Assembly: GCA_031280235.1 (NCBI GenBank)
Contig: JAITHA010000052.1
Span: 13,237 to 77,236 of the forward strand
Length of the DNA stretch: 64,000 nt
Reading direction: 5' to 3'
From: Puniceicoccales bacterium
GTDB lineage: Bacteria; Verrucomicrobiota; Verrucomicrobiia; Opitutales; UBA953
The notes beneath the pieces are model-generated. The model was given only the letters and a program-made list of their open reading frames with translations, made no database searches and was not told the DNA's origin. Positions 1 through 64,000 of this stretch are shown here, piece by piece; positions within the stretch are counted from its first letter, which is position 1, and every line of letters starts with the position of its first letter. The translations under genes were made by a program, and so were the position numbers.

Positions 1-513
1 GAAACAATTCCAGTGCGCAACCCGCATGCGACCCGCCCCTGGCAACATGTTTTGGAGCCCCTCAGTGGGTATCTCCTTCTTGGGGCACGGTTGCTCGAAA
101 ATGTCGCAGGTGGAAGCGCTTTTCGTCGTCGCCCGGAGAATGCTGCTTTCGAGTCTGCATTTAATTTTGGACCAGCCCTCGAATCCAACAAAACGGTTGG
201 CCACCTCGTCACAGAGATCTTAAAAAACTGGCCCGGCCAGTGGGAAAATCAATGGCGCGGCGACGCCTTGCACGAGGCCAGTTTGCTCAACCTCTCGACG
301 GACAAAGCCTACCACCTACTTGGGTGGCGCCCACGTTGGTCTTTCGAAGAAACCATTGCCCACACAACCCGATGGTATCAAGAACACTTTGAAAATAAGT
401 CTGATGTGGCAGAGTTGACGCGTCGCCAGATCGTCGAATACAGTGATGTTCCCGAGAAAAAATTGACAACTCCTCCCACATGCTATGATTCCCTCAAAGC
501 ATATGTCGCCTGA
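1..513 (+). CDS. rfbG: CDP-glucose 4,6-dehydratase, C-terminal part (5' end outside window)
   Basis: Frame +1 is open from base 1 (ETIPVRNPHATRPWQHVLEPLSGYLLLG...). This matches the conserved C-terminal half of CDP-glucose 4,6-dehydratases. An RfbH-type gene follows immediately. Confidence 0.75.
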   Translation, partial: ETIPVRNPHATRPWQHVLEPLSGYLLLGARLLENVAGGSAFRRRPENAAFESAFNFGPALESNKTVGHLVTEILKNWPGQWENQWRGDALHEASLLNLSTDKAYHLLGWRPRWSFEETIAHTTRWYQEHFENKSDVAELTRRQIVEYSDVPEKKLTTPPTCYDSLKAYVA

Positions 514-2002
514 CGAAATCAAAACAGAAATCTTGCGCCTTACCCGCGAATATTCGCAGGCCGTGCACGGGGCAAACCGTCCGGGTTATGGCAAGGACGA
601 TGCCGCCCCAGCGCCTTTTGTTCTCGGTGAGACGACCGTGCCCTATGCCGGACGCGTTTTTACTGCTGATGAAGTCGTCGCTGCCATCCGCAGTACGCTT
701 GACTTTTGGCTGACGCTCGGCCCAGAGGGCGCGGCATTTGAAAAAGAGCTCGCCGCCTTTCTCGGCGTGCGCCACACCCTGCTCGTCAACAGCGGCTCCT
801 CCGCCAACCTCCTCGCCATCACCGCGCTCACCAGCCACAAAATTCCCAGAGAAAAACGCCTCTTCCCCGGAGACGAAGTCATTACTTGCGCCGCCGGTTT
901 CCCAACCACTGTCGCGCCGATCCTGCAAAACGGCCTCGTGCCAGTCTTTATAGATAACATCCCGGCCACGGGAAACGCCTGCAGCGACCAGCTCGAAGCC
1001 GCCTTTTCTCCCGGTAAAACAAGGGCCGTCATGATGGCCCATACGCTTGGCAATCCCTTCGACCTCAGCGCTGTGCTCGCGTTTTGCCGTGCGTACGGGC
1101 TTTGGCTCATTGAGGATAATTGCGACGCGTTGGGTTGCACCTACACCATGCCAATACAACAAGCCCGCGAGCTCGGTTTCTCCGAAAATTCGCCTGGCAT
1201 CTCACCTGATGGAGAAAACATCACGCGCTACACAGGCACTTGGGGTGACCTTTCCACTCAATCTTTCTACCCGCCACACCACCTCACAATGGGCGAAGGT
1301 GGCGCCGTAAACATCATCTCCAAGGCAATCCTCAAAACCTGCGTGGAAAGTTTTCGCGACTGGGGCCGGGATTGCTGGTGCCCAAGTGGCAGAGACAATA
1401 CGTGCAAAAAACGCTTTGATTGGCAACTTGGCGAATTGCCCAAAGGCTACGATCATAAATACATCTACAGTCACCTTGGCTACAACCTGAAACCCCTCGA
1501 CCCACAGGCAGCCATTGGACGCGTACAACTGAAAAAACTCCCCCAATTTATCAAAGCAAGAAAAGACAACTGGGAATACCTCAGGAGCAGTCTCGACACA
1601 CTCACAGAATATTTTGATTTCTCGCTGCCAACACACGCAACTTCGTGGACACCAAGCGGTTTCGAATGGGATCAATCTGGATCTCATGTGGACTGCTCAT
1701 GGTTTGGCTTCATGGTTTGCGTGAAACCACATGCGCCCTTCACAAACAGTGAACTTGCACGGTACCTCGACAAAAATAAAATCGACAATCGCATGCTCTT
1801 TGGCGGGAATCTCACAAAACAACCCGTTTTTACTCAATTAAAAAAGGATAACCCGCACGCTTTCCGCATTGTCGGAAATTTAAATGGAGCTGACACAATT
1901 ATGAACAGTGCTATTTTTCTCGGCACCTACCCGGGCCTGACAAAAGCCATGTTGGATTTTGAAATCGAGACAATTAAAAAATTTGCCAATCAATTTCGAT
2001 AG
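485..2002 (+). CDS. rfbH: CDP-6-deoxy-D-xylo-4-hexulose-3-dehydrase (E1; RfbH/DdhC/AscC type, DegT/DnrJ/EryC1 fold)
   Basis: DegT-family fold with E1 hallmarks. FYPPHHLTMGEGG has His where the PLP lysine normally sits. The cysteine cluster DCWCPSGRDNTC (C-x-C-x7-C) fits the [2Fe-2S] site. The start could be ATG 485 or ATG 503. Confidence 0.75.
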   Translation: MIPSKHMSPDEIKTEILRLTREYSQAVHGANRPGYGKDDAAPAPFVLGETTVPYAGRVFTADEVVAAIRSTLDFWLTLGPEGAAFEKELAAFLGVRHTLLVNSGSSANLLAITALTSHKIPREKRLFPGDEVITCAAGFPTTVAPILQNGLVPVFIDNIPATGNACSDQLEAAFSPGKTRAVMMAHTLGNPFDLSAVLAFCRAYGLWLIEDNCDALGCTYTMPIQQARELGFSENSPGISPDGENITRYTGTWGDLSTQSFYPPHHLTMGEGGAVNIISKAILKTCVESFRDWGRDCWCPSGRDNTCKKRFDWQLGELPKGYDHKYIYSHLGYNLKPLDPQAAIGRVQLKKLPQFIKARKDNWEYLRSSLDTLTEYFDFSLPTHATSWTPSGFEWDQSGSHVDCSWFGFMVCVKPHAPFTNSELARYLDKNKIDNRMLFGGNLTKQPVFTQLKKDNPHAFRIVGNLNGADTIMNSAIFLGTYPGLTKAMLDFEIETIKKFANQFR

Positions 2003-2049
2003 ACCTCAAAAACAGATCTGCGAGACGCCATGCAGGAACGGTTCGTATT

Positions 2050-2922
2050 ATGAATAGACCAGTCCCCAACGGTAAAAAGCCCAGTGAAAAACCGAGGGTT
2101 CTTCTCACCGGGGGAACCGGTTTTCTCGGGAGCTATTTTATTCGAGAAGGACTCTCCGCCGGACTATCCATACGGGCGCTGCGTAGGCAAGGCGCAACGA
2201 CATGCATACCATTGCAAGCACAGCCGGATTGGGTAGAAGGGAACTTGGAAGATTTCCCCGATCAAGGTTTCACAGAATGTGATGTCCTTGTACACCTCGC
2301 CGCGTGTGGTGTCAGCCCGCAAAAGGCCACTATGCAGGAGATGCTCATGACTAATGTTGTGCAGTCCTCTGCATTGTGGCAACGAGCGAGAGAAGCAGGT
2401 GCAAAACGTTTTGTCATTTGTGGCTCATGCTTCGAATACGGGGCATCGGCAAGCTGTTATGATGCGATTCCTCCAAACGCACCCCTATGCCCAGTAGAGC
2501 CCTATGGTGCTTCGAAAGCGGCAGCAAGCATGGCGGCTCTGGCGTTTGCGGCGACAACTCAATGCGAGCTGCTTTTGGCACGCCCTTTTCATTTCTTTGG
2601 GGAAGGACAATTTGCAGGAAATTTATGGCCCTCCTTGAAAAAAGCCGCCCTTGGTGGAGAAGATTTTTCAATGACTTCAGGTGGGCAAATCCGTGACTTT
2701 TTGCCTGTTGAAGATGTCGCACGCCATTTTGTGACAGGATGCCTGAGAACAGATATAAAACCAGGTGTCGCCATCATTGAAAATATTGGCAGTGGCAGGC
2801 CGGAGAGTCTCGCAGATTTTGCACGCCGGTGGTGGACGTATTGGAGAGCCAGCGGAAAATTAAACATCGGCGCGCTTCCCTATAGGGAGAATGAAATCAT
2901 GCGTTTCGTCCCGGCTATTTAA
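2050..2922 (+). CDS. NAD-dependent epimerase/dehydratase family protein (CDP-3,6-dideoxyhexose 4-reductase-like, RfbJ/RfbS-like)
   Basis: N-terminal Rossmann motif LLTGGTGFLGSYF and catalytic YGASK (YxxxK). The 290-aa size and the position directly after rfbH fit this role. Confidence 0.6.
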   Translation: MNRPVPNGKKPSEKPRVLLTGGTGFLGSYFIREGLSAGLSIRALRRQGATTCIPLQAQPDWVEGNLEDFPDQGFTECDVLVHLAACGVSPQKATMQEMLMTNVVQSSALWQRAREAGAKRFVICGSCFEYGASASCYDAIPPNAPLCPVEPYGASKAAASMAALAFAATTQCELLLARPFHFFGEGQFAGNLWPSLKKAALGGEDFSMTSGGQIRDFLPVEDVARHFVTGCLRTDIKPGVAIIENIGSGRPESLADFARRWWTYWRASGKLNIGALPYRENEIMRFVPAI

Positions 2923-2958
2923 GTGAATTTTTGAATAGACGTCAATAAAATCCTCAAC

Positions 2959-4332
2959 ATGAAGAAAATAAAAAACCTTATTCTCGGCGGGGGTCTCTCG
3001 GGAATTTCCTGTTCCTATCATTTGGGTCATGCGCAATGTCTTGTCCTCGAGGAGAAACCAGAACTTTGGGGCCTCTTGGCGACACGGCAAAGAAACGGTT
3101 TCACCTGGGACAATGGGCCACATGTCTCCTTTACAAAACAAGAATACGTTCGCGAGCTTTTTGAAAACAACACAAACGGTCGTTTTTCCCAAATGAAGGC
3201 CAATGTTGGCAACTGGTTTCATGGCCACTGGATCCGCCATCCGGCGCAGGTTAATCTCTTCCAAGCTCCAGCGGATGTGCGTGCGCGTTGCGTAAAGAGT
3301 TTTCTCCAAGGGCAAGAATCGACCAACGCCAATATTCACCCCGCCAATTATCAACAATGGTTGAACGCTTCCCTTGGTGAAGAGTTTGCGACCATTTTTT
3401 CTACTCCATACACACAAAAATACTGGACGGTGCCACCGCACAAGATGAGTTGTGACTGGGTGGGTGGGCGCGTCCATCGCCCACGGCCTGAGGATGTCCT
3501 CGCTGGCAGTCGGGGCGAGACAAACAAGGATTTTCACTATGTGCAGGAGATTCGTTACCCCATTGCAGGCGGCTACAAAACTTTTGTGGAACAACTGGCA
3601 GAGGGCATAAATGCGCGATTAAACTCGAAGGTTGTTTCCATCGACCTGAAAAGTAAAACAGTGCTTACCGAAAATGGATCGATTTTCGCCTACGAACGTT
3701 TGATTTCCACTATCCCATTGCCCGATTTTGTACAATGCTGTGAACATGCAAGCCCTGAAATGAAAGCTGCCGCTGCGGCGCTTCTTTGCACAAGCGCTGT
3801 TCTTGTTGAGTTCGAGCTGCCCGATGCGGAGAAACGTCCTGAACATTGGCTTTATGTTTATGACTCGGATAAATTCGCAACACGTATAAACTGGACAGAA
3901 AAATTATCTCCCAATAATGCCCCCAAGGATTTAAAAGGTGTGCAAGTTGAGGTTTATTACAGTAGAGAGTTTCCACTAACTGTTTCCGATGGCTGTCTTG
4001 CCCAGAGAGTTGAGGGTGAACTGGTAGCAATGGGAATTATCGAAAAGCGGGGGCTTTCTAAAAAACAGGTAAACATCACTAAAATCCCCTATGCAAACGT
4101 GGTCTTCCTCGCCAATACAGCAACGCAGCTGGAAATTATCTGGCGAGGTTTTGAGGCGTATGGCCTGCAGCGCGAGGTAGGCGATGTCCACCCACTGAGC
4201 GATTGGAGTCGAGGGCCTTCCGCTGCTGCGGATGCGCCTTTGATAATGGCGGGTCGTTTTGGCCAGTGGAAATATTTTTGGACCGATGATTGTATCATGC
4301 GCGGGCGCCAGTTAGCCATTGTTCCGCATTGA
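2959..4332 (+). CDS. FAD/NAD(P)-binding oxidoreductase (amine-oxidase / UDP-galactopyranose-mutase-like superfamily)
   Basis: N-terminal dinucleotide-binding motif ILGGGLSGISCSYHL. Size is 457 aa. Only the family is called; the substrate is unknown. Confidence 0.5.
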   Translation: MKKIKNLILGGGLSGISCSYHLGHAQCLVLEEKPELWGLLATRQRNGFTWDNGPHVSFTKQEYVRELFENNTNGRFSQMKANVGNWFHGHWIRHPAQVNLFQAPADVRARCVKSFLQGQESTNANIHPANYQQWLNASLGEEFATIFSTPYTQKYWTVPPHKMSCDWVGGRVHRPRPEDVLAGSRGETNKDFHYVQEIRYPIAGGYKTFVEQLAEGINARLNSKVVSIDLKSKTVLTENGSIFAYERLISTIPLPDFVQCCEHASPEMKAAAAALLCTSAVLVEFELPDAEKRPEHWLYVYDSDKFATRINWTEKLSPNNAPKDLKGVQVEVYYSREFPLTVSDGCLAQRVEGELVAMGIIEKRGLSKKQVNITKIPYANVVFLANTATQLEIIWRGFEAYGLQREVGDVHPLSDWSRGPSAAADAPLIMAGRFGQWKYFWTDDCIMRGRQLAIVPH

Positions 4333-4535
4333 GGATTTTTCAGAAATTTTTTCTTGTAAACTGTGGAAAAACGGCAAGCATCGCGAACAGGAAACAAAAA
4401 AAGAGCAAACATGGAGCCCTCCTTCAATCCCGTTGGTCCGGTCGTCCGTGAAGACCACGATCACAACCACATGCCTCGTTGGAGTGCGTGAGTCGGTGTG
4501 CGCCCATTTTCACGCTTAAGTTTCATTCCAATCTC

Positions 4536-5474
4536 ATGCCAAATCCACGTTTCACCATTCTTTTGCCTGTTGTCAAGACACGGTTTTTTCAAAAGGCTTT
4601 GGACAGTGCCCTTGCACAAAGCTTTGAGGACTATGAGGTCGTCATCCTCGATAATAAGGCTGATGCCGATATTTCCGGCGTTGCGGAGAGCCCTCGTGTC
4701 CGTTATCTGAAGAACGCGACCCAGCTCTTGCCGGCGACAAATTGGAACAAGGGTATAGAGGCCTCCCGTGGAGAGTTCATCCTTCTTCTTTCCGATGACG
4801 ATGAGCTGGAACCCGATTGTCTGCGGGAGATAGATGCTTTTTTGGAAAAGCACAAAAATGAGTTGGATGTTATTCGAATCTTGCGCAGCGAATTTTGGGA
4901 AGGTGGGGAAATCACCTCATATAGTTGTCCAGGCAGGGACGTGGAGACGGTGGATGAATACATCTATTACCAGTTCAGATATTATCGCGGCCAGGCACTC
5001 TCTGACTTCGTTTTTCGGCGAAGTGCAGCTCAAGCGATCGGTGGTTTTCGCGAGGTAGCTGCCTCCCTGTGCAGCGACAAAATTTTATTTGCTGGGCTTG
5101 CTTCGCTGAGAAACAAAGTAGGTAATTTGAATAAAGTCCTTTTGCGTTACCGCTGGCATGGTGCCAATTATACACTTGTTCCACGGCGGGATCTCTATAT
5201 CGATTCCCTCAGAAGTGATTTTGCTTTTTTTCAGTACAGCGAACAGGTTCTTGAGAAATGCTCGGGGCCTTTTCGAAATCTTGCTATCGCAGTGAACAAG
5301 GCAAATTACCAGATTCGACAAAAAACACATTATGCCGACGCCTTGTCTTTCCAAGGCCTGCTTGGCCTTCGCCGCCTTTATTGGGCGACGCCGCCATCGT
5401 TTGTTTCACGGCGCCGGTGCCTTCTTTCTGCTTTCGGCACATATTTTCGGCGTAAAATCACCGGGCGCTATTAA
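4536..5474 (+). CDS. Glycosyltransferase family 2
   Basis: RFTILLPVVKTRFFQKALDSALAQSFEDYEVVILDNKADADI followed by the acidic LLLSDDDEL motif. The start was moved to ATG 4536, where the GT2 fold begins. Paralog of 9050-10054. Confidence 0.75.
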   Translation: MPNPRFTILLPVVKTRFFQKALDSALAQSFEDYEVVILDNKADADISGVAESPRVRYLKNATQLLPATNWNKGIEASRGEFILLLSDDDELEPDCLREIDAFLEKHKNELDVIRILRSEFWEGGEITSYSCPGRDVETVDEYIYYQFRYYRGQALSDFVFRRSAAQAIGGFREVAASLCSDKILFAGLASLRNKVGNLNKVLLRYRWHGANYTLVPRRDLYIDSLRSDFAFFQYSEQVLEKCSGPFRNLAIAVNKANYQIRQKTHYADALSFQGLLGLRRLYWATPPSFVSRRRCLLSAFGTYFRRKITGRY

Positions 5475-5498
5475 ATCGCGATAGAGGTCTCAAGAAAA

Positions 5499-6902
5499 AT
5501 GGAAATCCAGCTGAAGAAGAGCGATTATCTCTGGGGCTATGTAGCGTTCATTTTTCGCTATGGCAACACGATGCTCATCCTCCCGCTTCTCCTCCGCTAC
5601 CTCCCGACAGAAACATTTGCGATCGCAGCGCTCTTCGCGTATATTACCACGTTTACCGCACTTTTTGATCTCGGCTTCACACCGTGCATTGCGCGTCAAT
5701 TTGCCTTTGCTTACAGCGGGGTGAAAGCGCTTCAACACGAAGGCGTTGGCGATGTAACATCCTCTGGGGAAATTAATTACGTCTTACTACGTGCTCTGAT
5801 TGACACGTCGAGAAAGATTTATGCCATCATTGCCGGCGTGACCCTCTTGACACTTTCCGTTGGTGGAACCTTTTATCTCTGGGAAGTGCTGCAACACAAG
5901 CAGCGCGAAGAACTTTTCTGGGAGATATTGCCGATCTGGGGACTGTTTATCGCATCGACTGTGCTGGGCATCTTCTATAAGTATCTCGCTGCTTTGATGG
6001 AAGGGCGTGGGGGCATCGGGATTTTAAACAAGCAGAGTGTTCTTATCGGTTTTTGTGTGGTAGTGCTGTCATTTGTCACGTTGCGGAATGGCTGGGGGCT
6101 GTATGGCACGACATTTTCCGGTTTTGTTGGCCTTGTTGCGAGTCGCTATTTGTGTCATCGATTTCTCTTCGACAAGGAAATTGTGAGAAAACTGAAAGAA
6201 GCAAGTGAAGCGGCTTCCCGATTAAAACTCTTTCCTGTGATTTGGCACAATGCAAAAAAACTGGGGATTAATAGCGTCGGTGTTTTCTTAATTAATCAGA
6301 TGGGTGGTTTGTTGGGCGGTCTTTATTTGACCCTTGCCGAGACGGCTTCACTCCTGTTGACTTTGCAGGCATTTAGCGTGATCAACATCGCGTCCAATAT
6401 TTATTTTAACACGAGCATGCCACGTTTTGCCAGCCTTTTTGCGAGACGCAGTAATGAGATTCTCAAACGGGAGTTTTTACGCAGTATGTTGTTGGGCACG
6501 TTTATTTTCCTTTGCGGCTTGGCGGCCCTCTTGTTTCTCGGCCCGGTGGTTATTACCTGGTGGAAGAGCAAGACCATCCTTCTTGGCCCCCTGGCTATTG
6601 GGCTCTACGGCGTGGCTTTTTTCATGGAGGGCATACACGGGCGTTGCGCCGCATTCATCACAATTAGAAACATCGTCCCTTTTGTCTGGGCCGGCTTGCT
6701 AACCGGCTTGGGCAACTTGGCGCTTTCCATTGTTTTCCTTAAGGTCACCTCTCTTGGCGTTATCGCATTTCCTTTGGCCCTGATTATCGCGCATGCGGTT
6801 TACAATTTTTGGCGGTGGCCGGTATGGGTTGTTCGCAATTTTCAAATTCGGCTGGGCGATTTCTCTCCCAAAAAACTTCTCGGCTTGACTCCGGGCGGAT
6901 GA
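5499..6902 (+). CDS. Polysaccharide flippase (Wzx / MOP-superfamily-like) membrane protein
   Basis: 467-aa highly hydrophobic multi-pass protein with a Wzx-like N-terminus (LILPLLLRYLPTETFAI) in a glycan locus. The call rests on topology and context only. Confidence 0.5.
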   Translation: MEIQLKKSDYLWGYVAFIFRYGNTMLILPLLLRYLPTETFAIAALFAYITTFTALFDLGFTPCIARQFAFAYSGVKALQHEGVGDVTSSGEINYVLLRALIDTSRKIYAIIAGVTLLTLSVGGTFYLWEVLQHKQREELFWEILPIWGLFIASTVLGIFYKYLAALMEGRGGIGILNKQSVLIGFCVVVLSFVTLRNGWGLYGTTFSGFVGLVASRYLCHRFLFDKEIVRKLKEASEAASRLKLFPVIWHNAKKLGINSVGVFLINQMGGLLGGLYLTLAETASLLLTLQAFSVINIASNIYFNTSMPRFASLFARRSNEILKREFLRSMLLGTFIFLCGLAALLFLGPVVITWWKSKTILLGPLAIGLYGVAFFMEGIHGRCAAFITIRNIVPFVWAGLLTGLGNLALSIVFLKVTSLGVIAFPLALIIAHAVYNFWRWPVWVVRNFQIRLGDFSPKKLLGLTPGG

Positions 6903-6929
6903 TTTTTATGCACAACTAAAGAAGCAAAA

Positions 6930-8993
6930 ATGACAGACGAAAAAACGACCTCACCTGAGCTAGGAAGACATGGGACGATACCCGAGCCACCGCCGCCGTT
7001 CGCGCCTGTCCAAGCGCACGATGCCTATTGGCGCGCCCATGTTTATTGCGCGGATAAGGAGCCGCAGCTCACTTGGCGCGCCTCCATCGTGGGCGGCTTT
7101 CTTGGCATTCTTGCTTGTGCGTCGGCTCTCTATACCACTTTGACCATTGGCTGGGGTTTTTGTGTCAACATTTCCGTTTGCATCCTTTCTTTTATCGCCT
7201 TTAATTTCCTGAGAAATCTTTCCAGCGGGCGAATCCGTCCAATGGGTGTTTTGGAGAATGGTGCCACCTCTTCCATCGCCAACATCACTGGCATCACCCC
7301 CTCGCATACAGTTGTTGGCGTTGTAGGGGGGCTCCTCCTTTTGGGCACTTCGCAAGGTGGCGTCAAAGACGGTTTCATGCCTTGGTATTTGCTTGCGCCG
7401 ATCACTTTTTTTTCATCCCTCCTCGGCACACTCATTGGCATTCCCCTCAAGCGTTCTGTCATCAATGCCGAGCGTTTGCGTTTCCCCAGCAGCATCGCGC
7501 TTGCGGAGACCCTGCGCACGCTCTACGCGCATGGGGCGGAGGCCGTGGATAAGGCTCGCTGCCTCATCGGGGGTATCGCTGTCGGCGCTTTTCTTGGGCT
7601 CTGGAAAGGCCTTCCAGAAATCGCAGCCATTCTCAAGAAAACCTACAGCATGACTTGGCTGGATGAATTTCTTGTCAACAAAGCACTTCCGGAAATGGTT
7701 GCTTTCCCGGGCTTTTTGAACCCCATGAATTGGTGGCAGATTCAAAAAGGAGTGCCCGCTTTTTACGGGGTCGAAGTCAGCCTGATGCTTTTTGGCGCAG
7801 GGATGATTGTGGGCCTGCGCGTTTCGCTCTCCATGCTCGGTACCGCTTTGTTGGTCAACTGCTTGCTATTGCCAAATCTTGTCCTCCAAGATCAGGCGAA
7901 CGTGGGTACGCCGGGCTGGATTCCCAACCTTGAAGCACGTGTGGATCCTGCCACTGGCATCACCACCTACCTTGTCTATAAATGGTCTCTCTGGTGCGGC
8001 ACGGCTGTCATGGTTTGTGCGGGCCTCACCTCTCTGGCCATGCAATGGCGCTCAATCGCACGGGCCTTCACCAGCCTTCTTAATAAGAAAAATACCCAGA
8101 TTGATAATGCCCACGATCCACTTGCCGATCTTGAGGTGCCGATGAAGTGGTTTTTTATTGGCATTATCCCAGCTTCCCTGGGTTTGATACTCACGATGTG
8201 GCTCGCCTTTGACATCTCGCCGTTCCTCGGGCTCATCGCCGTTCTCCTTTCCTTCGTCACAGGCCTGATTTGTACGCGCTCTTGTGGCGAAGCGGATGTC
8301 AATCCCATTGGCGCGATGGGCAAGCTCTCACAGCTCCTCTACTCTGTGCTGCCTGGCGCGCGCGGCAACGCCAGTGTCAACCTCATCACCGCCGGGGTCA
8401 CTGCCACTGCGGGCGGATCCACTGGTGACCTCGTGGCTGACATGAAGGTGGGCTATCAGCTGGGGATGAATCCGCGCCAGCAATTTTGGTCGCAGATCAT
8501 CGGCGTCGTCCTCGGCACCATCATCATTGTGCCCATGTGGTACCTCATGATTCCCGACAAGGCCGCCCTCGAAAGCTATAACCCGCCTACCGCTTCCATG
8601 TGGGCTGCCGTCGCCAAGTTCCTCACCGATGACGCCACCCAGCTTGCGCACAGCACCAAAGTCGCCATGGTTACGGGCGCCCTCATCGGGATCTTCTTCC
8701 CCATCATAGAAAACCTTTTCCCACGCTGGCGCCGCTACATGCCATCCTCCATGGGCGTTGGCATCGCGATGATTCTCCCAAGCGCCATCAGCAACTCTCT
8801 CGCCTTCTCGGCTGGGGCCGTTGTCGCATGGCTCTGGTTTAAATATTCGCCGAAAAAAGGTGAAAAATATTGCATTCCTCTCGCTTCCGGATTCGTTGCG
8901 GGAGAATCCGTCATCGCAGCATTCATCGCCATCGGCGCCACTCTGCTCAAACTTTGGCCAGAATTCCTCAACAGCATGAAGGAAATTCTTTGA
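6930..8993 (+). CDS. OPT-family (oligopeptide transporter) membrane protein
   Basis: 687-aa polytopic protein with OPT-like motifs SCGEADVNPIGAMGKLSQL and GDLVADMKVGYQLGMNPRQQFWSQIIG. Confidence 0.7.
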   Translation: MTDEKTTSPELGRHGTIPEPPPPFAPVQAHDAYWRAHVYCADKEPQLTWRASIVGGFLGILACASALYTTLTIGWGFCVNISVCILSFIAFNFLRNLSSGRIRPMGVLENGATSSIANITGITPSHTVVGVVGGLLLLGTSQGGVKDGFMPWYLLAPITFFSSLLGTLIGIPLKRSVINAERLRFPSSIALAETLRTLYAHGAEAVDKARCLIGGIAVGAFLGLWKGLPEIAAILKKTYSMTWLDEFLVNKALPEMVAFPGFLNPMNWWQIQKGVPAFYGVEVSLMLFGAGMIVGLRVSLSMLGTALLVNCLLLPNLVLQDQANVGTPGWIPNLEARVDPATGITTYLVYKWSLWCGTAVMVCAGLTSLAMQWRSIARAFTSLLNKKNTQIDNAHDPLADLEVPMKWFFIGIIPASLGLILTMWLAFDISPFLGLIAVLLSFVTGLICTRSCGEADVNPIGAMGKLSQLLYSVLPGARGNASVNLITAGVTATAGGSTGDLVADMKVGYQLGMNPRQQFWSQIIGVVLGTIIIVPMWYLMIPDKAALESYNPPTASMWAAVAKFLTDDATQLAHSTKVAMVTGALIGIFFPIIENLFPRWRRYMPSSMGVGIAMILPSAISNSLAFSAGAVVAWLWFKYSPKKGEKYCIPLASGFVAGESVIAAFIAIGATLLKLWPEFLNSMKEIL

Positions 8994-9049
8994 CAAACCC
9001 CAAAAAAATAGATTTTCCTTTCGCCCATCGCTTTTTATCCCGCACAACA

Positions 9050-10054
9050 ATGCCAAAAACACAAGAAATAGCCGCGACCGACAACGGAAAACAAACTCCA
9101 CGGTTTTCCATCCTGCTCCCCGTCGTCAAGACGAAGTACTTCAAGGAGGCTTTCGATAGCGCCACCAAGCAACACTTTGAAGATTACGAAATCGTCGTCC
9201 TGAACAACAAAGCCGATGCAGACATCGCTTGGGTCAAGGAAAACAAACGCGTACGATATTATGAAAATGAAGAACGCCTGCCTCTTGTGGAAAATATAAA
9301 CAAGGGAATCGCTTTGCTTAGCGGTGAATATGGCGTGATTCTTTCAGATGACGACATCTTTTGCGAAAATTTCCTCATAGAGACAGACAATTTCTTCCGA
9401 AAACATGATGTGGATATAGTACGAGTTCCAAGAAAAGAAATTAACGAATTCGGAGAGACTGTTGGTTTTGCCTGTCCCGCATTTTCAATCGAGAGTTTCG
9501 CCGAACATATCTACTACGAATGGCGATATTCCAGGGCACCGTGCCTTTCCGATTTTGCTTTTCGCCGAAAAGCTATTTTGGACGCGGGGGGACTTGATCG
9601 GCGCCTAGGGTGGAATATGGATTATTTGCTGGTGGCAAAGATTGCCGCACAGCGTAACAGGATAGGCAGTTTGAATAGCGTACAAATGCATTATCGCTTA
9701 TCTTCAATAAATAGTACAAATACAATGGGGGCGAAACGTTCCTTGATTCGTCTTTCTGGAGATTTTATTTTGTATGAGGAGATTCGAGGTCTTCTTGAAA
9801 AAACAAATGACGAATTTACTCCGCTTGCCATCGAAGAAAATGAGAAAAGAATCCTCCGGCTCAGACATTCATACTATGAATACGAGTATAGCACTGGCGG
9901 TTGGAGCGGAGTGCTTTATCTTCATCGGAACCTGCCTGCTGGCGCGCGCCGGAAGGATCTGGTGACATTCCTGCTGAAGCGAAGCCTCGGAACTTGCTTA
10001 AATGCCGTTTTGGCTTTCCCACGACGAATTCTTCGCCTTTTCAAATTCCATTAA
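9050..10054 (+). CDS. Glycosyltransferase family 2
   Basis: RFSILLPVVKTKYFKEAFDSATKQHFEDYEIVVLNNKADADI and ILSDDDIF. The start was set at ATG 9050; the upstream in-frame extension overlaps the OPT gene and looks spurious. Paralog of 4536-5474. Confidence 0.75.
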   Translation: MPKTQEIAATDNGKQTPRFSILLPVVKTKYFKEAFDSATKQHFEDYEIVVLNNKADADIAWVKENKRVRYYENEERLPLVENINKGIALLSGEYGVILSDDDIFCENFLIETDNFFRKHDVDIVRVPRKEINEFGETVGFACPAFSIESFAEHIYYEWRYSRAPCLSDFAFRRKAILDAGGLDRRLGWNMDYLLVAKIAAQRNRIGSLNSVQMHYRLSSINSTNTMGAKRSLIRLSGDFILYEEIRGLLEKTNDEFTPLAIEENEKRILRLRHSYYEYEYSTGGWSGVLYLHRNLPAGARRKDLVTFLLKRSLGTCLNAVLAFPRRILRLFKFH

Positions 10055-10060
10055 ACTGAC

Positions 10061-12190
10061 ATGGATGCTCCATTCTTTTCAGTAATTATCCCCGTCTATA
10101 ACGTAGAGCGATACCTCGCCTGTGCTGTGGATTCCGTCCTCGGGCAGGATTTTTCGGGAGACGCCGAAATCATCCTCGTGGATGACGGATCAACGGATAG
10201 CTCAGGAAAAATCTGCGACGACTATGCCGCACGTTATCCGCAGGTGAAAGTGTTTCATAAAAACAATGCCGGGCAGGCTATTGCACGCAATGTGGGGCTA
10301 AAAGTAGCCGAGGGCGAATACATCGTTTTCCTTGACAGTGATGATTGGTTGGAGCGTGATGCTTTTCGCGTTTTCCAAGAGGCGCTTCTGAAGCATTCCA
10401 AGGCAGATCTTCTCGGCTTTCTTTTTCAAAAAGTGAGTGAAAATGGCAATACACTTCTGTACCGTACTCCACTCTGGCGTTGCCCGGTGGAAAGCTCGGT
10501 GAATGTTCTCGAAATTGCCTCAAAGCTTGATTTGAGCATGTCCGTGTGCGCCTATGTTTACAAACATGAATTTCTTGCTCACGAACAGCTCTCCTTCGTC
10601 GAAGGTATTTTGCAGGAAGATGCCGAATTTGCGATACATGCTTTGCTTCTTGCCAAAGAAGGCGTCTTCTTGAACTACCATGGATACAACTATAGAACAC
10701 GCGCCGGATCGACCATGGAATGCAAAGGAGTCGCACACCTTCGGAAGCGTTTCGAGGATTACCTATTTATTTTTGGAAGCTTGAAGGAAAATGTGAAGAA
10801 ATTTGGAGAAAACTCCATCCAATATCTCGCGATGCGACGGCAATGCGGACAACTGGTTTTTGCATTTGCTTGGGAATTGTACTCAAAGCCCATTCCGGCA
10901 AGTGATGTCCGTAAATTTCTTGCGGCGCTCAAGGAAATGAATCTGCTTCCTTTGCCCTGTAATTTAGGGAGTCGCATTTATTCCCTTTGGGCTTGGTTCG
11001 TCAGCAGGAAACTTCCAGTTTTCTTTGTGCGTCTCCTCCAACGCTCGCTCTCGTGGTACACAGGTAGGAGGCAGAAAGGGAGAGGCATGGACCATCCGCA
11101 AGAAATAAAATCGGAAAATCCTCAGTTGGTGAGAACTGCGGCAGGTGCAAATGAAGAAAAACTGCAGCTCTTCTTAGCCTCCAATGAAGATTTTTTTGAA
11201 CATGCCTGTATTACAATACTCTCCGTGGTTTGTAATACTTGCTCTCCCGTTCACATTAATATTTTGACATCAAATCTATCCCCCAACGTGCAAAATCAGC
11301 TTGTTCTGCTGAATAAGATACGCCCTTTTTCCATTGACTTCATTCATGTTGACGAGAATATGTTCAAAGATTTCACGTCCAAGATAAAGCGAATTGGCAA
11401 GGCTGCTTTTTACCGCTTGGCCATAGCAGGTCTTCGTCCTGATCTGAAGAAGGCTATTTATCTTGATTCCGATATGATTATCAGGACAGACATTCGTACG
11501 CTTTGGGAAGAGGATATTCAAGACGTTTATGCGGGTGTCGTTGAAGATTTGATTCCGCGCGAGCAGATCTTATTCCCAAATGAACGCTATTTTAATGCAG
11601 GAGTTCTATTGTTGAATCTTGAGCGCATACGCCGGGATTTTTCAATCGAGCGTTTTGTTGAAATTGATCGGGAAAATCCTGGGATTTTGAGATACCAAGA
11701 TCAAGATATTCTGAATATCGCCTGGTCTGGACGGGTTAAGTATTTGGATTTTCGTTGGAACGTAGGCGCAGCTTGTTTTATGAAACTCCCGCAAGAACAT
11801 AGAAGCAAAGAAGCAGAAATCAAGAGGGCCTGCATGGACGCAAGAATAGTTCATTTCACCGGGATGCACAAACCTTGGATTTATCCCGCCAGCGAGTTTC
11901 CAGAAGCCTATGTTTATGAGTATTTCAAATATTGGCAGATTTTTGAACCAAATAAGCGCATAGTAGCGCCAATTTTCCAAAGGGCTTGCTTGCTGATGTG
12001 GCGCAATCATATTCTCGACATTCTACGCGTGTTCAAGAGAAATCCATTCGGTCTTTTCTTAGCCGAACAGCGGGCTGTTATATTGAGACTCAACCGAGAC
12101 TTTTGCCACACTATGAAGCGATTGCGTAGAATGCGGGAAAAACTATGTTTGTCCAAAAAGAGGGACTTATCCACAGATCATATCAATTAA
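10061..12190 (+). CDS. Two-domain glycosyltransferase: N-terminal GT2 fused to C-terminal GT8
   Basis: The N-terminal domain has FSVIIPVYNVERYL...VDDGSTD...FLDSDDWL (GT2). The C-terminal domain has YLDSDMIIRTD, FNAGVLLLNL, DQDILN and HFTGMHKPW (GT8, RfaJ/LgtC-like). Confidence 0.8.
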   Translation: MDAPFFSVIIPVYNVERYLACAVDSVLGQDFSGDAEIILVDDGSTDSSGKICDDYAARYPQVKVFHKNNAGQAIARNVGLKVAEGEYIVFLDSDDWLERDAFRVFQEALLKHSKADLLGFLFQKVSENGNTLLYRTPLWRCPVESSVNVLEIASKLDLSMSVCAYVYKHEFLAHEQLSFVEGILQEDAEFAIHALLLAKEGVFLNYHGYNYRTRAGSTMECKGVAHLRKRFEDYLFIFGSLKENVKKFGENSIQYLAMRRQCGQLVFAFAWELYSKPIPASDVRKFLAALKEMNLLPLPCNLGSRIYSLWAWFVSRKLPVFFVRLLQRSLSWYTGRRQKGRGMDHPQEIKSENPQLVRTAAGANEEKLQLFLASNEDFFEHACITILSVVCNTCSPVHINILTSNLSPNVQNQLVLLNKIRPFSIDFIHVDENMFKDFTSKIKRIGKAAFYRLAIAGLRPDLKKAIYLDSDMIIRTDIRTLWEEDIQDVYAGVVEDLIPREQILFPNERYFNAGVLLLNLERIRRDFSIERFVEIDRENPGILRYQDQDILNIAWSGRVKYLDFRWNVGAACFMKLPQEHRSKEAEIKRACMDARIVHFTGMHKPWIYPASEFPEAYVYEYFKYWQIFEPNKRIVAPIFQRACLLMWRNHILDILRVFKRNPFGLFLAEQRAVILRLNRDFCHTMKRLRRMREKLCLSKKRDLSTDHIN

Positions 12191-12457
12191 GGCTGATTAT
12201 GGAGTGCGAGATTTATAATCCCGCTTTCTCGCGAGGGATTCACCCCCCGCGAATTCCACACTGCGCTGATACGCCTTCGCAAAACGGCGATCTCATCAGG
12301 AAATATCACACCAAAGGACCTTATAACAGAGGACGCATCTCGTTTTGGACAGTGGGGGCGATCGCACAGTTTGGGTCGGAAAATTTGTGGATAGAGCACC
12401 CTTGCAATCTCAATTTTGTTTAACTACACGCACTCTTCCTCGTAGGACATTTTTGTT

Positions 12458-13456
12458 ATGCATTCCACTTTGCCGGTAATTTCTATCATTGTGCCTGTTT
12501 ATGGAGCCGAGAATTTTCTCGACCGCTGCATAGTTAGCGTTTTAGACCAAACATTTGCAGGCTTCGAGCTTCTGTTGGTCGACGATGGTTCTCCCGACGA
12601 ATCTGGCGAAATTTGCGAAGACTATGCACGGAAAGATAAGCGCATCCGTGTTTTTCACAAGGAAAATGGCGGCGTCTCTTCAGCGCGCAATCTTGGCTTG
12701 AACGAGGCGCGTGGAGAATGGATTACTTTTCTTGATGCCGATGATTGGCTTGATTCCGATTATATTGAAAAATTCCTCGCCTCACCGGATCTGAAAAAAG
12801 ATGCCTTGTTGTTTCAAGGCTACAAAAAACAGGGAAGGGTGGGCACAAAAGGGTTTCCACTACGCAAGGCTGGAGCGCGCACCCTAGTCGAAAATAATTT
12901 GCTGCTTTGTTGGAATACTTGGGGAAAATGCTACAACCGTGAGATTGTTTGTAAACTTGGCTTGTGCTTTGATCCGCGTTTATCCCTCGGAGAGGATGCC
13001 GTCTTTCTTTTCAAATATCTCTCGCAAGTTTCTCGGCTCGATATTGTGGAAGGCAACGCATACAACTATCGCGATACTGAGGGTTCGCTCTCCAAGAGGG
13101 CACTTTCGTGGGAAGACCATGCGCTGGGTTCTTCGGCCATCTGTGAAGCAGCGATTCCCCAAGTGCGCCGTTTATTGTCGCGCGAATTTTGCCATTGCAT
13201 GAGAGTTCTAAATCTCCTTGGTTTCGAACAGTTTGCGTTGCGCCTTGGGACGCTTTACTCGAGCCCGCGTGACAAAAGCGAACGTGTGGCAATTCTACGA
13301 AAGACTTTTGGGCCACGTTGGCGCTTACTCTCAAAGTGCCAGCCTTTATTCTCAAAAAAAAGAAAAATGACTGTCATTTGGTTACTTCTCATATTTCTTC
13401 CATATACGTGGACGGATTTCCTGCTTGAAAAAACATTGAGCGTCCGCGCTAACTAA
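12458..13456 (+). CDS. Glycosyltransferase family 2
   Basis: ISIIVPVYGAENFL...LLVDDGSPDESGEIC...FLDADDWL. Confidence 0.8.
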   Translation: MHSTLPVISIIVPVYGAENFLDRCIVSVLDQTFAGFELLLVDDGSPDESGEICEDYARKDKRIRVFHKENGGVSSARNLGLNEARGEWITFLDADDWLDSDYIEKFLASPDLKKDALLFQGYKKQGRVGTKGFPLRKAGARTLVENNLLLCWNTWGKCYNREIVCKLGLCFDPRLSLGEDAVFLFKYLSQVSRLDIVEGNAYNYRDTEGSLSKRALSWEDHALGSSAICEAAIPQVRRLLSREFCHCMRVLNLLGFEQFALRLGTLYSSPRDKSERVAILRKTFGPRWRLLSKCQPLFSKKRKMTVIWLLLIFLPYTWTDFLLEKTLSVRAN

Positions 13457-13490
13457 CCTCTACCGTAAACCATGTTTCCCCCCTGTCGCT

Positions 13491-14468
13491 ATGCCTGAAA
13501 TAACAGTCATTGTCCCCGTGTATAATGTCGAGAAATATCTCGCTGAATGCTTGGACACTCTTGTCGCGCAAGATTTCGATGATTACGAACTTGTGGTTGT
13601 CAACGATGGCTCGACGGACGCGTCACCACTCATCTGCAGGGAGTACTGCACTCGTTTTCCAGAGCGCCTTCGCCTGTTTGAACAAGAGAACAAGGGCTTG
13701 TCCGCAGCGCGCAATCTCGGCTTAAACCAAGCACGAGGGAAATATGTTTGTTTTGTGGATTCCGATGACTGGGTTTCTCCGGGCTTTTTGAAGAAATTTC
13801 ATACGAAAGCATTGGAAGAAGACGCCGGGATTGTTGTCTGTGCCTATCGCGCGCATTACATCGATGGCACGAAGTCTGACTTTCTGGGCGCGGATAAAGT
13901 TGGGAGCGATCTTCGCCGCCAACTCATGCTGGGCCAGACTTTTGCCTGCAATAAGTTTTTTCTCCGGGAACTTTTTGACGACCCAGATGTACGCTTTATT
14001 GAGGGCATTTGCTACGAAGATCTTGGAACCATTCCCTTGTTGTTGGCACGTGTAGAAAAAGTGGCTGTGATCGACGATCCCATTTATCACTATCGCATTG
14101 GGCGACCGGGCGCGATAACTGTTTTTAACGACGAACGCATTTTGCACGTTCTTATTTCCCTCCAGCGCTTGCTGGATTTCATGTCGAAAGAATTTTTGCC
14201 CGAATTGGAATGGATTGCCATTCGGACTTGCATTTATAATTACTGGCGCCTCCGTAAGCATCCCAATGGGCGCCAATTTCAGCGGCGCATCCGCAGGTTT
14301 CTTTTCGAAAAATTCCCCAAGTGGAAAAAAAATACTTATTTTAAAAACCACAAACAATGGCGGTTTTGTCTGAAAGCGATGCTCTTGAGCTGGGATTTGA
14401 TGAAGCTCGCGCCCCAATCTGGTGGCAGAAAACAATTTCCCTCATGCGAACAGGACAAGCAACAATAA
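13491..14468 (+). CDS. Glycosyltransferase family 2
   Basis: ITVIVPVYNVEKYL...VVVNDGSTDASP...FVDSDDWV. Confidence 0.8.
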   Translation: MPEITVIVPVYNVEKYLAECLDTLVAQDFDDYELVVVNDGSTDASPLICREYCTRFPERLRLFEQENKGLSAARNLGLNQARGKYVCFVDSDDWVSPGFLKKFHTKALEEDAGIVVCAYRAHYIDGTKSDFLGADKVGSDLRRQLMLGQTFACNKFFLRELFDDPDVRFIEGICYEDLGTIPLLLARVEKVAVIDDPIYHYRIGRPGAITVFNDERILHVLISLQRLLDFMSKEFLPELEWIAIRTCIYNYWRLRKHPNGRQFQRRIRRFLFEKFPKWKKNTYFKNHKQWRFCLKAMLLSWDLMKLAPQSGGRKQFPSCEQDKQQ

Positions 14469-14494
14469 AACAAATAAAAACGCAGGAAAACACT

Positions 14495-16165
14495 ATGAAC
14501 AAAAACACAATCCGAGATGAAATCATCGCCTATTTCGAGGCGATAAAAACCGGTCTAAATTGCGTTAAAAACTATTGGAAAGATCTTGTCTTTTCATTTT
14601 ACGCTTCCTTGTCTCCTGGGGCGAAAATAGGTTTCACGCTGTTTAACCTGTTTTTGTCTCTCTATCTCAGCGCTGTCATTTGCGGGACCACACATCCTTC
14701 GACATATCCCAAGCTTACTTTTTTCTCAATGGGGATGATTTTTGTTTTCGCCTTCGTTTTTTCGTTTAATTTGATTATTCTTTTTTGCTCCAAGAGCGGC
14801 GTTTTCAATATAAGTCGACAAAATCCGTCGCCTGCCCAAGGCAAAATACAATTTGGAACGTTTGCCTTTTTTGCGATCGCTTGTTTTCTTCTTTTATTTC
14901 TCGTCTTGCTGGCGAATTTCCCTGGTGGCACCGCCCCGGATACCGAACACCAATGGAAGCAGGTTCAGACGTTCATCTTTGACGATTGGCACCCAGCCAT
15001 ACACACATTGTTTATCTGGGTCGTAACGAAGCTTGTCAACCATGTCGCTTTTGTCGTATTTATTCAGATAGCCATATTCAGCTTTGGGGTCGGGTACCTT
15101 GCTGCGACAATGGAGAGAAGAGGTTTCTCCAAGCGCCTTGTTTTATTTTCGGCTGCCTTTATCATTTTGAACCCTTTCACCTTGAATCTTATGATGTATC
15201 CTCTCAAGGATTTGGCGTTTACCATATTGGTGACATATTCTGCGACGTGGCTCATAAACATTTATCTTTCCCGTGGGGCGTGGCTTAAGAAATACGGCAA
15301 TCTTATTCTCTTTGCAGTTGTGCTGGGAATTGCCAGCAAAATCAGGCACAACGGCATATTCTTCACGATCCCATTGCTCTTGCTCATACCCATTTGCTAC
15401 TCCCGGCAAACAAAAAAGGCTCTCCTCGTCCCCATACTGGCGGTAGTTGTTATTCTTGGCATCCGCGGCCCCTTATACACTGCTTTGGGGGTTAAATTCG
15501 TGCCCAATACGGTTGGAGAATCGGTAGGCATTCCTATGACAATTATGGCCGATGTTTTGGTTAAAAATCCAGAACGCTTGACAGCGGAGACCAAGGCGTT
15601 TTTAAACAGAATTGCGGGTGATGAGGAGTGGCTCAGGAAATACTCCCGAGGTGAGTATAATTCCATCAAATATGTCCTTAACGCCCCGCGCGTGGTCGAC
15701 ACAGTCCCAGCTAATGAAATAATGAAGATGACAGTAGATACCATAAGAAATGACCCAAGGAACTCGCTGGAGGCTATTCGTGAGGTTACTTCCTCTGTTT
15801 GGGGATTGGATGGTCGCGTTGATATGATAGAGATTCCAGAACCGTTGGACTCTCAGAGACATATTATTTCGCGCCTGTTGAATTATGCCTTTAAATCGTA
15901 CAGTAGTGCGATCGTAGCGATAGCCCCATTGATCTATGCTTTTACAAAAACTGGCTGGCAGATGCTTGCCTTGCTATTAATTGGCATTCTTTCGTTTTAT
16001 CGAAACGGTGTAGCCGCACTCTTATTTGTCGTGCCAGCGGTGGCCTATAATTTAGGAACGATGTTATTTCTTGCTGGTACTGACATCCGTTATTTCCATT
16101 TTAATGCAGTCATCGTGGTCCCTTTCATCCTTGTGCTATTGGCACGGAAAGAGGCGAAAACGTAA
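14495..16165 (+). CDS. Large polytopic membrane protein, possible GT-C-fold glycosyltransferase or second polymerase
   Basis: 556 aa with many predicted TM helices. The first large loop carries an acidic motif followed by HP (FDDWHPAIHTLFIW). A soluble-looking segment of about 120 aa sits between TM blocks. The start was set at ATG 14495, just after the preceding stop. Confidence 0.4.
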   Translation: MNKNTIRDEIIAYFEAIKTGLNCVKNYWKDLVFSFYASLSPGAKIGFTLFNLFLSLYLSAVICGTTHPSTYPKLTFFSMGMIFVFAFVFSFNLIILFCSKSGVFNISRQNPSPAQGKIQFGTFAFFAIACFLLLFLVLLANFPGGTAPDTEHQWKQVQTFIFDDWHPAIHTLFIWVVTKLVNHVAFVVFIQIAIFSFGVGYLAATMERRGFSKRLVLFSAAFIILNPFTLNLMMYPLKDLAFTILVTYSATWLINIYLSRGAWLKKYGNLILFAVVLGIASKIRHNGIFFTIPLLLLIPICYSRQTKKALLVPILAVVVILGIRGPLYTALGVKFVPNTVGESVGIPMTIMADVLVKNPERLTAETKAFLNRIAGDEEWLRKYSRGEYNSIKYVLNAPRVVDTVPANEIMKMTVDTIRNDPRNSLEAIREVTSSVWGLDGRVDMIEIPEPLDSQRHIISRLLNYAFKSYSSAIVAIAPLIYAFTKTGWQMLALLLIGILSFYRNGVAALLFVVPAVAYNLGTMLFLAGTDIRYFHFNAVIVVPFILVLLARKEAKT

Positions 16166-16253
16166 GATGCGAAAACAGTTGGCACAATGGAATCTGTGAA
16201 ATTGGTGGATAAAACACTCGTGCACTCAGCGCTCACCGCTCTATCATAAAGCT

Positions 16254-18464
16254 ATGACTTTCATGCAGACTAAAACTGAAAACAAAGACAATTTGCCGTG
16301 CAAAACGCAAATTGGTAATTCGTTGCCTGCTGAGCACGAGAACATCCCTGCGTTGGATGGACTTCGTGCGGTGGCTGTCACCGGGGTTATCCTTGGGCAC
16401 ATCAACGAAGCTTGGCTGCCCGGAGGTTTTATGGGCGTCGATGTCTTTTTTGTGCTTTCGGGTTTTCTTATCGCCAGCATCATCCACAAAGATTTGCATC
16501 AAAATACATTTTCTTTCCGGCAATTTTATCAGCGCCGCATCCAAAGACTTTTGCCTAATGCGGCGCTGGCTGTGCTTGTGACACTCGTTTTTATCTGGCT
16601 CATAGGGTTCCAGCGGATGGAAACGCTTTCGGCGCGACACGCTGCTTGGACGCTTCTAAATTTTTCCAATATCTTTGCCTATCAAAATCTGGGTGATTAC
16701 TGGGGAATCGGAGCTGAGAATTCGCCATTCACGCACTTTTGGTCGCTTGGGATAGAGGAACAATTTTATTTTTTATTTCCCTTGGGAATTTTTCTTCTTT
16801 ACAAGATTTTTTATCGGTACTCTGGTGTCAAACTCGCGTTGATATTTTTTGGCGTTTTGGGCGTGCTTTCTTTTTTGCTGGGTTTTTGGCAAAGCTTTAG
16901 AAACCCAGTTCCAGCCTTTTATTTACCGCCTTTCCGATTTTGGGAATTATTTGTGGGTGTGGTACTCGCCTTGTTTATCCAACCATTTATTCCCAAAAGA
17001 TCTGCGCAGGGAAAATCGCTCATAAAGACAGTTTTTGCCTTGCTTGGCCTCGCAGTATTGTCAGTTGTGTATTTTTTCTATGACGACATGTTTCCTTTCC
17101 CTGGATGGATTGCTGCCGTACCCGTTATTGCGAGTGGTTTGGTGATTCTTTCGGTTACGACAGGCAAAAGCATTGTTTCGCGTCTGCTTTCATTCCGCCC
17201 TATAGTGCAGATTGGAAAATATTCTTATTCGCTATACCTTTGGCACTGGCCAGCAATAATTTTAGCAAAATTTTCACTCCCATTTGAAGATTTGGAGATA
17301 AATGTTCTTATTGGTGCCGTCGCGGGAATTATTCTATCGATATTGGCTTATTACTTTGTGGAGAGACCGTTGCGCATTCGTAGTGGTACTGGAAATGTTG
17401 GGAAACGGCGTTATGTGACGACGGCTTTGCTATTTAGCCTTGCGATGGGCGCTTCCTTTGCGACGATGGAAAAATATGAATCCAGGAAAGTTGCTGAAGA
17501 ACTCGCAATCAAAGGAATGAAGGAAAAACTTGAGTTTGCGCCGATACGCTATTCGGGCGAGTTGTATGAACTGCGCGACGGTGCGCGAGCGGAGCCGGTT
17601 GTCTTGGAAGGAAAGCGGAAAAATGTTTTTTGGGCGACAGGCACTGGCAAACGCGTAAACGATGTCCAATTTTTGAGATTCATCGGACCATTACCCAAAA
17701 CATCCCTTGCGCATTCTGTTATAGAGAAGAATTTTGGTGCTCCCGATGCCTTGCGAGTTATGCTGGTGGGCGATTCACACGCGCAGATGTATGGGCTCAG
17801 TATTGAGGAGATTGCAGTGAGCAGGAAGTTAAATGTGCGTTTTGATACTCGCACAGGCACGAGGCTTTTTGAGTTAAAGAAAAGAACGCGGGCCATAGCG
17901 GAGAATATAGCGGTATGGAAACCGGACATTCTTATTTTTGCGGAACGTTGGGATCTTTACAGGCCGCATTTGTTGAAAAGAAAACTATCAGAGCTTATGC
18001 AAGAGATTCAACCGCATGTGTCCACGGTACTTTTAGTCGCGCAAGTTCCTGTCTGTGAATATGGGCAAAATGAAAATCTCCGTGAAAGAATCAATTTACT
18101 TTCCATTAAGGAGGACTCTACAACTCCGAAAATGTTGCAGGATAAAAAGGAAGGGATTCGTCGAAAGAATCTTGCGATCCTCGAAGAAATTACTCAGACA
18201 TTTCCTGTCAGTTCATTGATACGCGCCGACCGCTTTTTTACTAGGCCAGACGGTTCAGTGCTTTATGCAGAGGGCGGGAATTTTTATTATCAGGATAACA
18301 ATCATCTTGCGATGGATGGCGTAAATCTCGTCAGGCCATTATTCGAAGACGCCATAGACAAGTTCATCGAACCCAAAAAGAAAACATCAGCGCAGGGGGA
18401 GGAGGAATTTGCAGGGGATCAATCCCCTGCTGAGAAAGCGGGATTAAAATCCCGCACTCCATAA
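16254..18464 (+). CDS. OafA-type O-acyltransferase: acyltransferase-3 (AT3) membrane domain fused to SGNH domain
   Basis: The N-terminus has ALDGLRAVAVTGVILGH...VDVFFVLSGFLI...FWSLGIEEQFY (AT3). The C-terminus has MLVGDSHA (block I GDS) and DNNHL (DxxH), i.e. SGNH. The alternative start ATG 16263 matches the paralog N-terminus MQTK. Confidence 0.8.
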   Translation: MTFMQTKTENKDNLPCKTQIGNSLPAEHENIPALDGLRAVAVTGVILGHINEAWLPGGFMGVDVFFVLSGFLIASIIHKDLHQNTFSFRQFYQRRIQRLLPNAALAVLVTLVFIWLIGFQRMETLSARHAAWTLLNFSNIFAYQNLGDYWGIGAENSPFTHFWSLGIEEQFYFLFPLGIFLLYKIFYRYSGVKLALIFFGVLGVLSFLLGFWQSFRNPVPAFYLPPFRFWELFVGVVLALFIQPFIPKRSAQGKSLIKTVFALLGLAVLSVVYFFYDDMFPFPGWIAAVPVIASGLVILSVTTGKSIVSRLLSFRPIVQIGKYSYSLYLWHWPAIILAKFSLPFEDLEINVLIGAVAGIILSILAYYFVERPLRIRSGTGNVGKRRYVTTALLFSLAMGASFATMEKYESRKVAEELAIKGMKEKLEFAPIRYSGELYELRDGARAEPVVLEGKRKNVFWATGTGKRVNDVQFLRFIGPLPKTSLAHSVIEKNFGAPDALRVMLVGDSHAQMYGLSIEEIAVSRKLNVRFDTRTGTRLFELKKRTRAIAENIAVWKPDILIFAERWDLYRPHLLKRKLSELMQEIQPHVSTVLLVAQVPVCEYGQNENLRERINLLSIKEDSTTPKMLQDKKEGIRRKNLAILEEITQTFPVSSLIRADRFFTRPDGSVLYAEGGNFYYQDNNHLAMDGVNLVRPLFEDAIDKFIEPKKKTSAQGEEEFAGDQSPAEKAGLKSRTP

Positions 18465-18604
18465 CGGGACGCGTCTTCTTTTCAAACAGTCTTTATTGAA
18501 GGCAAAAACAAATCTCTGGCAAAATTTAATTTGACAAAAGACGAAGGAGTATAGAAATGAGGGATACAAAATTTCATTTTTCCTCCTTCTAAAACCGATT
18601 TTTT

Positions 18605-19765
18605 ATGCAAACAAAAAATATCCACAGCGAAAGAACAATATTGAACGACACCCAACTGGGTCGCTCGTTGCCTGCCGTGCACGAGAACATTCCTGCGCTG
18701 GATGGACTTCGTGCAGTGGCTGTCGTCGGGGTTATTCTTGGCCATGTCAGCGACCTTCTTTTACCGGGGGGGGGCATGGGCGTTGATATCTTTTTTGTCC
18801 TTTCGGGTTTCCTTATCGCGAGCATCATCCACAAAGATTTGCATCAAGGTACGTTCTCTTTCCGTCAGTTTTACCTTCGGCGTATCCAGAGGCTTTTGCC
18901 CAATGCGGCGTTGACGGTGGTGGTGACGCTTCTCTTTGTTTGGCTCATTGCCCCTCAATGGGTGGAAAGGCTTTCAGGGCGCCATGCCATCTGGACTCTT
19001 CTGAATCTTTCCAATATTTTTGCCTTACGTACCCTCGGCAATTATTGGGGTACCGCTGCTTCTGACGCTCCGTTCACTCATTTTTGGTCGCTTGGGATAG
19101 AGGAGCAATATTATGTCCTGTTTCCATTGGTATTTTTCTGTGTTTATAAATTATTTCGTCAGAGAAATAATACGATGCCGATCCTGATTTTCTTTGCTAT
19201 TCTTGCGGTGACTTCCTTTGCATTCTGTTTACGCGAGACATTGCGAGAGCCAACCAGCGCTTTTTTCCTTCCTCAGTTTCGTTTTTGGGAGTTGCTTGCA
19301 GGCGCAGCACTTGCATTGCATGTCAAGCCATTTATCCCAGTCTCAGTGAATCGCCCACGCGCGAAATCATATGTGAAGACAATTTTGGGGATCTTTTGTT
19401 TGGGGGTGATTCCCCTATTCTATTTTCTATATGACGATGGCCTGTTCTTCCCCGGGTGGGTGGCACTGTTGCCGGTTTTGGCGAGTATTGGAGTGATTTT
19501 TTCGATTACTACTTCGAAAGGTATCGCTTCGCAACTACTTTCTTTTAAGCCTGTTGTGCAGGTGGGGAAGTATTCTTATTCGCTCTACCTCTGGCATTGG
19601 CCAGCTATCGTTCTTGCCCGACATTGTCTTCAATTCGAAGACCCGACGCACAGTGCCTTGGTGGGCGCGCTTATAGGAATCCCTTTGGCTGTTTGCGCGT
19701 ACCATCTTGTCGAACGTCCGCTGCGCATTTGTAACGACGGGGGGGGGGGATACGGCGATTTGTGA
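18605..19765 (+). CDS. Acyltransferase-3 domain protein; the 5' part of a second OafA-type gene interrupted at a poly-G tract
   Basis: Colinear paralog of residues 1 to about 385 of 16254-18464. It ends 5 codons after the G11 tract (ICNDGGGGYGDL*). Confidence 0.75.
   Translation: MQTKNIHSERTILNDTQLGRSLPAVHENIPALDGLRAVAVVGVILGHVSDLLLPGGGMGVDIFFVLSGFLIASIIHKDLHQGTFSFRQFYLRRIQRLLPNAALTVVVTLLFVWLIAPQWVERLSGRHAIWTLLNLSNIFALRTLGNYWGTAASDAPFTHFWSLGIEEQYYVLFPLVFFCVYKLFRQRNNTMPILIFFAILAVTSFAFCLRETLREPTSAFFLPQFRFWELLAGAALALHVKPFIPVSVNRPRAKSYVKTILGIFCLGVIPLFYFLYDDGLFFPGWVALLPVLASIGVIFSITTSKGIASQLLSFKPVVQVGKYSYSLYLWHWPAIVLARHCLQFEDPTHSALVGALIGIPLAVCAYHLVERPLRICNDGGGGYGDL
18766..18774 (+). repeat. Homopolymeric G9 tract inside the AT3 part of the second OafA-type gene
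   Basis: Counted directly: ttaccGGGGGGGGGcatggg, encoding LPGGGMG, in frame as sequenced. Confidence 0.9.
19739..19749 (+). repeat. Homopolymeric G11 tract at the frame break of the second OafA-type gene
   Basis: Counted directly: ...gtaacgacGGGGGGGGGGGatacgg... The upstream ORF is in frame 2 and the downstream ORF in frame 1. G12 or G9 would fuse them. Confidence 0.9.
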
Positions 19766-20754
19766 TTACCGTATTACTTTTTATTCTTGCACTGGGCAGC
19801 GCGTTTGCGATGAGAGCAAAATTTTACGCAAGAAGAACAGCAGACAATCTGGCAATTCAAGGAACGGTAGAGAAGCCTGAGCTTGAACCCATATATTATG
19901 GTCATTACCTGCATGATGCGCGTAGAGGAGCCAGGTCGGATCCTGTTGTTTTGGAAGGTCCGCACAAAAATGTGTCGTGGTTTCCAGGGGGCGAGGATGG
20001 GAAGATCCGGTTGTTGAGATTTGATAATCCGTTGCCCTATGATCGGTCCAGAGACCTTGGCATAGTGAAAATGTTTGGCCCTCCTGATGCTTTCCGTGTC
20101 ATGCTCGTGGGGAACTCAATTGCCGCGATGTACGCGCTCGATTTTGAAGGAATAGCGAGAGACAAAAAGATCAACATATGTTTTGCAATCTATGAAGGGA
20201 TGCCGTTGTTTGAAGCGAAGAGGCACTTGTTCACCAAAAGTGATAACGAGGCAGTATGTGAAGAAGTTTCCCGATGGAATCCGGATGCGCTTGTTTTGTC
20301 AATGCTTTGGGATTCTTACCCAACGGCATTTCTTAAAAAGGAGCTTTATGATTTCATTGCAAAAATTCAACCTTATTCAAAAAAGATAATCCTCGTTGCT
20401 CAGCCCCCTACATGTAAATATGGAAATAAGGAGGATCTTCGTGTGAGGATCAATCTGATGGCGATAAAGGAGAAAACGAAGATGCCACGAATGGAGCGAA
20501 ACGAAAATAATGGGCGTTTTTTGCGGAACCTCGCTGTATTGGAGGAAGTCTCTCAGGTTGTTCCTAATTGTTACCTTGTCCGGGTAGACCGTCTGTTTAC
20601 CAAGGCGGATGGCTCTATCCTGTATGCGCAGGAAGGAAAACTTTTCTACAGAGACCCTGAGCACCTTTCCAGAGATGGGGCCGAGCGCGTGCGCCCCTTG
20701 TTTGAAGAGGTGCTAGAGAAAGCGATGAAATTAAAGAAGGAGCAGAATCACTGA
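19762..20754 (+). CDS. SGNH-domain protein with N-terminal TM linker; the 3' part of the interrupted OafA-type gene
   Basis: Colinear with the C-terminal half of 16254-18464. It has MLVGNSIA (block I Ser retained) and DPEHL (DxxH). The GTG start overlaps the upstream TGA as GTGA. Confidence 0.7.
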   Translation: MITVLLFILALGSAFAMRAKFYARRTADNLAIQGTVEKPELEPIYYGHYLHDARRGARSDPVVLEGPHKNVSWFPGGEDGKIRLLRFDNPLPYDRSRDLGIVKMFGPPDAFRVMLVGNSIAAMYALDFEGIARDKKINICFAIYEGMPLFEAKRHLFTKSDNEAVCEEVSRWNPDALVLSMLWDSYPTAFLKKELYDFIAKIQPYSKKIILVAQPPTCKYGNKEDLRVRINLMAIKEKTKMPRMERNENNGRFLRNLAVLEEVSQVVPNCYLVRVDRLFTKADGSILYAQEGKLFYRDPEHLSRDGAERVRPLFEEVLEKAMKLKKEQNH

Positions 20755-20895
20755 ATGCCAATGAAGTTCTAAGCGAATCCCTCTTGCCGAAGCCCCACGA
20801 TGATTTAGGCGAAGGTGCGCGATTGGCAGGAAGGGAAATAGATCTTTCGGGGCTTGGGCATACAGGCGCATTGTCACACACGAAAATATCCAATC

Positions 20896-22050
20896 ATGGG
20901 AAGAAAAAAAACTGTTTTATTTGCCATCGATGCCTTGTATGGCGGCGGTGCGGAAAAGGTACTGATTCATGTTTTGGAACGCCTGGATCGTTCCAAGTTC
21001 GACGTGAGTCTTTTTTTGTTCACGAAGTGTGGGGAGTATCTTAAGAAAGTCCCTGAAGACGTCAAGCTTTTGTTTCTATTTAAGGATCCTTTGGGGTCAG
21101 GGAATGCTTTGGTGCGTTTCTTCCGGCTTGTGTTGCGCTCGCTAGTAATACGTCTTGCCAAGTGTTTCCCTGGCGTTTTGCGCTTTTTTGTTCGCCTTCC
21201 CATGGCGTATGATAGCGGTGTTTCTTTTTGCGAAGGTGTCAACCTTTTATTTTTTGCTGGTTTGGAGGGAAGTTTTGCGCGTCGCGTGAGTTGGATTCAT
21301 CTCGATTTGAGACGCAATTCTTTTGCCTTGGGCTTGCGAGAGTTTTCACGAGTGTTGGGAAAATACGACGATTTTGTTTTTGTTTCTCGTGGGAACAGGG
21401 AGAGTTTTTCTCATTTTTTCCCGGATTTGGAACGCGAGCGCTTGCACGTCATTTATAACCCGGTGGACGTGTCAGGGATTTTGCGCAAAAGTCTGGAGGT
21501 GGAAAACATTCCTTCATCTCCACCGGGGCGATTCCGCATTATGAGTGTGGGGCGCCTTGTATCCGTCAAGCGTTTTGATCGCTTAATAAAAGCGTGCAAA
21601 ATGCTTTGTGCAAATGGCTGCCAAATCGAACTCTTTATTTTGGGTTCTGGCCCAGACGCGCCACAACTCAACAGACTCATTGCCGAATTGGATCTGGGAG
21701 ATGATGTGCACTTGATTCCCTTCCAAGAAAATCCGTATCCATGGCTGAAGAGTGCGGATGTGTTTGTCTCATCTTCGGATTCCGAAGGCCTGCCCTTGGT
21801 TGTTTCGGAAGCCATGATTTTGGGGGTTCCCATTGTGGCGACGCGGACGGTCGGGGCAGGCGAGGTGTTGGAAAATGGCAAGTATGGAGTCTTGACCGAC
21901 TTTTCTGAGTTGGCTTTGGCTGAGGCGTTGATGGGACTTTATCGCGAGCCCCAATTGCGCGAATCTTGCAAGAAAGCGCTCCATGAGGCCTTGGAAAAAA
22001 AGCTCTTGCCATTCAGTGCCACCGTTGAGAGTGTGGAGCGGATACTATGA
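20896..22050 (+). CDS. Glycosyltransferase family 4 (GT-B, group 1)
   Basis: N-terminus VLFAIDALYGGGAEKV. C-terminal motif SDSEGLPLVVSEAMILGVPIVATR (E-x7-E). The start was set at ATG 20896. Confidence 0.8.
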   Translation: MGRKKTVLFAIDALYGGGAEKVLIHVLERLDRSKFDVSLFLFTKCGEYLKKVPEDVKLLFLFKDPLGSGNALVRFFRLVLRSLVIRLAKCFPGVLRFFVRLPMAYDSGVSFCEGVNLLFFAGLEGSFARRVSWIHLDLRRNSFALGLREFSRVLGKYDDFVFVSRGNRESFSHFFPDLERERLHVIYNPVDVSGILRKSLEVENIPSSPPGRFRIMSVGRLVSVKRFDRLIKACKMLCANGCQIELFILGSGPDAPQLNRLIAELDLGDDVHLIPFQENPYPWLKSADVFVSSSDSEGLPLVVSEAMILGVPIVATRTVGAGEVLENGKYGVLTDFSELALAEALMGLYREPQLRESCKKALHEALEKKLLPFSATVESVERIL

Positions 22051-22847
22051 TCGTCGAAGGGCAAAGCATTCGTGCCAGCGTGGTCATGTCCGTCTTGAAT
22101 GGCGGGCAGGCCTTGGTGCGCGCCTTGGACAGTGTTCGCGGGCAGAGTTTTGAGGATTACGAATTCATCATCGTGAATGATGGCTCGACGGATGCGACCG
22201 CAGCGATTTTGGCCGAACACGCACAGCGTGACTCGAGAATACGCTTGATTCACCACGAGCGCAATGTCGGGTTGGCGGCTTCGTTGAACGAGGGTATTGC
22301 TGCTGCGCGGGCGGATTTGATCCTCCGTGCGGATGCGGATGACTTCAATTTCCCCGAGCGTTTTGCCAAACAAGTGGCGTTCATGGAGGCGAATCCCACT
22401 GTTGATGTTCTTGGTGGTGCCATGGAACGTCTAAATACGGCCGGTGTTGTCTTTTCAATTACTCGGCAGCCGGAAACGGACCGGGAGATCAAGGCGAAAA
22501 TGTATCGGCGCGTGCCTTTTTTTCATCCGACTGTTGCCATGCGCAAGACCTTTTGGCAGAAGAATTGCGGCTATGACCCTCGCTGGAAGCGCTGCGAAGA
22601 TTTTGATTTGTGGATTCGTGGCTACAAGAGTGCGCGATACCATAACTTGCCCGATGTTCTTGTGCGCTACCAAGCGCCACGCGAGCTGAAGACGCAAAAT
22701 TTACAGGAGGTTTTCCGAATGATCTTCGCCAATGCCCGCCGCCATGGAGATTGGCTCAAGCCATTGTTGGCCATTGCCAAGTTTTCCATTGCCACTTTCT
22801 ATTTCCGCCTGCGCAAGGGCGGGAGCAAGTATTTTTCCAACGACTGA
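22047..22847 (+). CDS. Glycosyltransferase family 2 (short form)
   Basis: SVVMSVLNGGQAL...FIIVNDGSTDAT...ILRADADD. The ATGA start/stop overlap with the upstream gene suggests translational coupling. Confidence 0.75.
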   Translation: MIVEGQSIRASVVMSVLNGGQALVRALDSVRGQSFEDYEFIIVNDGSTDATAAILAEHAQRDSRIRLIHHERNVGLAASLNEGIAAARADLILRADADDFNFPERFAKQVAFMEANPTVDVLGGAMERLNTAGVVFSITRQPETDREIKAKMYRRVPFFHPTVAMRKTFWQKNCGYDPRWKRCEDFDLWIRGYKSARYHNLPDVLVRYQAPRELKTQNLQEVFRMIFANARRHGDWLKPLLAIAKFSIATFYFRLRKGGSKYFSND

Positions 22848-22859
22848 AAAACGCAAACT

Positions 22860-24221
22860 ATGAATTTGTTGAACTACGCAAAAACGAGCTTGGACGTCTT
22901 GTTGACTTTCTTGTTTTTCTTCTCATTTCCTTGCAACGTCTTTTATCGGAGCAGCGTGCTTGCGCTGCCGATTATCCTTCTGCTTGTGGCATTTAATCGT
23001 AAGACGATGCAGAAAGTGTATGCCCTCGTGCGTACGAGTCAGGTCTGGCGCTCGCTCGCTTGGCCGCTGATTATGGCAATATATACCTGTCTTTGGACGC
23101 GCATTCTTCAGGCCTTTGACGATAGTCTTGTCCGTTCAAGCCTCATTTATTTTGCTTTCCTCGTCGGAAGTTTTCTTCTATACTGCCACCTTAGTCGGCG
23201 TCATGGTCCTCTCGGGGTATTGAGAATTATTTTCTACGTTTTTGTTGTTCAAAGTGTCATCCAGATAATTTCTTTTGTATGGGAACCCTTCTTGCAGCTT
23301 TCGCGAGAGATTAGCCCGATTGCAGAAAGCTCGGATGTATTATATGGGTATATCACATGGCGTGGGTTTGCTTTGAGCGGCGTCAAGTTTTTTGGGCTTT
23401 CGGTGGTCTATTCACTTGTATTTGTATGTCACGTTTTCTTTCAAAAAAAGAATTTTGATTGGAAGGAACTAGTGCTACTTGTCGTCTTTGTTACTGGTGG
23501 TTTATTCAGTGCTCGCTCTTTCTTTTTGGGAATTCTCGTGGCGCTGGGTGTGCTCGTTCTTTCATCGCGAGGGCTTAAAACTATTTTCAAACTGACTCTT
23601 GGCGCGATTCTTTTGATTTTTGCCTTCCCGATCATAGCTCCTATTGAGGTGCAGGAAAAATTCTCTGGCCAACTCTTCCCTTGGCTTTTCGAGTTCTATC
23701 ACAGCTATCAGAATACGGGAAAGGCAACAGTGAAATCCTTCAACGCCCTGATGGACGGGCACCATTTTGCCTTGACAGCGAAACAGATTTTTCTGGGAGA
23801 TGGTTGCTATGAGACTTTCGATGGAATGCCGTACGGTGATACGGATGCCGGTTATTGGCGGGTATTGTTATTTGGCGGAATTCCGTATCTTCTGTTGCGT
23901 GTTTTCTTTATATTGCGGGTACTCCGCCCGATTTATTTATTGCGTCTTCGTAGTGCCAAAATGCTCTTTTTTTCGCTCTTTGGGATGCTCATATTATTTG
24001 AGGTGAAGGGAGATGTTTTGGGCGGGTTAACGATGATGACCATGTGTCTTTTCATCTTTTCGATGAGCGTACACGAGTTGAATTTGACTTGGCATTCAGG
24101 CGCACGCCTTGGGGTGCACGGCTGGGTGTTTCCCAAGTTGTTTCCGCGTAATCTAGGGGTGGCGCGGATCCAGCAGTACCTTCAGGAATCCCCAAAGCAA
24201 GCATCGCCAAAGAAGATATAG
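22860..24221 (+). CDS. O-antigen polymerase/ligase-like (Wzy-type) membrane protein
   Basis: 453-aa protein with at least 10 hydrophobic segments and no soluble domain, inside a Wzx-containing glycan locus. Context and topology call only. Confidence 0.45.
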   Translation: MNLLNYAKTSLDVLLTFLFFFSFPCNVFYRSSVLALPIILLLVAFNRKTMQKVYALVRTSQVWRSLAWPLIMAIYTCLWTRILQAFDDSLVRSSLIYFAFLVGSFLLYCHLSRRHGPLGVLRIIFYVFVVQSVIQIISFVWEPFLQLSREISPIAESSDVLYGYITWRGFALSGVKFFGLSVVYSLVFVCHVFFQKKNFDWKELVLLVVFVTGGLFSARSFFLGILVALGVLVLSSRGLKTIFKLTLGAILLIFAFPIIAPIEVQEKFSGQLFPWLFEFYHSYQNTGKATVKSFNALMDGHHFALTAKQIFLGDGCYETFDGMPYGDTDAGYWRVLLFGGIPYLLLRVFFILRVLRPIYLLRLRSAKMLFFSLFGMLILFEVKGDVLGGLTMMTMCLFIFSMSVHELNLTWHSGARLGVHGWVFPKLFPRNLGVARIQQYLQESPKQASPKKI

Positions 24222-25279
24222 TGAAAATACAAAAAAGCCAGATATTTCTTGTCGGTCATTTCCCTCCACGAATTGGGGGCGTTAGCATTCACCTCGCCCG
24301 AGAGTTTGCGCTTTTGCAACAACATTTCCATATCCGTGGGTTTGACATGGCTGGAGATCGAGAAGAAAGCTCCACCAACGAGCTTTGCAGAGGGCCAACC
24401 TGGCGCGTTATTTTCAAGTTGTTAGCGGAAATTGTCAGCCAGCGCCCGAGAGTGGTTCACTTTCATATTTCGGCTGGAAGAAACGCCCCCGTTATTCTAC
24501 TCATGGTCGCTTGGGCAGCTTTTTTTTCCAAGACGGTTTTGACCATACACAGCGGCTCTTTCCCAGCCTATCTCAAGGCGGTCTCACGGTGGCGACGTTT
24601 CTGTTTTCGACGGCTCTTTAATACCTTGGATTTGTGCATTGGCGTGAGTCGGCAAATCACGGATGCCATCGCTGAAAGTTTTCCCAAAGTATCTTGTCGC
24701 TACGCGGTGATTCCTGCCTTTATTGCCGTGCCAAGGAAACAAAAAAACACAAGGGAGAAACGGGATTATATAATTGCATCTGGCTATGCGACAAAAACAT
24801 ATGACTGGATGTGTCTGCTTGATGCCGTGGAAAAAACCAATGGCCTAAAGCGCTTGGACATGGTGTTTTACAACACCTATCACTCTCCCTATTATGAGCA
24901 GGTGCGGGCGCGCATCCGGGAGATAAAAGATTTGGAAATCCGTATGTTTAACGACCTTCCACAGGACGTTTTTCAAACACTTCTATTGGAAGCAGATATT
25001 TTGGTAAGGCCCACGCTGAATGACGGAGACGCTGTCGTCATTCGGGAAGCCTTGGCAGCCGGGCTCTTTGTTATCGCATCGGATGCGGCTGTGCGACCAC
25101 GCGGCGTGCATCTTTTCCCAACATCAGACCCGGATGCACTTGCACAATGTCTGGATGCACGCGCCTCTTTCCCTGAGACTGAAATACCCGCCAATGAAGT
25201 TGATTTCTCGACACCGCTACTTAGAGCCTTACAGGCACTCGCCTGCATTCCAGGTGACGTGGCGCTGGAGAATGAATAA
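24221..25279 (+). CDS. Glycosyltransferase family 4 (GT-B, group 1)
   Basis: GHFPPRIGGVSIHL near the N-terminus and NDGDAVVIREALAAGLFVIASD near the C-terminus. GTG start. Confidence 0.7.
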   Translation: MKIQKSQIFLVGHFPPRIGGVSIHLAREFALLQQHFHIRGFDMAGDREESSTNELCRGPTWRVIFKLLAEIVSQRPRVVHFHISAGRNAPVILLMVAWAAFFSKTVLTIHSGSFPAYLKAVSRWRRFCFRRLFNTLDLCIGVSRQITDAIAESFPKVSCRYAVIPAFIAVPRKQKNTREKRDYIIASGYATKTYDWMCLLDAVEKTNGLKRLDMVFYNTYHSPYYEQVRARIREIKDLEIRMFNDLPQDVFQTLLLEADILVRPTLNDGDAVVIREALAAGLFVIASDAAVRPRGVHLFPTSDPDALAQCLDARASFPETEIPANEVDFSTPLLRALQALACIPGDVALENE

Positions 25280-25291
25280 GGAGCGCCACAA

Positions 25292-26413
25292 ATGAAATTC
25301 TTATTTTCCAAAACTTCATCACACATTTCCACTGATACGGTAGCGTTGGATGATTTTCGCAACAATAATTTTGATTTGGTCCGTTTATTTGCCGCCTCAC
25401 AGGTTTTATTTTTTCATGGTGCATTTCATCTGAAATATTCTCTTGGCGATTTTTGGTTTTTGGAAGCTTTTAAGGGCGTGCCGATTTTTTTTGTTGTCAG
25501 TGGTTTTCTTGTTTCGGCTTCCTTCGAGCGCAGTGAGAATGTGCGCGGATATTTTTTGAATCGCTCCCTGAGGATTTTCCCCGCGCTCTGGGTCTGTCTC
25601 TTGGCCACGGTAGGCGTTATACTTTGGTATGGTGTGAGTTTCCGTTGGTGTGAGTTCTTGCCGTGGCTTGTGGCTCAGAGCACTTTTGGACAATACTACA
25701 ATCCTGATTTTCTGCGCGGTTTTGCGACAGGAGTGATGAACGGCAGTCTTTGGACGATCCCGATTGAGCTTCAGTTTTATCTTTTTTTCCCGTGCATTTT
25801 TCTTTTGCTGCGGAAAATTTTTAGCCGGACTCCGCGCAATGCGGAGATTGTCGGTGCTTTTGTTTTCTTCCTCTGTTGTGCCCTGTTTGTGCTATGGCTG
25901 CGCGATGTGCTCCCAGGGCGATATTCAGCGGCGTACGCGCTCTTGCATAATTCTGCCATGCGGTATTTTTATCTCTTTGTTCTCGGTTGGTTTCTCCAGA
26001 GGAACATCTTGAGTTTGCGCCGCGTGTTTTTCGGGAAAGCTATTTTTTGGATCAGCTTTCATTATTTTTTTACATGGCTTTTTGTGGTGAAGGTCGGTTT
26101 GCTTTACCATCCAAAGCTGTTCCATTGTTTCAATGTCCTTTCCGATTGCGTCCTTGGCTGTGTGGCCATTTCTTGTGCCTACACCTTTCGTGGTCTTGCG
26201 GCGAAGTTGACACGGGGAAATGATATTTCCTACGGCGTCTATATTTATCACATGCCTTTGGTAAATATAATGATTATCAACGGCCTCTCTGGAAATCCTT
26301 TGTCTTTGCCTATTTTGCTTGTGGGGACTGCCATTTGCGCACTTCTATCTTGGTTTCTCGTGGAGAAACCCTGCCTCGCGTTTAAGAAACGAACACTCCG
26401 CGCTTTGGGGTGA
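25292..26413 (+). CDS. Acyltransferase family 3 (AT3) membrane protein, no SGNH domain
   Basis: FDLVRLFAASQVLFFHG...GVPIFFVVSGFLV...LWTIPIELQFYLFFP. 373 aa, about 10 TM helices. Confidence 0.75.
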   Translation: MKFLFSKTSSHISTDTVALDDFRNNNFDLVRLFAASQVLFFHGAFHLKYSLGDFWFLEAFKGVPIFFVVSGFLVSASFERSENVRGYFLNRSLRIFPALWVCLLATVGVILWYGVSFRWCEFLPWLVAQSTFGQYYNPDFLRGFATGVMNGSLWTIPIELQFYLFFPCIFLLLRKIFSRTPRNAEIVGAFVFFLCCALFVLWLRDVLPGRYSAAYALLHNSAMRYFYLFVLGWFLQRNILSLRRVFFGKAIFWISFHYFFTWLFVVKVGLLYHPKLFHCFNVLSDCVLGCVAISCAYTFRGLAAKLTRGNDISYGVYIYHMPLVNIMIINGLSGNPLSLPILLVGTAICALLSWFLVEKPCLAFKKRTLRALG

Positions 26414-26432
26414 ATTTTTATCCAAAAACACA

Positions 26433-28589
26433 ATGAGACAAATACTTCAAAATCTAGGCTCTGGGGAGACTATCTTGGCAGAAGTGCCGGCGCCCGGCGT
26501 TCGCTCGGGCTGTTTGCTCGTCGAAACAGAGTTCTCTCTTGTCTCACTTGGGACGGAAAAAATGCTGGTGGATTTCGCTCGTTCTGGCTGGCTGACCAAA
26601 GCAAGCAAACAACCGGAAAAAGTCAAACAGGTACTCCAGAAGGTAAAAACCGATGGTCTTTTTCCGACTTTGGAGGCCGTGCGAACAAAACTTGATGAAC
26701 CGATTGCGCTTGGTTATTGCAATGCTGGACGCGTTGTCGCCGTCGGAGCTGGTGTGCAAGGCTATAATGTGGGCGACCGCGTGGCGTCTAATGGCCCTCA
26801 CGCCGAGCTTGTTTGTGTGCCTGAAAATCTTTGTGCGAAGATCCCCGAAACGGTCACTTCCAGCGATGCCGCTTTCACTATTCTTGCTTCGATCGCATTG
26901 CAGGGGATTCGCTTGTTAAATCCTACTTTAAGTGAGCGCATTGCAGTGACAGGCCTAGGGCTTATCGGGCTTGTCGCTGTGCAGTTATTACAAGCCAATG
27001 GATGTCGTGTTTTGGGCATTGATATTGACCCGGAAAAATGTGCTTTGGCCCGCGAATTTGGCGCTGAAACAGTCAATCTTTCTGTGGGTGAAGATCCGCT
27101 TGCTATTGCAAAAGAATGGACGAAAGGGCAGGGTGTCGATGGCGTGCTTATTACGGCCTCCACGCCGAGCAGCGAACCTGTTTCCCAGGCGGCGCGCATG
27201 TGCCGGAAGCGCGGACGCATTGTTTTGGTCGGTGTGGCAGGCCTAGCACTAAAGCGTGCTGAATTCTACGAGAAAGAGCTCTCTTTTCAGGTCTCCTGCT
27301 CCTACGGGCCCGGACGCTATGATGATGTTTATGAACAAGAAGGGAATGACTATCCGCTCGGTTTCGTACGCTGGACAGAGCAACGTAATTTCACCGCAAT
27401 ACTGGATTTGCTTGCTGCGCAAAAGCTTAATCTGTCGCGTCTTATTTCTCATCGTTTTGATTTCGATAAATCTCTGGAGGCTTATTCGGTTGTCGCTACC
27501 GGGAAGGCGATGGGGATTCTCTTGGCGTACGCTTCTACGGGTGAAGCGAAGTTTAGTCGCACCAAGATGCTTTTCTCGAAAGCTGAAGCTCGCAGCGAAA
27601 ATGGTGTGTGCCCAGTAGTTGTTGGTTTCCTAGGAGCAGGGAATTTCACTGGGCGCATTCTTTTGCCAACCCTGCATAAGTTGCCTGTCCATCTACACAC
27701 TATTGTCTCGAACGGTGGGGTGGCCGGCACGCATCTTGCAAAGAAATTTGGATTTCTGGCGTCGAGTACCGACCCGGAATCTGTTTTGTCCGAGGAGGCT
27801 ATAAACCTTGTTTTTGTGACGACGCGCCACAATGCCCATGCTCGACAGGTGATCGCTGCGCTTGGGGCAGGGAAACACGTTTTTGTAGAAAAGCCACTCT
27901 GTCTGACTTTAGATGAATTAAAAGAGATTCAGGCTGTTGCAGAGGCAAGGCCGAAGCAATTATTGATGCTCGGTTTTAACCGCCGTTTTTCACCGCATAT
28001 ACAAACTCTTAAACGCGAACTCACTGCAATGCGCGGCCCTAAAAGTTTTGTTTTTACGGCCAATGCCGGGGCGATTCCAGAAAGCCATTGGACGCAGAAC
28101 TTGATGCTTGGTGGCGGGCGGATTGTGGGCGAGGCCTGCCACTATTTGGATTTGTTGCGACATCTCGTTGGCGCCCCCGTTGCGAAGGCCTCCATTCATT
28201 ATCTGGGTGGCGAAGAAGGGCGGACGCGCGACACAGCCACAATCCAACTTATGTTTTGCGACGGCTCCATCGGCACCGTTCATTATTTTGCCAACGGAGA
28301 CAAGGGTTTTCCCAAAGAAACACTGCAAGTTTTTGCCGCAGGAAAAATATTCACTGTGGATAATTTTCGGAAAACTTTGGGCTTTGGGACGCGCAAGCAC
28401 AAACTTTGCAGCGGATGGCAACAGGATAAAGGGCACGCCGCCGAACTTGTTGCCCTGATGGAAGCGGTCGCGACAGGAAACCCCTCACCTGTGCCTCTTG
28501 ATGAGATTATAGAGATCAGTCGATTGTCTATTTTACTCGCTGGTGGCACTGGCAATGAAAGAAATGTAGACTGTGATGCTGAGAAATAA
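26433..28589 (+). CDS. Bi-domain oxidoreductase: zinc-type alcohol dehydrogenase-like domain fused to Gfo/Idh/MocA domain
   Basis: The N-terminal MDR/ADH-like part has a Rossmann VTGLGLIGLVAVQLL motif. The C-terminal part has VGFLGAGNFTGR...VFVEKPLCLTLDEL, typical of Gfo/Idh/MocA. The start was set at ATG 26433. Confidence 0.75.
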   Translation: MRQILQNLGSGETILAEVPAPGVRSGCLLVETEFSLVSLGTEKMLVDFARSGWLTKASKQPEKVKQVLQKVKTDGLFPTLEAVRTKLDEPIALGYCNAGRVVAVGAGVQGYNVGDRVASNGPHAELVCVPENLCAKIPETVTSSDAAFTILASIALQGIRLLNPTLSERIAVTGLGLIGLVAVQLLQANGCRVLGIDIDPEKCALAREFGAETVNLSVGEDPLAIAKEWTKGQGVDGVLITASTPSSEPVSQAARMCRKRGRIVLVGVAGLALKRAEFYEKELSFQVSCSYGPGRYDDVYEQEGNDYPLGFVRWTEQRNFTAILDLLAAQKLNLSRLISHRFDFDKSLEAYSVVATGKAMGILLAYASTGEAKFSRTKMLFSKAEARSENGVCPVVVGFLGAGNFTGRILLPTLHKLPVHLHTIVSNGGVAGTHLAKKFGFLASSTDPESVLSEEAINLVFVTTRHNAHARQVIAALGAGKHVFVEKPLCLTLDELKEIQAVAEARPKQLLMLGFNRRFSPHIQTLKRELTAMRGPKSFVFTANAGAIPESHWTQNLMLGGGRIVGEACHYLDLLRHLVGAPVAKASIHYLGGEEGRTRDTATIQLMFCDGSIGTVHYFANGDKGFPKETLQVFAAGKIFTVDNFRKTLGFGTRKHKLCSGWQQDKGHAAELVALMEAVATGNPSPVPLDEIIEISRLSILLAGGTGNERNVDCDAEK

Positions 28590-29697
28590 GAACAACGGAG
28601 CACAAGTGCCCGCCTGGGATGAGAACATCGCCACATTGCGTGCTTTCGCGATGATGCATGTTTTGGTTGTGCACAGCTTGTTTTGGCCAGTGCATCCTGA
28701 ACTTTATTCGGATGCATCGATTTTCCGAGCGCTTTTTCTCTTCGAAATGCCCTTGTTCTTTTTTCTGACCGGTGCGTGCAACAAGTCTGGGAAACGTGGT
28801 ATTCTCAATTTTTATTTTTCTCGTTTTCAACGTATTGTGCCTGCCTATCTCGTGTATTGTCTTTTAGGCGCGGCCCTTACCTTCGCCACGGGGAAAGGAC
28901 TGCGGCAAGGGTTTAGCGACATTTTTTATCTTTTTTCCGTATTTCCGCCGCCTGGGGCGCCCGTCACGCACTTGCCGTATTTGACTCGGGCGCTTTGGTT
29001 TGTCCCTGTTTATTTATCCATTGTTCTTATTTTGCCGCTTCTTCAAAGGATCCATCATTCTTGCCGCCAGCCCTACGCCTGCATTCCCTTTGTTGGCTGT
29101 GCGCTCATTCTTTTCGCTCTGGTATTTTTCTCGTTCCCGGGAAACCCCAGAACTGGAAATATTTTATCCTATGTCATTTTTTATTCTTTTTGGGCCTATC
29201 TTGGATTCTATTACGACAGATTGGATCTACGCGCTGCAGTGAAGACGAAGATCAAGGTGATCCCTCTCATCATCGTTTGTTTTTCCATAACAGGTGTTTT
29301 TGTTTATGGAAATAAAAACTTTTCGGATATGCAGGCCAATAAATTTCCGCCAAATTTTGTTTTTCTGGCCTATTCACTCGGAGTAATGGGTTTACTGTAT
29401 CTTTTTTATTCAACACTTCATCGTTTCCTGGCCTTTTGTCGATGTCTTCCTGCTTTTGCTTGGATATTCACGCAATATTCCACGCACACATACACGATTT
29501 TTCTGTATCACCCTCTGTGTTTTCTGGCCATAAAATTTTTATCAGAATGGCTTGCTCTATGGGATAAACTTTGTGCCCATCCGTTTCTTTGTATTTCTGT
29601 CCATGCAGTGCTGGCGATTCCTCTCGGTGCGATTTTAGGGCGTTTTCTTTCGTGGCCTGAGCGCATTAAGTTTTTCCCTGTAATTGGGAAGTCGTGA
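28573..29697 (+). CDS. Acyltransferase family 3 (AT3) membrane protein
   Basis: IATLRAFAMMHVLVVHS...EMPLFFFLTGA. 374-aa multi-pass protein. Overlaps the upstream gene by 17 nt. Confidence 0.65.
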   Translation: MMLRNKNNGAQVPAWDENIATLRAFAMMHVLVVHSLFWPVHPELYSDASIFRALFLFEMPLFFFLTGACNKSGKRGILNFYFSRFQRIVPAYLVYCLLGAALTFATGKGLRQGFSDIFYLFSVFPPPGAPVTHLPYLTRALWFVPVYLSIVLILPLLQRIHHSCRQPYACIPFVGCALILFALVFFSFPGNPRTGNILSYVIFYSFWAYLGFYYDRLDLRAAVKTKIKVIPLIIVCFSITGVFVYGNKNFSDMQANKFPPNFVFLAYSLGVMGLLYLFYSTLHRFLAFCRCLPAFAWIFTQYSTHTYTIFLYHPLCFLAIKFLSEWLALWDKLCAHPFLCISVHAVLAIPLGAILGRFLSWPERIKFFPVIGKS

Positions 29698-29737
29698 ATT
29701 GCCCAGCCGCAATAAATTTGACAATACTTCCTACTCT

Positions 29738-30913
29738 ATGGATAAAAAAGAAATCGTTGTTGTGGCCGGTACAAGGCCGGAATGCATCAAAATGGCCCCA
29801 GTCTATTTTGCACTAAAAGAATCGAGGTTATTATATCCCGTTTTTCTTTCCACGGCGCAACACCGGCAGATGCTTGATCAGGCGCTTGCCGTTTGGGGGA
29901 TAACGCCGGAATATGACCTGAATCTTATGCGCCCAGGGCAAACTCTCCCCGATCTTACCGCGAGTGTTCTCAAGGAAGTCAGCGCCTTTCTCTCCGAGAG
30001 AAAACCTGCTGCCGTATTGGTGCAAGGCGACACAACAACAGTGCTCGCTTCCGCTCTGGCAGCATTTTATGAGCAAGTGCCCATTGGCCATATTGAGGCG
30101 GGACTTCGCACGGGTGACATGCGCGCACCGTTTCCCGAAGAAATGAATCGTCGGTTGACAAGCCCGCTCGCACGCTGGCATTTCTGTCCGACAAGCTGGA
30201 GCCGAGAAAATCTTCTGCGCGAGGGTATCGCGGAGAATGTCTGCCATGTCACCGGAAACACGGTCATTGACGCCCTTCTACGCGTTCGCAACCAATTGTC
30301 TTTCAGTAAAAGGTGCATTGAAAACGTTTTGGAGCGTTGCCAAATCCCTGAGCGATTTGCCAGGCGATTTCTGTTTCCTGAGGAAAGTTCCCCTCAGCGC
30401 TGGATCCTTGTCACAGGACATCGCCGCGAATCCTTTGGCAGTGGATTTGGGGCGATTTGCCAGGCTCTTTTACGGCTCGTGGAAGGTGATGAAAATCTTG
30501 GCATTTTGTATCCCGTTCATCTTAACCCGCAGGTGCAGGAGCCCGTCCGGCGCATTCTTGGCAATCACGCTCGAGTAGCGTTGATTCCGCCGGTGGATTA
30601 TTCCGATTTTATTTGGCTCATGAACAAATGCTATTTTGTATTGAGTGATTCGGGAGGGATTCAGGAGGAGGCTCCTGCCCTTGGAAAGCCTGTCCTCGTC
30701 ATGCGCGAGACGACGGAACGCCCCGAGGGCGTTCAGGCTGGCACTTGCCGCCTTGTGGGAACGGACGTCAAAAAAATACTTCAAGAGGCGCAGATTTTGC
30801 TTGAAGACCGCGCGGAATACGACCGACGGAGCCAGCTAAAAAATCCGTATGGTGAGGGTGATGCCGCACTAAAAATCCGCTCCATTCTCGAAAATGCGTT
30901 GGTTCGAAAATAA
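29738..30913 (+). CDS. wecB: UDP-N-acetylglucosamine 2-epimerase (non-hydrolysing)
   Basis: VVAGTRPECIKMAPV, GHIEAGLRT, TGNTVIDAL and SDSGGIQEEAPALGKPVLVMRETTERPEG. Confidence 0.85.
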   Translation: MDKKEIVVVAGTRPECIKMAPVYFALKESRLLYPVFLSTAQHRQMLDQALAVWGITPEYDLNLMRPGQTLPDLTASVLKEVSAFLSERKPAAVLVQGDTTTVLASALAAFYEQVPIGHIEAGLRTGDMRAPFPEEMNRRLTSPLARWHFCPTSWSRENLLREGIAENVCHVTGNTVIDALLRVRNQLSFSKRCIENVLERCQIPERFARRFLFPEESSPQRWILVTGHRRESFGSGFGAICQALLRLVEGDENLGILYPVHLNPQVQEPVRRILGNHARVALIPPVDYSDFIWLMNKCYFVLSDSGGIQEEAPALGKPVLVMRETTERPEGVQAGTCRLVGTDVKKILQEAQILLEDRAEYDRRSQLKNPYGEGDAALKIRSILENALVRK

Positions 30914-31000
30914 ATCAAAAAATCTTCTTGCAAGCGCGGCCCTGCCTATGGCATGAGGGTGCACATTTTCTTTTCTCACTAACACAGCCACTTTTTTCAT

Positions 31001-32584
31001 ATGTACCACGAAGGAAATAGCAAAAACGTTATTATCGTCGGCGCTGGCCCTGCAGGGCTTACGGCGGCTTATCGGCTGCTCAAGGCGCGCCCTGAAACGC
31101 GAGTTTTGCTTTTCGAAGAGACAGCCCTGACGGGCGGCATCTCAACGACGATTGAGCACAATGGGAATCGGATCGACATCGGCGGGCACCGTTTCTTTTC
31201 GAAGAGTCCTCTGGTCAATGCGCTTTGGCGTGAGCTGTTGCCTACCCAAGGTGCCCCGTCCAAGGACGACGCCATCCTCGGTACCGAAAAGAGTTTTTTG
31301 CAAGGTGGGCCAGACCCCGAAAAGACGGATATTGTCATGCTCATTCGCGAACGTGTTTCGCGCATTTTTTACCGGCGGCGCTTTTTCGATTACCCGATTT
31401 CCATCTCCACCGCGACCTTTATCAACATGGGTTTGCTGAACACGGTGGTCGCCGGCTTCAGCTATCTTTATTCGTCGGTGTTCAAGCGCGACGAGAAGTC
31501 TCTGGAAGATTTTTACATCAACCGTTTTGGGAAAAAACTCTACAAGCTGTTTTTTGAACACTATACGGAAAAAGTCTGGGGAGTGCACCCGTCGGCGCTC
31601 TCTGCGTCGTGGGGTGCGCAGCGCGTCAAAACGCTTTCTCTTGTGACAATCGCCAAGGAGATGTTGTTAAAGTTTCTCAGTCCATCGTATCAAAGCAAAC
31701 AAACATCACTCATCGAGCGTTTTCATTACCCCAAGCTTGGTCCTGGGCAACTGTGGGCAGTCATGGCGCAGAAGGTGGCTGAAATGGCAGAGAAATCAGG
31801 TGGCGGGATTTTCTATAACGCTGCCGTTACGGGATTAAGTATTTCAGATGGGCGCGTGACGGAAGTCGAAGTAAAATCGAATGGTGCAAGCCAAAAATAT
31901 CCAGTGGAATTTTTGTTTTCTACGATGCCGGTGAAAGATTTGGTTTGTGCGATGGGCAGCAATGTTCCAGAAAAAATTGGCCAAGTCGCCGCGAATCTGC
32001 CCTATCGTGATTTTATCACAGTCGGCTTGTTGGTAAAAAAACTGAGACTGAAAAACAAGACGAACATAAAAACGGTTGGCAACATCGTCCCCGATTGCTG
32101 GATTTATATACAAGAGCGTGATGTTAAAATTGGGCGCTTGCAGATCTTTAATAATTGGTCGCCCTACATGGTCAAAGATTTTCAGAACACTGTCTGGATC
32201 GGTTTAGAGTATTTTTGCAATGAAGGCGATGACCTCTGGGGGATGGACCGCGAGAAGTTTATTAGCTTTGCGATAGATGAGCTGGTGAAGATCGATATTA
32301 TTGAGAGGGGCGATGTGCTGGATGCCAACCAAGTCAAGGTGAAGAAAGCATATCCAGCATATTTTGGTGCGTATGACGATTTTCCTGTTGTGCGTGAATA
32401 TCTCGATGGTGTGGGGAATTTATTTTGTATTGGGCGCAATGGACAGCATAAGTACAATAACATGGACCACTCGATGCTTACGGCTGTGAAAGCGGTTGAA
32501 GTGATGCTGGGGGGCGAAGGAGGCAAGAGCGCCATCTGGGATGTCAATACTGAGGAAGAATACCACGAATCGCAGAATAAATAA
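31001..32584 (+). CDS. NAD(P)/FAD-dependent oxidoreductase (UDP-galactopyranose-mutase / amine-oxidase-like)
   Basis: VIIVGAGPAGLTAAYRLL...GGISTT...IDIGGHRFF. 527 aa. Immediately upstream of a GtrA-domain gene. Confidence 0.6.
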   Translation: MYHEGNSKNVIIVGAGPAGLTAAYRLLKARPETRVLLFEETALTGGISTTIEHNGNRIDIGGHRFFSKSPLVNALWRELLPTQGAPSKDDAILGTEKSFLQGGPDPEKTDIVMLIRERVSRIFYRRRFFDYPISISTATFINMGLLNTVVAGFSYLYSSVFKRDEKSLEDFYINRFGKKLYKLFFEHYTEKVWGVHPSALSASWGAQRVKTLSLVTIAKEMLLKFLSPSYQSKQTSLIERFHYPKLGPGQLWAVMAQKVAEMAEKSGGGIFYNAAVTGLSISDGRVTEVEVKSNGASQKYPVEFLFSTMPVKDLVCAMGSNVPEKIGQVAANLPYRDFITVGLLVKKLRLKNKTNIKTVGNIVPDCWIYIQERDVKIGRLQIFNNWSPYMVKDFQNTVWIGLEYFCNEGDDLWGMDREKFISFAIDELVKIDIIERGDVLDANQVKVKKAYPAYFGAYDDFPVVREYLDGVGNLFCIGRNGQHKYNNMDHSMLTAVKAVEVMLGGEGGKSAIWDVNTEEEYHESQNK

Positions 32585-32605
32585 GTTGATGACAGGGGAG
32601 TTTAC

Positions 32606-34720
32606 ATGAAAGAAAAGCTACAAATTTTTTTAATTGCCAAGACTCAGCAGACGCATCTCCAATTTATTCGGTATATTGGAGTGGGTGGCGTCGCTGCCGT
32701 GGTCAACATTGGGCTGCTCGTCATTTTGGGGGAAATGTTAGCCCTGAATTATTTGCTTGCCAATGTGTTTGGTTTCATCGGTGGCTTGACGGCTAATTAT
32801 CTCCTGAGCCGTATCTTTGTTTTTACCCAAGAAGGCGTTCAGGATAGGACTTTTGAGTTTACCTTTTATGCCCTAATTGGCGTCTTGGGCCTCTTGTTGG
32901 ATACGGTTTTACTATGGGTCGGGACGGGGCTCCTGACGTTTTATTTTGGGGAAGAGCCTTTTCTGGGGATCAAAGCTTATTTGTATGCGAAGATTTTTTC
33001 TACGGCCTGCGTGTTCGTTTGGAATTTTGGTGCACGCAAAGCCTTGTATGCATCGCGGCGTTTGAATGCTTTTCGCCTTCCAGCGTTTTCAGGCGGGCTT
33101 TGGTTCCTGTTCCCAGTACTCATCCTTATCCATTTCGCATCCAAGGATTTACTTGCATGGAAGAATGACTACTGGCCGACTTCGTCGATTATAAAGTTCG
33201 TCAATAGCTGGCTAGATGAAGGCGTTCTAAATTCACGTTTTGGGCTTTATGAGATTCCTGCTTCAATAGAGTATGCCAATTTCGCGGAACGCGAGGCTTA
33301 CATGTCCTATCCGCCTGGCTCGACTATTCTTGCGTGGCTTTATGCGAAGGTGACAGGAATCGCGGAAATGACATTTGATGATTCACGACAATATTCCTTG
33401 TCTTTGTTGCTTGGAGAGTTTCTTCTTGCTGGGGCAATTTTCTATTTTATTCTCCTTCATTTTTTCAAGGTTAGACGCCAGCATTGGCTTGTGGCCACGT
33501 CGACAGCATTAGCGTCTTGTTGGATGTTTCTCCCAAGTTGTATCTTCCAGCTACGTAATGCTTGTTTTGCTGACTGTGTCGTCACTTTATTTGTCTTTGC
33601 GTTTATCTTGCTTGAGATTACGAGGGATTATTTTAGCGAGCGTTATCCATTGTTGAAATATCCGTGGCTGTTCTTGTTGTTTTTCGTTGGCCTTTGCGGT
33701 GCGTTTGTGGATTATTATATTTTCTTTGTGCTATTTGTTGCGTGGCTCACCCGTGTGGTTCCCCTTTTGCGCGAAGGGTTTAGCCGTGAGAATTTCGGTA
33801 ATTTTTTGCGAGTTTCGGCGCCCTATGTTGGAGCGGTTGTTGTTAGTCTTGCGCTATTTGTACTTTGGGTTATTCTTGTTCCCGGCGGCGGTTTTCAATC
33901 GGTACTGGAAAGAATGAAATTGCGTATAGCGCCTAAACAGCATGGGAAAGTCATGTTGTTTTATGTCGGTTGGCAGTTTCTGCTTTGCCACACTGTTTTG
34001 GGTTTTATAGTGTTGGTCTTCCCCTTCTTCCCGATATGTTTTTGCCTCTGGAAAAAGTGGCGTTCGGGTTTGCGTTTGGATGAAAATATAGGCGCCTTTC
34101 TTAGGTTTATTCCATTAATTTATGTTGCTCCCATCTTGCAGGTAATTGCCCTGCAGGAGCATTCAGGGACGCATGAGGTTAGTGTGCTGAAATTTGCCTT
34201 TCCCATAGTCCTTTCCATATTACTTACGAATGTTTTTCTTTCGGATTTTCTTGTTAAGAAATTCCGATGCTTCGAGACTTGGGGGCGTATCCCTGTGATG
34301 TGTGTAGGTACGATTGTCGGTTCATTCTCATGTGTTCTTCTGATTAACGGGCTAAGTGTTTGGAATGGTTATTATGAGCGGCGCGATGTACAGCTTTCGA
34401 ACTATGAACTCGCGGGCTTGATTAAACAGCATTATCGCTTCGAGGATGTTTATTTTTCGCACACATATTCGATCCCTTTTAATCCCCCAATGCAGCTTGC
34501 TCTCTCGAAGAAGCTTGTTTATAAGGTGAAGAATCTTGGAGAAATCAAGCAACATTTTCCTGCCTTGAAAAAGGAAGCGCGGGTATTGCTTGTTGTGGAG
34601 AAGGATGATTCCAAGAAATCCCCCGAAGTATTACAGGCTGAAAACATTTCGCTCAAGGAAGCTAGCGAATGTTTTTCGAGTGAGAATTATGTTGTTTATC
34701 ACTACACAGGAAAGAGGTAG
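32606..34720 (+). CDS. GtrA-family domain fused to a large polytopic (GT-C-like) membrane domain
   Basis: Residues about 15-150 (FIRYIGVGGVAAVVNIGLL...VWNFGARKALY) form a 4-TM GtrA-like module. Then follow about 550 aa with many TM helices, an acidic first loop (KDLLAWKNDYW...YMSYPPGSTILAWLY) and a soluble C-terminal tail. Confidence 0.6.
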   Translation: MKEKLQIFLIAKTQQTHLQFIRYIGVGGVAAVVNIGLLVILGEMLALNYLLANVFGFIGGLTANYLLSRIFVFTQEGVQDRTFEFTFYALIGVLGLLLDTVLLWVGTGLLTFYFGEEPFLGIKAYLYAKIFSTACVFVWNFGARKALYASRRLNAFRLPAFSGGLWFLFPVLILIHFASKDLLAWKNDYWPTSSIIKFVNSWLDEGVLNSRFGLYEIPASIEYANFAEREAYMSYPPGSTILAWLYAKVTGIAEMTFDDSRQYSLSLLLGEFLLAGAIFYFILLHFFKVRRQHWLVATSTALASCWMFLPSCIFQLRNACFADCVVTLFVFAFILLEITRDYFSERYPLLKYPWLFLLFFVGLCGAFVDYYIFFVLFVAWLTRVVPLLREGFSRENFGNFLRVSAPYVGAVVVSLALFVLWVILVPGGGFQSVLERMKLRIAPKQHGKVMLFYVGWQFLLCHTVLGFIVLVFPFFPICFCLWKKWRSGLRLDENIGAFLRFIPLIYVAPILQVIALQEHSGTHEVSVLKFAFPIVLSILLTNVFLSDFLVKKFRCFETWGRIPVMCVGTIVGSFSCVLLINGLSVWNGYYERRDVQLSNYELAGLIKQHYRFEDVYFSHTYSIPFNPPMQLALSKKLVYKVKNLGEIKQHFPALKKEARVLLVVEKDDSKKSPEVLQAENISLKEASECFSSENYVVYHYTGKR

Positions 34721-34781
34721 GAGGCCGCAGCCGCCAAATTAGTCGTCTGGAGCCCTGCATTTTCCAATAACTCGTATTCAT

Positions 34782-36026
34782 ATGAAAAACCACGATATCT
34801 GTGTTCTTGGCCTAGGCTATATTGGCCTGCCAACGTGTTCCATTTTTGCCACGAAGGGCAAGCGCGTCCTTGGCGTGGATGTCTTGCAGCAAGTGGTGGA
34901 TACCATCAACGGAGGCGGTATTCACATTGAGGAGCCGGATCTGGACATACTTGTCAAGGCAGCAGTGCAGAGTGGGAATTTGCGCGCGGCCACCAAGCCT
35001 CAGTCAGCTGGAACTTTTATCATTGCTGTGCCGACGCCCTTCATTGTGTGTGAAGGCAAGAGCAAGAAACCGGATCTTTCTTTTGTGGAAATGGCGACGC
35101 GCAGTCTTGCTCCTGTTGTCGAGGCGGGGGATCTTGTCATTCTCGAATCGACGAGCCCGGTTGGCACTACGGAGCGTGTGCGTGAATGGCTTGGGGATGA
35201 AATAAAGAAAACGGGCCGAGATGTTTCTCTGGACAGTCTTTTCTTTGCACATTGCCCGGAGCGTATTTTGCCCGGCCAGATGTTAAAGGAATTGGTGAGC
35301 AACGACCGTATTTCCGGAGGTTTCACGCCTGAGGCTGCGTGCCGTGCGAAGGTGCTTTATCAAACTTTTTGCACGGCGGAAATTTTTCTTACGGATGCAC
35401 GCACGGCGGAGATGGCCAAACTTACCGAGAACGCGTTTCGTGATGTGAATATTGCCTTTGCCAATGAATTGTCGCTCATCTGCGAGCGCATCGGTGTGGA
35501 TGTTTGGGAGTTGATTCGTCTGGCGAATCGGCATCCGCGTGTGAAGATTTTACAGCCTGGGCCGGGCGTGGGCGGGCATTGTATAGCTGTTGACCCATGG
35601 TTTATCGTGGATGCTGCGCCAGAGGAAGCACGCCTTGTGCGCACTGCGCGCGAAGTGAACGATGGGAAGCCGCATCACGTTGTTGATCAAGTAAAAGCAT
35701 TAGCGAAGGCTTTGGGCGGCGAGCCTACGATTGCGTGTTTTGGCCTTGCGTTCAAACCGGATGTGGACGACATTCGGGAGAGCCCGGCGGTGGAAGTCGT
35801 GAATGCATTGGCGCAATGCGGGAACTTAAAAATTCTCGCAGTTGAACCTCATGTACGTGCGCTCCCGAAGCGTCTGCACGGCAAGGTTTCCTTGGTATCT
35901 GGCGACGAAGCGATTGCTGCTGCGGATATCTTAGTGTTATTGGTTGACCACAAAGTTTTCAAGGCAATACCGGTTGCCAAGCTTGCTGGAAAACGCATTG
36001 TGGATACGCGCGGCATCTGGCGTTAA
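34782..36026 (+). CDS. wecC: UDP-N-acetyl-D-mannosamine dehydrogenase (UDP-glucose/GDP-mannose dehydrogenase family)
   Basis: ICVLGLGYIGLPT, the catalytic-Cys region PGPGVGGHCIAVDP, and a wecB gene in the same locus. Confidence 0.75.
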   Translation: MKNHDICVLGLGYIGLPTCSIFATKGKRVLGVDVLQQVVDTINGGGIHIEEPDLDILVKAAVQSGNLRAATKPQSAGTFIIAVPTPFIVCEGKSKKPDLSFVEMATRSLAPVVEAGDLVILESTSPVGTTERVREWLGDEIKKTGRDVSLDSLFFAHCPERILPGQMLKELVSNDRISGGFTPEAACRAKVLYQTFCTAEIFLTDARTAEMAKLTENAFRDVNIAFANELSLICERIGVDVWELIRLANRHPRVKILQPGPGVGGHCIAVDPWFIVDAAPEEARLVRTAREVNDGKPHHVVDQVKALAKALGGEPTIACFGLAFKPDVDDIRESPAVEVVNALAQCGNLKILAVEPHVRALPKRLHGKVSLVSGDEAIAAADILVLLVDHKVFKAIPVAKLAGKRIVDTRGIWR

Positions 36027-36047
36027 CCCTTATATTTTTCATTTCAC

Positions 36048-37661
36048 ATGTTCAATAAAAAAGTTTTTATTTACGATACAACACTTCGCGATGGTGCGCA
36101 GGGGGAGGGGATATCTTTTTCCGATTCAGGGAAGATCCACTTTGCGCACTTGCTTGATGACTTTGGTGTGGATTATATAGAGGGTGGTTTTGCGAGCTCA
36201 AATCCTCGCGATCAACGTTTTTTTGCTGACATTAAGGGAGAATCCTTGGGCCATGCCAAAATTGTCGCATTTGGCAGTACGCGTCGGGCCGATTTGGATG
36301 CCGCCAAGGATCCGCAGCTTGCCGCTCTTTTGGCGGTGGGCACTGAGCACGTCACCATCTATGGCAAAACTTCGCCTTTTCAAGTGGCCGAAGTATTGCG
36401 CACGACGCTTGAAAATAATCTACAGATAATTGCGGATACTGTGGGTTTTCTCCATGAGAGGCATGGGCGTGTGGTGTTTTTTGATGCGGAGCACTTTTTT
36501 GATGGTTATAAGGAGGATGCTGCTTACGCGCTTCATGTTTTGCGTACGGCGCAAGATGCCGGTGCGGAGACTTTGATTCTTTGTGATACGAATGGTGGGA
36601 CGCTTCCGCATGAGGTTTTTGCCATTACGGAGGCTGTTCGTGTCGCGCTCTCCAGGCCCGTTGTGACGCTCGGGATTCATGCGCATAACGATGGTGGCTT
36701 GGGAGTGGCCAACTCGTTGGAGGCTGTTCGCGCAGGGGTGCGCCATGTGCAGGGAACCATCAATGGCTATGGTGAGCGCACGGGTAATGCAGATCTTGTC
36801 AGCATCATTCCTGCGCTTGAGTTAAAACTCGCGTATAAAACGGTGGGAAAAGACAAGTTAAAACAGTTGCGTTCGCTTGCTGCGCAGACTGCTGATTTTG
36901 TGAACCAGACCTTGGATAAACGCCAACCGTATGTTGGCCTTAATGCTTTTTGCCATAAGGCCGGGGCGCACGTTAATGCAGTGAGCAAGAATCCGCGCAG
37001 TTTCGAACATATTGAACCGGAACAAGTTGGCAATCAAAGACATGTGCTTGTGTCTGAGTTGTCGGGTGTTTCCAATGTGCAGATGAAAGCGCGAGAACTT
37101 GGTGTGGATTTGGAGGCAGTTGGCCTGGAGAAATTGCGGCAAATTCTTGGGATGCTTAAGGTGCGCGAGGATCAGGGTTTTTCTTACGAGTCTGCGGAGG
37201 GTTCGTTCAAGCTTTTTTTAAGGAAGGCTCTTTCGGGTGGGATTCCCCCGTTTACGCTGGAGGGTTTTCGCGTTTTCGTGGAAAAACGTGGGCCCGAGGA
37301 GCCCTGTCTTAGCGAGGCCACGGTCAAGATAAATTTTTCTGGAAAAAGCGCGTTAACTGTTGGTGAGGGGCGTGGCCCCATTGAGGCGTTAAATGCTGCG
37401 TTGTGTGCGGCGCTTGCCAAGTTCCACCCGGAGATAGCGAATGTCAAACTTACGGATTACCGTGTGCGCATTCTCAACCCGGAGGCGGCGACGTGTGCTT
37501 TGACACGGGTGCTCATTGAGTCTGGTGATGGTGTTAGCCAATGGAGTACGGTGGGTGTTTCGGAGAATATCATTGAGGCATCCTGGCAGGCGCTCTTGGA
37601 CAGTATGGAGCTTAAACTTTACGATGTCTGTTCGCACGAACGGAAGAGTGTAGAGGGCTAA
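36048..37661 (+). CDS. cimA: Citramalate synthase (2-isopropylmalate synthase family, long form with LeuA-dimer domain)
   Basis: FIYDTTLRDGAQGEGISFS, HAHNDGGLGVANSLEAV, INGYGERTGNADL. 537-aa length. Confidence 0.75.
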   Translation: MFNKKVFIYDTTLRDGAQGEGISFSDSGKIHFAHLLDDFGVDYIEGGFASSNPRDQRFFADIKGESLGHAKIVAFGSTRRADLDAAKDPQLAALLAVGTEHVTIYGKTSPFQVAEVLRTTLENNLQIIADTVGFLHERHGRVVFFDAEHFFDGYKEDAAYALHVLRTAQDAGAETLILCDTNGGTLPHEVFAITEAVRVALSRPVVTLGIHAHNDGGLGVANSLEAVRAGVRHVQGTINGYGERTGNADLVSIIPALELKLAYKTVGKDKLKQLRSLAAQTADFVNQTLDKRQPYVGLNAFCHKAGAHVNAVSKNPRSFEHIEPEQVGNQRHVLVSELSGVSNVQMKARELGVDLEAVGLEKLRQILGMLKVREDQGFSYESAEGSFKLFLRKALSGGIPPFTLEGFRVFVEKRGPEEPCLSEATVKINFSGKSALTVGEGRGPIEALNAALCAALAKFHPEIANVKLTDYRVRILNPEAATCALTRVLIESGDGVSQWSTVGVSENIIEASWQALLDSMELKLYDVCSHERKSVEG

Positions 37662-37696
37662 AAATGTGTTTTTTAGGCAAATATAGAGACAGTTTC

Positions 37697-39241
37697 ATGA
37701 GTCGTGTGACCCGGATTTTATTTTTAGTATTTTTTAGTTTTGTTTCCGGGCTTTCTGCGCGGGATGGGGTTATTCCCAGGCCGCTGCGCATGGAGAGTGC
37801 TGGGCGGGCACTTATTCTTCTTGATGGCATGGCGAGTATTGTTTGTGCCGACCCAGAGCTTGCTCGAACGGCTGGGGCGGTGATTCATAAGCACACGGGT
37901 TTGTATCTTGACGCTGGAAAACGGCCAGCGGAGGGCAGTCGCTTGGTTATTTATATTGACCCGGCGAATACGAGTGTGGAGGCGAAGGCTCTTGGGCCAG
38001 AAGGCTATTTGCTGGATATTGCTGGTGGGCGTGGGGCGAAGGTGCCTGCTGTGATCATTCGTTCCATTGGCAGGGCGGGGGCGTTTTATGGTTTGCAGAC
38101 TTTGATGCATTTGTTGCGTGTTGGCAAGGGTGGGGAAATTCATTTGTCGCCCACCCGGGTTGTCGATAAACCGCGTTTTGCTTGGCGTGGCCTTTTCCTC
38201 AATGGGGAACTTTGTTTTTTGGATAAAAAATCCATTAAGCATTTGTTGGATCTGATGGCGTTTTACAAGTTGAATGTTTTGCATTGGCGGCTTGCGGGGG
38301 ACGAGATGTGGCGTCTGGAGGTAAAGCGTTATCCGGGCCTTACGCCGGTTGGGCGCGAATGCTATTACACACAGGCGGATGTACGGGAAATTGTGGCTTA
38401 TGCGGCAGCGCGGCAGATTCGGGTTGTTCCTGCGCTTTCTCTTCCGATACATGATTATACCTTGGACGGGAAGGTTTCTCCTGCGGCAGCTATGCCCAAA
38501 AATAACGAGCGAACTGTGAGTGCGATTTTGGAGGAATTGTGTGCGCTTTTCCCGTCGCCATATCTTCACGTGGAGACGATTTTCTCATTGCGGGATGACC
38601 TTGGACGTTTTCCGATGGATGGCAACTCCGCAGTGTCGCGCAATAGATTGTTCATCAATGACTTGAAAATGAAAGCTTCTGCGGTAGTGAAGAATATTCT
38701 TCTCGAAAAAAATCGGCGCAACATGACTTGGGAGGACAGAAATTATCTTCTTGCCTACAGCATGGATGCGAAAGCGTCGGATGCGGAGAATGCTGCGGAC
38801 GTGGGTGTTGTTCGTTATCAGGATGTGGCGTTTTTAAAGCGTCGGTTGAGCCGTGGTGTGCCGGTTGTTGTCGCGCCTGATTTTTATCTGCGTTTTGACT
38901 ATATGGCGGAAAAGAAGCCGACGCGTCACAGTGGGGCGCGGCAGGACTTTTCTTTTTTGAAGTATGTTTATGAGTTTCCCGGGGCGCTTGGCGTTTCTTC
39001 GGGTACGATGCTTGGCGGCTATGAGGCCTTGTGTTTCCCGGAGAAAAATTTTTCTTTAGCGAAGGTGGAGTCCATGTTGTTTCCGAGAGTCTTGGTACTG
39101 GCGGAGCTTTGTTGGACGTCGGGTGAATTGTGTGTTTGGGAGAATTTCCGGCGGCGTTTGCCGGAGGCGGTGCGGCGTTTGGAATTTTTGCAGGTGAATT
39201 ATTGCAAAGACAACCTGAGCACGCCTTCGCAAACCGAGTAG
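37697..39241 (+). CDS. Secreted GH20 (beta-N-acetylhexosaminidase)-like protein with degenerate catalytic motifs
   Basis: Signal peptide MSRVTRILFLVFFSFVSGLSA. GH20b-like N-domain (GPEGYLLDI...GAFYGLQTLMHLL). The GH20 core is recognisable (DKPRFAWRG...AFYKLNVLHW) but key motifs are altered (see findings). Confidence 0.6.
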   Translation: MSRVTRILFLVFFSFVSGLSARDGVIPRPLRMESAGRALILLDGMASIVCADPELARTAGAVIHKHTGLYLDAGKRPAEGSRLVIYIDPANTSVEAKALGPEGYLLDIAGGRGAKVPAVIIRSIGRAGAFYGLQTLMHLLRVGKGGEIHLSPTRVVDKPRFAWRGLFLNGELCFLDKKSIKHLLDLMAFYKLNVLHWRLAGDEMWRLEVKRYPGLTPVGRECYYTQADVREIVAYAAARQIRVVPALSLPIHDYTLDGKVSPAAAMPKNNERTVSAILEELCALFPSPYLHVETIFSLRDDLGRFPMDGNSAVSRNRLFINDLKMKASAVVKNILLEKNRRNMTWEDRNYLLAYSMDAKASDAENAADVGVVRYQDVAFLKRRLSRGVPVVVAPDFYLRFDYMAEKKPTRHSGARQDFSFLKYVYEFPGALGVSSGTMLGGYEALCFPEKNFSLAKVESMLFPRVLVLAELCWTSGELCVWENFRRRLPEAVRRLEFLQVNYCKDNLSTPSQTE

Positions 39242-39298
39242 TTTGTGAGTCCAGATGCGGCAGCTTGTGTCTGCGTTTTCCCAGTAGGTGCGTTGTTT

Positions 39299-40216
39299 TT
39301 ATTCTGAGTGCAGCAATTGTTTCAGGGCGCTGAAGTAGAGCTCTTGCGTGTGGGAGACGACTTGAGAGGGCAGTGTAGGACCGGGTGCTTTTTTATCCCA
39401 GGGTTGGGCTTCAAGCCAGTCGCGCACGTATTGTTTATCAAAGGAGGGCTGGGATTTGCCGGGAGTATAGCCTTGGAGAGGCCAGTAGCGGGAGGAATCG
39501 GGCGTGAGTACTTCATCGATGAGGTAGAGTTTGCCGTTTGTGTCTGTGCCGAATTCGAATTTTGTGTCGGCGAGTATTAGGCCTGCTTGCGTGGCGATAC
39601 GTGCGCCGAGGGTATAGAGGGCGAGGGCGGCGTTTTTTATCTTTTCGAAGCTATCTGGGCCGAGAATTTCCGTGCAGCGTTTGGCGGAGATGTTTTCGTC
39701 GTGTCCTTCGGCGGCTTTGGTGGATGGTGTGAAGAGGGGTGTTGGCAAGGGGGAGCTTTCTTGGAGGGAGGGCGGGAGCGGGTAGTCGAGGAGGGTGCCT
39801 GTTGTGCGATATTCTTTCCAAGCGCTGCCTGCGAGGTAGCCGCGGACGATGGCTTCGATGGGGAGGGGCTTGAGTTTGCGCACGAGCATGGTGCGTGGGG
39901 CGAGGTGTGCGTGCTTGGGGCCGAGGGCGGCCAGCACGGCGGCATCATGGTCGGGCACGAGGTGGGTGGGCATGATGGCGGCTGCTTGCGCAAACCACCA
40001 GAGGCTGATTTGGGTGAGAAGGATGCCTTTGCCTGGGACGCCGTTGGGCATCACGACGTCGAAGGCCGAGATTCGGTCTGTGGCGATGATGATGAGCTTG
40101 TCGCCAAGGTCGAAAATTTCGCGGACCTTGCCGGATGCGATTTTGGGAAAAGGCAGGCCCGAGATGGTCATTTGTGCAGTCTCAGGCAGGAGTTTGCGGA
40201 GGTATGCGATATCCAT
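39299..40216 (-). CDS. purC: Phosphoribosylaminoimidazole-succinocarboxamide (SAICAR) synthase
   Basis: GKVREIFDLGDKLIIIATDRISAFD, ADTKFEFG, IDEVLTPDSSRYW. Confidence 0.85.
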   Translation of the reverse strand: MDIAYLRKLLPETAQMTISGLPFPKIASGKVREIFDLGDKLIIIATDRISAFDVVMPNGVPGKGILLTQISLWWFAQAAAIMPTHLVPDHDAAVLAALGPKHAHLAPRTMLVRKLKPLPIEAIVRGYLAGSAWKEYRTTGTLLDYPLPPSLQESSPLPTPLFTPSTKAAEGHDENISAKRCTEILGPDSFEKIKNAALALYTLGARIATQAGLILADTKFEFGTDTNGKLYLIDEVLTPDSSRYWPLQGYTPGKSQPSFDKQYVRDWLEAQPWDKKAPGPTLPSQVVSHTQELYFSALKQLLHSE

Positions 40217-40297
40217 TGGCGCGGGATAAAAACCAAGGTGGCCAAGCTTGCAAGTGCGCGTTGGCTGAGGGTGGGGCTGCCTTTTTATGCGGTGCTT

Positions 40298-41392
40298 TTA
40301 TGTGGCGCGTGCGGAGAAGGCGAAGTGTGTGGTGCTCGCGTAGCGTTGGCCGGGGAGGAGGGTGATGGGCGGGAATGCGGGTTGGTTGGGCGAGTCGGGG
40401 AAGTGTTGGGTTTCTAGGGCGAATCCGCTGCGGTGGGCGTAGGGTTTGCCGCCTTTGCCGAGGGCGCCGTCGAGGAAGTTGCCGCAGTAGAACTGGATGC
40501 CTGGCTCTGTGGTGGCGATGCTCATGATGCGCCCGCTTGCGGGGGCGTGCACTTCGGCAACGGTGCGTGGGCTGAGGCTGGTGCCACCGTCGAGCACCCA
40601 GTTGTGGTCGTAGCCCGCGCCGTGGGTGAGTTGTTCGTGCGCGTGCTCGACGCGTTCGCCGATGGCGTGGGGCGCAGTGAAGTCGAAAGGTGTCCCGGCG
40701 ACTTTGCAGATTTCTCCTGTGGGGATGAGGCCGGAGTTGACGGGGGTGTAGTGCGTTGCGGCGATGCGTAGCTGGTGGTCGAGGATGGTGGCGGAGCCTT
40801 CGCCTGCGAGGTTGAAGTAGCAGTGCTGGCTGAGGTTGACGGGGGTGGCCTTGTCGGTAATGGCGGTGTAGTCCACGCAGAGTGTGTTGTCAGCGCGCAG
40901 CGTGTAAACGACTTGAATGAGGAGATTCCCTGGGAATCCTTCCTGCCCGTCCGGGCTTTCGAGGGTGAGGGTGAGGCGGATGTCGTCTGGGGCGACTTGG
41001 GCGTTCCAGAGCATTTTGTCGATGCCGATGTTGCCGCCGTGGAGGGTGCATGGGATGCCGCCCGGGGTGTTGTTGGCGGGTAGCATGTAGGTGTGCCCTT
41101 CAAGGGTGAAACGCGCCTGCGCGATGCGGTTGGCGACGCGTCCAACGACGGCGCCGAAGTAGGAGCTGCCCTTGAGGTAGCCCTCCAATGTGTCGTAGCC
41201 CAGAGCGATGTCGGCGAGGTGTCCGTTTTTATCCGGCGTGTCCAGCCCCACGATGCTTGCGCCAAAATCGCTGATGCGCGCGCGCACGCCGTTCCTGTTG
41301 TCGAGCGTGAAGAGCGAAGCCTTGCGCCCGTTGGGCAGTGTGCCGAAGGGTGTGCAGGTGATGGTATTGTACGTGCTTCCCATGATGAGCAT
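40298..41392 (-). CDS. galM: Aldose 1-epimerase (galactose mutarotase)
   Basis: GRVANRIAQARFTLEGHTYMLPANN, LHGG, NLSQHCYFNL, PDSPNQPAFP. Confidence 0.8.
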   Translation of the reverse strand: MLIMGSTYNTITCTPFGTLPNGRKASLFTLDNRNGVRARISDFGASIVGLDTPDKNGHLADIALGYDTLEGYLKGSSYFGAVVGRVANRIAQARFTLEGHTYMLPANNTPGGIPCTLHGGNIGIDKMLWNAQVAPDDIRLTLTLESPDGQEGFPGNLLIQVVYTLRADNTLCVDYTAITDKATPVNLSQHCYFNLAGEGSATILDHQLRIAATHYTPVNSGLIPTGEICKVAGTPFDFTAPHAIGERVEHAHEQLTHGAGYDHNWVLDGGTSLSPRTVAEVHAPASGRIMSIATTEPGIQFYCGNFLDGALGKGGKPYAHRSGFALETQHFPDSPNQPAFPPITLLPGQRYASTTHFAFSARAT

Positions 41393-41797
41393 GGAGGGGG
41401 TACTACGGAGTGTTTTTTATGCAATATTTGTTTATTCGAAATCAGAGGGGGGGGAATATCTTCTGGTGGTTTCATTGCTTGTGTTTTTTGCTTTTGCTTG
41501 GGGTCGAGCACGTCCTCGTTCCACCATTTACGGAAAGACCCATGGAGATGTTGACCCATGTGGAGGCGGCGGGAACGCGGACACAAACCAGACCATGAAA
41601 CTTCATTCCTGAGAGTGTTGGGCAAGCGAACCCTCACGTGGCTCCGACGCCACCTGAAGCAGGCGGACGAACGGCCCAAAGTGGTCAGCCACCCGCCTGA
41701 TTTAGGTGCGAAAAAGCCAGAGTCGGACGCTCCGCGTTGCGAAGCTCAGGTATGCAAACTCAATCCAACTCCCGCTACAAACTTTACACAGCCATGA

Positions 41798-42313
41798 GCA
41801 GCTCCTGCCAAGACAAGTTTTCGCTGCGCCAGTTTCAGCTGTTCCCGCAACACCGTGCGCGAATGGCTGCATCGCTGGCGCGCAGGCGACCACACCCTCG
41901 CCGACCATTCCCGCCGTCTCCACAATCCGCCCGCGCGCACCAACTGCAACGCCGACGTCGAAAGTGTCCACGCCACCATCGAAAACGAGTTCTTCGATTT
42001 GGAAAACTTTTCGGCCCGCGCGCACTTCATCGCAATGGCAGGCACCTATCAGCACTTCTACAACTTCGCCCGGCAAAACCGCTCGCGCGCCAAGAAAACC
42101 CCGGCCGAATTGCTCCGCGAAAAGCCCCCCGATCTGCACCCTCGCATCCTCCTTTTACACCCTTGCCTTCTCGACGCACACATGGGTCAACTTCTGTCTG
42201 GACCTGCCGCATCCCCGGGCAACGCCTCTTTCGCGAACAACGTGTTTACTCCTCAAACGGCGATTTCCAAGCGAAGCGACAAGACTGGGCACGAAGCAAA
42301 GAAACGACGATGA
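41798..42313 (+). mobile_element. Decayed IS481/IS3-superfamily transposase remnant (HTH part joined to the C-terminal end, DDE core missing)
   Basis: The frame-2 translation gives SFRCASFSCSRNTVREWLHRWRAGDHTLADHSRR (HTH, SrnTV.kWl.Ry-like). It is followed almost directly by NADVESVHATIENEFFDLENF...YQHFYNFARQNRSRAKKTPAELL, which resembles the end of an rve integrase domain. No intact catalytic core and no start codon. Confidence 0.45.
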
Positions 42314-42493
42314 AACGCCGTTTTTGCGAAGGCGATGTTCCGGTTTGCTTAGCACCCAGTCTTGTCGTTTCGATCGGAATATCGCTGCCCGAACAGCTCA
42401 GGCACTATCAGAACAGCACGCGAGGCACCCCTGCGAAAAAAGCTCTTTCAGGACTTCCTATGAGGCGTATTCATTTACGCCTCGGCAATGCGT

Positions 42494-43651
42494 TCAGCCA
42501 ATGGCGTGGTCGTAGCTTGCATCCCAGTCTTTCCAAACGGGTTCGTAGCCGCGTTCGCGCAGCATAGTTATAATCTCGCTTGGGCTGCGTTCATCTGAGG
42601 CATGGAATTGTTCCAAGGTACGTTCTGGGCGCGTTTTCCCGGCGAGAGCCTCAGCGTAACCGCCGGGGTTGGTTTTGGCCCCGGCGCTCATTGTCGTCAC
42701 ACCGAAGAACATGGCGTTGTCGCGAAAGTGGGGCGACTCGCGCGTGGAGAGGGAAATCTCGACCTCGTTGTTGAAGAGGCGAAAAGCGCATATCGTTTGC
42801 GCGAGTTCGCGGTCGCTCATTTCTACCTTGGGTTCAAGGCCACCGGCGTGTGGGCGCAGCCTCGGGAAAGAGAGGCTGTAGCGTGTGCGCCAGTAGCTGT
42901 GCTCAAGGTAGTCGAGGTGTAGGGCAGCAAAAAAGCTGTCGGTGCGCCAGTCTTCGAGGCCATAGAGGACACCAAGGCCGATTTTGTTGAGGCCTGCTGT
43001 GCCGAGACGTTCGGGAGTGGCAAGGCGCCAGGTGAAGTCTGCCTTTTGCCCTTTGAGGTGGTATCGGCCATAGCCCTCGCGGTTGTAGGTTTCTTGGTAA
43101 ACGAGGACGGCGGAGAGGCCTTGGGAGCGGAGCCTCTCATAGTCGCCTGTGTCGAGGGGTTGCACTTCGAGGCTGATGCTTGAGAAGAGTGGGCGCAAGA
43201 GGAGGAGCGCGTTTTCAAAGTAGCTTACGCCAACACGTTTCTTGGATTCGCCGGAGACGATGAGGAGGTGGTCAAATCCTTGTTCCTTCAGGATGGCCGC
43301 TTCACGCAGGAGCTCGGCGTCGGTGAGGATGCGCCGTGGGATTTTGTTATTCATGCTGAAGCCACAGTAGGTGCAGATGTTGTGACACTCGTTAGAAACG
43401 TAGAGTGGGGCAAAGAGCTGGACAACGCGCCCGAATCGCCGGATGGTTTTCTCACGTGCGAGCAGGGCCATGTCTTCAAGCCTCGGGGTGGCAGCGGGAG
43501 AGAGAAGGGCCTGAAGATCTGCGAGTGAGCAAGACGACGTGGCGGCGCGCCGGAGGGCTCGCACGACATCGCTGCTGGTTTTGGCGTGGATGGCTTCGCG
43601 TACAGCATCCCAAGAATGGTGCCCAAGCACCTCGATGAAGGGCGGGGACAT
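42494..43651 (-). CDS. thiH: 2-iminoacetate synthase (tyrosine lyase) ThiH, radical SAM
   Basis: PLYVSNECHNICTYCGFSMNN (CxxxCxxC) followed by GFDHLLIVSGES. 385 aa. Confidence 0.75.
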   Translation of the reverse strand: MSPPFIEVLGHHSWDAVREAIHAKTSSDVVRALRRAATSSCSLADLQALLSPAATPRLEDMALLAREKTIRRFGRVVQLFAPLYVSNECHNICTYCGFSMNNKIPRRILTDAELLREAAILKEQGFDHLLIVSGESKKRVGVSYFENALLLLRPLFSSISLEVQPLDTGDYERLRSQGLSAVLVYQETYNREGYGRYHLKGQKADFTWRLATPERLGTAGLNKIGLGVLYGLEDWRTDSFFAALHLDYLEHSYWRTRYSLSFPRLRPHAGGLEPKVEMSDRELAQTICAFRLFNNEVEISLSTRESPHFRDNAMFFGVTTMSAGAKTNPGGYAEALAGKTRPERTLEQFHASDERSPSEIITMLRERGYEPVWKDWDASYDHAIG

Positions 43652-43663
43652 AGGGTACGCAGC

Positions 43664-45484
43664 TCAGCGGGTGAGGATTTCCATGGCCGATTTTTTTTGC
43701 GGAATGAAGGGCAGCACGTGCTCGGAGTGTGGCACGACGATGTCGAGGAGATACGGTCCGTCATGGCTGAGCATTTCACGAATAGCTTCGCGCAAATTCT
43801 CCCGGTGCAAAACGCGCTTCCCGCTGATGCCAAACCCGGCGGCAATTTTTACGAAATCAGGATACAGCGCGTTGACGTTTTCTGGCCCCCCGATGTTCTT
43901 CGGGTCGCCGAGGATGGTCTGACCACGAACGCCGTCGTAGAAGCGGTCTTCCCATTGCGTCACCATGCCGAGATGCTGGTTGTTTATGAGGAAGATTTTG
44001 ACAGGTATTTTTTCGACGGCGAGACAGGCAAGCTCCTGAATGTTCATCAAGAAGGAGCCGTCGCCGTCGATGTCCACTACGGTTGCTCCAGGGCAGGCAA
44101 TCTTGGCGCCGATGGCTGCCGGGAGGCCAAAACCCATCGTGCCCGCGCCCATGGAACTGATGAAGGTGCGGGGAGTGCTGAAATGGTAGAACTGGGGCGT
44201 CCACATCTGGTGTTGGCCGACGCCTGTGGTGATGATGGCACCACCTTTGCTTTCCTCGTACAGAGCCTGGATGGCCTGTTGGGGAAGGATGTGCTGGGTG
44301 CGGCCTGCGTCGTAGGCGAAGGGGAAGGGGTACTGTTTTTTCCACTCGTTGATGGTGGCCATCCACGCGGAGAGGTCGGGCTTTTTGAAGAAGGTCTTCT
44401 TGGCCAAAACGCGGAGGCGTTCCAGCACATCTTTGATGTCTGCCTCGACGGGCAGCTGGACGGTGATGTTTTTATTATGCTCGGAGCGGTCGATGTCTAT
44501 GTGGACGATGCGCGCGTTGGGGGCGAACTTGTCCACAGAGCCGGTGACACGGTCGTCGAAACGCACGCCTGCTGCGATGAGAAGGTCGCTCTGATAGACG
44601 GCCCAGTTCCCTGCCACCGTGCCATGCATGCCAAACCAGTAGAGGCTCTGTGGATGCTCTGGCGAAAGAACCCCGAGGCCCATGAGCGTGGAGGCGACGG
44701 GGATTCCTGTGAACAGCGCAAACTCGCGCGCGGCTGCAGCGGCATCGCTGGAAATGATGCCTCCGCCGATATAGAGAACAGGGCGTTTGGCCTCTGCTAA
44801 CATCTGAAGGATTTGCTGTAGCACGGCATCGTCTGCCCTCGATGGAAGGGCGAGGCCTGGCACGTCCACCTCGTCGAAGCTCGCAGGGAAATGCGGGGTG
44901 AACACGGCTTGTTGCACATCCTTAGGAATATCGACGACGACGGGGCCCGGGCGGCCCGTTGTCGCGATCTTGAAGGCTTTGAAAATGGCTGAGGGCAACT
45001 CGGCGGGGTCGAGCACGAGGATGCTGTGTTTGACGATGGGGAGAGTGATTCCGAAAAAATCCGCCTCTTGGAAAGCGTTCTTGCCGATGAATTGCTGGAA
45101 GACCTGACCCGTGATGGCGACGAGTGGGATGCTGTCCATGAAGGCATCGGCGATGGGCGTGACGAGGTTCGTCGAACCCGGCCCCGAGGTAGCAAGGCAG
45201 ACACCCGGCTTGCCCGTGGCGCGCGCGTAGCCTTGCGCCATGAAGCCCCCGCCCTGCTCGTGGCGCGGCAAGATGCTGCGGATCTTCTTCGTGCGTGTCA
45301 GCGCCTGGCTTATTTCGAGCAACGAGCCGCCCGGGTAGGCGAAAACCGTGTCCACCCCCAAAAGCTCCAAGCAACGCACCACCACATCGGCACCACGCAT
45401 TGGAGCCGTCACCCCACTGGGAGACGGCGCGTGAACCTTGGTTTCCGCTTGGGAAGGGACGCTGTTTTTCTTGGATTTTGCCAT
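43664..45484 (-). CDS. ilvB: Acetolactate synthase (acetohydroxy-acid synthase) large subunit, biosynthetic type
   Basis: [34 protein letters not shown], the TPP motif [12 protein letters not shown] and [12 protein letters not shown]. The start was set at ATG 45484; the 72-codon upstream extension looks non-coding. Confidence 0.85.
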
Positions 45485-45724
45485 GGTTTGCTCTGCGTGG
45501 GTGAAAAGGAGGACAGCAAATCCAAAAGCTGCAGGCAGAAAAGCGGAAATTTCTCCAACGCTCGCGCACGGCCCAGTCCACCCGGGCAAACACATTTTTC
45601 GGCAAGGCATCACAAATCGTCCGTAAACACTATTTTTCCTATCGCCTAACGCCCGTGGGGTCTTCAGTTTAGCCTCGTTTTTCGCATTACTTGCACACAC
45701 AACTTAGACACCACAAGGCCAAAC

Positions 45725-48169
45725 ATGGGAAACTCTGTCCTTCATCGACGCAGCGCCAAAGAAGCAGCCGCCATCGCCCCGGCCCCGCTCATCCGCTTGC
45801 GCGAGCTCACTAAAACCTACGGCACCGGGACCGTCGCCTTCCAAGCCCTGCGCGGCATCAACCTCAGCATACGCAAGGGCGAGTTTGTGGCTATCATGGG
45901 ACACAGCGGCTCGGGGAAATCGACCTTGATGAACATCCTCGGCTGCCTCGACACACCCTCCACGGGCAGTTTTCGCTACAAAGATATCCGCGTCGAAAAA
46001 CTCTCTCCCGACCAACGCTCCCTCTTGCGCCGCCACTCGCTGGGCTTCGTCTTCCAAGGGTTCAACTTGCTCGCACGCACGAGCACACTCGAAAACGTCG
46101 AGTTGCCATTGCTTTATCGCGGCCTCGGGAAAAAAGAGCGCCACGCAAAAGCCCTGAAAGCCCTCGCCGCCGTCGGCCTCTCAGACAAAATTAACAACAC
46201 ACCTGCGGAACTCTCCGGTGGACAACAACAACGCGTCGCCATCGCACGCGCGATCGTGACTGAGCCGGACACTCTCCTCGCCGACGAGCCAACAGGCAAC
46301 CTCGACAGCACAACCTCGCACGAGATCATGAAGTTGATTCGCCGCCTCAACCGAAAGATGGGCATCACCATCCTCATGGTTACCCATGAGGACGAGGTCG
46401 CCGCCTATGCACGGCGCATCATCCGCATCACCGATGGCCAAATCGCCTCTGACCACTTCCACTGCAAAAAAAACCTCCCGCACATCCCATTGTCCTCCAC
46501 TCCGTTGCGACGGTCGCGACCTTGCCCGGCGCCCATCCCCATCCCTGAGCCTCTCCCCGACATCTACGACGACGACCTCGTTGAATATAGCGGGGGCATC
46601 CTCCAGCCCTTTCCCCTACCCTCTGCCACTGCAAGCACGCCACGAACACGCCAGCCCAAGCCTGCGCTTCTGCCGCCCGAACCGCCACCGCCCGTCTCTC
46701 TCGAGGAAATGATTTCCACAGAAAAAAAACTGCGCGCGACACAGAAGGCATCCTTGGCCGATTTTCTGCCCTCGGAAAACATCCCCTCCATCCTCGACGT
46801 CCTGCCTCCGCAAATCTCCGACGACTTGCTGCTCTATCTGGGTGCACTCTCCCAGCCCCCACCCCTGCCACGCGTCGTTGAAGATCCTAACGCCTTGCCA
46901 GATTCAGACTTTGACACGGAGACCGGTCTCTTCCCTGAACCCCAACTGGAGCCCTTGCCAGAAATCCCCGAGCTGCCCGAGCTCGGCCCCTTGGATGAAA
47001 ACAACATTTCTAACTACGACACTAACCTCTCTTTCGACGATCTCGACATCCCTTCGCTTGATGAAACAGAGCCCGCCATTCCAGCGTCCGGATTTTTTAT
47101 TGAAGAAGACGTTACAGATTTTTCTGAAAACACGAATCCCTCCTCCGGAAGCGAAGCCGACGCCCTTGTCGAAGCCGAACTCAAGGCAAGCCTTGAAGCG
47201 TTTGACGAAGAGCGCTCAGAGCTGGAAGAATTTGCTGAAGAAGACATTGAGGAAGGGGGGCCTGCGGATGAGCCCAAGTCTGAGCCCGAGCCCGTCCGGC
47301 CCAGCTTCTTGACCACTCCACAAGCGGAAACGCCCCAGCCCAAGGCCTTCGTCGTTCCTAGATCCCTGAGTTTCTCGATCTCCTCTCCCGCTGTTTACCC
47401 TCTGCCGGGGAAGTGCATCGTCAATCTATTGCTGCCCCGGGAATCCAAGGCTACCCCCGTGGCACCACCACCGCCACCACCGCCCAAGCAAAGTTCTTTG
47501 CCCGACAAGCCTAATGCTGTGAAAATACTCACACCCGATTCCGTCGAACGCCTGCTCGCGCGCATTAGCGCCACAACGGTCTCCGGTACGGCCACACCCA
47601 CAGCACAGCCCGCACCCAAAGAAGAACCCCTGACTCCCGCGCCGACTCCCCAACCCACGCCCAGCTTGGGAAAACCAACACCTGAGCCTGTGGCCACACC
47701 TGAGCCCACATCCACACCTATCCCCGCACCCACAGATGCCCCCGCTAACGGTGCACCGCAAGTCATTGTCGTGGAAGGACCTACAATCAATATAACCCAT
47801 CAGGTTCCCGTCGTCATAAACAACAACTTGCCAGTCCCAGCGAACACTGAAGCTCCAGCTGAAACCCCAGCTCCAGCGCCTGCCCTCGCCAAAGAAGCTG
47901 AAGTGCTCGAAGTTCACGCCGCGCCCAGCGCGCCAGACGAAGTACCCCAAACCCTCCCGACACCCAAGAAAAACGGAAAGGTCGTGCTCAAAATCATCCC
48001 CCCAGTCAAAGAAACAGAAATTTTGGTCGCCATCCCACCGAAAATTAAAAAACGCCGCCGCTCAAAAAATGCGGGAAGTGCCAATTATAAATCCAGCCGC
48101 GAGAACTCGCGCAAATGGACTAAAGCGCGGACCAAACGCTACAACTTCCATAAGGACGGCATCCACTAA
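45725..48169 (+). CDS. ABC transporter ATP-binding protein (MacB/LolD-type) with a roughly 570-aa low-complexity C-terminal extension
   Basis: Residues about 20-245 carry Walker A GHSGSGKST, the Q-loop, signature LSGGQQQR, Walker B LLADEPT and the H-loop VTHE. The rest is Pro/Glu/Asp/Thr-rich with a basic tail. The stop lies 4 nt before the permease gene. Confidence 0.8.
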   Translation: MGNSVLHRRSAKEAAAIAPAPLIRLRELTKTYGTGTVAFQALRGINLSIRKGEFVAIMGHSGSGKSTLMNILGCLDTPSTGSFRYKDIRVEKLSPDQRSLLRRHSLGFVFQGFNLLARTSTLENVELPLLYRGLGKKERHAKALKALAAVGLSDKINNTPAELSGGQQQRVAIARAIVTEPDTLLADEPTGNLDSTTSHEIMKLIRRLNRKMGITILMVTHEDEVAAYARRIIRITDGQIASDHFHCKKNLPHIPLSSTPLRRSRPCPAPIPIPEPLPDIYDDDLVEYSGGILQPFPLPSATASTPRTRQPKPALLPPEPPPPVSLEEMISTEKKLRATQKASLADFLPSENIPSILDVLPPQISDDLLLYLGALSQPPPLPRVVEDPNALPDSDFDTETGLFPEPQLEPLPEIPELPELGPLDENNISNYDTNLSFDDLDIPSLDETEPAIPASGFFIEEDVTDFSENTNPSSGSEADALVEAELKASLEAFDEERSELEEFAEEDIEEGGPADEPKSEPEPVRPSFLTTPQAETPQPKAFVVPRSLSFSISSPAVYPLPGKCIVNLLLPRESKATPVAPPPPPPPKQSSLPDKPNAVKILTPDSVERLLARISATTVSGTATPTAQPAPKEEPLTPAPTPQPTPSLGKPTPEPVATPEPTSTPIPAPTDAPANGAPQVIVVEGPTINITHQVPVVINNNLPVPANTEAPAETPAPAPALAKEAEVLEVHAAPSAPDEVPQTLPTPKKNGKVVLKIIPPVKETEILVAIPPKIKKRRRSKNAGSANYKSSRENSRKWTKARTKRYNFHKDGIH

Positions 48170-48172
48170 ATC

Positions 48173-49396
48173 ATGTTTATCTTCAATGCTTTTCGAATCG
48201 CATTGAGGGAAATACGGCGCAACTTGACGCGCGCCTTCCTCACTGTGCTTGGAATTATAATCGGCGTCGCCGCTGTTGTGACGATGGTGACCCTCGGGCA
48301 AGGGACTACCGAAGCCATCCAAGCGCAGATCTCAGCCCTCGGCAACAACCTGCTCATCCTCCGCCCAGGTGTCGGCTTCGGCCCACAAATGGCCGCGAGC
48401 GGCGTCCCCAATTTTTCCGAGGCAGACGCCCAGGCCATCGCGCGCCAAGTCCCGGGCATCGCTGCCGTCGCCCCCGTCTGCCGCATGAACATGAGCACCA
48501 TCTCCGAGCAAGACGCCCGCACGACTGCCGTCGTCGGCACCACGCCAGAGTATTTCGACATCAGCCGCTGGATCATAGAGGCGGGCCGCAACTTCAACGA
48601 CACCGAGCTGCTGGCCGGCACACCCGTCTGCATCATCGGCGCAACAGTGCAGAAAGAGCTCTTCAAGGAGGGATTCCGCTCTCCCATTGGCCAAAAAATC
48701 CGCATCGGCTCAGCCTCTTGCGAAGTGATCGGCATCCTCCACGCGAAGGGGCAAATGGGTTCGATGGATCAGGACGATATCATCGTCGTGCCCCTGTCCA
48801 CCATGCAGCGGCGCATCTCTGGGCGCACCACCGTGCAAGACATCAACACCATCTTCATCTCCGCCCAGAACGCCGAAAACACCGATATGGCCACCGAGGG
48901 GATCAACACCCTCATGCACAAACGGCGCAACCTCTCGCCCAACCAAAAACCCAATTTCTCTGTGATCGACGCCCGCCAATTCATGAAGGCCAGAAGCGAG
49001 GCCACAGAGCTTATGACGATGCTGCTGGCAGCCGTCGCCAGCGTCTCTCTCCTCGTCGGCGGCATCGGCATCATGAACATTATGCTCGTCTCGGTAACGG
49101 AACGCACGCGTGAGATCGGCATCCGCCTCGCCATCGGCGCTCGCGCTCGCGAGGTGCTCCTCCAGTTCCTTGTGGAAGCCGTCGTCCTCTCCTGCGCCGG
49201 AGGCTTGCTCGGCATCGGCACCGCCATCGGCCTCTGCATCGGCCTCGCCCCGGTCATCGGTGTCAATTTCACGTTCAACCCCGAGATCAACATCCTTGCC
49301 TTCATCTTCTCCGCCATCGTCGGCATCATTTTCGGCTTCGCCCCAGCCCGCCGTGCCGCGCGCCTTGACCCGATAGAAGCGCTCCGCCACGAGTAA
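48173..49396 (+). CDS. ABC transporter permease, MacB/FtsX-like (4 TM with a large periplasmic domain)
   Basis: N-terminus LREIRRNLTRAFLTVLGIIIGVAAVV. C-terminal FtsX motif GIGIMNIMLVSVTERTREIGIRLAIGAR...PARRAARLDPIEALRHE. Confidence 0.85.
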   Translation: MFIFNAFRIALREIRRNLTRAFLTVLGIIIGVAAVVTMVTLGQGTTEAIQAQISALGNNLLILRPGVGFGPQMAASGVPNFSEADAQAIARQVPGIAAVAPVCRMNMSTISEQDARTTAVVGTTPEYFDISRWIIEAGRNFNDTELLAGTPVCIIGATVQKELFKEGFRSPIGQKIRIGSASCEVIGILHAKGQMGSMDQDDIIVVPLSTMQRRISGRTTVQDINTIFISAQNAENTDMATEGINTLMHKRRNLSPNQKPNFSVIDARQFMKARSEATELMTMLLAAVASVSLLVGGIGIMNIMLVSVTERTREIGIRLAIGARAREVLLQFLVEAVVLSCAGGLLGIGTAIGLCIGLAPVIGVNFTFNPEINILAFIFSAIVGIIFGFAPARRAARLDPIEALRHE

Positions 49397-49486
49397 GGCA
49401 GTAGAGCGCGGACAAGAAATTTTCCCCAAACCACGCCCACTGTTTTTTCTTGCGAAGCCCCCCCCGGTTCAACGCCTTGGGGCGCC

Positions 49487-50224
49487 ATGGAATTTTCGAT
49501 TTTGTTGAACGGGGCCCTGGGTCGCATGGGTCGCGCCATCCTGGAAGCAGCGAGAGACAACAACTTGTCCATTGCGGCAACGATAGATCGTGATGACGAC
49601 GCGAAGGCCGCGTTTGCCATCACAAAAGCTGGAGTCGCCATCGACTTCAGCCACCACACGGCAACGTTCCCTCTCGCGCGCTTGTGCGCCGCACACGGCA
49701 CGCCGCTCATCATCGGCACAACGGGCCACAGCGAGGAAGAGAGAGCGGGCATTCTCCAAGCCGTTACCAGCATACCCGTCGTATGGGCAGGCAATTATTC
49801 CATCGGCGTGACACTGCTGAACCACCTTGTGCAGATAGCCGCCCAAACGCTCGACGCCAGCTACGAGGTCGAGTTGGTGGAAATGCACCACCGGCACAAG
49901 AAGGACGCCCCAAGCGGCACCGCAGCAAAGCTCCTGCAAATCATCCGTGAGGCACGCTCCCTCCCGTCTGAAGCCTTGCGCCACGGGCGAAACGGACTGG
50001 TGGGCGAACGGCCCACAGGTGAAATCGGCGTGCACGCCTTGCGGGGCGGCGACGTCATCGGCGATCACACGGTGCTCTTCGCGGGAGAGGGCGAGCGGCT
50101 TGAGCTGACGCACCGCGCCTCCAGCCGGGCGATCTTTGCGACGGGCGTCATTCGGGCAGCGCACTGGGTGCGCGGACGCGCGCCAGGCATCTACGGCATG
50201 GAAGACGTGCTGGGCATCGGCTAA
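49487..50224 (+). CDS. dapB: 4-hydroxy-tetrahydrodipicolinate reductase
   Basis: GALGRMG N-terminus, EVELVEMHHRHKKDAPSGTA signature, HALRGGDVIGDHTVLF. Confidence 0.8.
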   Translation: MEFSILLNGALGRMGRAILEAARDNNLSIAATIDRDDDAKAAFAITKAGVAIDFSHHTATFPLARLCAAHGTPLIIGTTGHSEEERAGILQAVTSIPVVWAGNYSIGVTLLNHLVQIAAQTLDASYEVELVEMHHRHKKDAPSGTAAKLLQIIREARSLPSEALRHGRNGLVGERPTGEIGVHALRGGDVIGDHTVLFAGEGERLELTHRASSRAIFATGVIRAAHWVRGRAPGIYGMEDVLGIG

Positions 50225-50317
50225 GTGCGGCCCACGGCGCAACGAAGCACCGCGCCCACGCACCAGCGTGATTTCACGCCTTGCCTTGGCACGCTTTGCA
50301 CGCATTTCCAAGAGGCC

Positions 50318-51193
50318 ATGGCTCTCATAGACGGAAACCTTGTCGCCCGCCAGATCCTTGACGAAATCAAGGCCTGCGTCACAACGCTCTCTCCCCTCGT
50401 GCCTCATGTTGCCTTTGTGCGTGTCGGCGACGATCCAGCCTCCGTTTCCTACGTCAACAAAAAGCAAAAGACATCCGAGGAACTCGGCATGAAATCCAGC
50501 CTGCATCTTTTCCGTGAAGATGTGAGCCAGGAGGAACTTTTCGCACAGCTCGACGCACTAAATGCCGACGCCACCGTCCACGGCATCCTTGTGCAAGCGC
50601 CCCTCCCGGCGCATCTGGATGCCACACTCGTCTTCAACCGCATCTCGCCGAAGAAAGACGTCGATGGCTTCACGACGACCAGCATCGGGCGCCTCGTGCA
50701 GGAAGTCCCCGGCGCCTTTGCCGCTTGCACGCCAGCTGGAATCATCGAGCTGCTGAAACGTTCCGGAGCGCCAACACGCGGGAAGCACGCCGTCATTGTT
50801 GGGCGCAGCCTCATCGTCGGCAAACCCGTGGCACTGATGCTGGTTGCGAAAGGCCTTGATGCCACGGTGACCGTCTGCCACTCGCGCACGGCAAACCTCG
50901 GGGCCATCACACGCGAGGCAGACATCCTGATAGCCGCCATTGGCCGCCCACGCTTCATCACCGCAGACATGGTGCGAGAGGGCGCCATCGTCATAGACGT
51001 GGGGATAAACCGCGTGCCCGAGGCCTCGAAGAAAACGGGCTACAGACTCGTGGGAGACGTGGATTTCGACAGCGTCGCGCCAAAGGCCGCACTCATCACA
51101 CCTGTGCCCGGCGGCGTCGGCCCGATGACGGTGGCCATGCTCATGCAAAACACGTTGCACGCCGCCCTGCTTTCTCGCAACGAAGCGGCTTGA
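50318..51193 (+). CDS. folD: Bifunctional methylenetetrahydrofolate dehydrogenase/cyclohydrolase
   Basis: VRVGDDPASVSYVNKKQK, ILVQAPLP, KDVDGF, VIVGRSLIVGKPVA, TPVPGGVGPMTVAML. The start was set at ATG 50318. Confidence 0.85.
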   Translation: MALIDGNLVARQILDEIKACVTTLSPLVPHVAFVRVGDDPASVSYVNKKQKTSEELGMKSSLHLFREDVSQEELFAQLDALNADATVHGILVQAPLPAHLDATLVFNRISPKKDVDGFTTTSIGRLVQEVPGAFAACTPAGIIELLKRSGAPTRGKHAVIVGRSLIVGKPVALMLVAKGLDATVTVCHSRTANLGAITREADILIAAIGRPRFITADMVREGAIVIDVGINRVPEASKKTGYRLVGDVDFDSVAPKAALITPVPGGVGPMTVAMLMQNTLHAALLSRNEAA

Positions 51194-51211
51194 GAATCTC
51201 CCACCCAGCCG

Positions 51212-51880
51212 ATGAGCACACCCGACGAACCTCCCCCGCTGCCCACAGCCAGCCCCAGCGAGGGCGCCATCAATGGCAACCCACTCCACCCGCACACCCA
51301 CGCCCCGCTCCACTGGCGAGCCTTGGCCTTCCTGTGCGATTGGGTTGCCGCCTCCCTCCTCGTGTTGCTCGCCATCCGCTTGCTGGTGTACAACGGCTAC
51401 AACCACGAGTTTCAGGAGACGAAGGCCTGGCTCTCCACGCTCTGGCGCGATTACCTGTTGCTGCTTCAGGTAAGCCCAACTGAGCAGGCCGCGCGTACCG
51501 CCGACATCCTCCAGCAATCGACAGCAATCCCCGAGCCCACCCAACGACTCATGCAAGTCATCACGACTGTGCAAATCTCCATTTTCTGGGCCTATTTCTT
51601 CACAACAGAATTCTTTACCCAAGGCGCCTCGCTTGGGAAACGGATCTTCAACCTGCGCACCTGCCGCATGGCAAATTTCACGCCGCCAGGCTTTTTCGAT
51701 TCATTCATCCGTGCCACCTGGAAAGCGTTTTTCTTTGGCTCCCCCTACCTCGTCTTCCTATTCATCGGCATCGTGGATAGCCACGTACCCCTCTTTAACC
51801 GAGGACGGCGCAGCCTGCACGACATCTTCTCGCGCACCGCCGTGCTCGACGCCACACGCAACACCACACGCCCCTCTTAG
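51212..51880 (+). CDS. RDD-family membrane protein
   Basis: WRALAFLCDWVAASLL near the first TM and a C-terminal RRSLHDIFSRTAVLD motif, typical of RDD domains. Confidence 0.55.
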   Translation: MSTPDEPPPLPTASPSEGAINGNPLHPHTHAPLHWRALAFLCDWVAASLLVLLAIRLLVYNGYNHEFQETKAWLSTLWRDYLLLLQVSPTEQAARTADILQQSTAIPEPTQRLMQVITTVQISIFWAYFFTTEFFTQGASLGKRIFNLRTCRMANFTPPGFFDSFIRATWKAFFFGSPYLVFLFIGIVDSHVPLFNRGRRSLHDIFSRTAVLDATRNTTRPS

Positions 51881-51898
51881 ACCAAGCACCCAATCACC

Positions 51899-52636
51899 AT
51901 GCCAGCACACCCATCAACACCCCTCGCCCCTCATGCCAGAAAACGGCCAGGCGGCCTCCTCTTCCTCCTCGCCACTCTCCACATCGCCGCCACAGCTCAG
52001 GCAGGCGACACCGCGCCCTCCACCTTGCCAAGCCACGGCATCGCCCCACTCCACAAAGACACGCCACTCCTCTGGCAAGAGGACCTCTCCAAGCGCCAAT
52101 ACCCCGCCGAAACATCCATCTCCGCACTCTATCTCTACAACCTCGGCAGCGACGCCCGCGGCCACAAAGGCTGGGGTGGCACCTTCAACTTAACCCTCCT
52201 GCCCCACCGGCTGGACGAACACCCGGACTGGCAACTCAAAGTCGGCGTCGAACTCCTCGGATTTCACAGCACCAGCCTGCATACCAGAAAAGGGAAACGC
52301 CAAAAAGAAAGCATCGATGCAGGCGCCATCAGCCTCCTCGTCGGCGGCTCCTACTTCCCATGCCAGTACGTCGAAATCGGCTTCCTCGCCGGCTTCGGCT
52401 TCTCAGGGACCTACGGCGAGACACGCACCCCAGGCGACATCGACCGCAACGGCAACGCCAACTGGATCCTTCAACTGCAGCCCGTCTTCAGCCTCCACAT
52501 CACAGATTACGCCAGTCTCTCCCTCGCCTACCGCCTCGGCTACATCACACCCATCGTCCACACCGACCTCATAGGCTACCACTCCGTCAACATCCTCAGC
52601 CAATCCATCGAAGCCAGCATCAAATTCCGCTTCTGA
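51899..52636 (+). CDS. Putative outer-membrane beta-barrel protein
   Basis: Signal-like N-terminus (LLFLLATLHIAATAQA), alternating hydrophobic beta-strand pattern, and an aromatic C-terminus ...IKFRF. Confidence 0.45.
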   Translation: MPAHPSTPLAPHARKRPGGLLFLLATLHIAATAQAGDTAPSTLPSHGIAPLHKDTPLLWQEDLSKRQYPAETSISALYLYNLGSDARGHKGWGGTFNLTLLPHRLDEHPDWQLKVGVELLGFHSTSLHTRKGKRQKESIDAGAISLLVGGSYFPCQYVEIGFLAGFGFSGTYGETRTPGDIDRNGNANWILQLQPVFSLHITDYASLSLAYRLGYITPIVHTDLIGYHSVNILSQSIEASIKFRF

Positions 52637-52670
52637 CTCCTCCTCCTCTCCCGAAAAAATCCGCACCGTC

Positions 52671-53738
52671 ATGGACTTCCTTTACGAGAAAATCCTCCGC
52701 CCACTATTCTTCACCCAAGACGCCGAGACCGCGCACGAAATTTCCATCCGTCTCCTCCGCATACTCGACGCTATCCCATTCGCCGTGCACACCCTAGAGC
52801 GCATCAACCTCCGCCCACGACATAGCAAACCCATCCGCCTTTTCGACCTCGACTTCCCCAACCGCGTAGGCCTCGCCGCCGGTTTTGACAAATATGCCCA
52901 AGTCTGGCCCACCTTCGGCGCCCTCGGCTTTGGCCATGCCGAAATAGGCACCTTTACCCTGCACCCCCAAGACGGAAACCCCAAACCACGCGTCTTCCGC
53001 TACCCCCAAGCCGAAGCCGTCGTGAATAGTTTCGGCTTCCCCAACCCTGGCGCGGAAGTCATCGCCCATCGCCTCGCACAAGGCCCCGGCAAGGGCGCGC
53101 GCACCATCCCCATCGGCATCAACATCGGCAAATCCAAGATAACCCCACTCGACACAGCCTGCGAAGACTACGTCAACTCCTTTCGCCTGTTGGCAGATCA
53201 CGCCGACTTCCTCGTCATCAACATCAGCAGCCCCAATACACCCGGCCTGCGTGAACTCCAAGGGCGCGCGCACCTCACCACCCTGCTCGAAACCCTGCAA
53301 CGCGAGAACCTACAACGCACCGTACGCCTCAACGCACCGCGCATCCCCATCCTTCTCAAAATCGCCCCAGACCTCAGCTACCCTCAACTCGAAGAAATCC
53401 TCGCCATCGCCACAGCCGTAGCCCTCGACGGCATCGTCGCCACCAACACCACCATCGAACGCCCCCAGACAGCGGGCGACATGGAAACACGCGGCGGCCT
53501 CAGCGGGCGACCCCTATTGGAAAAATCCCTCTCCATCGTACGCTTCATGGCCCGGGCCAGCAACGGCAAGCTCCCCATCATCGGCTGCGGCGGAATCTGC
53601 CACCCGGACGACGCCGCCCGCTTCATGGACGAAGGCGCATCCCTCGTCCAGATCTTCACGGGCATGATATACCGCGGTCCCTTCTTCCCCGCCGCCCTCG
53701 CCCGCACTCTCGCTTGGAGCCACCGCCCCTGGGCATAA
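52671..53738 (+). CDS. pyrD: Dihydroorotate dehydrogenase (quinone), class 2
   Basis: NRVGLAAGFDK, FGFNNxG-like VNSFGFPNPG, INISSPNTPGLR, IVATNTT, GGLSGRPL, IIGCGGI. Confidence 0.85.
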   Translation: MDFLYEKILRPLFFTQDAETAHEISIRLLRILDAIPFAVHTLERINLRPRHSKPIRLFDLDFPNRVGLAAGFDKYAQVWPTFGALGFGHAEIGTFTLHPQDGNPKPRVFRYPQAEAVVNSFGFPNPGAEVIAHRLAQGPGKGARTIPIGINIGKSKITPLDTACEDYVNSFRLLADHADFLVINISSPNTPGLRELQGRAHLTTLLETLQRENLQRTVRLNAPRIPILLKIAPDLSYPQLEEILAIATAVALDGIVATNTTIERPQTAGDMETRGGLSGRPLLEKSLSIVRFMARASNGKLPIIGCGGICHPDDAARFMDEGASLVQIFTGMIYRGPFFPAALARTLAWSHRPWA

Positions 53739-53775
53739 AACAAACGACAGGACACTGCTTCCACTCCGGGGCGTC

Positions 53776-54963
53776 TCAGCGATTGCGGCGACGGGTTGAG
53801 AGGCTGGTGGGGGCAGAGTTCCCCATCATGGGTTCGAAGCGGTATTTGAAGCTGCCCAGTCTGCGGCGTTCGATGGTTTTGCCGAGCAGGCGTTCCACGG
53901 CTTGGAGGTAGAGGATCTCGTCTGGAGAGAATAGGGTGAAAGCCTTCCCTTCTTCTGAGGCACGCCCTGTGCGCCCGATGCGGTGGACGTAGTCTTCGGG
54001 GTGGTCGGGCACGTTGTAGTTGATGACGTGTGAAATGCCACGGACGTCCAGACCGCGCGCCGCGACGTCCGTCGCCACAAGCACTTGGTACTTGCCGGAT
54101 TTGAAACCGGCAAGGGCTTCGGTGCGTTCACTTTGCGAGCGGTCGGCATGCAGTGTGGCCACACGGTGCGTAGTGGACTCGACCCATTCGGTGATACGAT
54201 CAGCATCGCGCTTGGTGCGTGTGAAGACGAGGACGCTCTTGAAATGCGTCTCGGCAAGTAAGGCGAGCAGGAGGTCGTATTTCTGGTAGCTTTCGACAGG
54301 GTAAACGTAGTGCTCCACAGTCTCGGCGGTTGTGGCACCGGAGCGTGCATCGATGATTTGAGGATCACGCAACGCCCACTTGGCGATGTTGAGGATGGAT
54401 TTTTCGACGGTGGCCGAGAAGAGCAGAGTCTGGCGTTCCCGTGGGCAGAGGTTGATGATACGTGAGACGTCTTCGATGAAGCCCATATCGAGCATGCGGT
54501 CCACTTCGTCGAGGATGAGGACTTCGACTTTGTCGAGGCGTATGTCGTGGCGTTGCCACAGATCAAGGAGGCGCCCAGGTGTTGCCACGATAACGTCCGC
54601 GCCTTCGCGAAGAGCACGTATCTGGGCGTTGTAGTCGACACCGCCATAGAGGAGGGCGATGCGCAGGCCGGCGTGCTGTCCGTAACGTTTGAAGTTTTCC
54701 TCGACTTGGATGGCGAGTTCTCGCGTGGGCACGAGGGCAAGGCAACGCGTGATGCCTGTGCTTTTTTCCAGCCGTTGCAAGGAGGGGAGGGCGAATGCGG
54801 CGGTTTTCCCGGTGCCTGTTTGCGCGGCTCCAATGATGTCGTGCCCTTGGAGGATAGGTGGAATAGCCTGTGCCTGAATGGGCGTTGGCGTCTTATAGCC
54901 ACAGGTTTCCAAGGCCTGCAACAGTGGGGCGGAGAGTCCCAATTCAGAAAAAGAACCGTTCAT
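53776..54963 (-). CDS. DEAD-box ATP-dependent RNA helicase (RhlE-like)
   Basis: Q-motif GYKTPTPIQ, motif I AQTGTGKT, motif II present as DEVD, SAT, HRIGRTGRA. Confidence 0.85.
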   Translation of the reverse strand: MNGSFSELGLSAPLLQALETCGYKTPTPIQAQAIPPILQGHDIIGAAQTGTGKTAAFALPSLQRLEKSTGITRCLALVPTRELAIQVEENFKRYGQHAGLRIALLYGGVDYNAQIRALREGADVIVATPGRLLDLWQRHDIRLDKVEVLILDEVDRMLDMGFIEDVSRIINLCPRERQTLLFSATVEKSILNIAKWALRDPQIIDARSGATTAETVEHYVYPVESYQKYDLLLALLAETHFKSVLVFTRTKRDADRITEWVESTTHRVATLHADRSQSERTEALAGFKSGKYQVLVATDVAARGLDVRGISHVINYNVPDHPEDYVHRIGRTGRASEEGKAFTLFSPDEILYLQAVERLLGKTIERRRLGSFKYRFEPMMGNSAPTSLSTRRRNR

Positions 54964-55002
54964 TTTGAATAATCGGAAAGCAGGGCCAAGCTGCGAAGGA
55001 GC

Positions 55003-56382
55003 TCAAACATTGGCAATCTTAAGTTTGCTAGGTTTGCCGAATGCGGCGGAGATTTCGGAGGCTACTTTGAGGGCATGAAGAATGGTCTTAGGCAGAGCGA
55101 TCCCAGCGCAGTAGTTACCACAAAAGCGCAGGCCGACAAACCGGTGTTCAGCTGTGGCGAGGCGGATGCTCAGCGCTTCGTGGCCGATGTTATATTGCGG
55201 GATGGCGCGCGGCCAGTGGCAGATGTGCGTAAAACAGGGTGTGCCCGTGGCGCCGAGGAGTTCGCGCATTTCGCCGTGGATGCGCTCTGCCTGCTCCTCG
55301 TCATTTGCCTGGGTGAGGCCGGCCTGGCGCGAGCCGCCGACAAAGGATGTGAGCAACACGCAGCCTTCGGGCGTGCGCTTGGAGAAAAGGGAGCTTTGGA
55401 AAAGAGTACCGAGGATTTTTCGCCCTTCGATGCCTGGCGACAGCATACCAAAGCCGTCCAGCGGATGCGCCACTTGCTCGCGTTTGTAGCCCAGAGAGAC
55501 AATGCTAATAGGCGGTGCCTCTATCGCTTTCCAGGGCAAGAGCAGCTCTTGCAACATGGCGGGTAGCGGTAGGGTGGGCCAGCTCCACGGGGGAACGGCG
55601 AGCACGAGGAAACGCGCTTTGGCCGTGGCTTGGGAGGAGCCATTTTCCCAGCTGACTTTCCATCCATCTGGCGTCTTCCCCAAGGCGGTGATTCGTACGC
55701 TGGCTTGCAACCGTCCAGCCCCGAGGGCGCATACCATGGCGTTGGGGATTTCTGCCATGCCTTCGGCAAAGTTGACCAGCCGCCTAATGGGAGCCGCGCG
55801 CCCTTTGGAGAGGCCGGCGCGAAGCAACGAACCATAGCGCATTTCCATTTCGTGCAGGCGCGGGAAGGCTGAGCGCAGGGAAAGTCGCTCAATGTCACCG
55901 GCGTAGATGCCGCCAACCATGGCATCAACGAGGCGCTGGGCCACTTCTCTGCCGAGGCGACGCCTCACAAAGGTTCCCACGCTCTCGTCCCCGCCTGCAG
56001 GAGCGCTCCGCGCAAAGGGTTCGCCCAAAAAACGCAACTTGCCGCGCAGGCTGAGCAAGGGCGTCGTGAGCGCGCCAATGAGGCCAGATGGCGCAGCGAC
56101 AGGCCGCCCGCCACAGACGAGGAAACGCTTCTTCGCCACAGGGCTGGCTTCAAGGGGCACGAGACCGATGTCTTTCAAAAAACCCTCAACTCCGTCATTT
56201 TCGAGCATCAAAGAGTTGGGACCACCTTCGACAAGAAAACCATCCTGACGGTAGGAAACAACGGAGCCACCCGCGCGAGGCGCGGCTTCGAGGACGAGCG
56301 TCTCAACCTTGTTGAGCGACAGTGCCGAAGCCACACCAAGCCCGGCTGGCCCAGCACCGATGATGATGGTCTCAAAATCCAT
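55003..56382 (-). CDS. hemY: Protoporphyrinogen/coproporphyrinogen oxidase (HemY-type FAD enzyme)
   Basis: IIIGAGPAGLGVASAL N-terminus, 459 aa, C-terminal GNYCAGIALP-like motif. Confidence 0.7.
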   Translation of the reverse strand: MDFETIIIGAGPAGLGVASALSLNKVETLVLEAAPRAGGSVVSYRQDGFLVEGGPNSLMLENDGVEGFLKDIGLVPLEASPVAKKRFLVCGGRPVAAPSGLIGALTTPLLSLRGKLRFLGEPFARSAPAGGDESVGTFVRRRLGREVAQRLVDAMVGGIYAGDIERLSLRSAFPRLHEMEMRYGSLLRAGLSKGRAAPIRRLVNFAEGMAEIPNAMVCALGAGRLQASVRITALGKTPDGWKVSWENGSSQATAKARFLVLAVPPWSWPTLPLPAMLQELLLPWKAIEAPPISIVSLGYKREQVAHPLDGFGMLSPGIEGRKILGTLFQSSLFSKRTPEGCVLLTSFVGGSRQAGLTQANDEEQAERIHGEMRELLGATGTPCFTHICHWPRAIPQYNIGHEALSIRLATAEHRFVGLRFCGNYCAGIALPKTILHALKVASEISAAFGKPSKLKIANV

Positions 56383-56529
56383 GAAAGAGCCACGGTAGAC
56401 ACCTTCGCAACGCGACGGTTGCAGGAAGAAAGCGCTTTACCCACCCGGTAGCATCGACCTTGGGGCACAACACCCCAGGCACATGCGCGGCGCAGCTCTT
56501 TTTTTGTTTGAACCGCATAATACCCCCGC

Positions 56530-56874
56530 TTGTTCTGGGGAATGGGTAATTTCATCAGTGACCAACTCGTCAAACATTTGAACCAGCGCTTGGCGCAAGT
56601 CGGCTCTGTGGAGGCGCTCGACCTTGAGCGCGACGCACTTAAAGTGACGCTGAAGTTGCGCGGCGATGAAGAGGAAATCCGCTTGGAGTTTTCCGGAATC
56701 AGCTGGTTCACGGAAGACGGGAAATTCAATCTGCGCTACGACAACGCCTACGCCTCCAGGGAGTGGATCCAAGGCGTGCTTGGAATCATCCGAGAAAAGA
56801 GCGGCAACGCGTTCAGTATGCCGGACGCGATCCACCTAATGCCCCTGAAGATGCTTTTCCCCAAGGCGAGGTAA
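56530..56874 (+). CDS. Hypothetical small protein
   Basis: 114-aa ORF with coding-like composition in an otherwise empty interval. No recognisable motif. The start could be ATG 56542. Confidence 0.35.
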   Translation: MFWGMGNFISDQLVKHLNQRLAQVGSVEALDLERDALKVTLKLRGDEEEIRLEFSGISWFTEDGKFNLRYDNAYASREWIQGVLGIIREKSGNAFSMPDAIHLMPLKMLFPKAR

Positions 56875-56987
56875 GACTTGGGCGGAAAAGCACACCAGCT
56901 CGTGGCCTCCGGGTGAGAGTTTTCTCAGGTCCAGTTTATCAAAAAACCGGTTGCAGAGGCGGCCTTCAGGGCGAACATGCGCCAAGT

Positions 56988-58070
56988 ATGTCCTCTCCAA
57001 CTAGCGTTGGCGCGCACAAGGCGCCGCCTTTCCTCGTCGAGTTGCTCGATGCCAAATCGCCCACGGGGCATGAATTTGCCGCACAGGCCGTCGTGGATAA
57101 ATACGTCAAACCCGTGGCCCATGCCTACGCCAAGGACGCCCTCGGCAACCGCATCGCCTCGTTGAACTCCGGTGGCAACCCAACGGTGCTCTTCGCGGGG
57201 CACATTGATGAAATCGCCCTCATCATCTCCTTTATCGACGACAAGGGGTTTCTTTATTTCGAATTTCTCGGCGGGCACGACCTCGTCATCCCGTCGGGGC
57301 GACGCGTTCGCATCCTTACCCGCAAAGGCCCCGTGCTCGCCATTACAGGTAAACGCGCTGTGCACCTCATGTCGCCCGAAGATCGTCGGCGCGTCCCCGA
57401 GCGCCATGACATGTGGCTCGACATCGGCGCACCAGATCGCGCTACAGCGGAGCAGATTGTCCGCATCGGTGACCCCGCAGTGTACGACGTCGGTTTCGAG
57501 CCACTGCGCGGCAGCATCAGCGTCGCGCGGGCTTTTGACGACAAGGCGGGCTGCTACATCGTCATGGAGGCGCTCCTCCGCCTGTCGCGTGAGAAAAAGC
57601 TCGCTGCGCGCGTGGTTTCCGTAGGCACGACCCAGGAGGAGATCGGCACGCGCGGGGCGCAAGTGGCCGCTCAAGGGGTCAACCCGGACGCATCCATCAC
57701 CGTGGATGTAACCCACGCCACGGATCATCCTGACGCGGACAACCGGAAGTTCGGGCGCGTCTCTTTGAGCGGAGGCCCGGTGATCGCCCGCGGGCCAAAC
57801 ATCAATCCGCTCGTTTTCGATCGCCTTGTCGCCCTGGCCGAGAGCCTGAAAATCCCGTACCAACTGCAGGCCGAGCCGCGCCCCACGGGGACGGACGCCC
57901 GTGCCATCCAAATGGCCAATGCGGGCGTGGCTTGCGGCCTCGTTTCCGTGCCCTTGCGCTACATGCACACACCGGGAGAAGTGGTGGATCTGTCCGTTGT
58001 CGAACAAACCGTGTGCCTGCTGGTGGCGTTTGCCAAAAGCCTCAAAAAGGGCGAGTCGTTCGCGTGGTAG
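56988..58070 (+). CDS. M42-family metallopeptidase (FrvX / glutamyl aminopeptidase-like)
   Basis: LLDAKSPTGHE, LFAGHIDEIALIIS, RAFDDKAGCYI, GTTQEEIGTRGA, PLRYMHTP. The start was set at ATG 56988. Confidence 0.8.
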   Translation: MSSPTSVGAHKAPPFLVELLDAKSPTGHEFAAQAVVDKYVKPVAHAYAKDALGNRIASLNSGGNPTVLFAGHIDEIALIISFIDDKGFLYFEFLGGHDLVIPSGRRVRILTRKGPVLAITGKRAVHLMSPEDRRRVPERHDMWLDIGAPDRATAEQIVRIGDPAVYDVGFEPLRGSISVARAFDDKAGCYIVMEALLRLSREKKLAARVVSVGTTQEEIGTRGAQVAAQGVNPDASITVDVTHATDHPDADNRKFGRVSLSGGPVIARGPNINPLVFDRLVALAESLKIPYQLQAEPRPTGTDARAIQMANAGVACGLVSVPLRYMHTPGEVVDLSVVEQTVCLLVAFAKSLKKGESFAW

Positions 58071-58120
58071 CGTAGCTATGCCAGCGCCTCCTGCTTAGCC
58101 ATTGATGCCGTGAAATTCCC

Positions 58121-59596
58121 ATGAGCTCCTCCCCTGTAAACACGGTTTCGGCATCACCTGAGATGCCGAAAGATTTCCCGGATTGGCTAAACCCTGTCCT
58201 CGTCAAAGAAGTTCGACAAGGCCTGCGCACACGGCTTTTTCTTTCGACATTCTTGGTGCCGCAGATACTGCTCCTTGTCTGGATGTTCTACTCTTCAGTC
58301 GAACTCTCTTATGGCAACAAGGGCACGGCAATAGACTTTTTTTTCTGGCTCATCGTATTCGCCGGGCTCTATGTCGCCACCATCCCTGCGCTAATGGTCG
58401 TTCGAGGCGAGAGGCGCCACAACACGCTTGAGCTTCTCCTGCTTACACGTCAGGGCGGCTTTAGCATTGTTTGGGGAAAGTGGTTGTCCATCATGCTTCA
58501 GGCTTTGATCTTTGCGTCGAGCTTGATGCCGTATTTTATCCTGCGTTACTTTTTCAACACATTTGACCTTGTAAGGGATGGCTCTTTTATGGTGATTGCG
58601 CTGTCCGTCGCATTAGTAATTTCATCCATACGGCTGCATGGTTCTTCTCTCCCGCTGTGGCAGAATATCGCAACGGAGATTCTCGGGGGTATCTTCCTTA
58701 TAGTGCTATTGGGGATGGTATCTGGTGAGTTAACCGGGAAAGTTATGAAAGGAGACGAGAGCTGGGGTTTGGTAATGCTCTGGTTTGTGTGTTATGCGAT
58801 GCTCTATTCCTTGATGTTTCTTTTCCTCGCAGCGTCCAACATCAAAGGAAACAAGGAAAATTTTGCCACACGAAAACGCCTGCTTGGTTTATTCCTCTTG
58901 CTGCCGCCAGCGATCGCTTGGGGAGTTGATGCATTCGAGCCTGCAAGAAGTTTTCTTTTTGCTTCCACTTTGCCTATGCTGCTTATCATTTCTTCGGATG
59001 CGATATTTTCTACCTCTTTAACTTCGCCTTCGATGTATGCGGCTTTTAAGCACCATGGTCTTGCAGGGCGATTATTCGCTCTGTTAGTAGCTCCAACTCG
59101 TTCATCTGGAATATGTTACTTTCTCTTCTTTTTTTCAGTCCTGATTTTTTTGTTGTTTTTTCGAGAGAGACTTACCTCAAAATCCCCCCCGCGGGAGATT
59201 ATCGCGATGATCCTGATCCTAGTAGCAGAGGGTGTATTAGCGGCATTTGCGCTTGCTCGTTTTTCCTTTCGCTTTGTGAAGCGCTGGCAGTTTAACACCT
59301 TGCTTAAGTTTTTCTTTTTTGTTGAGGGTGTTCTCGCCCTTTTTTCTACCTTTGGATACTTCGCCTGTCGTGAAGCCTGGGGGAAGGCGAGTTTTGAATG
59401 GGTGATTGCCGCGTCAGCCACTCCTTGGGGGGCATTGGTGCTCTTCGAGAGAAGTAGCCCTCTGAGGGTGTTGACTCCCTATGCGCTGATTGTTGGCTTA
59501 ATTCTCGTCTTAGCCCTTTGGCGTTATTTCTTCGAGAATTTGCGCAAAACATGGAAAATATGCAAAGGCGAGCCAGCGGAGATTACAGAGGAATGA
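58121..59596 (+). CDS. Polytopic membrane protein, ABC-2-type permease-like
   Basis: The N-terminus NPVLVKEVRQGLRTRLF resembles ABC-2/NosY-like permease starts. About 12 hydrophobic segments. No cognate ATPase is adjacent. Confidence 0.4.
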   Translation: MSSSPVNTVSASPEMPKDFPDWLNPVLVKEVRQGLRTRLFLSTFLVPQILLLVWMFYSSVELSYGNKGTAIDFFFWLIVFAGLYVATIPALMVVRGERRHNTLELLLLTRQGGFSIVWGKWLSIMLQALIFASSLMPYFILRYFFNTFDLVRDGSFMVIALSVALVISSIRLHGSSLPLWQNIATEILGGIFLIVLLGMVSGELTGKVMKGDESWGLVMLWFVCYAMLYSLMFLFLAASNIKGNKENFATRKRLLGLFLLLPPAIAWGVDAFEPARSFLFASTLPMLLIISSDAIFSTSLTSPSMYAAFKHHGLAGRLFALLVAPTRSSGICYFLFFFSVLIFLLFFRERLTSKSPPREIIAMILILVAEGVLAAFALARFSFRFVKRWQFNTLLKFFFFVEGVLALFSTFGYFACREAWGKASFEWVIAASATPWGALVLFERSSPLRVLTPYALIVGLILVLALWRYFFENLRKTWKICKGEPAEITEE

Positions 59597-60489
59597 ACAT
59601 GGAAATGCGAAACCCTGTTTTATTGGAAGACAACGCTGGCGATGTCGTCGCCAAGGCGCAGCGTGGGCTGGGTCTGGACGATGCGACACTCGCTGCGCTT
59701 TCGGGTCTCCCGGAAACGCTTGTTTACGCAGTTAAAGAAGGTTTGCTGGATCCTGATGCACTGAGGCAAATTGCACCCGTTTTGGAGCTCGATATAGACG
59801 CGCTTCTTGGGCTCGCGTGCCACGCTTGGCCGTCTGTCCCGGCGATGCCTGAGGAGGGTTTTGCGCGATTTTCCACACCCTTTGGGCAAGGGCTGCATGT
59901 CAATAATTTCCTCGCTTGGTCGCCAGCCACGCGTGAAGCGGCGATTTTTGACACGGGCACCTCACCCGGCGCATTGTTCACTTTTATCCGCGAACGCGGG
60001 ATTGCGCCTGTCCGCGCCATTTTCATCACCCATGCGCACCACGACCATGTGGCCGCGCTCGGCGAACTCGTCGTTGCCACAGGCGCCAAGGTCTGGCTTT
60101 CTGCGCGTGAGCCGTTTCCCTCCGCTCCGGTGGGCATTTGCCCTTTCGATGCGGGAGCCTCCTTTCCCATCGGCGACTTGTTGGTGGAGACACTGGATGT
60201 GTGTGGGCATTCTCCCGGGCAGACGGCTTTTCTCATCACAGGGCTCTCGCGTCGCGTGATCGTTGTGGGAGATGCTCTTTTCGCCGGTTCCATGGGCGGT
60301 TGCTCGGGCACCTACCATGAGCAACGGTGTAATACGGCAGCCCGAATATTGTCTCAAGCGCCGGACACGCTCATCGCCCCAGGCCATGGGCCGGTGACGA
60401 GTCCCGCCATTGAGTGGCGCCACAATCCGGTTTTCGCCAAAAAGGCTTGGCATGCGTTTCAACTTGTCAGGGAGCAGGCGGGGGCATAG
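59593..60489 (+). CDS. MBL-fold metallo-hydrolase (glyoxalase II-like)
   Basis: The HxHxDH motif is present as ITHAHHDHVAAL, with downstream CGHSPG and APGHG. The ATGA overlap with the upstream stop suggests coupling. Confidence 0.75.
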   Translation: MNMEMRNPVLLEDNAGDVVAKAQRGLGLDDATLAALSGLPETLVYAVKEGLLDPDALRQIAPVLELDIDALLGLACHAWPSVPAMPEEGFARFSTPFGQGLHVNNFLAWSPATREAAIFDTGTSPGALFTFIRERGIAPVRAIFITHAHHDHVAALGELVVATGAKVWLSAREPFPSAPVGICPFDAGASFPIGDLLVETLDVCGHSPGQTAFLITGLSRRVIVVGDALFAGSMGGCSGTYHEQRCNTAARILSQAPDTLIAPGHGPVTSPAIEWRHNPVFAKKAWHAFQLVREQAGA

Positions 60490-60504
60490 CTCCCCTGCTT
60501 TTTT

Positions 60505-61047
60505 ATGACCTTGCTCTCCGCCTATGTCATCTTGGGTGTCGTGCTCGGAACCACGGGGCTTTCGCTGGCGAGCGGCCTGAGCCCTGTATGCCGTGCGTTT
60601 CGCGCCTTCCCGCGTTCCTTTCCTGCTGCATTGCTCTTCTGGGGCAGTGGCGTGGCATGGTTTGTTTTCCGGGTAACACAGTTGAGCGAGGTGGACTTGT
60701 CCGGTTTTCCACGTGGTTTTTTGGTTGGTGGTTTTGTGAGTGTGGGTCTGCTGGCGTTATTTTGTCTACGAGACTTGCTTGCCGTGCGTGGTCTCGCCGC
60801 CTTGTTGCTCCTGTCTGCGCGCGCCCTACTTGATGCTGGGTACATGCAGCAACCACGCAATCTCGTCCTCTCGGTCATCGCATACATCCTTGTCGTGCTC
60901 GGCATTTGGTGGGGCGTCACGCCATACGTGTTTCGCAACTGGCTTTTCTGGGTTTTGAAAAAGCCTCTACACTACAGGGTTGTGGGCGCGTTCATTGCAA
61001 CTTCCGGGGGCCTTTGCCTCGTCACCGCGTTTCTTTGTCGCTCATGA
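60505..61047 (+). CDS. Hypothetical membrane protein (about 5 TM)
   Basis: 180-aa hydrophobic ORF whose stop overlaps the gmk start (ATGA). Confidence 0.45.
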   Translation: MTLLSAYVILGVVLGTTGLSLASGLSPVCRAFRAFPRSFPAALLFWGSGVAWFVFRVTQLSEVDLSGFPRGFLVGGFVSVGLLALFCLRDLLAVRGLAALLLLSARALLDAGYMQQPRNLVLSVIAYILVVLGIWWGVTPYVFRNWLFWVLKKPLHYRVVGAFIATSGGLCLVTAFLCRS

Positions 61048-61679
61048 GTGTCGTGCCCACCCTTCCGCCGCCGCCGCCTCTCCTGCTCCTGGTTTCCGGC
61101 CCTGCGGGTAGCGGGAAAACGACTCTTTGCGACCGCATGTGTGCCGCGTTCCCGGAGCGCATCCGCCGCGTCATTACGTGCACAACGCGGCAGCCACGGG
61201 ATGCCGAGCTTGCTGGCGTGGACTACCATTTCATGGACGAGGCAGCCTTTGCTAGGAAAATCGCTGCGGGTGAGTTTCTTGAGCACGCTAGGGTGCACCA
61301 GAACTTCTATGGCACACGTCGCTCGGATGTTGATGCGCTGTTCGCCCAAGGCTTTGATCTGCTCCTCAACCTTGATGTACAAGGAGCCGCCTCGGTGCGC
61401 GCCGTCGCCGCCGTAGATGCCCGGTTGCGCCACGCGTTGGCCAGCATTTTCATCATGCCACCCTCGTTTGAGGAACTGAACGGGCGCCTCTCGGGGCGTG
61501 GCACGGAATCTCGCGAAGAGTTGGAACGCCGCCTCCGCGTCGCCACCCAGGAGATGGAGCAATGGCCTTCCTACGATTTTTGTCTGGAGAGCCACGGGCG
61601 CGACGAGGATTTTGAGCAACTCAAATCCGTCTACTTTGCCGAGAAGATGAGAGTTTCCCGGCACTACCCCGCGCCTTAG
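61044..61679 (+). CDS. gmk: Guanylate kinase
   Basis: VSGPAGSGKTTL P-loop, TTRQPRDAE, GVDYHF, FYGT. The start was set at ATG 61044. Confidence 0.8.
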   Translation: MSVVPTLPPPPPLLLLVSGPAGSGKTTLCDRMCAAFPERIRRVITCTTRQPRDAELAGVDYHFMDEAAFARKIAAGEFLEHARVHQNFYGTRRSDVDALFAQGFDLLLNLDVQGAASVRAVAAVDARLRHALASIFIMPPSFEELNGRLSGRGTESREELERRLRVATQEMEQWPSYDFCLESHGRDEDFEQLKSVYFAEKMRVSRHYPAP

Positions 61680-62455
61680 TCATCGCTCGCCGGCACGTTG
61701 GTGGGTACGTTGGGATGCGGGCTCGGCGGCGGGTTGGCGAACCTGAGGGTTCGGGTCGAATGCGGGGAGGATGAGGGAACCCCGGACGAGGCCCCGCCAG
61801 ATGAGGCAGATGGGATCACATTGGCTCGCAAGGCGCTGGAGACTTGGCGCCGCTGCTCGGGAGTCATCGCACGAAGTCGTTCGCCAAGAAACTGGGCAGA
61901 CAGCGTTTGATCGGGTGTCATTGGTGTGCCTGATTGAAATTCTAGGATTTGCGCCGCTAAGGTCTGCGGATCAAAGGCCTCGTCGGCATAGCCCTGCGCC
62001 CCAAACATCTCCGCCCCGAGCGCTTGTGGCATCACGGGAGAGGTGATGCTCATCGGCTCGCCTGTCGTGCGGATCATTTTCAAATCCATCACCATGCCGT
62101 CTTTGCTGACGACGGCGCTACAAGCCTTGGCGTTGACGCTCTCGACGTACCACTTCGCCTTGCTGTCGCGCACGCGCACCCAGCTGGATTCGCGCGTCGT
62201 GGCGTCAGTGATGCTAACAAGCGCCTTGTCTCCCGAACCGATGATGCCGTGCAGCTCCAGCGGCACGTAGGAGGCCCGCTCAACGGGCCTCCGCCTGAGG
62301 CTCATGCGCCGACGGCGCTCACGGAAGTCGTTTCCATCGTCGCCGAAGTTGCCAATAGCACTGCCCGAAGGAGCACGTGGAGCAACTTGCGCAGGCAGCG
62401 CACCAGCACACAACAAGGTCCCGAAGCAGCAGAGGAGGAGGGTCGAGTATCGCAT
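61676..62455 (-). CDS. Hypothetical secreted protein
   Basis: Signal peptide MRYSTLLLCCFGTLLCAGALPAQ. Low-complexity Ser/Pro-rich C-terminus. The start was set at ATG 62455. Confidence 0.45.
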   Translation of the reverse strand: MRYSTLLLCCFGTLLCAGALPAQVAPRAPSGSAIGNFGDDGNDFRERRRRMSLRRRPVERASYVPLELHGIIGSGDKALVSITDATTRESSWVRVRDSKAKWYVESVNAKACSAVVSKDGMVMDLKMIRTTGEPMSITSPVMPQALGAEMFGAQGYADEAFDPQTLAAQILEFQSGTPMTPDQTLSAQFLGERLRAMTPEQRRQVSSALRANVIPSASSGGASSGVPSSSPHSTRTLRFANPPPSPHPNVPTNVPASDD

Positions 62456-62616
62456 GGGCGAGAACGTTGATGGTTTCTTGTGAGAAAGCAAAGCACAGCA
62501 CAGCTGTTTGTGAGTCAACCCCAGCTGATGGAGAAAGTAATGCTCCTGCGAAAAACCATCGCCGGGTAAATGTGAAAAAAATCGCCTTGGAGCCCGGATT
62601 TCCGAACCTGCGCACC

Positions 62617-63309
62617 ATGTTGGAGTTCTCCGTTTTCCAGAAAAATCTTGGGCAGGTGCAGACGCGTATTGCCAAGGCTTGCGAGGCTTGCTCGCGCCCG
62701 GCGCAAAATGTGCGCCTGCTGCCGGTGACGAAGACCCACCCTGTGGAGGCCTCCTATTTCGCCCGCCGTGCAGGCTTGCTTGCCGTAGGCGAAAATCGTG
62801 TCCAAGAGGCCGTTAGCAAACGCCCGCAAGGGCCGCCGGATTTGCGTTGGGAGCTCATCGGCCATCTCCAATCCAACAAGACGCGCCTAGCCGTCGCCAC
62901 CTTCGACCGCATCCAGTCGCTGGATTCGCCAGAGCTGGCTCGGCGCCTCGCATCGCTGTGTGCCGAGGCTGGCAAAGTCATGCCCGTTCTTCTCCAAGCC
63001 AATGCTGGCGCAGACGCCGCGAAGTCTGGCGCGGTGGATTTCGATGCACTGCGCTCTCTAGCCGATGTGGCATTTTCCCTGCCTCAACTGCGCGTGGAAG
63101 GCTTGATGACGATCCCACCGCTCAATGCAGACAGCTCCGTGGCACGCCGCAGTTTCGAGACTTTGCGTTCCTGGCGCGACAGGCTGGAGGCGGCTTTCGG
63201 CAAAGCACTCCCCGAGCTTTCAATGGGAATGAGCAGCGATATTGAGGCCGCCATTGCCGCAGGGAGTACGCAAGTGCGCGTCGGCACAGCATTGTTCGGC
63301 AGCCGTTAA
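62617..63309 (+). CDS. YggS-family pyridoxal-phosphate-binding protein
   Basis: LLPVTKTHP (PLP lysine), WELIGHLQSNK, ELSMGMSSD, VRVGTALFG. The start was set at ATG 62617. Confidence 0.8.
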   Translation: MLEFSVFQKNLGQVQTRIAKACEACSRPAQNVRLLPVTKTHPVEASYFARRAGLLAVGENRVQEAVSKRPQGPPDLRWELIGHLQSNKTRLAVATFDRIQSLDSPELARRLASLCAEAGKVMPVLLQANAGADAAKSGAVDFDALRSLADVAFSLPQLRVEGLMTIPPLNADSSVARRSFETLRSWRDRLEAAFGKALPELSMGMSSDIEAAIAAGSTQVRVGTALFGSR

Positions 63310-63327
63310 AAAAGAACGCAAACCGCC

Positions 63328-63612
63328 ATGGCAAAAGGCAAGGCAGGGACGCATTCCTCGATCATCGACGCTGCGCGAACTCTCGTGGGCCTGCTTGAAC
63401 CCCATGGGCGCGTGTCGCGCGGGATGATTGCGGCACGCGTTGGCTCTGGCGGGCACACCATAAAAATCCTGCCGCAAAAGGGTGCCCTGCGCATGACGGT
63501 CATCGCCAAAGGCGCCCGGCAGGAATTTCATGTTTACGGCGTCTCCCTCGACAAGATGAAGGAAATCCTCTCTGACGAACGCTTGGGCCACTTCCTCGTG
63601 CGCTTGCCTTGA
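63328..63612 (+). CDS. Hypothetical small protein
   Basis: 94-aa ORF 19 nt downstream of the YggS-like gene, with coding-like composition and no recognised motif. Confidence 0.35.
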   Translation: MAKGKAGTHSSIIDAARTLVGLLEPHGRVSRGMIAARVGSGGHTIKILPQKGALRMTVIAKGARQEFHVYGVSLDKMKEILSDERLGHFLVRLP

Positions 63613-63683
63613 GCACCCACCGCGCGGGTGGAGGCCGTCATAATTTTCTCGCGACAAGCTGGAAGGGCTTCAACTTCCCCGCC

Positions 63684-64000
63684 ATGTTAAGGAACGCCAG
63701 CATCCCAAGTGTCGTGATTTTCTGCCTCGCCGTGTTGGCGGCGGCTCCCGTGCTTGCGGATGAGATTTGCCTCAAAGACGGCACCATTATCCGAGGCCTC
63801 GTCAGCAATGCCGAGGATGGCATCATCGCCATCACACCGGGTTACAACGCGGACGGCTCTGTGAAGGTCTTCAAATTCCAGATGAGCGACGTGCTCTCCT
63901 TTTCCACAGACGAGCCCATATACGTCGGTACGGCCTCGGTCGAGAGCGCGGTTTATGACAGCGTCGTCTACGGGCGCGTCGAACCTTCCAGCACCGGCGT
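63684..64000 (+). CDS. Hypothetical secreted protein, N-terminal part (3' end outside window)
   Basis: ATG 63684 opens a frame that runs to the window end: MLRNASIPSVVIFCLAVLAAAPVLADEICLKDGTIIRG... It has a clear signal peptide. It is absent from the ORF track because no stop codon is reached. Confidence 0.5.
   Translation, partial: MLRNASIPSVVIFCLAVLAAAPVLADEICLKDGTIIRGLVSNAEDGIIAITPGYNADGSVKVFKFQMSDVLSFSTDEPIYVGTASVESAVYDSVVYGRVEPSSTG

Follow-up and report, generated by a model that had tools for sequence, protein, structure and literature searches.

The split gene and its locus

The window, i.e. the whole stretch of 64,000 nucleotides analysed here, comes from the MAG of an uncultured Verrucomicrobial lineage (Puniceicoccales), and more than half of it is taken up by a same-strand surface-glycan biosynthesis locus. 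This locus encodes an aminotransferase, epimerases, GT2/GT4/GT8 glycosyltransferases, a PMT-like protein, a Wzy-like membrane protein, a GtrA-like protein and a UDP-sugar dehydrogenase, together with four AT3 genes, and two further AT3 genes and a Wzy_C are found just upstream of the window. Two OafA-type AT3-SGNH genes stand in tandem in the locus, and the second of them is split. The features involved are as follows.

485..36026, + strand: same-strand surface-glycan biosynthesis locus (Pfam and neighbour annotation)
16254..18464, + strand: intact tandem AT3-SGNH paralog, 736/733 aa, MDR2512878.1, without a homopolymer at either homologous site
18605..19765, + strand: upstream ORF, 386 aa, complete acyltransferase-3 (AT3) membrane domain (Pfam PF01757)
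18766..18774, + strand: second G tract of the same gene, G9, in frame (CCG GGG GGG GGC = P54 G55 G56 G57)
19739..19749, + strand: G11 homopolymer, the frameshift point; Gly379-Gly382 in the repaired frame
19750..19828, + strand: codons for IRRF and the 11th transmembrane helix (TMH11) in the SGNH frame, repaired residues 383-408 (hydropathy, AlphaFold)
19762..19765, + strand: GTGA, the stop of the AT3 ORF overlapping the possible GTG start of the SGNH ORF (sequence)
19762..20754, + strand: downstream ORF, 330 aa, GTG start, encoding most of TMH11, the linker and the SGNH domain (Pfam PF19040)
20116..20118, + strand: codon of the SGNH block I nucleophile Ser505, in the context GNSI against the family's usual G[SD]SH
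20653..20664, + strand: block V D684-P-E-H687 with the catalytic Asp and His (motif)

The G11 is read directly in the sequence as ...TGTAACGAC G11 ATACGGCGATTTGTGATTACC... and is the longest homopolymer of the window. The change from the AT3 frame to the SGNH frame falls exactly on it, confirming the position and frames that an earlier note on this DNA had given for the break. In the G11 frame, the upstream ORF ends in ...RICNDGGGGYGDL* with its stop 16 nt past the tract, and the GTG of the downstream ORF overlaps this TGA, again as the note had described. The addition of one G (G12) or the loss of two (G9) creates a single ORF of 716 or 715 aa that reads ...NDGGGGIRRFVITVLLFILALGSAFAM... and is colinear with the paralog, in agreement with the roughly 715 aa foreseen for the fused product. 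Tracts of G9, G12 and G15 yield one fused enzyme with three, four and five loop glycines, respectively, whereas with G10, G11 and G13 the translation of AT3 ends shortly past the tract and the SGNH part lies in another frame. In the assembly the tract is out of frame (G11), and the 2.15-kb gene has no stop or frameshift other than at this tract.

The product of 19762-20754 is annotated separately by NCBI as hypothetical protein LBD01_03680 (P0128, 100% identical). Exact look-ups of the 386-aa and 330-aa products had found no record. Pairs of a "hypothetical protein" kind in MAGs can thus be one homopolymer-interrupted gene. In the split state, the GTGA overlap would allow translational coupling of AT3 and SGNH. 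No Shine-Dalgarno motif was found at the GTG of the SGNH ORF, and most genes of the window likewise have none.

Domains and homologs of the repaired protein

The upstream product matches Acyl_transf_3 (PF01757) and no other Pfam family (E 9.2e-31, residues 30-366), and the downstream product matches PF19040, "SGNH domain (fused to AT3 domains)" (E 3.1e-22), so that the domains assigned to the two halves in the earlier note are borne out. The signature residues listed for AT3 proteins are R/K-X10-H in TMH1, FFxxSG and RxxR (PMC7448272). The split gene keeps them as R36-X10-H47, F63-F64-V-L-S67-G68 (FFVLSG) and R93-I-Q-R96 (RRIQR), in invariant columns of a 26-sequence alignment of which it is a member. 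The block I Ser and the DxxH that had been read from the SGNH part are in place as well, as S505 and D684-x-x-H687, which completes the triad of S505, D684 and H687. An inactive enzyme was considered for the GNSI form of block I and rejected, since the residue before the Ser varies (D/S/N) among homologs; the closest non-paralogous homolog (P0002) is also without the block I His. With its AT3 domain, AT3 signatures, TMH11 followed by linker and SGNH domain, and triad, the repaired protein has the features of the AT3-SGNH family of OafA/OafB/OatA type, and its genomic context, a glycan locus, points to surface-carbohydrate O-acetylation as a putative function.

The AlphaFold model of the repaired fused protein is confident (pLDDT 83.7, pTM 0.80). 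The residues encoded by the tract fall in the loop 375-380 between two long helices, with helices up to the one at 347-374 before it and a helix at 381-420 after it, and hydropathy places a hydrophobic segment, the TMH11 region, at 379-408. According to the model, the tract glycines belong to the short TMH10-TMH11 loop, which joins the acyl-CoA-conducting AT3 domain to the helix that takes the SGNH domain across the membrane; gains or losses of three nucleotides at a time should do little harm there. By Foldseek, the modelled SGNH domain resembles GDSL/SGNH esterases and PatB (TM 0.6-0.75, normalised to the target); this fold comparison was used in place of a PDB sequence search, which returned no usable match either with the SGNH half alone or with a 26-sequence profile.

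The repaired 716/715-aa protein aligns end to end with the paralog at 53% identity (381/718), and the paralog carries no homopolymer at the position of the G11, as had been stated in the earlier note. Among 5.8 billion protein sequences, the closest match was the window's own paralog at 53%, followed by a fused protein at 37%. The GTDB representative genomes held no close relative (best 35%). In the JGI metagenomes, an exact DNA pattern across the tract with a variable gap gave 0 matches, and the best match of a protein-guided scan reached 44%, in the AT3 half only. These collections thus yielded no ortholog and no other strain or sample with the gene. Searching by word index with the SGNH half gave the self-match alone, and an exhaustive HMMER search was used in its place.

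These comparisons bear on the reading that the split itself is functional, either because the GTGA lets an AT3 protein and an SGNH protein anchored by TMH11 be made as two chains that co-operate or because slippage of RNA polymerase or the ribosome on the G11 makes some fused protein. Besides the overlap of stop and GTG start, the downstream ORF starts just inside TMH11 and its product could stay anchored in the membrane, one SGNH homolog (P0132) stands alone and carries a lipoprotein signal, and tRNA-Gly would be able to re-pair in any frame on a G run. Acetyltransferases consisting of AT3 only are also known; this locus has four to six of them, and Oac/WbaK are examples from elsewhere (PMC7448272, PMC9558356). 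The best 120 full-length homologs, on the other hand, are all fused proteins of 633-749 aa, and the short SGNH matches of the HMMER search are mostly contig-edge fragments. Moreover, a protein begun at the GTG lacks the positively charged IRRF that flanks TMH11, and the RNA structure of the 101 nt past the tract is no more stable than in shuffled sequences (z = +0.68), which speaks against recoding. We regard a functional split or recoding as very unlikely.

Run statistics, conservation and tract length

The second tract of the gene, the G9 at 18766-18774, was absent from the earlier note. It lies near the 5' end, where it could offer a second site for slippage, and it displaces a Phe (GGF motif) that is 96% conserved in homologs. 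In dinucleotide-preserving shuffles, 0.05 G11 runs are expected against the 1 observed, with at least one in 4 of 100 shuffles, and if run lengths are taken as geometric, 0.03 G/C runs of at least 11 are estimated per window. The G11 and the G9 are the only G/C runs of at least 9 in about 77 kb of the source genome, and both are in one 2.15-kb gene; no G/C run of at least 10 was present in 1.82 Mb from 160 loci carrying homologs. The share of GGG among Gly codons is 22.5%, and the other Gly-Gly-Gly runs of the window are written with mixed codons in 9/9 cases. By shuffles, run-length estimate, Gly codons and homolog loci, the G tract exceeds what composition and codon usage would predict.

These statistics have to be set against an early pseudogene, in which one duplicate was dispensable, the G stretch grew by slippage, the frameshift became fixed and decay followed, leaving a tract without maintained function. 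A redundant intact paralog does lie directly upstream, and the tract lengths observed are out of frame only. At sites at least 90% conserved in the family (n=130), the split copy departs 31 times and the paralog 23 times, and the departures private to one copy number 12 and 4, respectively, an excess that is not significant (two-sided binomial p ~0.08). Those of the split copy include F57G, which is made by the G9 tract, and the changes H506I, N611D and R639F at three highly conserved residues of the SGNH domain. Judged by the alignment, this mild excess fits a gene that is often OFF and also early decay; it would be expected for a copy that has diverged in specificity, too. A decaying gene is harder to reconcile with the lack of any further stop or frameshift in 2.15 kb, with catalytic and signature residues that are all kept and with the confident model, and two unbroken G tracts in one gene, in a genome that avoids them in Gly runs, are unlike neutral decay. 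An early pseudogene is thus an unlikely explanation.

The length of the tract was compared with that in a second assembly, an independent Logan assembly (k=31) of SRR14710902, which is the same sample as that of the MAG. The Logan assembly breaks exactly at the tract: contig _4229 ends with G13 and contig _30105 starts with G11. Outside the tract, the MAG and Logan sequences agree at every position of 18.6 kb (100% identity), the G9 and each of the A8/T8 runs among them, and since these other homopolymers agree, the assembly is not generally prone to homopolymer errors. Because the two assemblies disagree (G11 and G13) and the tract is unbridged, its length is unsettled and the MAG consensus length is not trustworthy; the homopolymer length of a MAG consensus should not be taken for the biological state. 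All lengths seen, G11 in the MAG and G11/G13 in Logan, are out of frame, and Illumina or PCR noise could give the same picture; artefacts of Illumina sequencing at G tracts have been described (PMC9187656). No in-frame (ON) length occurs among those of the two assemblies from this one sample, and neither the G11 nor the Logan G13 version has both domains on one polypeptide, which needs a change of +1 or -2 in the tract. As for other contig breaks of the Logan assembly, an IS remnant at 41855-42313 was suspected as their cause and gave no Pfam match.

A miscalled length would make the gene an ordinary intact AT3-SGNH gene, the dominant allele being in frame (most simply G12) and the G11 an error of assembly or sequencing. 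That two assemblers differ on the same strain and that the k=31 assembly is unable to bridge the tract point in this direction, as do the two halves, which are otherwise fully open and colinear with the paralog. There is also a precedent in B. breve UCC2003, where the RefSeq G11 of bbr_0113a/b is the minority within a culture (~37%) and G12 the majority (~60%) (PMC9187656). Such an error is nevertheless improbable, in that the rest of the 18.6 kb is the same in both assemblies and an in-frame length came from neither assembler. Even with G12 in the majority, a 12-nt coding G run is still hypermutable, so the miscall overlaps with a switch rather than being exclusive of it.

A candidate contingency locus and known systems

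The explanation that we favour, at about an even chance, is that the G11 is a hypermutable contingency locus in one of the two tandem OafA-type AT3-SGNH genes of this Puniceicoccales surface-polysaccharide locus. Slipped-strand mispairing at replication would add or remove one G at high frequency, and the population would be a mix of cells with and without a particular O-acetyl group on the glycan, the intact paralog meanwhile staying at work. The in-frame G9 may serve as a second switch. The OFF state could also reduce the expression of downstream glycosyltransferases by polarity, as the genes are tightly spaced on a single strand and no terminator-like signal lies between them; a scan for promoters and terminators over 16000-21200 gave the same counts as shuffles.

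The earlier note had proposed such a switch, and this proposal stands in part. In its favour are a long coding repeat whose length toggles the frame (G12 and G9 in, G10, G11 and G13 out), the non-random tracts with mixed Gly codons elsewhere, the loop position, two uninterrupted domains with their catalytic motifs, a paralog without tracts, the glycan locus, the break of the Logan assembly at the tract and published precedents. Against it, the in-frame length is unseen, the break and the G13 are explicable by noise and the departures of the split copy may mean decay. The ON/OFF tracts of known switches are, in addition, more typically 5'-proximal than in the middle of a gene.

It is also conceivable, though very unlikely, that the tract switches the domain architecture, i.e. 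between fused AT3-SGNH and AT3 alone with a separately initiated, TMH11-anchored SGNH protein (through the GTGA), the acceptor specificity or the efficiency differing between the two forms. With the G9 and downstream polarity added, the gene would have at least three heritable expression states for glycan decoration.

Repeat-mediated contingency has been documented well for a small number of host-adapted pathogens and for a few commensals. If the tract really switches, this behaviour would extend to an uncultured Verrucomicrobial lineage, free-living or host-associated, and the variable trait would be the O-acetylation of a surface polysaccharide, which may plausibly protect against phages or grazers. 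Since the mechanism is well known, and the enzyme family too, the gain is incremental.

Several known systems resemble the present gene. The H. influenzae oafA, an AT3-family LOS O-acetyltransferase, is phase variable by an intragenic repeat and was frameshifted in the first genome sequence (PMC9558356). Like the present gene, it belongs to the AT3 superfamily, modifies a surface glycan and has a simple repeat in its coding region. Its repeat, however, is a tetranucleotide, in a human pathogen in which many contingency loci have been characterised, whereas the present one is a homopolymer at the AT3/SGNH junction in an uncultured Verrucomicrobial MAG, with switching inferred from sequence. For the B. 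breve genes bbr_0113a/b and bbr_1889a/b, validation came from maximum-depth sequencing and from strains engineered to be in frame, and downstream polarity is discussed (PMC9187656). As here, a G11 (or G10) splits a surface-structure gene into a/b ORFs that one G more or fewer fuses; they are pilus genes of an Actinobacterium and are validated, whereas the present locus is known at the level of its DNA. In Akkermansia muciniphila, which is of the same phylum as the present source, mononucleotide slippage has been proposed from sequence alone for the acyltransferase Amuc_2098 with (C)10 and for Amuc_1413 with (G)8 (PMC3048395). Long G/C homopolymers thus occur there, too, in capsule/EPS genes including an acyltransferase, but Amuc_2098, described as an acyltransferase, is reported intact and not split.

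In the Salmonella OafA/OafB, a 10-TMH AT3 domain is followed by an 11th TMH and a structured linker, and the periplasmic SGNH domain beyond these has a Ser/Asp/His triad and is needed for LPS acetylation (PMC7448272). They share the two-domain architecture with the repaired protein, at a similarity too low for a PDB sequence match. The expression of Salmonella oafB is phase variable (PMC9558356), and this variation is epigenetic, methylation-dependent and located upstream of the gene, whereas the present tract is a repeat in the coding region. More broadly, homopolymer indels in glycan-biosynthesis genes lead to intra-strain heterogeneity affecting phage/immune recognition (PMC3441752, PMC8224891). 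The O1 antigen genes of V. cholerae differ from the present locus in that their homopolymer tracts are poly-A, the enzymes are different and switching rates and phenotypes have been measured. The poly-G loci of Campylobacter jejuni are likewise homopolymer-controlled glycan genes that encode different enzymes and have measured switching rates and phenotypes.

Frame break between the AT3 and SGNH ORFs

The earlier note had placed a run of 11 G at a frame break that separates the acyltransferase-3 (AT3) and SGNH ORFs of the split copy, and this was borne out by the sequence, the ORFs and the Pfam domains. No homopolymer in the 64-kb window (52.4% G+C) is longer than this run (19739-19749), and the break reads ...CGCATTTGTAACGAC-G11-ATACGGCGATTTGTGATTACC.... 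The ORFs concerned are:

18605-19765, AT3 ORF of the split copy, 386 aa, ending ...RICNDGGGGYGDL*; Pfam, Acyl_transf_3 (PF01757) only, E 9e-31
19762-20754, SGNH ORF of the split copy, 330 aa; Pfam, PF19040 'SGNH domain (fused to AT3 domains)' only, E 3e-22
16254-18464, intact paralog directly upstream, 736 aa; PF01757 and PF19040 on a single protein

The GTG start of the SGNH ORF overlaps the TGA of the AT3 ORF (GTGA). Translation terminates early with both G10 and G11, while one G more or two fewer yields an ORF of 716 or 715 aa (read-through ...NDGGGGIRRFVITVLLFILALGSAFAM...). This repaired ORF aligns with the paralog over its full length, with 381 of 718 positions identical (53%), as expected from the proposal that G12 or G9 would fuse the ORFs into a colinear protein of about 715 aa. 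The paralog, described as lacking a homopolymer at the homologous site, indeed reads CGTAGTGGTACTGGAAATGTTGGGAAACGG there, and the block I Ser and DxxH of the SGNH domain are kept (S505, D684 and H687 in a 26-sequence alignment). As the ORFs, domains, repair and clean paralog all check out, every factual claim of the earlier note is correct. At NCBI, the SGNH half is a separate 'hypothetical protein LBD01_03680' (P0128), not part of a frameshifted gene, and the accession numbering suggests that the AT3 half, too, has its own CDS.

AT3 and SGNH domains are fused in all of the best 120 database homologs, which are 633-749 aa long and come mostly from Verrucomicrobia. The top one is the paralog itself (P0001 = MDR2512878.1, 'MAG: acyltransferase [Puniceicoccales bacterium]', 100% identical), and the second best is only 37% identical to the repaired protein. 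In the 26-sequence alignment, the repaired protein carries the AT3 signatures R36-X10-H47, FFVLSG and RRIQR and the triad S505/D684/H687 (motif definitions: PMC7448272). Its AlphaFold2 model is confident (mean pLDDT 83.7, pTM 0.80), and the C-terminal domain resembles known structures of GDSL/SGNH esterases and of PatB peptidoglycan O-acetyltransferases, with target-normalised TM of 0.6-0.75. The tract-encoded glycines form a short loop (375-380) between helices 347-374 and 381-420, which would be cytoplasmic by the published OafA topology (PMC7448272). In homologs this loop is a basic, glycine-containing stretch (consensus RxRGxGRxxR), and one glycine more or fewer should be tolerated.

The two halves could also work as separate proteins, or the frame could be recoded. 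The GTGA overlap would allow re-initiation, Shine-Dalgarno motifs being rare in this genome anyway, and the SGNH ORF still starts with most of TMH11, the transmembrane helix leading to the SGNH domain. AT3-only acetyltransferases are common and occur in this locus, and when the SGNH half was searched exhaustively with HMMER, at least one SGNH homolog (P0132, with a lipoprotein signal peptide) proved to be a genuine stand-alone protein. However, fused proteins make up the great bulk of the family, and most short SGNH matches are fragments cut off at contig edges. The RNA 3' of the tract folds no better than shuffles (z = +0.68), so nothing suggests programmed frameshifting, and a functional split or recoding is very improbable.

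Tract length in a second assembly

The Logan contigs of run SRR14710902 are an independent assembly of the same strain, matching the window at 100% identity for 9.49 kb upstream of G11 (a G9 tract included) and for 9.10 kb on its downstream side. This assembly breaks exactly at the G11 tract: contig _4229 ends ...CGAC-G13-ATACGGCGATT and _30105 starts G11-ATACGGCG.... Elsewhere in the window it breaks only at ~41560 and ~42180, within a stretch that does not look coding. This makes breaks rare, and it is the tract that causes the one at G11. Such a break is expected in a k=31 de Bruijn graph when no single length has continuous k-mer support, and the reads thus appear to differ in their number of G's, so that the G11 of the MAG is no reliable guide to the length in the organism. 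Biological heterogeneity is not shown by this, because G13 is also out of frame, no contig of in-frame length was seen among the Logan contigs, and both Illumina chemistry and polymerases are known to have difficulty with G tracts (PMC9187656). The MAG consensus may instead have miscalled an in-frame allele that would still be hypermutable; the disagreement of G11 (MAG) and G13 (end of _4229) at the same tract favours this reading, which we consider unlikely.

A 45-aa ENA fragment (P0122, 573-bp contig) clusters at ≥90% with the intact paralog P0001, which may mean that a further sample, assembled by ENA, contains this organism or a close relative.

G runs and conservation in the split copy

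The split copy holds a second tract, absent from the earlier note: G9 at 18766-18774, in frame as P54-G55-G56-G57. It replaces the Phe of the GGF motif, conserved in 96% of homologs, and the paralog reads CCCGGAGGTTTT, with a TTT codon where the split copy has F57G. Dinucleotide-preserving shuffles gave an expectation of 0.05 G11/C11 per window (at least one such run in 4 of 100 shuffles), and geometric extrapolation from the window's own run lengths gave 0.03. Across the window and a further 13.5 kb of the same genome in Logan contigs, these two tracts are the only G/C runs of ≥9, and no G/C run of ≥10 occurs in 1.82 Mb around 160 homologous genes of other organisms. The single G9 in those 1.82 Mb (locus L005, 2375-2383; RFVF01000136.1, MAG: Proteobacteria bacterium WB5_2B_004) is in frame inside an intact 660-aa OafA-like AT3-SGNH gene, where it encodes LLGGGF at the start of TMH11, a few residues off the site of the G11 tract. 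GGG makes up 22.5% of the glycine codons in the window, and the nine other runs of ≥3 glycines are all encoded by mixed codons; uninterrupted tracts such as these two are thus confined to the split copy.

Other G/C runs of ≥8 in the window are only a G8 (41447-41454), intergenic and 55 nt upstream of the start of a minus-strand aldose-1-epimerase gene, and a C8 (49458-49465) between the convergent genes 48173-49396 and 49469-50506.

A comparison with 119 homologs covered 130 positions with residues conserved at ≥90%; the split copy differs at 31 of these, the paralog at 23. The copies have 19 departures in common, leaving 12 private to the split copy (F57G, F169Y, Y221F, P224Q, G265C, F427L, H506I, V525I, N611D, R639F, G677E and F680L) vs 4 private to the paralog (two-sided binomial p ~0.08). 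F57G arises from the G9 tract itself, and H506I makes block I GNSI instead of G[SD]SH; the residue before the block I Ser varies among homologs, and the His is missing as well from P0002, the closest homolog apart from the paralog. No further stop or frameshift was found in the 2.15 kb of the split copy. These departures and the otherwise open frame fit a somewhat relaxed or shifted constraint on this copy, a pattern that is expected for an often-OFF locus, a diverging duplicate or an early pseudogene alike. It thereby fits the view that the gene has begun to decay, to which we give a low probability.

At the DNA level, the tandem paralogs are 86% alike over 18725-18815 in the N-terminal AT3 region, vs 53% amino-acid identity overall, which could reflect strong constraint or gene conversion.

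The glycan locus and known phase-variable genes

The genes lie in a one-strand surface-glycan locus with an aminotransferase, epimerases, many glycosyltransferases, Wzy-like and GtrA-like proteins and sugar dehydrogenases; a Wzy_C gene lies just upstream of the window. A scan of 16000-21200 gave no promoter- or terminator-like signals above chance between the genes. Within ~45 kb there are six AT3 genes, namely the two AT3-SGNH paralogs and four AT3-only acyltransferase genes:

25292-26413, window
28573-29697, window
908-2035, DNA locus L164
2053-3156, DNA locus L164

The glycan of the locus is probably heavily and variably O-acylated. The switch that the earlier note proposed is partly supported: the non-random G11, the second G9 and the glycan locus favour it, but only out-of-frame lengths (G11 and G13) were seen, and we put a maintained slipped-strand switch at an even chance.

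Surface-glycan genes are classical targets of repeat-mediated phase variation, and the split copy would be a further candidate case of this known type. Like it, Haemophilus influenzae oafA is an AT3 O-acetyltransferase gene that was frameshifted in the first genome, and it undergoes repeat-mediated phase variation (PMC9558356). In contrast to the tract slippage considered here, Salmonella oafB owes its phase variation to an epigenetic mechanism (PMC9558356). In Akkermansia muciniphila, of the same phylum, the genome paper recorded a (C)10 run in an acyltransferase gene and a (G)8 run in a capsule gene, and proposed slippage-based phase variation (PMC3048395). A close precedent comes from Bifidobacterium breve, where a G11 annotated in RefSeq breaks a pilus gene up into ORFs 'a' and 'b', and error-corrected sequencing of single-colony cultures gave ~37% G11 and ~60% G12 (PMC9187656). 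The split copy stands out by its lineage, by having its tract where two domains meet and another elsewhere in the gene, and by a clean paralog in tandem with it.

Between the aldose-epimerase gene and thiH, the ~620-nt Logan gap (~41560-42180) holds no Pfam-recognisable gene. ORF 41855-42313 (+) has no Pfam match; its C-terminal part, judged by eye, seems to resemble the end of a DDE transposase, and the stretch 41560-42180 may be a repeat or IS remnant.
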